Source: Psammoneis japonica
Lineage: Eukaryota
Direction of reading: 5' to 3'
Length of the DNA: 23,156 bases
NCBI GenBank assembly: GCA_008632985.1
Contig: QPGO01000143.1
Coordinates: forward strand, 186,001-209,156
Shown: piece by piece, positions 1 through 23,156 of the stretch
Layout of the letters: every line of letters begins with the position of its first letter
Numbering within the stretch: position 1 is the first letter of the stretch
The notes under the pieces: generated by a model
What the model was told of the DNA's origin: nothing
What the model saw: the letters and a program-made list of their open reading frames with translations, nothing else
The model's database searches: none
Program-made: the position numbers and the translations under genes

Positions 1-179
1 GTCACAGAAACTTCTGCAAAGCTGCAAAATCTCATTGCACACAGTTGTGGCTCAGAGCAGCACTGTGCAGGCATTTTGCTCAAAGTGCATGACTTTGTGT
101 GACAACAATTTGAAAAAGCATGTGCCACCATCACAGCCACTGCGGTGCACCGCTTGAGTCATGTTTTGTCCAGCACCGT

Positions 180-270
180 TTGCTCAAACACACGATGTGT
201 TTGAGCAAGAAATGGGCTGAATGTGTTTGAACAATTGCTCAAATTTGTTGAGCAATTGTTGCTCAAACAT
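180..270. repeat. Cluster of TTGCTCAA/TTGAGCAA motifs including a perfect 13-bp hairpin (180-208)
   Basis: ttgctcaaacaca-cga-tgtgtttgagcaa, with further copies in 225-270. Confidence 0.85.
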
Positions 271-828
271 GTGCTGCAAGTGCAAAGTGGAGGCTGCCTG
301 CACAGAGCTGGCCCACTGCACAGTGCTTGCAGTGCACACTGCAATTGCTGCTTTTGTCAACTGGTGCATGCAGGGGTGTCAGTGCAAAAAACAAAAGCAT
401 CAGAAACAAAGTGGTGTTTGCAGCCATTGGCGACCAACAAAGAGCGCAGTTTCTCTGTGACAACACCTTCAAGAAACCCAGCAATCCAATGAAAAACATG
501 TGGCACAAACTTGTGCATGAAAATGTTGAAAGTTCTGGCAGAACAGGCTTGATGGGGGGTGGGGTGCAACAAGAAGAAGAGAAAGTGTTGCACAACATTT
601 TTGCCTCTTGTTTCGATCGAAAACATTTTTCAAAGTGTGCTGAGGAATTGACATGTGCCACAACATTGAGGTTTGTTGTTCCAAGTCAAAAACATGTGGC
701 AAATGGATCATCAGTGTGCCGACACTGTCTTCATGTCATCAGAGCGCCATGATGCAACGTCCTCGGCCGTGTGCCAACATGGTGGATTTTTTTCACACAG
801 GGCTCTGTTGCACCAAGCTGGCAAATGT

Positions 829-940
829 TTTTGACCAATTGCTCAATCTTGCGCAAGTTTGAGCAATCTCGGAAGTTTGAGCATTTTGCTCAAACTTGCC
901 AAGTTTGAGCAAATGGGGACGCAAATTTGAGCTGTTGCTC
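829..940. repeat. Second cluster of TTGAGCA/TGCTCAA motifs with overlapping hairpins (873-897 and 885-913)
   Basis: aagtttgagca-ttt-tgctcaaactt (11-bp stem) and tttgctcaaactt-gcc-aagtttgagcaaa (13-bp stem). Confidence 0.85.
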
Positions 941-1150
941 CTTTCAGTCGCGAAAGCAAGACTGGAACTCTCAGTCATGACCGTTAACTTTTACTTAGCA
1001 TGCGCCCTGACTCTGCAAGACTCTCACAAAATCGCATCTCTGCAAACGAAAGCCGAAAGCTGCAAATTCACCCTCTCCCCTCTTAGTGTAGAGAACTAAC
1101 TGGCATGATTGATCGATCTACTAAAAGTGATTGTCCAGAAACTCATCAAC

Positions 1151-2335
1151 ATGAAATCCCCGTTTCGCTACACAGCACTGATGATGTTAAATTTCATCCC
1201 GTTGTTGAGATTGATGTGGCTTCATCCGATTCATGAGAAGTCGGAAGAAATGTTCGTAACGGATCCTGATAAACCCGTTACCGACTTGCCTAACTTGCAA
1301 GAGGAGCATTCCTTATGCGCATCTTGGGACAAGAACATGGATGACTGGTGGACAAGCCATCCCGATTGGAGTCTCTCATCTGAGAATGACACGCACTACT
1401 GCTTTTCGCCGATGGAAGACAAAGCCAAAGCTAAGTTCTTCCGGAGACTACACGACATTCAACATAACGGAGACTGCTCAAATATGGTAGTTAAGGAGCT
1501 TTGGTCATCAGGTTGGGGAGCTGACTTTCTTAACATTAATGATGGTCTCATTCACGCCCTCGATGCGAAACAACCGGTGCAAATGCACACACATAGCCAT
1601 TGGCACTACGCGGCCAACAAGGAGAATGGGAGTCATGCTGCGTGCCCGAAAAAGGATCTGTCTTGCTTCTTTCTGAATATGTCATCTTGTGAGGTACCGG
1701 ATGACCTTCCCAGAGAGAAAGTGGTCAATGCTCTTCTTGCAACGAAATATTCTCTCCATATTCATGAACTCATGTCGAGCTGGGCATACGAATACGCGAC
1801 CCGCCCACAAAGCTGGCTGAGGCGTGCCGTGTATGAGTACTCAACCAAATCGGCTAATCTATCTACGCCGTGTGCGGCCATGCACGTCCGTAGAGGTGAT
1901 GTTGTACTGCATGGCAATTGGTCACGAAAGTACCACGAGATTCACGAGTACATCGACGCAGCAACGGAACGAAATCGTTCTCTACACAAAGATGAACGAA
2001 GCATTTTTTTGCTGACAGATGATCAAAATGCAATTGAAGAAGCATCATCCCAGTTTCCTGACTACAACTGGGTGTTTCTAGATAGGCCACGCCATCGTGG
2101 GGCTGAAGGCGGGTGGGAAAGTCAGACCCCATCCAACGACCCGAAACAGGAAGTGATCATCATGTTGTCCATTTTTCGTCTGGTTCAGCAATGTGATACA
2201 CTCATTCACTCTACCAGTAACTTTGCCGACTACCTCTGGCACTACATGAGCGACTCCGTGAAAATCAACATTGATGACGGGAAATCCGATGTGTACGGTG
2301 CACATAATTTCAAAGAAGTCGTCACGCCGAACTAA
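1151..2335 (+). CDS. GT23 / alpha-1,6-fucosyltransferase-like (FUT8/NodZ-type) glycosyltransferase, type II membrane, 394 aa
   Basis: Uninterrupted ORF from ATG 1151 with an N-terminal hydrophobic anchor. Motifs AMHVRRGD, IFLLTDD and QCDTLIHSTSNF match the GDP-fucose-binding motifs of alpha-2/alpha-6 fucosyltransferases. Confidence 0.75.
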   Translation: MKSPFRYTALMMLNFIPLLRLMWLHPIHEKSEEMFVTDPDKPVTDLPNLQEEHSLCASWDKNMDDWWTSHPDWSLSSENDTHYCFSPMEDKAKAKFFRRLHDIQHNGDCSNMVVKELWSSGWGADFLNINDGLIHALDAKQPVQMHTHSHWHYAANKENGSHAACPKKDLSCFFLNMSSCEVPDDLPREKVVNALLATKYSLHIHELMSSWAYEYATRPQSWLRRAVYEYSTKSANLSTPCAAMHVRRGDVVLHGNWSRKYHEIHEYIDAATERNRSLHKDERSIFLLTDDQNAIEEASSQFPDYNWVFLDRPRHRGAEGGWESQTPSNDPKQEVIIMLSIFRLVQQCDTLIHSTSNFADYLWHYMSDSVKINIDDGKSDVYGAHNFKEVVTPN

Positions 2336-2896
2336 CAGGTGCTATTCAAGCTTTGCTTACTGAATGTATCAAACAATTCAAAGAAAGACTTGTTTTTGTA
2401 ATCTCTTGTGGTGATTGCATCGTTTAGCATTGTAACACGGGTACGTAGTAGCCCTTGGTCAGGATATTACATGCAAGATGGATGCTACGACTAGGTTAGA
2501 ATAGGAAAACTTTAAATTATGTAGGAGAACCACAACCCATAGACACCTTCCAGCTTCTCTTCGACTGCTAAAGAGCAAGACTCGCTCTCTTCTCGTGTGG
2601 CGCAATAAAGCAAGGAGATGGGTCGACATCTTACTCCAATCATACGTGTTGGACATGCGGCTGCATGTCGTTCATTCGTACGACACAATTCGTCTTTAGG
2701 GTTTATTGCGTGTTGCTGCTTTGGTATCTCCTTTTTGTTTTTTAAGTAGAGTAGCATGGGCTTCCTGAATAATGTGTACGGTAGTGTTGCAGGGAAGATA
2801 ATAATGTGCAATGAGTGTTCCAGTTGTTCCTCCGACATACAAGTTCAACTCTATTCTAGCTAGAGTAGAGAGTCATTAGTCGACAAAACTACAATA

Positions 2897-5722
2897 CATG
2901 GCATTCAGATGACCGAGACATTTGCGAAGATCCTGCCATTTCGCTTCATGACGGTGCTGGTGTGCTCCTCACAGAATGGCAACACTGCGAACGAAAGCGC
3001 CATGAGGCATGAACAAGAACCTCAATGCCAAATTGTGCATCAGAATGCCCATTGTGCCATGCTGCAATCTGAGAGGCATCTGCAGAGAAAGACTTGTCTC
3101 ACAGAAGCAGCAGATCTTTGAACCCATGCCAGCTGAAGCTGTTGTGGACAAGGCCAGCTGTGCTGTCCACCTCAAATGCACCCATGGAGCAGTTCCTCCT
3201 TTTCTTTCAGGGTGTCAAGAGAAAGGTCATTCCACTGGCTGGCCATTGAAGAAAGAGTGGCGCCAGCTTTAACCCAGGCCAGCATTGCAACACTCAAGGG
3301 CAGCATTTCAGCCTTCCCGCCCATTGGGTGTGCAGTGTGCGCAGCAACTTTGCTGACAACATCTTCATCTTAAATCTTTCAAGTGAGTAGAAAGAAACAA
3401 ATGGTGCCCACAAAGCAACTGTGAAAGAGCCACAGATGTGGCACAGCTCTTGTTGTGCCCAGCGCAGCACTGAAAAGCATGCTTGAGTTGCAGCTGAGAG
3501 CTTGGGGCATGCTGGCGGGATGAGGCAATGTCACTTGGATCCTCTGCAGGAGACAGCCAGCAACAGCAAACAGAGTTGTCAGACTGGGCACATTGGAACA
3601 AACACAGCTTGCTGTTTCAAACATTCCTCTCCCTCTCCTTGAAGCCACCATTTCCTTGGCAACAATGAGCTGGTCTAAAAGAAAATTGGGGCGCGGGGTG
3701 CCTTTTGCACATTTGCAACCCTGGCTTGAACCCTGCCCAGAACTGGAGAAGGGTTTGCCTCAATTGTGTTTCAAATGTCAAGAGAATGTGATTGTGCAAA
3801 CCTTCAAATTCAACTCTGTGGGAGGAGGATGGCGGCAACTGGGGTTGGCAGCTGGAGAGGCACAAGCCACCAACAAGAAAGGAGCTTGGCATTGCTGGGA
3901 GATGTGGTGTGGAACGACAGGTCTTCAATTGGTGCTTTGAGTTGTGGCAAAGTGTCATGACCCACAAAATCATTTGATGTCACCAAGTTTGGTGAGCCAC
4001 CCATCCTCTCCAGCAATTTTGAAACTCAGAGTTGTTGATTGTTGACACAGTGTGACAATTTTTTCTTGGATGGGATGTGTCCCAAACCCCAACTTTTTCT
4101 TCTTGTGTGCTGGAAGTGGCAGCCCAAATTGTCCAAAGAAAAGGCCGGACAATCTGGCGCACTGCTTTGTGTGCAGAAAAAGAAGACAACTCTCTTTGCA
4201 ACCCAAACTGTGGCCTGATTTGATGAGTCATGCTGGGAGTTGACAGCAGAAGAGTGGTGGCCAAGAGTGCACACGTGTGCTGGGCTCATGTTGCAGCTCT
4301 TGCTGCTTCTTGCTCCTTGCCCTCACATGTGTGTTGTGTTTGATGGCAGGTGCACTTGCATTTTGCCAAACAAAGTGCAAGTTTTGTGAGAAGCTGTCAG
4401 CAAAAAAGCCTCTGCCAGCAAACAGGAGTCATTGGCTGTCATGCTGTGGACAGCCAGTTGAGAAAGGAGAACCCAACATGAGACAAGGCAAAAGTCCATT
4501 GCACCAACTTAAGCCAACACAGCTGTTCAAACATGGGAGGAGCCCTGCATCAACTGGAGAAGGGAAAGATGCAAGTGACACGTTGTGACAGTGCTGCAAC
4601 TGGTGGTGCAATCTTCATGTGTGCACCACCCATTTTCCCCTTCCTCAACTCTTTCTCTTTTTTTTGTTGCTGATGGTCAGTTTGTTTGGCTTTGTTTCTT
4701 TTTTGCTGACGTCTTTGTGCACTTTGGCTTTTGCTTTTCTTTGTCATCATTTTTTCCCACATGGCAGCCTCTGCAGCTCCAGCCACCCACATTGACCTCT
4801 GTGCTCATGTTTTGTTTGGGCCAAAGCAGCTGCATTTTTTCTCAATGGAGTTTGCCCTTTTTGTGCCTGCAAGTTTGTTCTTGGCAATCCAGTCATTGTT
4901 TTTGCTGGCCCTGTGAGGAACAAATTGTGGCACACACACTTTGTGTTTCTCTAAAAATTGCTGTTTTTTGTTGTGCCGGTTTCTTGGCCTTGCGGGCTGG
5001 GTTCACAGCTGCAAAAGTTTTTTGTTCTTGCCTGCTTCAGCATCCAAGATTTTTGCTTCAAACAGAGCAGATGGGGCCTCTTTTTGGCATCCCACCCTCC
5101 TCAAACATGCCCTCTTTGGCTTTGTCTGACTTGCTGCTTGCTTGCCACTTGAAGCATGGAGGAGTCCAAGGACAAGGCCAATGGACCAGAAGGATGGCTG
5201 AAAGTGGGCCAAAGAAGGAAAGCATGCTTTTTCCAATTGCTGGCTTTTGCCATGTCAACCACCTTGATGAGGGCTTTCTTGTTGTTCTTCTGGCTGTGAT
5301 GATTGATGAGCTCTCTGTCAGCTGATGCAAAACTGTCAATCAGAAAGGTGTCATCATCCTTGTCTGGTTCGCTCTTGAGAACTTTTGTTGTGGCACTGCT
5401 TCATCGGAGGAGAAAAGGCAAATGAAATGCCAACCCCAATCTTCAAAAGGGGCTTGAGTGACTTTTGGGTTCCCAGCCTTGACTGTGTTCTCAGTCATCT
5501 CAGAGTTGTCCAGTGTTCCATCTCCACCACCACGTTTCCTGTGGTGCTTTCCATCCATCGGGTGCTGGCATCTTTTCCCATGTTGTCAAAGAGCTTGTTT
5601 TGGATGCCTTGTTGCTTCGAATTTTTTTTGGAGAAGTCGTCTCGCTTTGTGTGGCCATCTTCTTGCAGGAGGACGGTGCACCTTTGCATTTGGTGCTGTT
5701 GGTTTTGGTGGCCATGGCGTTT
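2897..5722 (-). pseudogene. Hypermutated TpA/CpG-depleted block containing a decayed minus-strand coding sequence of unknown family (TE or captured gene)
   Basis: Only 6 TA in about 2.8 kb. Protein-like minus frames, e.g. from ATG 5715 (MATKTNSTK...KVLKSEPDKDDDTFLIDSFASADRELIN) and 3369-2946 (DEDVVSKVAAHTAHPMGGKAEMLPLSVAMLAWVKAGATLSSMASQW...), are broken by TGA and lack Tyr. Confidence 0.5.
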
Positions 5723-6111
5723 TATGGATGCTGTTTCCACTTGTGCTCAGGAATTCGTGCCACTCTTCGAAGACTCTCTAGCCGTTGCGCGCCGGAAAAG
5801 TGACAATCCAACAAACTGTGTGACGGAATCGTCTGGTCCATCCATCTTCCAGTAGAATCGTCGTGGACAGAATAAAAGCACAAAGGGCAAGGGACTTGCT
5901 AGAATAATTTTCCTGGGTAAGGAAAGCGATTTCCATCTGTCCATATTAAGACTTGATGATAAAACATTATCTTCTGCAATTACTGATGAAACGGTAGAAA
6001 AGCGTCTACGTTAGATGAATCATTCTAGGTATTCTTGCTAGATGTTATGACTACATCCGCTTCCACCCTGAAAAGATATGCATCTGTTACAGTTTGCCCC
6101 TTTCACGGCGT

Positions 6112-6939
6112 TCATTTGATTCTTGTAACAAGTACCTCAAATAGCAGAGTCGCGTCTGTCTTGAATAGGTTTTCGAACCTTCGCTTTCCGTCTTTTGTAG
6201 TAGGTAGGGGAAGTTGGTTTGCTTTGCGGGCAGGATAAACCTGTGTGGATGGAACCTCGATCCGTCGCAAAGCATTTCGATGCATCCCCATCATGCCCTC
6301 TTCTAGACCTGGCAATAGTTCGCCACTTCCAATTGTCCATGCCAATTCATTAAAATCTGTATCTTCCTTTGTGGAAAAAAACTTGATCCCTCCAGGTTCG
6401 TTCTGTGTCGCAAAGGACTTGCATCGAATCGTCATTTCGACAGCCACCTTGGATCCCTGACGGACGACTGTGAAGATGGATAAAGCCTTATGTTATATAA
6501 GGTACGTGAACAGCATTACATGTTTGAAAATGCTCAACACCAATGGTACGTACCCTCCTCTCCCTTTCCTTCGCGGTATTCACGATACGACACGCCAGAC
6601 GGCAACTCCGTGAACGGAACATCGACAAGGTCTGTTGCCGGTTTTTGGATGGCTTCGATCTGACGCAATCGTTGTGCCGTCCCCGATTCATCTCCCTCTA
6701 CGGGGAGACTTTCAGCAGCGACGGGTCGATCCCGGCATTTGCCACCGATGGGATTGTCAACAAGGTCGCGAGGCTGCTAGCTGTAGTAAGAAACGACCGA
6801 CGACTTGTTGCTGTACTTCCTGTCTTTGTCGATTCGGCGCCCGTTGTTGAGTAGTTAGAGAAAAAGCAATGCAGACCTCCCCAAATCCGATCGCCTGAGC
6901 AACAAGGACAAGTACACACGGCTTCAGCTGTACCATCAT
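6112..6939 (-). CDS. FKBP-type peptidyl-prolyl cis-trans isomerase, probably plastid thylakoid-lumen targeted; 2 exons (intron 6468-6553); two apparent 1-bp deletions (~6805, ~6711)
   Basis: FKBP motifs LPSGVSYREYREGKG, GELLPGLEEGMMGM and ATLLFEV. Signal peptide ends ...CIA-FSL, followed by a twin-arginine peptide SRRSFL...VANA. A GTACGT...CACAG intron joins the frames correctly. The start could alternatively be 6948. Confidence 0.8.
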
Positions 6940-7404
6940 GGCGGCCATCAAATAAGATTGCAATAGCGGTGTTAGCGGTGTTGTAGGGGAGATACATAGT
7001 GATGACGATGTCACGAGAAAGCTTATCATGGCAAGGTGAAAGATACTTTCCGCATCAGTGATGATTTTTAATCTACAGCACGGACTATTGTATAATAAAT
7101 CACTATGACAAAAATAGAACGTGATTTTCGCTTACAGCTGACGATGAAACGGCTCGCTGTGAGATTTGTACTCGACGAGCCGTGGAATATTATATATTCA
7201 TCCTTTATATATTATAAACTGAATAGTACTACAATTCCTTATACTACATATACCTGGTATTTACTGTACTGTGTGGATTCTCCCTCCATCGTGGATCGAC
7301 GAAGAAAATCGACATGATGCGAATCGTGCGTGGTGTTTTTCTTGCTGTTGCTTTTAATCCCCACAATCATTGCAAAAGCAACAACCATCAACAACAACGA
7401 AACG

Positions 7405-8039
7405 ATGCAATCAGATACAGCGAATGATGCTGCAATTGCCTTGGCAATCGCAGAGCAAGAACACCAACAAGCAACAGCAAACAATTCTTCTGTTGTCGCG
7501 CACGACTCGTCATCGGCACGTCGTCCTCCACAACAACAACCATCACCGTCTCAAACGAGTAGTGTCTCGTTACCTCCATGGCTTTCTTCGCTCGTTCGAC
7601 AACAACAACCCTACATGTGCACGGTTCCCTGCGTGATTAGTGGTATTTGTGTCGAACTCATGGTGGATTCGGGAGCATGCACGTCGGTCATTTCGTATGA
7701 ATTGGCCAAACGCTTGAATTTGGAGTCACGCATCGACCGCCGACACGGTGGTGTCGCCAATGGGTGGGACAAGCCAAGATTTTGGGAAAAATATCGGGAG
7801 TTCCGGTCGAATTGGGACATGTCGAGTTTTGTATGGATTACTCCGTCTTGGATGTACCGCAACAACAATTGTTGTTGTTGGGATTGGATCAAATGAGAAA
7901 ATACAAATGCATTATTGATTTGGAACAGGATGTACTGATCTTTGGTGGGCATGGTGGCGTACAGGTACCCATGTTGAAACCACATCAGCAGCAACAACAG
8001 CCAATGTTTCGAACACAAGACGCATGTGAAATCATGTAA
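7405..8039 (+). CDS. DDI1-like retroviral-type aspartyl protease domain protein with no UBL/UBA; apparent 1-bp deletion at ~7763
   Basis: Catalytic MVDSGA. Adding one G gives GVANGVGQAKILGKI, then LLLGLDQMRKYKCIIDLEQDVLIFG, typical of the Ddi1 RVP domain. Confidence 0.8.
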
Positions 8040-8521
8040 ATTAGGTGTTTGGGCAGAGCTGGTCCTTTTCGCGATGTGATGCTCCTCCCTCCATACCGGT
8101 GCAGTAGTAGAGTAGCTTGGTTAGAGAGTTTTCTGCAGTGCACCAGTAGCCACAACACCAGCCAACCCAAAAAGCCAAAATGCTGTGAATATAACGAATA
8201 GTACCCGTACGTCTTGTTGAGTTGTCGCGGCTCTTTCGCTCACAAAAGTTCACGACCAAAGCACGACTGCGAGAGGAGATTTGATTTCAGCCACACGACC
8301 CAAACCACGTTGGTCATCGGAGCACTATCGTCCATTCGAAGCTAACAATCCCTGTACTGGTACTTGATTCTTAATTGGGATACACTAGTTAATCATATCA
8401 CTACTTTGACCTTATACAAGAAAGCCCACTCCACTAAATTGTGCTTGTTCTTTTTCATTGTACATGAGCTGGTCCTTTGCTGCTACCCCTCCTTCTTGTT
8501 ACTTTTTCCCGGCCTGTTTGG
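7871..8521 (+). repeat. Direct repeat copy A (~650 bp): DDI1-like 3' end, intergenic DNA and last codons of ACS
   Basis: Colinear diverged match to 10395-11053, from gttgttgttgggattggatcaaat to ttactttttcccggcctgtttgg. Confidence 0.95.
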
Positions 8522-8630
8522 TCACAAAAAAATAGGTGCCCAGGTTAGCCCCGTTGTACGTAAATGGGAACGGAGGGAAATCCAGCCGAACTAGGCCACC
8601 ATTGACCCCCCCCCAAAAGTGACCAAACAG
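8514..8630. repeat. 12-bp inverted repeat CTGTTTGGTCAC / GTGACCAAACAG at the duplication junction
   Basis: 8514-8525 is the exact reverse complement of 8619-8630. Confidence 0.7.
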
Positions 8631-8860
8631 TAACTTGTTTCAAATGTTAGAATTTGCTTGTCCAATTGACCCTAAAGGTTCCCAATGAAGCACTTGACTC
8701 CTGCCTGTCACAATTTCCCCTAAATACGGTCCGCCAAAAAGTCGTCAATCGCACAATGAGCTCGCGGATCCCGTGTAAAAAAGATACACCACTTTGCTAC
8801 CTACCAGTAATGAAAAACATAGGCATTGGCACTCACAAAGTGTTCTAAGTCGTATCCGGT

Positions 8861-10150
8861 TCATTGCTTGCGGCACACAATTTTAGTTGATGGCATCTCT
8901 TCGCCCTTGCATATTGATTTCAACACGAGTTCGAGAACTATCCAGTTCAGTAGGTCCGTGTTATGACACAAGTTCGCAGAATCCAAGAGAGCCTGAATGG
9001 CCGTGCAATTCCCAATCGACAACGCCGTTGCCAACAGGTCTCGGGAGTACTGAATGGCGGTTGAACCATCATCGTCCACGTTGTCTCTGATGTGGTCCAG
9101 CAACACAACATTATTTAGAAAGGCAGACAAAATCTCAGGAGGCCAAACCCCCTTATTGTTGCCATGCCTCCAAATGAGACACTGAAGAGGAGTGTCGCCG
9201 TCGACATTGGTTTGGAACAAGGCTGTCTTGAGGCATTTCAAGGTTGTCGACGACTTTTGGACCATCCAATTGGCCAGCTCGAGCACTCCATCATTTTTCA
9301 CCGACGCATTCTTAAAAAAGTAGTGCATGGGGTTGTTTCCCCTGCGGTCCTGTCGTCGCAGGGCCGAAGGATAACGGTGAATGACCCTCTTGACAAGGCG
9401 GACCGAAATGCCGGAATAAAGAGCTGCTCCATCCTCTTGCGATAAATAATCCAAGAAAGATTTGGTTGCGGTTGCCGGCGTGTAATCTCGCGATAAGTAG
9501 TCCGAGAAATACTTTGTTCTTGCGACAGCCGTCGTGTAATGTTGCGATAAATAATTCGAGAAAGCATAGTGAAGGGGTAGGCAGTATGTATCCTCATTGA
9601 CGAATTTGACCGCCTCCTTGCGTTTGTCAAAAATGCTCCAAATATAACTGGTAGGCAGCGAGTTTTGGAATGCTTTGTGAAGGGCGTCATCGTCCATAGT
9701 CTCGTCGTCGTCGTCGTTACCGGAAATCGTGTGCAACGCCCAAACAAATGACCTGGGAAGGAAATTGACCGAGCCGCAAGGGTTTCGTTTCCAACTCAAT
9801 AGCGCAACTAGTAACAAGTCTTCGGTGCAGACATTGTCATTCTCGTCGCTCTTGCGGAGACAGATCGACTCGTAACGGACCACATGGATCTTTCCGATTC
9901 TGTCAAAGCGAATGGATGCAGGCTCGGTGATCAAATCGTGTCGATCCATGAGATCGTAGTAACACGAGGGACATCTCGGATAAGCTTGAGTGTCGTCCAA
10001 GCAGCAAATTAGATTCTGAATGTGTTGACGGGCTATTGGAGATAGCGAGTTGTTGTAGGTAGAGGCGAAGGCATCCGGTGGGTCCATGCTAACGGACTCT
10101 TTGTTGTCAGTCCAGTTGGAAGCAGAGGAGAAGGCACGCGGTGGGTCCAT
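8861..10150 (-). CDS. Degenerate ankyrin-repeat-like protein (~429 aa)
   Basis: Long ORF with ankyrin-like segments YCLPLHYAF, VIHRYPSALRRQDRRGNNPMHYFF and QTNVDGDTPLQCLI. Internal repeats are spaced in multiples of 3 (63, 51, 54 nt). Start uncertain: in-frame ATGs at 10438, 10246 and 10150. Confidence 0.6.
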   Translation of the reverse strand: MDPPRAFSSASNWTDNKESVSMDPPDAFASTYNNSLSPIARQHIQNLICCLDDTQAYPRCPSCYYDLMDRHDLITEPASIRFDRIGKIHVVRYESICLRKSDENDNVCTEDLLLVALLSWKRNPCGSVNFLPRSFVWALHTISGNDDDDETMDDDALHKAFQNSLPTSYIWSIFDKRKEAVKFVNEDTYCLPLHYAFSNYLSQHYTTAVARTKYFSDYLSRDYTPATATKSFLDYLSQEDGAALYSGISVRLVKRVIHRYPSALRRQDRRGNNPMHYFFKNASVKNDGVLELANWMVQKSSTTLKCLKTALFQTNVDGDTPLQCLIWRHGNNKGVWPPEILSAFLNNVVLLDHIRDNVDDDGSTAIQYSRDLLATALSIGNCTAIQALLDSANLCHNTDLLNWIVLELVLKSICKGEEMPSTKIVCRKQ

Positions 10151-10394
10151 GTTTGTTGGATGGTTGAAGAGATCAGCAACGTCTCGCGATTGTAATGAAA
10201 TAGCGTGGTTTCTTATGATGTTGGATGCTGGGGATGGGACGAACATGATTGAATGAGATGCATGGTGGTCGCAGGTAGGTCTCGGTCGCAGGTCTGCAGT
10301 CTTGTCTCGACTGACGTGGTCGCGGGAAGCGCACGCAAGCCGCAACGGAAACGCAAGGACCACAACATTGATCAAAGGACCATTTCTTTTGACA

Positions 10395-11053
10395 GTTGTT
10401 GTTGGGATTGGATCAAATAAGAAAATACAAAAGCGCATTATTGATTTGGAACAGGATCTTTGGTGGGCATGGTGGCGTACATGTACCCATGTTGAAATCA
10501 CATCAGCAGCAACATAATGGCCAAAATGTTTCGAACACAAGAAGCATGTGAAATGATGCAAACTAGGTATTTGGACAGAGCTCAGAGCTGGTCCTTCTCG
10601 CGACGTGATGTTCCTATCTCCATACCGGTGCAGTAATAGTTTGGCTAGAGAGCGTTCTCTGTAGTGCACCAGTATCCACAATATAATACCGGCCACCCCA
10701 ATAGTCAAAATGTTGTGAATACCCGTACGTCGTGTTGAGTTGTCGCGGCTCTTTCCCGCACAAAAGTTCACGATTCACGACTGGAGCACGACTTCAGACT
10801 GGGAGGGCATTTCAGCTACGCGACCCCGACTGCGAGGGTCATCGAAGCACTATCGTCCATGCGAAGCTCATAATCTCTGTACCAGTAGTACTTGGTTCTT
10901 CATCGGGATAAACTAGTTAATCATATCACATCATTGCACTACTTCGACCTTACAAACCCACCCTACTATATTGCGCTTGTTCTGTTTCATTGTACGTGAG
11001 CTGGTCCTCTGCTACTACCCCTCCTTCTTTTTACTTTTTCCCGGCCTGTTTGG
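10395..11053 (+). repeat. Direct repeat copy B: frameshifted DDI1-like 3' fragment, intergenic DNA and the functional ACS stop
   Basis: Colinear with 7871-8521. The DDI1 portion carries a +2 insertion and an 8-nt deletion. Confidence 0.95.
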
Positions 11054-13160
11054 CATTGATCTTTTCAATCAACGTGTCGACAATCGACGGGTCCGCCAAG
11101 GTGCTTGTATCGCCCAACGAATCCACCTCACCCGCTACAATTTTGCGCAGAATGCGTCTCATGATTTTTCCACTCCTCGTCATGGGCAAGGACGGCGTGA
11201 CACAAATAACATCGGGACTGGCAAAGGCACCAATCTCGGTGCGGACCATTTGGCGCAGCTCCTTCTCGAGCGTTTCCGTTTCTTCGAATCCCACCGTGAG
11301 CATGCAAAAGGCACAAATCGATTGGCCCTTGATGTCGTGGGCTTGTCCCACCACGGCGGCTTGGGCGACGGCGGGATGACCCACGAGGGCGCTCTCGACT
11401 TCGGCCGTTCCAATGCGGTGACCACTCACGTTGAGCACGTCATCGACACGACCGGTAATAAAGTGGTAGCCGTCCTTGTCGCGAATGACAGCGTCGCCGG
11501 TAAAGTAGTAGCCCTTGTAGGGTTTCATGTACGTCACCAAGTACCGTTGGTGATCGCCCAAACAAGTCCGTGCCATGCCGGGCCACGGTTGACGAATCGC
11601 CATGACACCCTCGACACCATCTTCAGTGGAATCCAATTCCTTGCCCGTGTGAGGGTCCAACACCACCGTGTCAATGCCATAGAAAGGCAAGGAACAACTA
11701 CCGGGTTTCATGGGTGTCACTCCGGGAAGATTGGTAATCACGTGTCCACCCTGTGAAAAAATGTGAAAAAATAGCAGCGTTAGTGTTTTCCTCTACAGAG
11801 GGAGCTTGAACAAATCGGACAAATCATATATATTGTAACTTACCGTCTCGGTCTGCCAATAGGTATCGACAACAGCACAATTCTTCTTGCCCACCACTTC
11901 ATAGTACCACTTCCAGGCTTCGGGATTGATGGGTTCACCAACGGTACCCAGAATTTTGAGACTGTCGAGATTGTGGTTCTCCACATGCTCGTTGCCGTAA
12001 CGCATCAAGAGACGAATGGCCGTCGGTGCCGTGTACAAGGCATTGATTTGATGACGCTCCACCATGTCCCAATAACGAGCCGGCGTTGGATAGACGGGGG
12101 TGGACTCAAACATGAATGTCGTGCCTCCATTCAAGAGAGGGCCATAGACAACGTACGTGTGTCCCGTAATCCAACCACAATCGGCAACACAGGCAAAGAC
12201 ATCGCCCACCTTCAAATCAAACACGATCTTGGCCGTCATGGCAGCGTAGAGGGCGTATCCACCCGTCGTATGGAGCAAACCCTTGGGTTTGCCCGTGCTC
12301 CCCGAGGTGTACAGGATAAAGAGCGGGTCTTCGGCATCCATAGTGGCTGGAACACAGTACGGACGCTGCAAGGCCACGAGCGGATCCATGCGTACATCCT
12401 TGTCCAGCATATCATACGGTGCGTCCTCGGACTTTGGGTCATGAAACCGCTCATACACCAACACCTTTTCCACCAAGTCGTCATTGCACCTCGTCAGAGC
12501 GTCATTGACGATCTTTTTGAGTTGAATGGTTTTCCCTCCACGCTTCCCCACGTCGGCCGTCACGACACACTTGCTTTGCGCCGCCGTAATGCGTTGCGCC
12601 AGAGCTTCGGCGGAAAATCCGGCAAACACCACGGAATGAACGGCACCAATCCGAGTGCACGCCAACATGGTAAAGGCCAATTCGGGAATCATGGGCATGT
12701 AAATCGTGACAACGTCTCCCTGTTGGACACCCTGCGATTTGAGGGCGTTGGCGACTTGACACGTTTTGCGCAACAGCTCGGTATAGGTAATGGACCGCAC
12801 GTCGGCCGGCTCGTCTCCTTCCCATAAAATGGCAACCTCGTTACAGGCTCCTCCTGCGGCTGTTCCCGTTGCCCACCTGTCGACTGCATTGTAACTCATG
12901 TTGAGTTTCCCACCGGCAAACCACGTGACATCGCCATACTCCATGGATCCACCCATGACACTATTGGGATTGAATGGCTGAAACCAATCGAGGTATTCCG
13001 TCGCCTTTTTTGCCCAATACGTTTCGGGATCGGCAATGCTAGTCTCGTGCTCGAGTTTGTACCGAGCCAGAGCCAAGTCAGACTTGCTCTCCACCACTTG
13101 CTTCATCCAAACATTATGTTGCTGCTGTTTCTGCTGGTCTTGCTTTGCTTCTTCAGTCAT
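11031..13160 (-). CDS. ACS: Acetyl-CoA synthetase (AMP-forming acetate-CoA ligase), 2 exons (intron 11751-11843), ~678 aa
   Basis: [31 protein letters not shown] across a GTAAGT...CACAG intron, [23 protein letters not shown] and [13 protein letters not shown]. No obvious targeting peptide. Confidence 0.96.
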
Positions 13161-13167
13161 ATTTACT

Positions 13168-13227
13168 GTTGTCGTTGTTGTTGTTGTTGTTGTTGTTGTC
13201 GAGTCTTATCTATTGTTGTTGTTGTCG
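13168..13227. repeat. (GTT)n/(AAC)n microsatellite just upstream of the ACS start codon
   Basis: gttgtcgttgttgttgttgttgttgttgttgtc...ttgttgttgttgtcg. Confidence 0.9.
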
Positions 13228-13488
13228 TTTTTGTTGAGTCGTATCTCTCTATGAGAACGCGAAGCAACGTCTTGTTGGCTTCAACACCTCCTCAACTGGC
13301 TTTTGGCATCGCGAGTTTGAATGAAGTTGAGTGTGTTGACGAGTGTTCTCATGTTTTCAGAACCTCACGTAGAAATCTACGTTGATTTGTAGGGAAGATC
13401 CAAGATTTGCAAGATTTGCCGCCGACATCAGCACCACGTACGTGCATCGAAAGGTAGACGCGCGTCTCTCTCGCGAGTCGCGAGCGTA

Positions 13489-16400
13489 CCGTGGGCCACT
13501 TTGTGCTTGGTGCTGTCAGCTCTCAGCTCCATCTCTTGTGTGTGCTGACCTCAAGCCCAATGTGTTGGAGCAGGTCTGCTGTGAGGTTGAGCCCATCATC
13601 TCACACTTGCTCTCAGTTGAGAGGCCACAGACAGCTGCCCATTGCTTGTGTGGCAAAATGAAAAAACAGACAGAGTTCTGGCTCCACTCATTTGTCCAAG
13701 GTTGGGTCATGCATGTTGGCCTCCCAGTGGCAACAAATGGCAACATCCCCTCCATTGGATTGAGCATCCTGGGAGATGGAGGGTTGCCATTGGTGCAAGT
13801 CTGTGATGAGCCCAAAATGGCCTCCCCCACAACATCCTGCCTGTTGCACAACTGCCCATTCTTTGCTCCAAAATCCCTGTGGGACACAGCGGGGTTGACA
13901 CCATGCCACCTCTTTGTCTCATCTCAAGGGAGCACCACCTCTCTGGTGAACAAGGTCAAGCACCTTGGCACCAAAGGCAACACGGGGTTGGCGAAGGTGT
14001 TGTGGCTCCAGGATTTTGGGCCCCATCTGAAGCTTGCAACCAACCAATGAATGACACAGCAGCTCCAGCCCCCTGTCTGCCACAAGAGCTGGGAGAAAGC
14101 TTGGGTGGCACAGCACCCCCAGCCAAGGGCTTCTTAGAAGCAGCACAGCTGCAGCCACAATTGCTGCAATGTGGGTCATCATTGCCCAAAGTGCTGTGCT
14201 GCAGATCTCAAACAACTCATGATTTTTTTAAGTCACAAACACAGTGGGGGGCAGCAGAGCCAGCAGAAACACAAGCTTCGCACATGGATTCATCCAAAGA
14301 GGGTGCTTTAAAGCACTGTGCCAAATGTGCCTCAGAGCTCATCAATGCAAGCAGAGAAGTGGTGCATTTGTGTGCAGCTGTGCAGCAGCCAAAGTGCTTG
14401 TGCAGCAGGAGGTTGTGCTTTGGAGCAGGTCTGCTCCTTCAACATCCAACTCTTTGTCACAGAACATTTTCCTGCACAAGTTGCTGCTGTGTGATCCTTG
14501 GCACAACTGCCAACATGCAAATGTCTCTCCTCCCTTGTGGAGCAGACTGCAGTGTGGGTTTCAACTGTGAGTGATCCGTGATGCTGAGAGGTTGTGCAGA
14601 GACTGGCCATCAACATTGCACGTTGCACCTTGGATGTGTGAAAAGAATCCTGAGTGCACAATGTTGCACTGTGCAGCATTCACCAAGTGCCAAGCCAAAC
14701 TTGGAGCATTGCTCTTCACTCGTGAATGAACATGTTCACGCCATTGCATGAAGAAAATGCAGTGCTCAAATGACTTCATGTTTCTCAGCCAGGTGTGCCA
14801 GCTCAGGAGAAATGTTCTTGCAACTGCAGTCAACTGCAATCTGTCAACCTGCTTTTGCTAAAACTGCCTGCTTGGCATGTGAGGCAAGAGCTGCTGCATT
14901 GCAACAGATGATCTGCTGCTTTTTTAAAGCCAAAGCTGCAACTTTTGATTTTTTGGCTTTGGCGCTGCACCACACTGCCCTTTGGGCAGTGCTCTCTTTA
15001 ACTGGGAGACTGGCGAGGTGATGAGTTTTCATCCCAGGTTGGGGTTGGTTGCCGGGTGTGACACTGTGTTCATCTGTTTTCCATCACCATGCTTTTTGCA
15101 TGAGAAACAATTCTCATCTGAGCTCATGCTTTTTCCCAACATTTTGCATCATCTTTCATCAGATCTGTTCACTTTCAATGACTGGCACCACCTTCTTTGT
15201 TTGTTGGAGGGTGCAGACAAAAAGAGAACAAAGCTCTTTCAGAGTCCCTTTTTTTCCACAGCAAAGTGGCAGGAAACTGCACGTGGCAGCTTTTGGAATG
15301 ATGTTCTTGAATTGCTCTTTTTCTGTTTTTTTCTTGTTGCATTTGACCATTTCAAAAGAATGTCAGCTTTCTCTGTTTTGCAATGAACTCGTGCAAAAAA
15401 AGACCATTCTGGCACCATTGTGTTGGTGCAAAAACTTGGGCAAACTGATTCACACACATTTTTCTGTGCGGCCGCCGGCCCTCAAAAGAGCCAGCAGATT
15501 TGTTCACCAGCGCAAATGCCCAGCATTGCAGAGGCAGTCTTTGACTTTGTTGACTGTGTTGCAATGAAATGGTTGCTTGGCAGAAGCAGGTGCACTGGCC
15601 GAACATTGTGGCAGAACCTCTGATGTTTTTAAACAACAACAAACTCTGCTCTCTGTTTTGCAACAAAGCAAGTGGGCTGCAAAATCTGGATGTTGTTGGT
15701 GCCATTGTCATGCTTCACAATGTTTGACACACACGTCACTCATGTCTGAGCTCCTTGGTCATCTTGAACCCTCCTCAAAAACAGAGTGGGGGCATTCTGT
15801 CACTGGCGCCAAAAATCAATCTGTCCAAGTGCATCAAAGTGCCAAGGTGCTGCACATGTTGGCATGAAATGTCAAAGCAACCACTCCAATGTGTCATGAA
15901 AACACAAATCATAAAAACACAAATCAAACCTGGTCAAAAATGTCCCCACAAGACAAAATGCACCACTGGCCACAGCAACACCCCGGTGAACTTTTTGCAT
16001 CAACCAGCCTCCAGCCTTTTCTTGCCACCAGCTCACAACTGTGCTCTTGCTTTCACAGCCCTGGCAGATGTTTGTGTGCAAATGGACATTTCTTCATGGC
16101 AGCAACATCGTGCCTTTGTCTGGTGTGCAAGATTTGTGGATGTGAGAAAAACAAAAAATGGCAACACTGCATGGGAGAGTGCAAAAATTGCACATGGGCG
16201 GCTGTGGTGTGCAAAAAAGTGTGCGTCACACAGAAATGTGCAGGAAACCTCGCCTGTTGTCTCCAAGTGACGACCCACCTGGGTTGAAAACAAATGAGGT
16301 GCAAGAAACAGCAGCCAAATGATGATGAGCTGCCTGCAGTGCCGCCCTCTGCCAGAGCTTGCAAAAGCTGTTGCTTGCGTGCCTGTGCTGCATGGCTCTC

Positions 16401-16631
16401 TGGCAACTGCCTGGCTTGCAGCCATCTCAAAGAAGCACACAGTGCACCCCCACGCAAACAGACGACGAGGAAGGTGTCTGTGTGCCGCACTGCAGCGCAT
16501 GGATCCAAAATGAAAACCATCTTGAAGCAACTTCAAGTGCGCTGACGGAGGAAAACACGCAGACTCGATTGTGACTCTCACATCCCTGTCAGCGCTCCCC
16601 TTCTGACGCATCTGCACGTGTTTGTCTGTTC
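13489..16631 (-). mobile_element. Hypermutated TpA/CpG-depleted block with a decayed minus-strand coding sequence; probable TE relic
   Basis: Only 8 TA in about 3.1 kb. Protein-like minus frames are interrupted by TGA (e.g. MHDPTLDK*VEPELCLFFHFATQAMGSCLWPLN*EQV*DDGLNLTADLLQHIG). No family motif or convincing TIR/LTR recognised. Confidence 0.5.
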
Positions 16632-16729
16632 TACAGATTCCTTCTACGATTTGTCCTACTAAAAGTCGACAAGACTAACCCTAAATGATGTGCAGAAATA
16701 GGGTCCTAACAGTTCCTAGCTAGAGTATA

Positions 16730-17209
16730 ACATTCCTCTTTACCGCGCGGAAGTAGGAGGTTTGAGGTTTATGATGACAGTTCTGGCACACATTCCTCTT
16801 TACCGGCATAAATGGGAAGCTTGTCAATCGTAATGACTTTCATTCTGAGGCATAAATGCTTTGTCCAAAATAAATGTGTTTTTGAATCCAATGACTTTTG
16901 ATGTTTATACTACCAATCTCTAGATTTCTACTGTGATCGTTTGGCTGATTCGAAAATGCTGGTCATGGTCATCGTGGCAACTCTCTGACTTTGTTCGTGT
17001 GGTGGTGTTACATAAGTACTGAATCCGAAATTAAGAAAAAATGAAGTTTAGGGCCTATGTGTCGTGCTCTGGGACAAGACTGCTCATAAATAATGTCGAA
17101 AGGGATTTACAGTACATAAAAGCTTTGTGTAAAATTTGTGTCATTATTTGAACCCAATGACTTTTCGTTATCAAGATATGCGGGTCATGGTCATTGTCGT
17201 TGACAACTG
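16730..17209 (+). repeat. Short degenerate direct repeats upstream of the M11 peptidase gene
   Basis: ACATTCCTCTTTACCG at 16730 and 16790. A diverged unit cataaa.gctttgt...ccaatgactttt...ggtcatggtcat at ~16851-16982 and ~17115-17209. Confidence 0.7.
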
Positions 17210-17462
17210 CATACATAACACAATGTCTCAAAGTCGCAGTTGATCATGGTGGAGTCATAGACGTTGTGTAGAATCAATACAGCAAGCTACAAGGACATTC
17301 CTTCAACGAAAAGCTCCGTACTGAATCTACGGGTGCGTGCAGGATGAACACCGCGTCTGCCACGTTGTGAACTCGCCTATTGGGCGCATTGGCTTTTTTT
17401 GTCAACGGTGGTGGCACAATTTCTCGAAATTGGTTGATTGATTGCAAGTTGTTGTTGAAAAC

Positions 17463-19672
17463 ATGAAAGCGTTTCTTGCGATCTCTCTCGCTGCGGCCTT
17501 GAAGTTGGGTTACCATGGAAGCTCAGCAGCGGTAAGCAGCTGAAACTCGTTTTGTGCTGAGCTTCGTTGCGCTCTTTCTTAGCCACGGTAACGGTCATTT
17601 TGTATTCTCACGCCGTTGCTGCTCTCCCGATCGCTACACTACAGAGCAACGTCTTTAACCTTCGTGGTCCACCCTTTCAGGATCAGACATTGCCTTGCAC
17701 TATGTTGTTGAAGGAGATTCATCGTGAAATTCCTGACCCGAGTTTGCCCGACTTTGCTTGGGATTGCGAGCTCGATCCTCAGGACGCTGATGGCGTTGAA
17801 GGCATCATTATGGAGCTGGACGGCCTGAACCTTCCACGCGACGCCAAGGATAACTTCGGGCAGAGGCTTATCTCCGGAGAGTCCACAGTCTTTGTGCCCG
17901 GAACCAAGATCGACAAGGGCAAGGCCAAGGCGAAAGTTCCTCCGGGAGTCCCACCTGCGTACGGCCGTCGTCGTCGCGAGGCTGCTCAAGGCGGTCGCCG
18001 ACTTCGGACAGGTAATTGGACGGTTTTTGCTGTACGTGTGATTGCCACTGACGGTTCAACAAGTAGCTCTACTGCTGCCATCAGCAACTTTGTTTTTGGC
18101 ACCTCTGGCGACCAGGTGAACCTCAAATCGCAGTACGCTGCCTGTTCGCATAATCAGCTTATGTTCGAGCCAGCGCCTTTTGCTACAGATGGGGTCATCG
18201 AGGTGACGGTAAACGTTGCTACTACCGAAGGCGATGGAGTCATGAGAAACGCCATTACAAGTGCGATCCAGAACCAATACGGACTTTCACCCAACAGTTT
18301 GGCAAATTATGGTACGTCTTTTTGACTCCTTGTTCATTTCGAGTCTCTTGATTCGTGGAATTAAATGCCCAACACACAAAAACGAGATTGATCTTGTTCT
18401 TGTTGCTAAACTCACTTCTTTTCTTCTGTTTCAGCCATGTATTGCCTCCCTTCAGGTACTATGAGTGGGATTGCGTATGCCTACATTAACTCGTGGAACT
18501 CTGTCTATTCCAACCAATGGTGCAATTACGTTTCCGCTCAAATGCATGAGCTTGGACATAATATTAACCTGGCACACAGCGGTGAAGGATCACAGCAGTA
18601 CGCGGACCAGAGTGGAATGATGGGGTACTCCTATTCGAGTAGCGAGACCCCAAAAATGTGTTTCAACGCAGCAAAAATGTGGCAGCGTAAGTCTACATCA
18701 TTTGGCAAGTGTTCTCATTGTTTGTGAAATATTTACTCTCAACAATAATCTCTCTTTTACCTTCTTTTTCGCATCATGCACAGTCGGTTGGTTTTCTGAC
18801 CGCCACGTAGCGATCAATCCGCTTACTGCGGCTGGACCGGTGATATGATTGGGTCAGTCGACTACGAGAACTCGGCAAGCGACAAAATGATTGTCCTCAA
18901 GATCAACAGGACCGCCACGAGTGAAGATGATTTGTTTGTCATGTTCAACCGAAAGGCTAGCTACAACTCGGACACGAAAGAAGGCGGAAACCAGGTCATG
19001 ATTGTGGAAACCGGAAGAGAAGGCCTTTTGTACGACAAGTCTCTTCTGTAGCCAAGTTGAGTGCTGGTGGGCAGTATGTGATCCCGAATTTTGATGGAAG
19101 TGGAACAGATGTCACCGTTACCGTGAACAGCATCAACCTAAGCAGCACTCCGGCAATAGCGTCGGTAACTGTTCAAGGTTTTACTGCATCTCCAACGGAA
19201 TCCCCAACTCCCTCTCCGACGGATTCACCGACACCTTCCCCTCCACCAACGGATTCTCCAACTGGATCCCCTTCGTCGTCTCCATCAGCGGCGCCAAGCT
19301 CGCCGCCGACTCCTTCCCTCCACCACGTCTTCTCCAACTGGATCCCCGTCGTCGTCTCCATCAGCGGCGCCAAGCTCGCCGCCGACTCCTTCCCCTCCGC
19401 CGACGGCATCTCCGAGTGAATCCCCGTCGTCGTCTCCATCAGCGACGCCAACCTCGGTGCCGACTCCTTCTCCTCCACCGACGGCATCTCCGAGTGATTC
19501 CCCGACGTCATCTCCTACGAAGGGCCCGACGCCGACGCCGACTCGTTCTCCTACACCTTCTCCGACTCCTGCGCCTGTAGCTGTGAATTGTGCTCCGTTG
19601 CGGGGTGGAACATGCAGGGATGCAGGTTGCCAATGGCTAGGTGGACAAGGTGGTTGCGTCCCTTCAAACTAA
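17463..19672 (+). CDS. Secreted M11 (gametolysin-like) zinc metallopeptidase with Pro/Ser/Thr stalk and short Cys-rich tail; introns 17532-17644, 18312-18434, 18687-18783; four apparent 1-bp deletions (~18828, ~19048, ~19317, ~19327)
   Basis: Signal peptide [19 protein letters not shown] processing site. MYCLP...[10 protein letters not shown]. Zinc motif [12 protein letters not shown] and DQSGMMG, then [12 protein letters not shown]. All three GT-AG introns are phase-compatible. Confidence 0.85.
19228..19520 (+). repeat. Coding tandem repeat, 78-bp unit ([20 protein letters not shown].), about 4 copies
   Basis: Unit starts at 19228, 19306, 19382 and 19460 (spacing 78, 76, 78). Confidence 0.9.
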
Positions 19673-20207
19673 AAAGTTTGTACAGTACATGTTGATCACT
19701 CAGCTTTGACGGTCTGTCTCGGGTCTTACATGGCGGCTGGTTTTGGTAGAATTTGGGATTCACTCTAGCTTTGTTTATAGTGTTTATGTTCCAATACAAA
19801 ATTCAATGCGAGCTTTTGCTCAGTAGTTCATAACTAGCTGTTCCATATATCCTGCGTTACAGTCACCTTCTTCATTGCCGTCACCCACCGTATCGGTTTT
19901 CATATTCCCAGTGTCATCTATTTCTCCTTCCTGAGGCTTTTGTTGGTCGTATGTCTCTTGTGTGTCGAGGGAAGTGTTTGCATGCAGATAATACAGACTG
20001 AGACTGCTTTTTATATTGCAAGCAGCGTTGTGGCCTACTTCAAACTTGTTTTATCAGAGAGCCTCCCATGAAGGTAAACAAGCACTGTTGAAAATGCATA
20101 AACACAGTCGCATTGATACAAGTTGGAAGATTAGGTAAATGTTAAAATATGAGCTCACAATTTTTGGACAATCAGTTTTTTTTTCACTGTTCCGTAGTTT
20201 GGACTCT

Positions 20208-21139
20208 CTAACTAGATACCCACAAGTGTGGCAATTCTGAAACGAGTCCAAAGATCACATCATGCTTGTCGGACACCTTGGCCAACACGTGGGCCAAAAT
20301 ACCTCGATGCAAGTCTTGATCCCGTACAAGCGAACGACCACATTGGTTGAGTTGAAGATAATGAGAAAGAACTGAATTTTGGTGATTGCGATTGTTGTAT
20401 CTTGCATCCACTAGTTCCAGTGTTGCATTCGACCGAACCAACGACACGAGCTCGGCGTGACCTTGTTCGGAGAACCGATTGTCGCCGAGAAACAAGTGTT
20501 TCAGAGTCGTATTGTGCTTGAGTGCTGCGCACAAGGCCCGGATCCCGTTGTTTCCAATACAATTGTCACTCAAATCCAATACTCGCAATGTTGAATTCTG
20601 TTTCAACGATTTTCCCAAATACATGGCGCCCTCGTCTTCAATATGATTATTGTGCAAAAACAACTCCACCAAACTCGTATTCTTGGCGATACACGACGCC
20701 ATGGCTTTGGCTGCGGCGTTACCAAGGGCATTTTCTTGAAGACCCAATGCCGTGATGGAAGAATCCTCGAAAGACAGGGAATCCGCCAAAGCGGCAATAC
20801 CCGAAACACCAATTTCGTTTTTCGACAACATGACGCGTTGCAACACAGAGTTTTCGCGAAAGGACATGCTCAGCGCAAACGCACCGTCGTCGCCACAGTG
20901 GTTGTTGTGCAGATTCAACACTCGGACACATCTATTTTCCTCAAGATATGGCAATATCTAGAATGCGATCATCCCGCAAAGTGCATTTGTACCATGCGAA
21001 TCTCGGAACAATTGGGCTGATGAATGGGCGGATGCGCCATGGACAAGTAATCCACGTTTTGATCATTACTGCTGCTGTGTCTTTTGCGACGACGAAACGA
21101 AACGCGCTTTATCAAGGCTTTTCGTATTCTTCTCGACAT
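20208..21139 (-). CDS. Leucine-rich repeat protein (RI-like/NLRC3-like 28-aa LRRs); 5' structure uncertain
   Basis: Repeated N..L..L.L..N.IG..G...L units and a C-terminal LNQCGR..L...ILAHVL...IFGLVSELP motif. Joining ATG 21139 to the 20208-20954 ORF needs either two small indels near 20955-20980 or a 35-nt GT-AG intron. Confidence 0.75.
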
Positions 21140-21573
21140 ATTTGCCAATAGCTGTTATTGCATCATGCTTGGTGGATAGACTACAAACTTCACTTCTTCT
21201 CGCGCAACATGAGAGTTTGTGTTCGTAAATGCCCGAAGACGCGACGTGGTTGGTCGTGGTCGTGGAAATCCCGTGAGTGGCGTGTGACCAAAAGTGATGA
21301 TGACCAATCGCGCGTTGGTAATGCGCACTTCGTTTCTTTCGCCACGTCTCTTCCGCCACCCTGCCGCCACCCACGTCATTCGAAATTCGCACCAAAGCTT
21401 CTCGTGGGATTCTACGTGTGACTCATCCGATGATATGTGACACGATTGATTGACGGGATTCAAACTTCCGTTAGGCTGTGCTGAGCTGGTTCGTCAAAAA
21501 CAACACGAGAAAAGCAGCCGTCTCGTTCCAATCCATCACATTATTTCTTTCCTTGCTGTTCTATCAACACATC

Positions 21574-22244
21574 ATGAAGTCTTCCAATATCGTTGCATGC
21601 CTTACACTCTTACTGAGTGCCTCTGGTACCTGTTCTCAACAGCTCCGAGGCGCTGACGAACCACAAGAGCATCGTGAGCTTCAACAGTGCAAACCAGTCT
21701 CCACACAAGCCAACTTTGATATGAAATTGTACGCTTCCAAGACTTGGTATGTCCATCAGCAAGCTGTGACTCGTTATTTACCAGAGGATCGCAACTATTG
21801 CGTTACAGCCGACTATACGGTCTTGAATAGGGCAACGTTTCCGTGGGGTTACACGGTGGAGGTGAACAACCGAGCTACGGATAGCACGGGGCAAAACTCA
21901 ATTGGTGGTACATTGGGAGCCAGGCAAGACGGAAGTGGCGATCCCGCCAAATTGCAAGTGAGTCCACGATGGCTTCCCAGTTTCTTTGCGGGACCGTATT
22001 GGGTCTTGTTGCACAATGAGGAGGAAGGCTACGCTTTGGTGAGTGGGGGTCAACCAAACATTCCCACCACAAATGGACTCTGCCAGACGAGAGCTGACAC
22101 CAACAACGGATCGGGTCTTTGGATCTTTCTACGAGATTTCAAAAGGAACAACGACCTTATTAAAAGGTTCAACAAATGGCCACGGACATGGGAATCGATA
22201 TCAGCGTGCTCAATGACGTAGACCAAACGATCTGTGGTTGGTAG
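21574..22244 (+). CDS. Secreted lipocalin (ApoD/Blc-like); apparent 1-bp deletion in the A-run at 22162-22165
   Basis: Signal peptide, then FDMKLYASKTWY, NYCVTADY, GPYWVL, YALVSGG and GLWIFLR. Adding one A restores KKVQQMATDMGIDISVLNDVDQTICGW*. Confidence 0.82.
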
Positions 22245-22333
22245 GTCGAAAGAAGATTCTTGTACAGAACTTAGAACAAATTTATTCATACATAACAAAT
22301 GCTTATCCCCACTTCCATCCCTCCTTCGTTCAT

Positions 22334-23068
22334 TCAGTATCTCCTGTAACGTCCGGAGTATCGCTTCTTTGACCAGTTCGAGTACCCGCTCTTCTTGTTG
22401 CTGTATCTCTTCCTTTTGTGACTGGCCTTTCCGGGAGGTGCCAACCTGAGCTCTCGTATCACTTCTTTGGGGCAGCAAGCTTCGTGAAAATAGCTGGCCC
22501 ACCAGGCAACCTTATCAGGCTTGTAAACTTGAATCCCAATGCGAGTCTCGCCAATGCTGATTTTGTTTCGGCACTGACGACACGTGGCGGCACCGTTTGG
22601 AGAAGATTCCTTCTTGTCATATGGCCGGGGACAACTCTTGCTGGCGTGGCTCGCAGATGCCTTGGCTGCTGTCAAAACTTGCACGGCAACAGGGATCTCC
22701 TCTTTTGGCTTTTTGCAGTCTGGCTCCTCTTTGGGTTCTTCCACCGCTGCTGCTGTTGCTTTCTCGACGGGTGCATAAAAGTATTCATAAAGCTCGTCGT
22801 CTCCTGGCAACTCCTCTTCCTTCTCGACATCGTCGTCATCTGTTGGTGAGACTAGCGTCCAAAGTAGGCTCTGTTTTACTTCTACGTTGTGTTGCCTTCG
22901 CAACGGCACAACGATATCCTGATACAAGTCACAAAGACTCGACACCGAAAGGGGCTTGTCCTGTCCAAATACGGCCATGTTGCTGCATTTCTTTCCATCT
23001 ACCTTGTACAAGTGTCGGCGTCGAATGGTTGTATGAATCAGATCACACGTCGAGAGAAGGTCCTTCAT
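22334..23068 (-). CDS. Protein with a single PARP-type zinc finger and a basic C-terminal tail, 244 aa
   Basis: SPNGAATCRQCRNKISIGETRIG...SYFHEAC fits the zf-PARP CxxC...HxxC pattern. An upstream exon cannot be excluded. Confidence 0.72.
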   Translation of the reverse strand: MKDLLSTCDLIHTTIRRRHLYKVDGKKCSNMAVFGQDKPLSVSSLCDLYQDIVVPLRRQHNVEVKQSLLWTLVSPTDDDDVEKEEELPGDDELYEYFYAPVEKATAAAVEEPKEEPDCKKPKEEIPVAVQVLTAAKASASHASKSCPRPYDKKESSPNGAATCRQCRNKISIGETRIGIQVYKPDKVAWWASYFHEACCPKEVIRELRLAPPGKASHKRKRYSNKKSGYSNWSKKRYSGRYRRY

Positions 23069-23156
23069 GGCCGGTGGGATGGATAGGAGCTTTCGTGCGC
23101 GTGTACAGGCACATATAGAATGTTGACCTCATCCCCGTAACTCTGAAAATGAAATT

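Follow-up and report, generated by a model that had tools for sequence, protein, structure and literature searches.

How does almost a kilobase of nuclear DNA come to contain no TA dinucleotide at all? This question is raised by a locus of Psammoneis japonica (assembly GCA_008632985.1, contig QPGO01000143.1, positions 186,001 to 209,156 of the forward strand; these 23,156 nt, all of which were analysed, are called the window). The earliest TA of the window stands at position 985 and is followed by others at 992 and 996. In this study we found three sharply bounded TA-depleted domains in the window, D1 (1-984), D2 (2897-5722) and D3 (13489-16631). They are intergenic stretches of a nuclear genome that is diatom-like, and they make up 30% of the window.

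Extent of the TA loss

The domains and their parts are as follows (positions in the window; no strand is assigned to any of them; o/e, observed over expected):

1-984, D1: 0 TA, 19 CG, 236 TG+CA; truncated by the left end of the window
1-700, D1 core: CG o/e 0.22, TG/CA 2.05, AT 0.62, GC 1.63
701-984, D1 right margin: 0 TA, CG o/e 0.69
2897-5722, D2: 6 TA and 32 CG within 2.8 kb
2897-3000, D2 left margin: 0 TA, CG o/e 0.96
3001-5500, D2 core: TA o/e 0.04, CG o/e 0.12
5501-5722, D2 right margin: 0 TA, CG o/e 0.52
13489-16631, D3: 8 TA and 41 CG within 3.1 kb
13489-16100, D3 core: TA o/e 0.05, CG o/e 0.14
16101-16631, D3 right margin: 0 TA, CG o/e 0.53, TG/CA o/e 1.81

For D1 the initial annotation had expected dozens of TA up to position 984, and the figures bear this out: 71.3 would be expected from the domain's own base composition, or 43.0 after scaling to the remaining window's TA o/e (0.60), and none is present (Poisson P(0) = 2e-19; minimum among 2000 mononucleotide shuffles of D1, 49). 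The block had also been described as AT-rich, which is right insofar as it has more A+T than G+C, but only mildly so (46% G+C). About 18 CG, reduced but present, had been reported; we count 19 (o/e 0.36), next to 119 TG (1.91) and 117 CA (1.96). All three domains carry the common signature that had been proposed for them, with TA near zero, CG reduced and TG+CA doubled. In D1, D2 and D3 the TA o/e is 0.00, 0.03 and 0.04 and the CG o/e 0.36, 0.19 and 0.22, so that TA depletion indeed exceeds CG depletion, and the TG and CA o/e range from 1.64 to 1.96. The remaining 16.2 kb of the window have a TA o/e of 0.60, a CG o/e of 1.01 and a TG/CA o/e of 1.2. Outside the domains the longest TA-free run of the window measures 334 nt and lies within a GC-rich coding tandem repeat, and such runs do not exceed 274 nt in 31 unrelated metagenome loci (40-55% G+C, 332,979 nt).

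D2 is flanked by the 3' end of a GT23 glycosyltransferase-like gene (+) and the 3' end of an FKBP-type gene (-), D3 by the 5' end of an acetyl-CoA synthetase gene (-) and the following ORF (+). The domain borders are a few hundred bases away from the genes, and if the domains were removed, gaps of ~0.9 and ~1.3 kb would be left between the genes. At the right border of D3 (16632), TA climbs from none to 5-8 per 100 nt. The left border (13489) is abrupt for both TA and CG, with 14 CG per 100 nt before it and none directly after it. For an orphan ORF elsewhere in the window (8861-10771) a homologue search returned nothing.

Reality and copy number of the domain sequence

An independent assembly of run X1 agrees with the window. 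One Logan contig covers positions 1-915 of D1 with 3 differences, two others (2198-4510 and 4583-8844) span both boundaries of D2 with 11 and 0 differences, and another spans 13239-16657, and thus D3, with 3 differences. Three of the five domain boundaries are crossed by X1 contigs that run on into neighbouring genes. In most bins the contig depths sum to 56-68, the same in domains and flanks, and they are higher where other contigs match repeats. These data confirm that the domain sequence is real and mostly single-copy. The read evidence stems from a single sample throughout, possibly also the source of the assembly, and this leaves some room for a technical artefact, whether in sequencing, base-calling or assembly, such as the systematic miscalling of modified bases. 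With the agreement of the X1 contigs, the flank-like depth and the continuity into genes against it, we regard such an artefact as extremely improbable.

Relationship among the domains and to other repeats

The idea that the domains are copies of an element did not hold. A blastn comparison returned only short palindromes of D1, and when all YR steps were collapsed to one symbol only composition-driven matches appeared. Since D1, D2 and D3 have no sequence in common, we take it that one process acted on different DNA. The following repeated parts lie inside D1 and D2:

76-267, both orientations: cluster of the motif TTTGAGCAA / TTGCTCAAA, 7 matches, short palindromes
830-912, no strand assigned: second TTTGAGCAA / TTGCTCAAA cluster, 6 matches; the segment recurs elsewhere in the genome
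3497-3635, no strand assigned: piece of D2, 139 nt, 24 differences to a contig elsewhere in the genome

With at most one mismatch allowed, 13 of the 20 matches to TTTGAGCAA / TTGCTCAAA in the window fall inside D1, and TG and CA are identical in the eight exact copies of TTTGAGCAA. Summed contig depth is 250.8 at 585-1168, with contig joints and loose ends at 830-918. Both D1 585-1168 and D3 14601-15228 match other contigs of the genome at 85% identity or more, and six loose-end consensus sequences beside these matches (180 nt in total) hold a single TA. The 16.4-kb contig matching 3497-3635 also bears a GT23 paralogue, and run X2 has sequence from it. This paralogue-derived piece is the only place where X2 contigs fall on the domains, which is no evidence of silence in a run that is cDNA-like by its behaviour; among the runs listed as containing the sequence, none is registered as RNA.

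The recurring segments, the TA-poor sequence adjacent to them and the identical TG and CA of the exact motif copies would suit an alternative in which the composition is older than the insertion. Element families or foreign DNA would have been free of TA and CG already on arrival or amplification, be it through RNA or cDNA editing during retrotransposition, through editing at an earlier locus, or through TA avoidance that evolved under the same host pressure. Likewise, TA and CG change together at the left edge of D3, which resembles an insertion end. However, single-stranded editing predicts a strand asymmetry, and TG:CA is near 1:1 in D1-D3. Moreover, the state is common to three unrelated sequences, we found no reverse transcriptase, integrase, transposase, LTR or TIR in the domains, and TA-free margins with near-normal CG fit spreading in place better than the history of a single element. 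Hence we consider it rather unlikely that the composition preceded the insertion.

A repeat pair at 7871-8521 and 10395-11053 (650 bp, 89% identical) has normal TA and an ordinary substitution spectrum (43 transitions and 23 transversions; 10 TA-linked, 9 CG-linked), so not every repeat is targeted. D1 748-828 was considered as a homologue of this 650-bp repeat, and the alignment showed no homology. In the search for target-site duplications, terminal repeats and conserved flanks no flank alignment scored above 24, a value that was also the maximum among shuffled controls. Among 80 acetyl-CoA synthetase loci from metagenomes four were diatom-like, all of them short and with TA-free runs of at most 174 nt, and the rest were mostly bacterial. 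In viral contigs the D1 palindrome motif matched 120 loci, all of them unrelated and none TA-depleted.

Coding content

When 18 domain frames were searched against Pfam, stops being replaced by X, the only matches were Med16_bridge (E 0.081) and APOBEC_C (E 0.023), neither of which reached its cutoff. A phmmer search with 3151-3849 (+ frame, stops as X) found no match among 1.84 billion proteins, and Rfam found no family over the sequence. The RY period-3 signal is ~1 in D1 and D3, and a single 600-nt interval at 3201 goes up to 6.4. Weak tblastn matches had hinted at a hypermutated GT23 pseudogene in D2/D3. This candidate was rejected, as a GT23 profile (81 sequences: the first 80 of 120 homologues and the window's own protein) gave at most 0.1 bits (null median -1.0, 95% point 3.5 bits), and a Smith-Waterman alignment in which TG/CA could revert to TA/CG scored inside its null. 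The window contains no deaminase gene.

Step composition, sequence context and strands

The share of YR steps is 0.238-0.252 in the domains and 0.249 outside, and the RY and RR/YY shares are likewise unchanged. The change is confined to the make-up within the step classes: TG+CA constitute 0.955 of YR in the cores versus 0.604 outside. With the YR share unchanged, this is a signature as left by the transitions TA>TG/CA and CG>TG/CA. In silico conversion of all TA and CG of the flanks gave a TG/CA o/e of 2.0, and 1.8 is observed. The same one-shot simulation misses the AT deficit (0.71 observed versus 0.93-0.97 simulated) and the GC excess (1.39 versus 1.07-1.13), which points to a different ancestor or to targets beyond TA and CG. 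A weaker A:T>G:C shift is visible in AT/AC/GT steps.

The survival of TA depends on its context, as would be predicted for a rate-limited chemical process. Eight of the 14 residual TA in the domains stand in TTAA and 12 of the 14 in NTAA; outside, T_A flanks account for 3.2% of TA. The domain-to-rest ratios are 0.01 for TAC/GTA, 0.01 for TAT/ATA, 0.04 for TAG/CTA and 0.18 for TAA/TTA. Most of the gain is carried by TGC/GCA (x2.13; TTGC/GCAA +80, CTGC/GCAG +86, GTGC/GCAC +95), and TCG/CGA is the CG trinucleotide with the strongest depletion (0.15).

Such a near-total loss, with edges so close to genes, could also reflect selection against TA and CG, for example by a transposase or nuclease that targets TA or TTAA, by a special DNA structure or by a regulatory RNA. 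Avoidance of TTAA targets predicts the opposite of what survives here, which is mostly TTAA. Selection would moreover have to act over ~7 kb of unrelated sequence, and the domains, dissimilar among themselves, show no Rfam family and no coding signal. A functional constraint of this kind seems very unlikely to us.

The counts of TG and CA are 119:117 in D1, 332:270 in D2 and 371:355 in D3, and strand runs are absent (runs test z -0.9 to 2.0, a test that is diluted by native TG/CA steps). This symmetry argues for duplex DNA as the substrate and against RNA or first-strand cDNA.

Cores and margins

The TA-free zone extends beyond the CG-poor core, where the CG o/e is 0.12-0.22. The TA-free margins are 104-531 nt long and hold no TA in a total of 1141 nt at a CG o/e of 0.52-0.96, so that TA loss is independent of local CG loss. 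The unequal extents of the two losses suggest two processes or two very different rates.

It is the same domains that show both losses, and a single lesion with two outcomes might account for this: deamination of 5-methylcytosine at CpG would be followed by mismatch repair with an error-prone polymerase, and TA loss would be a by-product of CpG methylation. A polymerase of the Pol eta type produces WA>WG changes, as in phase 2 of antibody hypermutation, which predicts that AA is lost together with TA. However, AA is enriched in the domains (o/e 1.42 versus 1.17 outside), so the motif is TA and not WA, and the margins have lost every TA where much of their CG persists. We strongly doubt that one lesion explains both losses.

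Proposed explanation

Given the observed composition, boundaries, context rules, strand symmetry, single-copy status and reality of the sequence, we think it probable, at roughly 65%, that the domains result from a saturating, domain-targeted hypermutation of TpA to TpG/CpA in double-stranded DNA, accompanied by a slower decay of CpG. The scarcity of TA beside the D1 and D3 matches elsewhere in the genome agrees with this reading as well. The domains would be intergenic DNA, probably old insertions, that was rewritten in situ by targeted hypermutation. The A of TpA steps would have been changed to G on both strands of the duplex (TA>TG, TA>CA) until the substrate was exhausted, and the likeliest chemistry would be the deamination of A to inosine in DNA by a deaminase of the TadA/ADAT2 type. 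Judging from the apparent order of 3' neighbours, C and T would be fastest, followed by G and then A. With A as the slowest 3' neighbour, TTAA would survive last. CpG would be lost to TG/CA more slowly, most simply by deamination of 5-methylcytosine in silenced DNA, and only the cores would have been emptied. Because no unmutated copy could be aligned to the domains, the direction of mutation is something that we infer, as we do the action in situ, the enzyme, the methylation and the foreign origin of the domains.

As a more tentative extension, it might be possible that diatoms have a RIP-like defence of opposite polarity, in which a TadA/ADAT2-type adenine deaminase that acts on nuclear DNA and prefers T-A-Y is aimed at selected chromatin domains. 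If this were true, the same deaminase might perhaps also be behind the T-C-G loss, and kilobases of 'TG/CA DNA' with no TA left would stand beside normal genes. Such DNA could take up much of the genome, as it does 30% of this window. As a rhizarian has the same footprint, and the process has been measured there, such a system would then be widespread across the SAR supergroup or ancestral to it.

To our knowledge, few data document a natural deamination of adenine in eukaryotic DNA. Our literature search found no report of such TpA hypermutation in a diatom, and targeted A-to-G hypermutation of DNA has to date been measured in just one unrelated alga, a chlorarachniophyte, in one 2026 preprint. 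A saturated footprint in a diatom-like genome would, if true, move the phenomenon from a curiosity towards a general genome defence of major marine algae. The domains would then be clean end-state substrates with sharp borders and as such useful for asking how targets get chosen, and the rule that T-A-Y is fast and TTAA slow would be one that any candidate enzyme must reproduce. With their composition as a criterion, algal genomes could be screened in a simple way for DNA that is silenced or foreign. Base-editing work, too, would have an interest in a natural DNA adenine deaminase specific for TpA, if such an enzyme exists.

Comparison with known systems

In mutation-accumulation lines of Bigelowiella natans, two integrated viral regions acquired 231 mutations, of which 230 were A>G or T>C, all of these at TpA, and the TpA mutation rate in targets was ~1000 times that of the genome (Mettrop et al., bioRxiv 10.64898/2026.01.13.699255). 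In every 500-nt interval D2 (2.8 kb) and D3 (3.1 kb) pass the thresholds set there for a cluster (rho TpA <= 0.43, rho CpA+TpG >= 1.52), the paper itself using a 1-kb grid; D1 comprises only 984 nt. In both systems TpA is lost and CpA+TpG gained on both strands of discrete kilobase-scale nuclear regions while the rest is normal, and our domains are without recognisable annotation, as are many of the Bigelowiella clusters. There are differences as well. Bigelowiella is a rhizarian, whereas the host here is a diatom-like stramenopile. The TA o/e of 0-0.04 is far below the rho of 0.45 given for the NCLDV region there, and no viral or transposon genes are recognisable in our domains; targets of the Bigelowiella type would be of foreign (viral or transposon) origin. 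CpG is lost here too and is nowhere mentioned in the preprint; the extended T-A-Y / TTAA context is likewise undescribed there. The mutation rate was measured in Bigelowiella, whereas our data consist of the footprint.

Fungal RIP is similar in that segments are rewritten in a defence-like manner by transitions in a dinucleotide context, with saturation and sharp edges. RIP changes CpA to TpA and raises TpA (PMC2621366), with a deficit of CpA/TpG, whereas the polarity is reversed here, with TpA at 0-0.04 and CpA/TpG at 1.6-2.0. RIP also acts on duplications. As a trigger, duplication is not evident here: in our window the 89% repeat pair is unaffected and the domains are mutually unrelated, and some of their parts are copied elsewhere.

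Diatoms methylate transposable elements; when DNMT5a is lost, methylation is depleted and young elements become de-repressed (PMC9998398). The core CG o/e of 0.12-0.22 and the gain of TG/CA resemble the CpG decay of such methylated elements. However, this decay cannot explain the TA loss, and TA is missing over a wider zone than the CG-poor core.

ADAR hyper-editing of double-stranded RNA shares with our domains the A>G change and the preference for a 5' U. ADAR is an animal enzyme and favours a 3' G, whereas no such preference is seen here: TAG/CTA is the second-best survivor and is retained above TAC and TAT. Strand-coherent runs are also absent, and ADAR would need an RNA copy to be written back to DNA.

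The natural target of tRNA adenosine deaminases is U33-A34 of the tRNA, a TpA-like context. Amphioxus ADAT2 deaminates both A and C in DNA and prefers TCG for C; its reported A context in E. coli is GAA, unlike the TA of our domains (BjADAT2; PMC10354150). The preference for TCG is matched here by TCG/CGA as the most depleted CG trinucleotide (0.15). One enzyme family, to which ADAT2 and TadA-derived base editors belong, is capable of both A>G and C>T changes in DNA.

Three domains nearly devoid of TpA

The first TA step of the window lies at position 985 and the next ones at 992 and 996, which bears out the initial annotation in its claims of 984 bp without TA and of an abrupt return. From its own base composition (46% G+C) this stretch, D1, would be expected to contain 71 TA; the minimum in 2000 shuffles was 49, and scaling by the observed/expected ratio (o/e) of the rest of the window (0.60) gives an expectation of 43, with a probability of ~2e-19 of finding none. 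The longest TA-free run is 334 nt in the window minus the three domains, inside a GC-rich coding tandem repeat, and 274 nt in a comparison set, 333 kb from 31 unrelated loci with similar G+C. The absence of TA from D1 is genuine and far outside chance. CG is reduced but present, as had been noted, with an exact count of 19 rather than about 18, and TG (119) and CA (117) reach an o/e of 1.9–2.0. A 100-nt profile and a list of TA gaps were used to delimit the domains. Two more were found besides D1 with the same loss of TA and CG and gain of TG and CA, in line with the earlier claim of three domains, and together they make up 30% of the window.

Dinucleotide content of the domains and the rest of the window (counts, with o/e in parentheses)
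D1, 1–984, 984 nt: TA 0 (0.00), CG 19 (0.36), TG/CA o/e 1.91/1.96
D2, 2897–5722, 2.8 kb: TA 6 (0.03), CG 32 (0.19), TG/CA o/e 1.64/1.77
D3, 13489–16631, 3.1 kb: TA 8 (0.04), CG 41 (0.22), TG/CA o/e 1.92/1.78
Rest of window, 16.2 kb: TA 663 (0.60), CG 934 (1.01), TG/CA o/e 1.21/1.20

The domain edges are abrupt. At 16632 TA rises from 0 to 7–8 per 100 nt, and at the left edge of D3 (13489) 14 CG per 100 nt and normal TA give way to 400 nt with one CG and zero TA. D1 is located on the upstream side of GT23, D2 in the gap between the 3' ends of GT23 and of an FKBP-type gene, and D3 in the gap that separates the acetyl-CoA synthetase 5' end from the next ORF. Since the intergenic gaps would measure only about 0.9 and 1.3 kb with the domains subtracted, their sizes suggest that the domains are insertions.

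Genes and other features of the window
1109–2335: GT23 (FUT8-like) glycosyltransferase ORF with diatom relatives
6468–6553 and 11750–11842: GT..AG introns of the minus-strand FKBP-type isomerase and acetyl-CoA synthetase genes
7330–7896: ORF encoding a retropepsin/DDI1-like aspartyl protease domain (Pfam E 3e-7); lies directly upstream of the 650-bp repeat and could belong to a retroelement without TA depletion
7871–8521 and 10395–11053: direct repeat of ~650 bp, 89% identical, with normal TA content and an ordinary substitution spectrum (66 mismatches: 43 transitions, 23 transversions)
8861–10771, minus strand: orphan ORF of 636 codons, its start overlapped by the 10395–11053 repeat copy; no Pfam family and no homologue among 5.8 billion proteins searched
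13160–11843 and 11749 downwards, minus strand: acetyl-CoA synthetase exons; best named relatives are diatom proteins (59–70% identity)
13167–13246: (TGT)n microsatellite and 35-nt duplication, directly upstream of the acetyl-CoA synthetase start codon
13436–13487: CG-rich palindromic stretch following the microsatellite and duplication and adjoining the D3 border
19228–19557: 78-nt tandem repeat (4.3 copies, 84–89% identity) of high GC content that reads as a coding repeat rich in Pro/Ser/Thr; source of the 334-nt TA-free run, yet CG-rich
22334–23068 and 20208–20954, minus strand: ordinary neighbouring ORFs of normal dinucleotide content, one with a weak PARP-type zinc finger match (below the Pfam cutoff), the other with leucine-rich repeats

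Support from independent contigs

The public sequencing run X1 contains 89% of sampled words of the window. Its contigs were built independently, from a sample that may be the source of the window's own assembly, and match as follows.

X1 contigs compared with the window
1–915: 3 differences
2198–4510: 11 differences
4583–8844: 0 differences
13239–16657: 3 differences

They span three borders (D2-left, D2-right and D3-left), extending beyond each by more than 31 nt in both directions. Summed contig depth is 56–68 in most bins, the same in domains and flanks, with higher values where additional contigs align to repeats or to the GT23 paralogue. An artefact of sequencing, base-calling or assembly has next to no probability as the origin of the domains: the reproduction of their sequence by independent contigs rules out assembly or polishing errors, and an artefact of chemistry, though conceivable, would be odd given the sharp bounds. 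Contigs of X2, another run from this sample and labelled 'DNA?', skip both introns (6468–6553 and 11750–11842, with CT..AC ends); X2 therefore behaves like cDNA and is probably a transcriptome.

Anatomy of the signature

Transitions leave the step class (YR, RY, RR/YY) unchanged, and the share of each class is indeed equal within the domains and beyond them (0.24–0.25 for YR and for RY), a weak test as the random value is also ~0.25. TG+CA account for 0.60 of YR steps outside the domains and for 0.955 in the cores, and in silico conversion of every TA and CG of the flanks yields a TG/CA o/e of 2.0 versus 1.8 observed. The signature is thus compatible with transitions. In the CG-poorest inner parts, the cores (1–700, 3001–5500 and 13489–16100), CG o/e is 0.12–0.22, while the outer margins (701–984, 2897–3000, 5501–5722 and 16101–16631) contain 0 TA in 1141 nt at a CG o/e of 0.52–0.96. 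TA loss is more complete than CG loss, as first proposed. Because the TA-free zone extends beyond the CG-poor cores, the two losses are two processes, or a single process at very different rates. Among RY steps the AT share falls from 0.26 to 0.195 and the GC share rises from 0.22 to 0.34; this shift is equal in cores and margins and therefore accompanies the TA process, not CG decay. AA and AG show no depletion, AA/TT being enriched and GA/TC somewhat depleted. Pol eta-type WA mutagenesis triggered by CpG lesions is a most improbable cause, since AA is enriched and the margins lose TA and keep CG.

Residual TA in the domains is found mainly in TTAA (8/14) and NTAA (12/14). All eight TTAA lie in the CG-poorest D2 and D3 cores (3270, 3371, 4510, 14229, 14309, 14925, 14999 and 15630); the margins and D1 contain none of the 14 residual TA, a difference that is not statistically significant. 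The T_A context is seen at 3.2% of TA in the rest of the window, and within the domains it makes up 6.6% of TG/CA flanks (binomial P ~1e-6). Domain/rest ratios are 0.01 for TAC/GTA and TAT/ATA, 0.04 for TAG/CTA and 0.18 for TAA/TTA. The main site of gain is TGC/GCA (2.13-fold up), with excess counts of +80 for TTGC/GCAA versus +3 for TCAC/GTGA, and of +86 for CTGC/GCAG and +95 for GTGC/GCAC. Taken together, the survivor rule, the TGC gain and the RY shift fit A->G changes with a very strong preference for 5' T and for 3' C, T > G > A, a reading that partly hinges on ancestral composition. One-shot in silico conversion fails to give the AT deficit or GC excess of the domains. Among CG trinucleotides TCG is most depleted (0.15) and GCG least (0.40). 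Both strands are affected equally: TG:CA is 119:117 in D1, 332:270 in D2 and 371:355 in D3, without strand runs. Functional avoidance of TA and CG is hardly credible, as it would need to act across 7 kb of unrelated non-coding sequence and is contradicted by the survival of TTAA.

Nature of the domain DNA

The initial annotation had spoken of element copies. This did not hold, as D1, D2 and D3 show no mutual similarity by blastn or after collapse of YR steps, a comparison immune to transitions at TA, CG, TG and CA. No shared flanks, target duplications, LTRs or TIRs were found for the three domains, no Pfam family reached the cutoff in their 18 frames, and no Rfam family matched. A purine/pyrimidine period-3 signal, which would survive transitions, is absent from D1 and D3 and appears in one weak window in D2, a stretch with no relative among 1.84 billion proteins. 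GT23 remnants were rejected as well: profile scores on real frames were no better than on simulated frames, and weak tblastn matches to GT23 motifs arise because TG/CA-rich DNA translates W/C/H/Q-rich.

The 9-mer TTTGAGCAA clusters in D1 (two clusters, both orientations, 13 of the window's 20 matches). Parts of the domains, at least, are dispersed repeats, since further contigs of the genome match 585–1168 (D1 and beyond) and 14601–15228 (D3). The sequence adjoining those matches is TA-poor too (1 TA in 180 nt). Such repeated TA-poor relatives, like the constancy of the D1 motif copies, favour a composition older than the insertion, with domain DNA already poor in TA and CG before its arrival. 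We consider this rather unlikely; editing of a single-stranded intermediate before insertion is opposed by the strand symmetry, by the failure to find any retroelement feature and by margins that are TA-free yet CG-normal. A 16.4-kb contig elsewhere in the genome, bearing a GT23 paralogue, matches the D2 piece 3497–3635 with 24 differences in 139 nt. Because this contig and a cDNA-like one of 2.6 kb each match the GT23 gene (1316–1449; 134 nt, 12 differences) as well as 3497–3635, part of D2 probably has an unaltered, transcribed relative.

Proposed mechanism and known systems

We favour, at a probability of roughly 0.65, domain-targeted, saturated TpA hypermutation of duplex DNA together with slower CpG decay in the cores, the direction of change being the one we infer. 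TpA would be removed via A>G on either strand of the duplex until saturation, and the slower CpG decay would be overlaid in the cores. For the latter, 5mC deamination would be the simplest cause, since diatom transposable elements are described as methylated and thereby silenced through DNMT5a (PMC9998398). A single deaminase may also be responsible for the TA and CG changes alike. An amphioxus ADAT2 is reported to deaminate DNA at both A and C, favouring TCG in the case of C, its reported A context being GAA, not TA (PMC10354150).

Our literature search turned up no account of TpA hypermutation in diatoms or of TpA-free domains there, and the only matching phenomenon it found is in a 2026 preprint on Bigelowiella natans (bioRxiv 10.64898/2026.01.13.699255). 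The accessible parts of that preprint describe mutation-accumulation lines in which two integrated viral regions mutate ~1000x as fast as the remaining genome. Of 231 mutations in these regions, 230 are A>G or T>C changes, and all 230 hit TpA. As the agent, its authors put forward a DNA adenosine deaminase similar to ADAT2; the accessible parts make no mention of CpG, diatoms or wider sequence context. By analogy, the domains can be regarded as a further case of this hypermutation. They suggest that a defence resembling RIP, with its polarity reversed, is widespread among marine algae, and as clean substrates they might help to identify the enzyme and its targeting signal. Bigelowiella is the closest precedent, and our window shows the footprint alone. 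It differs in its stramenopile host, in complete saturation, in the coupling to a narrower CpG-decay core, in the T-A-Y / TTAA context rule and in targets without recognisable foreign genes.

Follow-up and report, generated by a model that had tools for sequence, protein, structure and literature searches.

Two diverged copies of a duplicated unit in Psammoneis japonica differ from each other in a strikingly one-sided manner. In the 23,156-nucleotide stretch of DNA analyzed here (QPGO01000143.1:186001-209156, referred to as the window), copy A carries TG or CA at 17 aligned sites where copy B has TA or CG, and the reciprocal arrangement occurs at only two sites (two-sided binomial p=0.00073). 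A formal alignment with a binomial test, by which an earlier sequence-only reading of this DNA had wanted its manual comparison to be judged, therefore upheld the asymmetry it described. Transitions in other contexts are split 9:8 between the copies (p=1), which shows that the skew is not a general difference in rate or GC bias. The duplication, the orientation of the differences, the restriction of the skew to the TA/CG class and a conversion-like composition of three TA- and CG-poor blocks of the window were all directly observed. The reading that we tentatively favor, at somewhat short of an even chance, is that copy A was weakly exposed to the process by which these blocks lost their TA and CG.

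The copies were recognized as a direct duplication by repeat search and local alignment. Copy A (7871-8521, plus strand, 651 bp) and copy B (10395-11053, plus strand, 659 bp) are 87.9% identical in the local alignment, which comprises 620 columns with 545 identities and 75 substitutions, 43 of them transitions. They sit on either side of a 1873-bp insert, between the convergent genes for DDI1 and acetyl-CoA synthetase, and the duplicated unit begins 56 codons ahead of the DDI1 stop and has the final few codons of the synthetase gene at its right end. Copy A consists of the last 56 DDI1 codons, the stop codon at 8037-8039, a spacer of 482 bp and, at its right end (about 8499-8521), a remnant of the synthetase tail, in which the final codons of this gene are present as a dead copy. 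In copy B, a decaying fragment of the DDI1 C-terminus is followed by the spacer, and the synthetase gene has its live 3' end there. The DDI1 fragment is broken by an 8-bp deletion and two 2-bp insertions, its translation contains stops, and its own stop codon has changed from TAA to CAA, a difference from position 8037 of copy A that the sequence-only reading had reported correctly. The working end of DDI1 is in copy A, which is a 3'-to-3' spacer, and that of the synthetase gene is in copy B.

The DDI1-type retropepsin is represented by its C-terminal part (7761-8039, plus strand), with an open frame at 7761-8036 and a TAA stop at 8037; the final 169 bases lie in copy A. The frame matches the Pfam family PF09668 (Asp_protease, E=3.1e-08) and DDI1/DDI2 chains in the PDB (E=3.6e-07 to 4.4e-04). 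The acetyl-CoA synthetase gene (11031-13160, minus strand, stop 11031-11033) is convergent with DDI1 and contains the AMP-binding (E=4.6e-74) and ACAS_N (E=6.2e-16) domains. Its best relatives are diatom proteins with up to 70% identity, for example from Nitzschia inconspicua and Cylindrotheca closterium, and the window is diatom nuclear DNA. The insert (8522-10394) has an ordinary dinucleotide content with 66 TA (rho 0.53) and 113 CG (rho 1.03). It contains an open reading frame on the minus strand (8861-10246), which starts with an ATG at 10246 in a frame that stays open up to 10771 within copy B; copy B is therefore located on the 5' side of the gene within the insert. A Pfam search with the product of this reading frame gave no family, its codon periodicity chi-square was 17-28, and its nearest ESM Atlas clusters were ankyrin-repeat proteins (score 0.96), commonest in Bacillariophyta. 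The product looks like a diatom ankyrin-repeat protein, which we regard as a lead. A 1.87-kb segment with this ankyrin-like gene presumably came between the convergent DDI1 and synthetase genes, and the tails of both genes together with the spacer would have been copied to both sides of the segment during that event. Elsewhere in the window, four tandem units of 76-78 bp (19228-19548), which are 72-85% identical to the reference copy and lie in a C-rich, very strongly codon-periodic stretch, look as if they encode a proline/serine/threonine-rich repeat protein.

The sequence was checked against reads by means of Logan contigs of one sample (runs X1, X2, and X3 of one study). In a search of sequencing runs, this source sample was the only public sample containing the stretch, and no RNA run was listed. 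The read contigs match the window at 4583-8844 with no other letters and at 9087-13160 with two, and they confirm both copies and both junctions, so that the A/B substitutions are not assembly errors. A third copy of the unit was not seen in the aligned read contigs, nor was an allele lacking the duplication present among the contig joints listed. One of the run X2 contigs is spliced; it spans 10917-13160 and has an intron-like joint from 11749 to 11843. The contigs of this run skip 86 and 93 bases (6467-6554 and 11749-11843) with CT..AC ends, corresponding to minus-strand GT..AG introns. Run X2, recorded as 'DNA?', covers only genic parts and so resembles an RNA library in its behavior. Within a run of Gs near 7762 (about 7755-7765), the reading frame of DDI1 is displaced by one base. 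Read contigs and window differ by nine gaps over 4583-8844, with an extra T behind 6709 and 6843, and the frame shift is for this reason probably a homopolymer error of the assembly rather than the sign of a pseudogene, position 7762 itself not being among the differences listed.

All 14 sites that had been picked out by eye in the stretch 8041-8521 were found as described in the local alignment. Copy A has TG or CA where copy B has TA at 8047, 8136, 8156, 8292, 8346, 8432, and 8482 (TA class), and where copy B has CG at 8075, 8160, 8295, 8376, 8407, 8442, and 8464 (CG class). A further site of the same direction within this stretch, 8359, lies beside a gap, and two more are located in the coding part, at 7895 (TA class) and at 7908 (CG class, beside a gap). 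The accompanying statement that the stretch holds no clear reciprocal change needs to be qualified, because site 8114 is reciprocal (GTAG in A, TTGG in B), but it lies in a poorly aligned patch. For the whole pair, the ratio of sites with TG/CA in A to reciprocal sites is 9:2 in the TA class and 8:0 in the CG class. TA is present in A, B or both at 37 aligned sites, nine of which are these TA-class sites, and the CG-class share is similarly 8 of 31. Copy A has 34 TAs in total and copy B 40 (28 and 34, respectively, in the spacer). At three positions (7998/9, 8257/8, and 8306/7), all in poorly aligned patches, CA in A faces TG in B, and no such double difference occurs the opposite way; if real, they would mean that the same CG or TA of the ancestor disappeared from the two copies through changes on opposite strands. 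The seven TA sites are all non-YTAR, as had been noted, but this is uninformative: YTAR accounts for only 3 of the 24 conserved TAs and 4 of the 40 TAs of copy B. None of the nine B-only TAs is YTAR, as would be expected by chance at such frequencies. The pair has no power to detect a sparing of YTAR, and the argument from context carries no weight.

Each copy also contains the 10-mer GAGCTGGTCC twice (8056 and 8466 in A, 10585 and 10998 in B), and it occurs nowhere else in the window. These four matches compare with 0.06 expected, and none of 100 shuffles reached four. The 10-mer may have a function as a motif in the convergent spacer. Just upstream of the first GAGCTGGTCC, copy B repeats the CAGAGCT that copy A has once. 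The internal repeat of GAGCTGGTCC was considered as an outgroup and rejected, the homology being too short to polarize any site.

Within 8041-8521 alone, the skew amounts to 14:1 (p=0.00098, two-sided binomial). Taken separately, the CG class gives p=0.0078 (8:0), and the TA class is of marginal significance (p=0.065 for 9:2 and p=0.070 for 7:1 in 8041-8521). After realignment with MAFFT (628 columns, 85.4% identity), in which 8160 and 8407 are dropped and a reciprocal site is created at 8270, the ratios are 9:2 for TA and 6:1 for CG, and the combined 15:3 gives a p value of about 0.0075 by hand calculation. When only strict columns were counted, defined as having no gap within 6 bases and at most 2 mismatches, the TA class gave 4:0 (p=0.125) and the CG class 5:0, combined 9:0 (p=0.0039). 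The combined skew is robust, and each class alone is borderline.

The number of class differences, as opposed to their orientation, is unremarkable. A simulation of 43 random transitions yielded about 11.8 TA-class and 10.2 CG-class differences (10.0-10.5), compared with 11 and 8 observed; with counts that match random expectation, only the orientation is odd and there is no excess of TA- or CG-class differences. About 11 reciprocal sites would be expected, half of the approximately 22 simulated class sites, and two were seen. The Poisson probability of two or fewer is 0.0035 at a mean of 9.7, a mean that was estimated by hand, and for the TA class alone, with two reciprocal sites and about 5.9 expected, it is 0.067. 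The scarcity of reciprocal sites fits a copy A in which new TA and CG do not persist. Differences are less frequent in the coding part (9 of 161 columns) than in the spacer (66 of 459; Fisher p=0.003). Three further approaches were discarded. A relative-rate argument, in which 51 spacer differences would be expected, with both lineages changing at the rate of the coding part of B, compared with the 66 found, rests on nine differences, which are too few. A strand rule of the form TAY to TGY or RTA to RCA fits about five of the nine TA-class changes and fails for four, and the order of TG and CA products along copy A shows no significant runs (both hand calculations).

In its overall composition, the spacer of copy A is TA-rich for this genome. 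Its rho(TA) is 0.81 (28 TA) and its rho(CG) 0.71 (18 CG), with TG at 1.20 and CA at 1.16; the spacer of copy B has a rho(TA) of 1.05 and a rho(CG) of 0.96. The means over 256 equally sized background windows are 0.58 for rho(TA) (sd 0.13, maximum 1.04), 1.01 for rho(CG), and 1.21 for TG and CA. Copy A thus ranks in the top 4.3% of the background for TA and copy B exceeds all 256 windows. Nine intergenic segments with a rho(TA) of 0.49-0.92 are likewise all below copy B, and a nearby region (6801-7286) reaches 1.04. For CG, copy A ranks in the bottom 3.9% and copy B at the 42nd percentile, although the value of A lies within the range of the nine intergenic segments (0.56-1.48). CG therefore reads as lost in copy A, and TA is not depleted there in absolute terms. 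Neither a near absence of TA and CG nor a surplus of TG and CA, which characterize the blocks described below, is found in the A spacer. Since this spacer is already TA-rich, an ancestor from which A changed would have had a rho(TA) of at least about 1.05, above all background windows and intergenic segments. Either the ancestral spacer was unusually TA-rich, or copy B gained TA.

The three blocks provide stronger and stranger evidence than the duplicate pair. Block 1 (1-984), which begins before the start of the window, contains no TA, and its CG is sparse to about 720 and near normal at 720-984. Block 2 (2896-5722) has six surviving TAs and a CG-poor core (2999-5532), flanked by margins (2896-2998 and 5533-5722) which keep CG and lack TA. 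Block 3 (13488-16631) has eight surviving TAs, a CG-poor core (13491-16198) and a margin (16199-16631) with 17 CGs and no TA. Counted over 870, 2603, and 3011 bp of the blocks, there are 0, 6, and 8 TAs, and 500-bp windows wholly inside them show TA at 0.00-0.10 and TG/CA at 1.4-2.3 times the expectation. The gain of TG and CA (0.0773 per bp) nearly balances the loss of TA and CG (0.0878 per bp) at a base composition equal to the background, which fits a conversion and not a selection against these words in general. A process turning TA and CG into TG and CA thus plausibly exists in this genome. Codon periodicity is weak in the blocks, and none of 55 stop-to-stop reading frames within them matched a Pfam family at the family's own threshold (best E=0.0055).

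The claim of the sequence-only reading that TA loss is coupled to CG loss does not hold in the margins of the blocks. The margins 720-984, 2896-2998, 5533-5722, and 16199-16631 (265, 103, 190, and 433 bp) contain no TA at all compared with 10.8, 4.2, 7.7, and 17.6 expected, and they hold 11, 7, 7, and 17 CGs, respectively. The TA-free span is hence wider than the CG-poor core, and the two losses are separable. The TA edges of the blocks are sharp, with for example 20 TAs in 16632-16871, and both the insert and copy B are untouched, so that the further claim, that the process reaches ordinary host DNA next to an insertion, finds no support here. Of the TAs surviving at 2998-5600 and 13490-16500, 12 of 14 are YTAR (8 TTAA, 3 CTAA, 1 TTAG), the exceptions being GTAG at 3388 and ATAA at 15912, compared with YTAR shares of 12 out of 66 for the insert and 4 out of 40 for copy B. 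The effect of the YTAR context in the blocks is real. The surviving TAs fit the description 'TTAN or NTAA' equally (13 of 14), and they could be new TAs derived from TCA or TGA instead of survivors.

Contig depth at 1-2668, 3497-3635, and 14675-15341 is 2-4 times the baseline of about 56, and a 16.4-kb contig matches 1316-1449 and 3497-3635 with roughly 83-91% identity. This indicates that parts of the blocks and a FUT8-like gene have diverged paralogues elsewhere in the genome, and the paralogues of the block parts could serve to polarize the block process. Among the matches listed for the paralogues of the FUT8-like gene (433-2009), the window has TG or CA where a paralogue has CG at at least six sites, the reverse holds at at least two, and at least one site is of the TA class. 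We gave this set no weight as a second duplicate test, because it concerns a coding region and mixed contigs.

Polarity could be read in the coding part of the unit. A metagenome search yielded six DDI1-like loci, the best two with 63% and 55% protein identity, and these two relatives keep DQMRKYKCIIDL. The ATG at 7895 and the TGC at 7908 of copy A are therefore ancestral and copy B is derived: 7895 is a gain from TG to TA in B, and the CG of B corresponding to 7908 (10434) came with a 2-bp insertion. At the stop codon 8037, the CAA of copy B represents a loss of TA to CA in B. Outgroup polarization thus takes one of the nine TA-class sites, 7895, away from the side on which the sequence-only reading had placed it. 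Where its polarity is readable, copy B changes both ways, as a decaying fragment should, and these sites are silent on the spacer. No alignment was obtained between the flanks of the metagenomic loci and the spacer (best blastn E=0.15), and the loci contain no TA-free runs of 150 bp or more. That copy A and not copy B changed in the spacer is hence an assumption, and the skew there is unpolarized.

The pattern differs from known mutational systems in several respects. In fungal repeat-induced point mutation (RIP), C:G-to-T:A changes mainly at CpA lead to a gain of TpA and a loss of CpA/TpG in the mutated copy. Here, copy A, in which CpG is also reduced, has fewer TAs than copy B, and the blocks are almost free of TA; TA would be destroyed rather than made, the sign of RIP would apply to copy B only with the polarity reversed, and RIP, for which an enzyme of the RID/DNMT4 type acting before meiosis is characteristic, is known from fungi. 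As in RIP, context-dependent transitions mark duplicated DNA and reshape its dinucleotides, and they become visible by aligning the copies, a likeness that is based on passages of PMC2621366 and PMC3017866. According to the former, RIP mutates both copies of a duplication, a feature not reflected in the orientation of 17:2, or of 9:0 in strict columns. With the decay of methylated CpG in silenced DNA such as methylated transposons, the pattern shares a replacement of CG by TG/CA that is limited to one copy and to discrete blocks. The one-sidedness of this change (8:0; 6:1 with MAFFT; 5:0 in strict columns) and the lowered CpG ratio of copy A (0.71, bottom 3.9%) agree with such a decay, and faster CpG transitions were not seen (8 compared with about 10.0-10.5 expected). 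Methyl-CpG decay spares TpA, in contrast to the blocks, in which the loss of TA is as complete as that of CG and extends further. The very-short-patch repair of enterobacteria targets the deamination of 5-methylcytosine and converts T:G mispairs in a TA-containing word to C:G, thereby depleting CTAG. This system is bacterial and specific for CTWGG/CCWGG, whereas in the blocks described here TAs of the CTAG type (YTAR) are spared. Thymine DNA glycosylase (TDG) removes T opposite damaged or deaminated adenine, the latter being hypoxanthine, after which C is inserted (Talhaoui et al., 2014, PMC4041421). This aberrant repair, a documented precedent for errors through T excision, resembles the present pattern in being a context-dependent A:T-to-G:C change, with T-to-C tied to enzymes of CpG repair, but in the passages of PMC4041421 concerned the context is TpG/CpA to CpG, which creates CpG, whereas here TpA would become CpA/TpG and CpG is lost.

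The best reading in our view remains that copy A experienced a weak form of the process seen in the blocks. It would have turned CpG, and probably also TpA, into TpG/CpA more often than copy B did, under a low dose of the strand-symmetric, DNA-level pressure that acts on the blocks. The CpG part might be due to deamination of 5-methylcytosine in a methylated copy A, and the TpA part to an A:T-to-G:C transition at TpA, for which adenine deamination or the excision of T by a G-T/hypoxanthine-T glycosylase recruited to silenced DNA are candidates. A single process acting on one copy would account for the two skews, for the even split of the control class and for the small number of reciprocal sites; the direction of the skew matches the one predicted from the blocks, and TA and CG are skewed toward the same copy with similar shares. 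Against this reading, the blocks are all-or-none, and nothing else in the window is in a part-way state. The sequence-only reading had concluded that the pair captures a directional loss of TA part-way and gives independent evidence for it within the window. The skew and its specificity for TA and CG stand, but the TA class is marginal and in the coding part copy B is the derived one, so that the pair offers a significant but small and unpolarized skew, a pointer and not an independent proof.

The main rival, which we consider less probable, is ordinary divergence without any process directed at TpA. It would consist of CpG decay in copy A only, for instance because the convergent 3'-3' spacer may be methylated and the promoter-side spacer of copy B not, and the TA skew would be sampling noise. 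This agrees with the CG ratio of 8:0 (p=0.0078) and the rho(CG) of 0.71 in A, which is low compared with the background, and equally with a TA class that falls short of significance (p=0.065 for 9:2 and p=0.125 for the 4:0 of the strict columns), whose total equals the random expectation and of whose nine sites one is a proven gain in B; moreover, copy A is not TA-poor. It leaves unexplained that in every alignment the TA and CG classes are skewed alike and that reciprocal TA-class sites are few (2 compared with about 5.9, P=0.067), and CpG transitions that are not raised (8 compared with about 10.2) are odd for a methylation-driven decay. An alternative of mixed polarity, in which C-to-T deamination accounts for all 17 events by acting at CpG in copy A and, like a RIP aimed at a single copy of linked duplicates, at CpA/TpG in copy B, appears unlikely. 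The spacer of B does have the highest rho(TA) in the window, above the 256 background windows and the nine intergenic segments, and the only TA-class site that can be polarized (7895) is a gain from TG to TA in B. Passages of PMC9998398 further indicate that diatoms carry a DNMT4 which may group with the fungal RID. However, this alternative requires a different context-specific process in each of two copies that lie 2.5 kb from one another; RIP, as described in passages of PMC2621366, affects both copies, yet copy A has only two sites with TA for TG/CA; copy B keeps its CpGs, and the window contains no TA-enriched block, the existing blocks being of opposite sign. A literature search found no paper on RIP-like mutation in diatoms.

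A relaxation of constraint seems more improbable still. Here, the ancestral spacer would have been TA-rich for functional reasons such as 3'-end signals, and copy A, most of which lost this function, would drift to the genome-wide TA deficit mainly by transitions to TG/CA, whereas copy B would be held by new or retained functions. With a background rho(TA) of 0.58 (sd 0.13), TA-rich DNA freed from constraint should indeed lose TA, the spliced contigs of run X2 (10917-13160) place the right end of copy B in the synthetase transcript, and copy B is located on the 5' side of the inserted gene. The CG skew would remain unexplained, since no net loss of CpG is expected at a background rho(CG) of 1.01, and in 8040-8102, which is transcribed in A and dead in B, the sole TA-class site (8047) goes the wrong way.

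If copy A was weakly exposed to the process of the blocks, as we tentatively favor, the process itself may be of a new kind. No description of a joint erasure of TA and CG toward TG/CA was found for diatoms or elsewhere in the full-text literature, with most subscription journals lying outside its range. One conceivable form, which we put forward with considerable reserve, is a locus-targeted, strand-symmetric hypermutation that converts the two self-complementary dinucleotides CpG and TpA, the latter outside of YTAR, to TpG/CpA, in effect a RIP of opposite sign, with copy A caught part-way and copy B representing the starting sequence. Such a hypermutation would include an A:T-to-G:C arm, perhaps by paired deamination of adenine and cytosine or by glycosylase-driven repair. 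As reported in passages of PMC9998398, diatoms methylate transposable elements through DNMT5a, and DNMT4, whose function is given as unknown, is present in 8 pennate and 23 centric species out of 60 diatoms. If changes from TA to TG/CA are truly recorded in copy A, it would offer the first polarized, site-by-site view of a process that removes TpA along with CpG from chosen DNA, and an A:T-to-G:C arm of genome defense or of silenced-chromatin repair would be suggested for diatoms.

Follow-up and report, generated by a model that had tools for sequence, protein, structure and literature searches.

Three tracts of DNA lying between ordinary genes of the diatom Psammoneis japonica look like the result of targeted A-to-G hypermutation of DNA, superimposed on the ordinary decay of methylated CG. 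The window analysed here is a stretch of 23,156 nucleotides (contig QPGO01000143.1 of assembly GCA_008632985.1, positions 186,001 to 209,156 of the forward strand); within it the three tracts, hereafter blocks 1 to 3, lie at 1-984, 2896-5722 and 13491-16631 and total 6952 bp, a converted share of 30%. We put at roughly 65% the probability that these blocks are discrete segments of a diatom chromosome, now non-coding, in which two overlapping mutational processes have rewritten the sequence in place, one acting on TpA and the other on CpG.

Composition and reproducibility of the blocks

The depletion of TA and CG in the blocks is confirmed as real and extreme. A recount gave 8 TA in 13491-16631 and 14 over the three blocks, exactly as stated in a preliminary description of this DNA, where about 285 would be expected in 6952 bp from the 41.0 TA per kb of the rest of the window. 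The observed/expected ratio of TA is 0.03 in the blocks and 0.60 in the rest of the window, and that of CG is 0.21 against 1.01, in keeping with the earlier statement that both are abundant outside the blocks. TG stands at 1.80 in the blocks compared with 1.21 elsewhere, and CA at 1.81 compared with 1.20; loss of CpG along with gain of TpG and CpA is the pattern of methylated-CpG decay. The share of pyrimidine-purine steps is the same inside and outside the blocks (0.240 and 0.249), as expected for transitions only. AA and TT are enriched (1.43 and 1.27, versus 1.17 and 1.10 in the rest of the window), while GC is raised (1.39) and AT lowered (0.70).

Each block has a CG-poor core and at least one margin that keeps its CG, and none of them is assigned to a strand. 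Block 1, which is truncated by the start of the window, has its core at 1-719 and a margin at 720-984 with normal CG and no TA. In block 2, with six surviving TA, the core extends from 2999 to 5532 and the margins from 2896 to 2998 and from 5533 to 5722. Block 3, with eight surviving TA, has its core at 13491-16452 and its margin at 16453-16631; its first 400 nt contain neither a TA nor a CG.

The cut-offs used for hypermutated clusters in the main text of a preprint on the alga Bigelowiella natans (discussed below) were applied to 1-kb windows, namely TA of at most 0.43 and CA+TG of at least 1.52. Block 3 passes in four consecutive windows spanning 13001-17000 (those starting at 13001, 14001, 15001 and 16001, with TA of 0.27, 0.09, 0.03 and 0.36 and CA+TG of 1.54, 1.93, 1.81 and 1.57), and block 2 passes in two fixed windows, or in three when these are phased on the block. 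Altogether 7 of the 23 one-kb windows here pass, versus 0 of 1786 in a control set of 958 kb of unrelated metagenome loci. Chance is excluded by this control together with the 400-nt run free of TA and CG. The 80 control loci came from a metagenome scan with the acetyl-CoA synthetase encoded beside block 3; four of them are at 59-65% identity, all at most 5 kb long, and the others at about 50%, and the scan yielded no recognisable orthologous diatom neighbourhood.

The sequence of block 3 is reproducible and not peculiar to the assembly. A Logan contig of 3484 nt from public run X1, with a mean word depth of 66.9, covers positions 13239-16657 with three differing letters and no gaps, an agreement that is not independent of the sample, since X1 may be the assembly's own source. 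Logan contigs are assembled from 31-letter words of the reads, so that such a match requires accurate reads. The run contigs differ from the window at 390 places.

Borders of TA loss and of CG loss

The loss of TA is separable from that of CG. The last or first TA at each visible edge lies at 985, 2895, 5723, 13487 and 16632, and the TA borders are abrupt and placed within about 20 nt. At four of these five edges CG resumes 100-265 bp inside the TA border. The abrupt transitions that had been described before thus hold for TA, which is sharp at all five edges, but not for CG, which at four of the five changes elsewhere. The margins, 737 bp in all, contain 36 CG (48.8 per kb) and no TA at all; outside the blocks CG density is 57.6 per kb, and in the cores it drops to 8.7 per kb, about 15% of normal. 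CG retention in the cores depends on the preceding base, being 8% after T, 12% after A, 18% after C and 27.5% after G (chi-square p 7e-5). TCG is accordingly the most depleted CG context of the cores, while in the margins it is well represented, with 19 of 72 strand contexts.

A second activity, beyond CpG decay, had been called for in the preliminary description, and two results bear this out. When the window's own ordinary DNA was converted in silico and its 4-mers were correlated with those of the blocks, conversion of TA only or of CG only gave r = 0.79 each, and conversion of both gave 0.89. The margins are the second: there the loss of TA is total while CG is normal.

The sole edge at which TA and CG change at the same nucleotide adjoins a CG-dense, partly palindromic stretch of 70 nt (13420-13490, assigned to neither strand), which sits between the start of the acetyl-CoA synthetase gene and block 3 and contains the inverted repeat I1 (13436-13487). 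It has 17 CG/TA positions, after which there are none for 400 nt.

Sequence context and strands

Three independent tests agree in pointing to a change of A to G on both strands, one that was fast at T-A-Y, slower at T-A-G and nearly absent at T-A-A. The first concerns the TA that survive. Eight of the 14 in the blocks lie in TTAA and 12 of the 14 in Y-TA-R, whereas outside the blocks the corresponding figures are 22 of 664 and 14% (Fisher p 1.4e-8 for the difference in TTAA); every word of the form R-TA or TA-Y is present in the blocks in 0-1 copies. TTAA itself has a density of 1.17 per kb in the blocks; elsewhere in the window it stands at 1.35 (22 in 16.3 kb), and at 2.59 in the non-coding part outside the blocks, so that the blocks do not simply avoid TA.

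The second test was a simulation that took the window's own non-coding DNA as starting material. The rule T-A-Y >> T-A-G >> T-A-A, together with CG decay, gave the best fit (4-mer r 0.928, dinucleotide rms deviation 0.090), compared with 0.891 and 0.156 for a context-free rule and 0.783 and 0.236 for the reversed rule. The preferred rule explains much of the GC excess and the AT deficit of the blocks, though it still underfits them, giving GC 1.30 against the 1.39 observed, AT 0.81 against 0.70 and AA 1.31 against 1.43.

The third test compared products at four asymmetric site classes. Of those predicted from the T-A-Y strand, the blocks contain 532 and the rest of the window 703, a 1.77-fold enrichment, whereas the alternative products at the same four classes number 298 and 614, or 1.13-fold (Fisher p 1e-6). 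TGY and RCA occur at 79 and 76 per kb in block 1, 68 and 48 in block 2, and 74 and 66 in block 3, versus 39 and 38 in the rest of the window, and the products of both strands are found in each 500-bp sub-window of each block; block 2 shows a moderate strand bias (193 versus 137). A target A that follows T and precedes a pyrimidine is the footprint expected of a TadA/ADAT2-type enzyme, a likeness confined to the level of the footprint.

Contents of the blocks and neighbouring genes

None of the 121 open reading frames of the blocks (22 of at least 100 aa and 99 of 45-99 aa) matched Pfam at the curated cut-off; eight weak matches, mostly cysteine-rich and chance-like, had E values of 0.0008-0.18. 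The 254-aa frame at 13810-14571 had no HMMER match among 1.84 billion representatives, the 166-aa frame at 252-749 had none in a word-indexed protein search, and Rfam gave no match within the window. In a purine/pyrimidine code, codon periodicity is absent from block 3, where scores are 1.2-4.1 as against 11-27 for clear genes, and reaches a weak 5-6 in parts of block 2, a test of little power since the fucosyltransferase-like gene described below also scores only about 3.

No convincing terminal inverted or direct repeats or target-site duplications were found at the block ends, and no tandem repeats in the window that would account for the composition. Sensitive blastn detected no similarity among the blocks or between them and the rest of the window, and transition-blind blastn of purine/pyrimidine-coded sequence did no better than shuffles (best scores 34-41, shuffled maxima 31-45). 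Over most of its length block 3 has no further match of at least 80% likeness among the public-run contigs, so that targeting triggered by repeats is not evident. Diverged copies of about 450-918 and of 15044-15228 are present on other X1 contigs, a hint that these short parts of the blocks may be repeats. The searches turned up no relative or ancestor of a block in an unmutated state, and we infer the direction of change, from TA and CG to TG and CA, from composition. At one time the target had probably been a piece of mobile or foreign DNA.

The genes beside the blocks are ordinary. Between blocks 1 and 2 lies an open frame on the forward strand (1109-2335) with an alpha-1,6-fucosyltransferase-like domain (PF19745, 37.5 bits, cut-off 27.6), of normal composition (TA o/e 0.52-0.65, CG 0.78-1.06). 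To the left of block 3, on the reverse strand at 10917-13160, is an acetyl-CoA synthetase gene (AMP-binding 250 bits, ACAS_N 58 bits), likewise normal in TA and CG content. Its exon 1 lies at 11843-13160 and its intron at 11750-11842, and exon 2 is covered by contig down to 10917; a contig of run X2 joins 11749 to 11843, and the intron ends are CT..AC. The synthetase has 59-71% identity to diatom proteins, and the diatom-like character of the flanking genes agrees with the assignment to a diatom made earlier from the letters of the window. No RNA run is recorded as containing the stretch, and run X2, which is cDNA-like, lacks cover on most of the blocks; neither observation has a bearing on expression.

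Other explanations of the blocks

It is very improbable that one ADAT2-like deaminase with a dual activity, acting on A at T-A-Y and on C at T-C-G with no need of cytosine methylation, made both kinds of change. The ranking of CG retention in the cores by preceding base, lowest after T and highest after G, is what such an enzyme would produce, though deamination dependent on local duplex opening would give the same ranking. The margins tell against it: having lost all TA, they have kept CG, T-C-G contexts among them, so that the activity on C would need something found only in the core. The ADAT2/3 of amphioxus can convert A in DNA to I, which is read as G, and its ADAT2 deaminates C as well as A in DNA and prefers 5'-TCG-3' for C, but for adenine, in E. 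coli, it favours GAA and not TA (PMC10354150).

Improbable to a like degree is the editing of an element or virus before insertion, in the form of RNA, cDNA or episomal DNA, with integration afterwards and CG decay later still. The TA borders would then be insertion junctions, and both their sharpness at all five visible edges and the different footprint of CG decay, lying further in, are in line with this. The presence of both strands' products in every block and sub-window is unlike the outcome of a single-stranded intermediate, however, and the removal of at least 95% of targets in a single passage is implausible; an element so heavily edited could not cycle again, and the block ends show neither the target-site duplications nor the terminal repeats that were looked for there. 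In B. natans, moreover, the mutations are reported to build up in DNA that is already integrated (bioRxiv 10.64898/2026.01.13.699255).

The preliminary description had offered error-prone gap filling by polymerase eta, at T:G mismatches left by deamination of 5-methylcytosine, as one of two candidate sources of the A-to-G changes. Over most of each block the losses of CG and TA do coincide, and long repair patches could extend the 100-265 bp past a methylated core. The hotspot of polymerase eta is WA, which is to say AA as well as TA, but AA and TT are enriched in the blocks rather than depleted, and TA is gone from margins whose CG is intact. The TA borders are sharp and not graded, near-total erasure of TA with 21% of CG left is hard to obtain if deamination of CG is the trigger, and neither so strict an influence of the following base nor the survival of TTAA is a known trait of this polymerase. 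Taken as a cause of the blocks, it is very improbable.

We give still less credence to an intrinsic composition, under which the blocks would belong to a kind of DNA made or selected to be free of TA and CG, for instance so as to escape a nuclease or a transposon dependent on these steps. An ancestor containing TA or CG has not been seen, as this would have it. Against it, three tracts of no detectable mutual similarity have the same composition; nothing in them looks functional by Pfam, Rfam or codon periodicity; TTAA persists; and their second-order composition is that produced by T-A-Y conversion of the neighbouring non-coding DNA.

A sequencing or base-calling artefact on modified DNA is hardly credible, even though the sole run containing the stretch, whose platform is unrecorded, may also have furnished the assembly, since the X1 contig reproduces block 3 with three differences, 5mC and 6mA are read as C and A in accurate reads, ordinary TA and CG are back within about 20 nt on the same contig, and TTAA is called normally within the blocks.

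Relation to known mutational systems

The preliminary description held the process to be undescribed. Its kind no longer is, because TpA-to-TpG/CpA hypermutation of integrated giant-virus and virophage DNA has been demonstrated in Bigelowiella natans by mutation accumulation (Mettrop et al., 2026, bioRxiv 10.64898/2026.01.13.699255). According to the main text of that preprint, of the 231 new mutations that the mutation-accumulation lines acquired in two regions of integrated viral DNA, 230 were A>G or T>C, all of these on TpA; ADAT2 was proposed as the enzyme; and the genome contains 124 clusters, in which 78 of 96 genes are without annotation. The loss of TpA, the gain of CpA and TpG, the action on both strands and the kilobase-scale clusters are the same in the diatom blocks. 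There are also differences. P. japonica is a stramenopile and B. natans a rhizarian; TA loss is near saturation here (Rho 0.03-0.09) as against 0.45 in the active giant-virus region of B. natans; and neither viral nor transposon ancestry is visible in the blocks. The blocks also lose CG, and the main text of the preprint makes no mention of CpG; nor do the terms 'context', 'trinucleotide' and 'TTAA' occur in it, whereas the blocks suggest that the following base matters and that TTAA is spared. Titles and abstract openings retrieved from the openly accessible literature yielded no TpA hypermutation or joint erasure of TA and CG in diatoms or other stramenopiles, no coupling of TpA hypermutation with CG loss, and no T-A-Y rule.

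Loss of DNMT5a in Phaeodactylum is reported to remove DNA methylation and to de-repress young transposable elements (Hoguin et al., 2023, PMC9998398). The low CG density of the cores and their gain of TG and CA resemble methylated-CpG decay, which cannot, however, remove TA, and CG loss here is limited to the inner core of the tracts. In the repeat-induced point mutation (RIP) of ascomycete fungi, C is changed to T at CpA, so that TpA is created; duplicated sequence is needed, and the changes leak gradually beyond the borders of the repeat. Horns and colleagues reportedly described, in 2012, a hypermutation of basidiomycete repeats at TCG. The blocks share with these fungal systems an irreversible scrambling that is limited to transitions, specific in context and confined to domains, and TCG is the CG context most depleted here. 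They differ from RIP in that the change falls on A and does away with TpA, that most of block 3 lacks a second copy at 80% or more, and that the borders are sharp; fungal RIP was rejected, TA (0.03), CA (1.81) and TG (1.80) showing the opposite of what it produces. ADAR- or APOBEC-like editing of single-stranded RNA or cDNA was likewise rejected, the products of both strands being raised and not those of one.

Adenine base editors derived from TadA can likewise convert adenine in DNA to I, read as G, and the natural target of TadA is A34 in the loop U33-A34-C35, which matches the T-A-Y proposed for the blocks. Of the two candidates in the preliminary description, a TadA-like adenine deaminase acting at T-A-Y on either strand is the better fit. 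We know of no organism in which a natural role of ADAT2 in genome hypermutation has been proven. Candidates appropriate to the lineage, though purely predicted, are the stramenopile-specific deaminase-fold proteins described by Iyer et al., 2011 (PMC3239186), namely deaminase-SAM-Tudor arrays and LmjF36.5940-like proteins, for which those authors suggested a link with RNA interference or a DNA-mutagenising activity. Their Tudor domains could target a deaminase to marked chromatin.

Proposed origin and significance

We propose that the first process would be a locus-restricted A:T-to-G:C hypermutation at the A of TpA on either DNA strand, fast from T-A-Y to T-G-Y (R-C-A on the opposite strand), slower at T-A-G and hardly acting on T-A-A, so that only TTAA would survive. 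It would span the entire segment up to nucleotide-sharp borders, its agent most likely being an adenine deaminase of TadA/ADAT2 type that acts on DNA, or else some other enzyme of the deaminase fold, steered to the segment through chromatin state or sequence homology. The second process would be the conversion of CpG to TpG/CpA through deamination of a presumed 5-methylcytosine, confined to the inner core and stopping 100-265 bp, or roughly the length of a nucleosome, inside most borders. Between them the two would scramble the segment irreversibly. The nucleotide-sharp TA borders count against this explanation in one respect, being unlike those of a spreading chromatin mark.

Natural mutation of adenine in DNA that is defined by a motif and limited by borders has so far been described in one alga and one preprint, with no known enzyme. 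The same footprint, brought to completion in a diatom, would if correctly read mean that the process is widespread among major lineages of marine phytoplankton. The blocks would also constrain its mechanism through the T-A-Y rule with TTAA spared, the action on both strands, and sharp borders that do not match the domain of CpG decay. Because diatoms lend themselves to genetic work, knock-outs could serve in the search for the enzyme; an adenine mutator of double-stranded DNA that is natural and sequence-specific would interest both the biology of genome defence and the technology of base editing. Blocks of this kind would also keep ancient mobile or viral DNA out of reach of homology searches, with consequences for the annotation of diatom genomes.

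More tentatively, and as a suggestion that may well prove wrong, diatoms and chlorarachniophytes might share a guided system of DNA adenine deamination, an 'A-version of RIP', in which segments are recognised to the nucleotide, probably by small RNAs or homology rather than by a spreading chromatin mark, and every T-A-Y is converted on both strands, alongside CpG methylation but independently of it. If this were so, the effector in stramenopiles could be a lineage-specific deaminase-Tudor protein rather than ADAT2, and blocks of this sort, given the share of the window that they occupy, would amount to a substantial compartment of the diatom genome that has gone unrecognised.

Extent and composition of the blocks

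A sliding dinucleotide count over the window identified three tracts in which TA is nearly gone, CG is scarce, and TG and CA are doubled. With borders drawn from where each TA and CG stands, these TA-free tracts lie at 1-984 (block 1, truncated by the window start), 2896-5722 (block 2) and 13491-16631 (block 3); combined they make up 6952 bp, 30% of the window. Within these tracts there are 14 TA; at the 41.0 TA per kb of the rest, about 285 would be expected. The observation in the preliminary description is thereby confirmed, and its tallies of 8 TA in block 3 and 14 over all blocks proved exact on recount. Observed/expected ratios in blocks and rest, respectively, are 0.03 and 0.60 for TA, 0.21 and 1.01 for CG, 1.80 and 1.21 for TG, and 1.81 and 1.20 for CA, while pyrimidine-purine steps keep the same share (0.240 vs 0.249), as is necessary if transitions were the sole changes. 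The first 400 nt of block 3 contain no TA and no CG at all. A TA ratio of at most 0.43 with CA+TG of at least 1.52 is seen in 7 of 23 window segments, vs none of 1786 one-kb windows from 958 kb of unrelated metagenome loci. At 15894-15923 there are two adjoining 15-nt tandem copies with a single difference, TG in the first and TA in the second; this TA is one of the 14 survivors, and the pair is the sole TA/TG contrast between sister sequences noted inside a block.

Separate loss of TA and CG

At the left edge of block 3, beside a CG-dense 70-nt stretch, TA and CG change together (13487/13490). At the remaining four visible edges the CG-poor core stops 100-265 bp inside the TA border, leaving margins at 720-984, 2896-2998, 5533-5722 and 16453-16631 (737 bp) with no TA and 48.8 CG per kb (36 CG); the cores (1-719, 2999-5532 and 13491-16452; 6215 bp) have 2.3 TA and 8.7 CG per kb, and the rest of the window (16,204 bp) 41.0 and 57.6. 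When ordinary window DNA was converted in silico at TA only or at CG only, its 4-mer correlation with the blocks rose from 0.65 to 0.79 either way, vs 0.89 for joint conversion. TA loss is thus separable from CG loss, and the second activity beyond CG loss that had been proposed is borne out both by the TA-free, CG-keeping margins and by the better fit of joint conversion. A single dual enzyme deaminating both A and C is kept alive as a rival by amphioxus ADAT2, which is described as acting in DNA on C at TCG and on A at GAA, but the margins, without TA yet retaining their CG, count against it. T-C-G is well represented there (19 of 72 strand contexts), so the TA-removing agent spares CG in the margins.

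How much CG the cores retain varies with the base before it: 8% after T, 12% after A, 18% after C and 27.5% after G (p 7e-5). Spontaneous deamination of 5mC is favoured by easily opened flanks, and this ranking fits such deamination; it fits a TCG-preferring enzyme equally. The cores may be CpG-methylated, by analogy with Phaeodactylum, in which DNA methylation and repression of young transposable elements are reported to depend on DNMT5a.

Sequence context of the TA change

Among the surviving TA, 8 of 14 lie in TTAA and 12 of 14 in Y-TA-R, vs 22 of 664 and 14% in the rest of the window (Fisher p 1.4e-8 for TTAA); TTAA density is 1.17 per kb in the blocks, 1.35 in the rest and 2.59 in the non-coding rest. 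Words with R-TA or TA-Y have 0-1 copies each in the blocks. Relative to context-free conversion the blocks show an excess of GC (1.39) and AA/TT and a deficit of AT (0.70) and GA/TC. In simulations on non-coding DNA of the window itself, with A changed to G on either strand and CG decay added, the rule T-A-Y (TpA followed by a pyrimidine, the A being changed) far above T-A-G, and that far above T-A-A, gave a 4-mer r of 0.928 and a dinucleotide rms of 0.090, vs 0.891 and 0.156 for a context-free rule and 0.783 and 0.236 for the reversed rule. CTAC, TTAT, TTAC and CTAT read T-A-Y on one strand but T-A-R on its complement, and can yield two distinguishable products; the T-A-Y strand's products are 1.77-fold up (532 in blocks vs 703 in the rest) and the alternatives 1.13-fold (298 vs 614; Fisher p 1e-6), an excess of about 231 products vs 35. 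Survivors, second-order composition and paired products concur on the T-A-Y rule.

The products on the two strands, TGY and RCA, number 79 and 76 per kb in block 1, 68 and 48 in block 2, 74 and 66 in block 3, and 39 and 38 in the rest. Both DNA strands have been struck. This favours an activity on the duplex, or on each strand in succession, over one on a single RNA or cDNA strand.

Sequencing runs and ancestry of the blocks

The public run coded X1 contains 98% of sampled words from 12600-17400, though the assembly may itself derive from X1, so that this agreement is no independent sample. Its Logan contigs were assembled from X1 reads alone using 31-letter words, with mean word depths of 54-67; contigs from such words at such depth require accurate reads, and accurate reads give 5mC as C and 6mA as A. 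One of 3484 nt spans 13239-16657, gap-free and with 3 differing letters, and further contigs span the flanks and block 2 (2198-4510, 11 differing letters). That the blocks are a sequencing artefact is very improbable, since contigs built from reads alone reproduce them and, on the same contig, ordinary TA and CG are back within about 20 nt of each block 3 border. The differences from X1 inside the blocks (3 in block 1, at 433, 748 and 824, being A>G, C>A and A>C; 11 on the block 2 contig; 3 in block 3) could be alleles or polishing differences.

Sensitive blastn found no similarity among the blocks, and after purine/pyrimidine recoding, which makes blastn immune to transitions, scores were no higher than for shuffles; judged by sequence, the blocks appear not to be copies of each other. 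None of 121 stop-free block ORFs (22 of at least 100 aa, 99 of 45-99 aa) reached the Pfam cut-off, two large protein searches with block ORFs gave no match, and three-base periodicity is absent from block 3, purine/pyrimidine code included; the blocks are not recognisably coding. Nor do they show an Rfam match, tandem structure or terminal repeats.

Diverged copies of short block parts (about 450-918 and 15044-15228) are found on other X1 contigs. Among the 30-nt loose-end consensus strings listed, those of X1 at 450, 599, 635, 918 and 15228, within blocks, have no TA in 150 nt, that of X2 (a second run) at 2967, in a margin, has one, and six from outside the blocks together contain 10 over 180 nt, a hint that other copies of block parts likewise lie in TA-free DNA. 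A 16.4-kb X1 contig and a 2.6-kb X2 contig each match both 1316-1449, a piece of a fucosyltransferase-like gene (12 differences in 134 nt), and 3497-3635 in block 2 (24 in 139 nt), the pieces being 645 nt apart there vs 2047 nt in the window. Such pairing points to a putative paralogous locus with the gene and block-like DNA adjoining; the gene family has additional diverged copies.

Neighbouring genes and repeats

The genes adjoining the blocks are ordinary and of ordinary composition. An alpha-1,6-fucosyltransferase-like open frame (1109-2335, plus strand) lies between blocks 1 and 2, and to the left of block 3, at a distance of 330 nt, is the start of an acetyl-CoA synthetase gene (minus strand, first exon 11843-13160). 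Identity between the synthetase and its best 120 relatives is 59-71%; the named ones among them are all diatoms except for one 'Kryp...' entry, presumably a dinoflagellate with a diatom endosymbiont. This indicates a diatom that has no closely related sequenced species in that collection. X2 contigs join 6467 to 6554 and 11749 to 11843, where X1 contigs are continuous; the joins are minus-strand introns of 86 and 93 nt, one of them inside the synthetase gene. As its contigs skip these stretches with CT..AC ends, X2, labelled 'DNA?', behaves like cDNA.

Directly upstream of the synthetase start codon, between the gene and block 3, lies a (TTG)n microsatellite that includes a duplicated 35-nt unit (13167-13246). 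A 78-nt tandem repeat of about 4 copies (19228-19557; 84-89% matches) lies in a GC-rich stretch of strong three-base periodicity and probably encodes protein rich in proline, serine and threonine. The two copies of a direct repeat, about 650 nt long and split into several pieces with 81-97% identity (7871-8540 and 10395-11053, 2.5 kb apart), flank a 636-aa open frame (8861-10771, minus strand) that has no Pfam match, with a retropepsin/DDI1-like open frame (7330-7896, plus strand) just upstream. This DNA is unconverted (TA observed/expected 0.36-0.75, CG 0.64-1.28); if it is a retroelement relic, then not every repeat-like DNA here is targeted.

Proposed mechanism and known systems

Beyond the composition, borders, context and both-strand action observed, we infer that the blocks originally had normal TA and CG and that the agent would be a deaminase, as the T-A-Y preference recalls TadA, which reads a U33-A34-C35 loop. 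A deaminase is the favoured one of the two candidates offered earlier. The other, polymerase-eta WA mutagenesis, is rejected, AA/TT being enriched in the blocks. Fungal RIP has a comparable outcome, but it makes TpA whereas the blocks lose it, and it too is rejected on this reverse change. Deamination would have taken place in situ, to judge from the both-strand footprint and the analogy with Bigelowiella natans, and its targets may once have been mobile or foreign DNA. Hardest to explain are the sharp TA borders, which suggest that sequence guides the targeting, through homology or through small RNA, or that a discrete unit was inserted, and less a spreading mark.

In mutation-accumulation lines of the chlorarachniophyte B. 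natans, an integrated giant-virus region and a virophage region are reported to have received 231 of the 302 nuclear point mutations that arose; of these 231, 230 are A>G or T>C, all of those at TpA, at a rate about 1000 times background and in some lines only, and an adenine deaminase of the ADAT2 type, working on DNA, is put forward as the agent (Mettrop et al., bioRxiv 10.64898/2026.01.13.699255). Block 3 falls within the TpA cluster definition as given there. The stramenopile-specific deaminase-fold proteins described by Iyer et al. 2011 as possible editing or mutagenic enzymes, some with Tudor arrays, are lineage-appropriate candidates alongside ADAT2. The preliminary interpretation thus stands in part, for a second activity and for a deaminase over polymerase eta, with a transposon origin and a role in defence as candidate readings, but its 'undescribed' is outdated by the B. 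natans preprint (bioRxiv 10.64898/2026.01.13.699255), the main text of which does not contain CpG, diatom, TTAA, context or trinucleotide. A process of this kind has already been described; as far as our searches reach, the literature holds no report of its occurrence in a diatom, of coupling to CG decay, of near-complete erasure, of the T-A-Y rule or of offset borders. The blocks would extend a recently described process to a new major lineage, with new mechanistic constraints.
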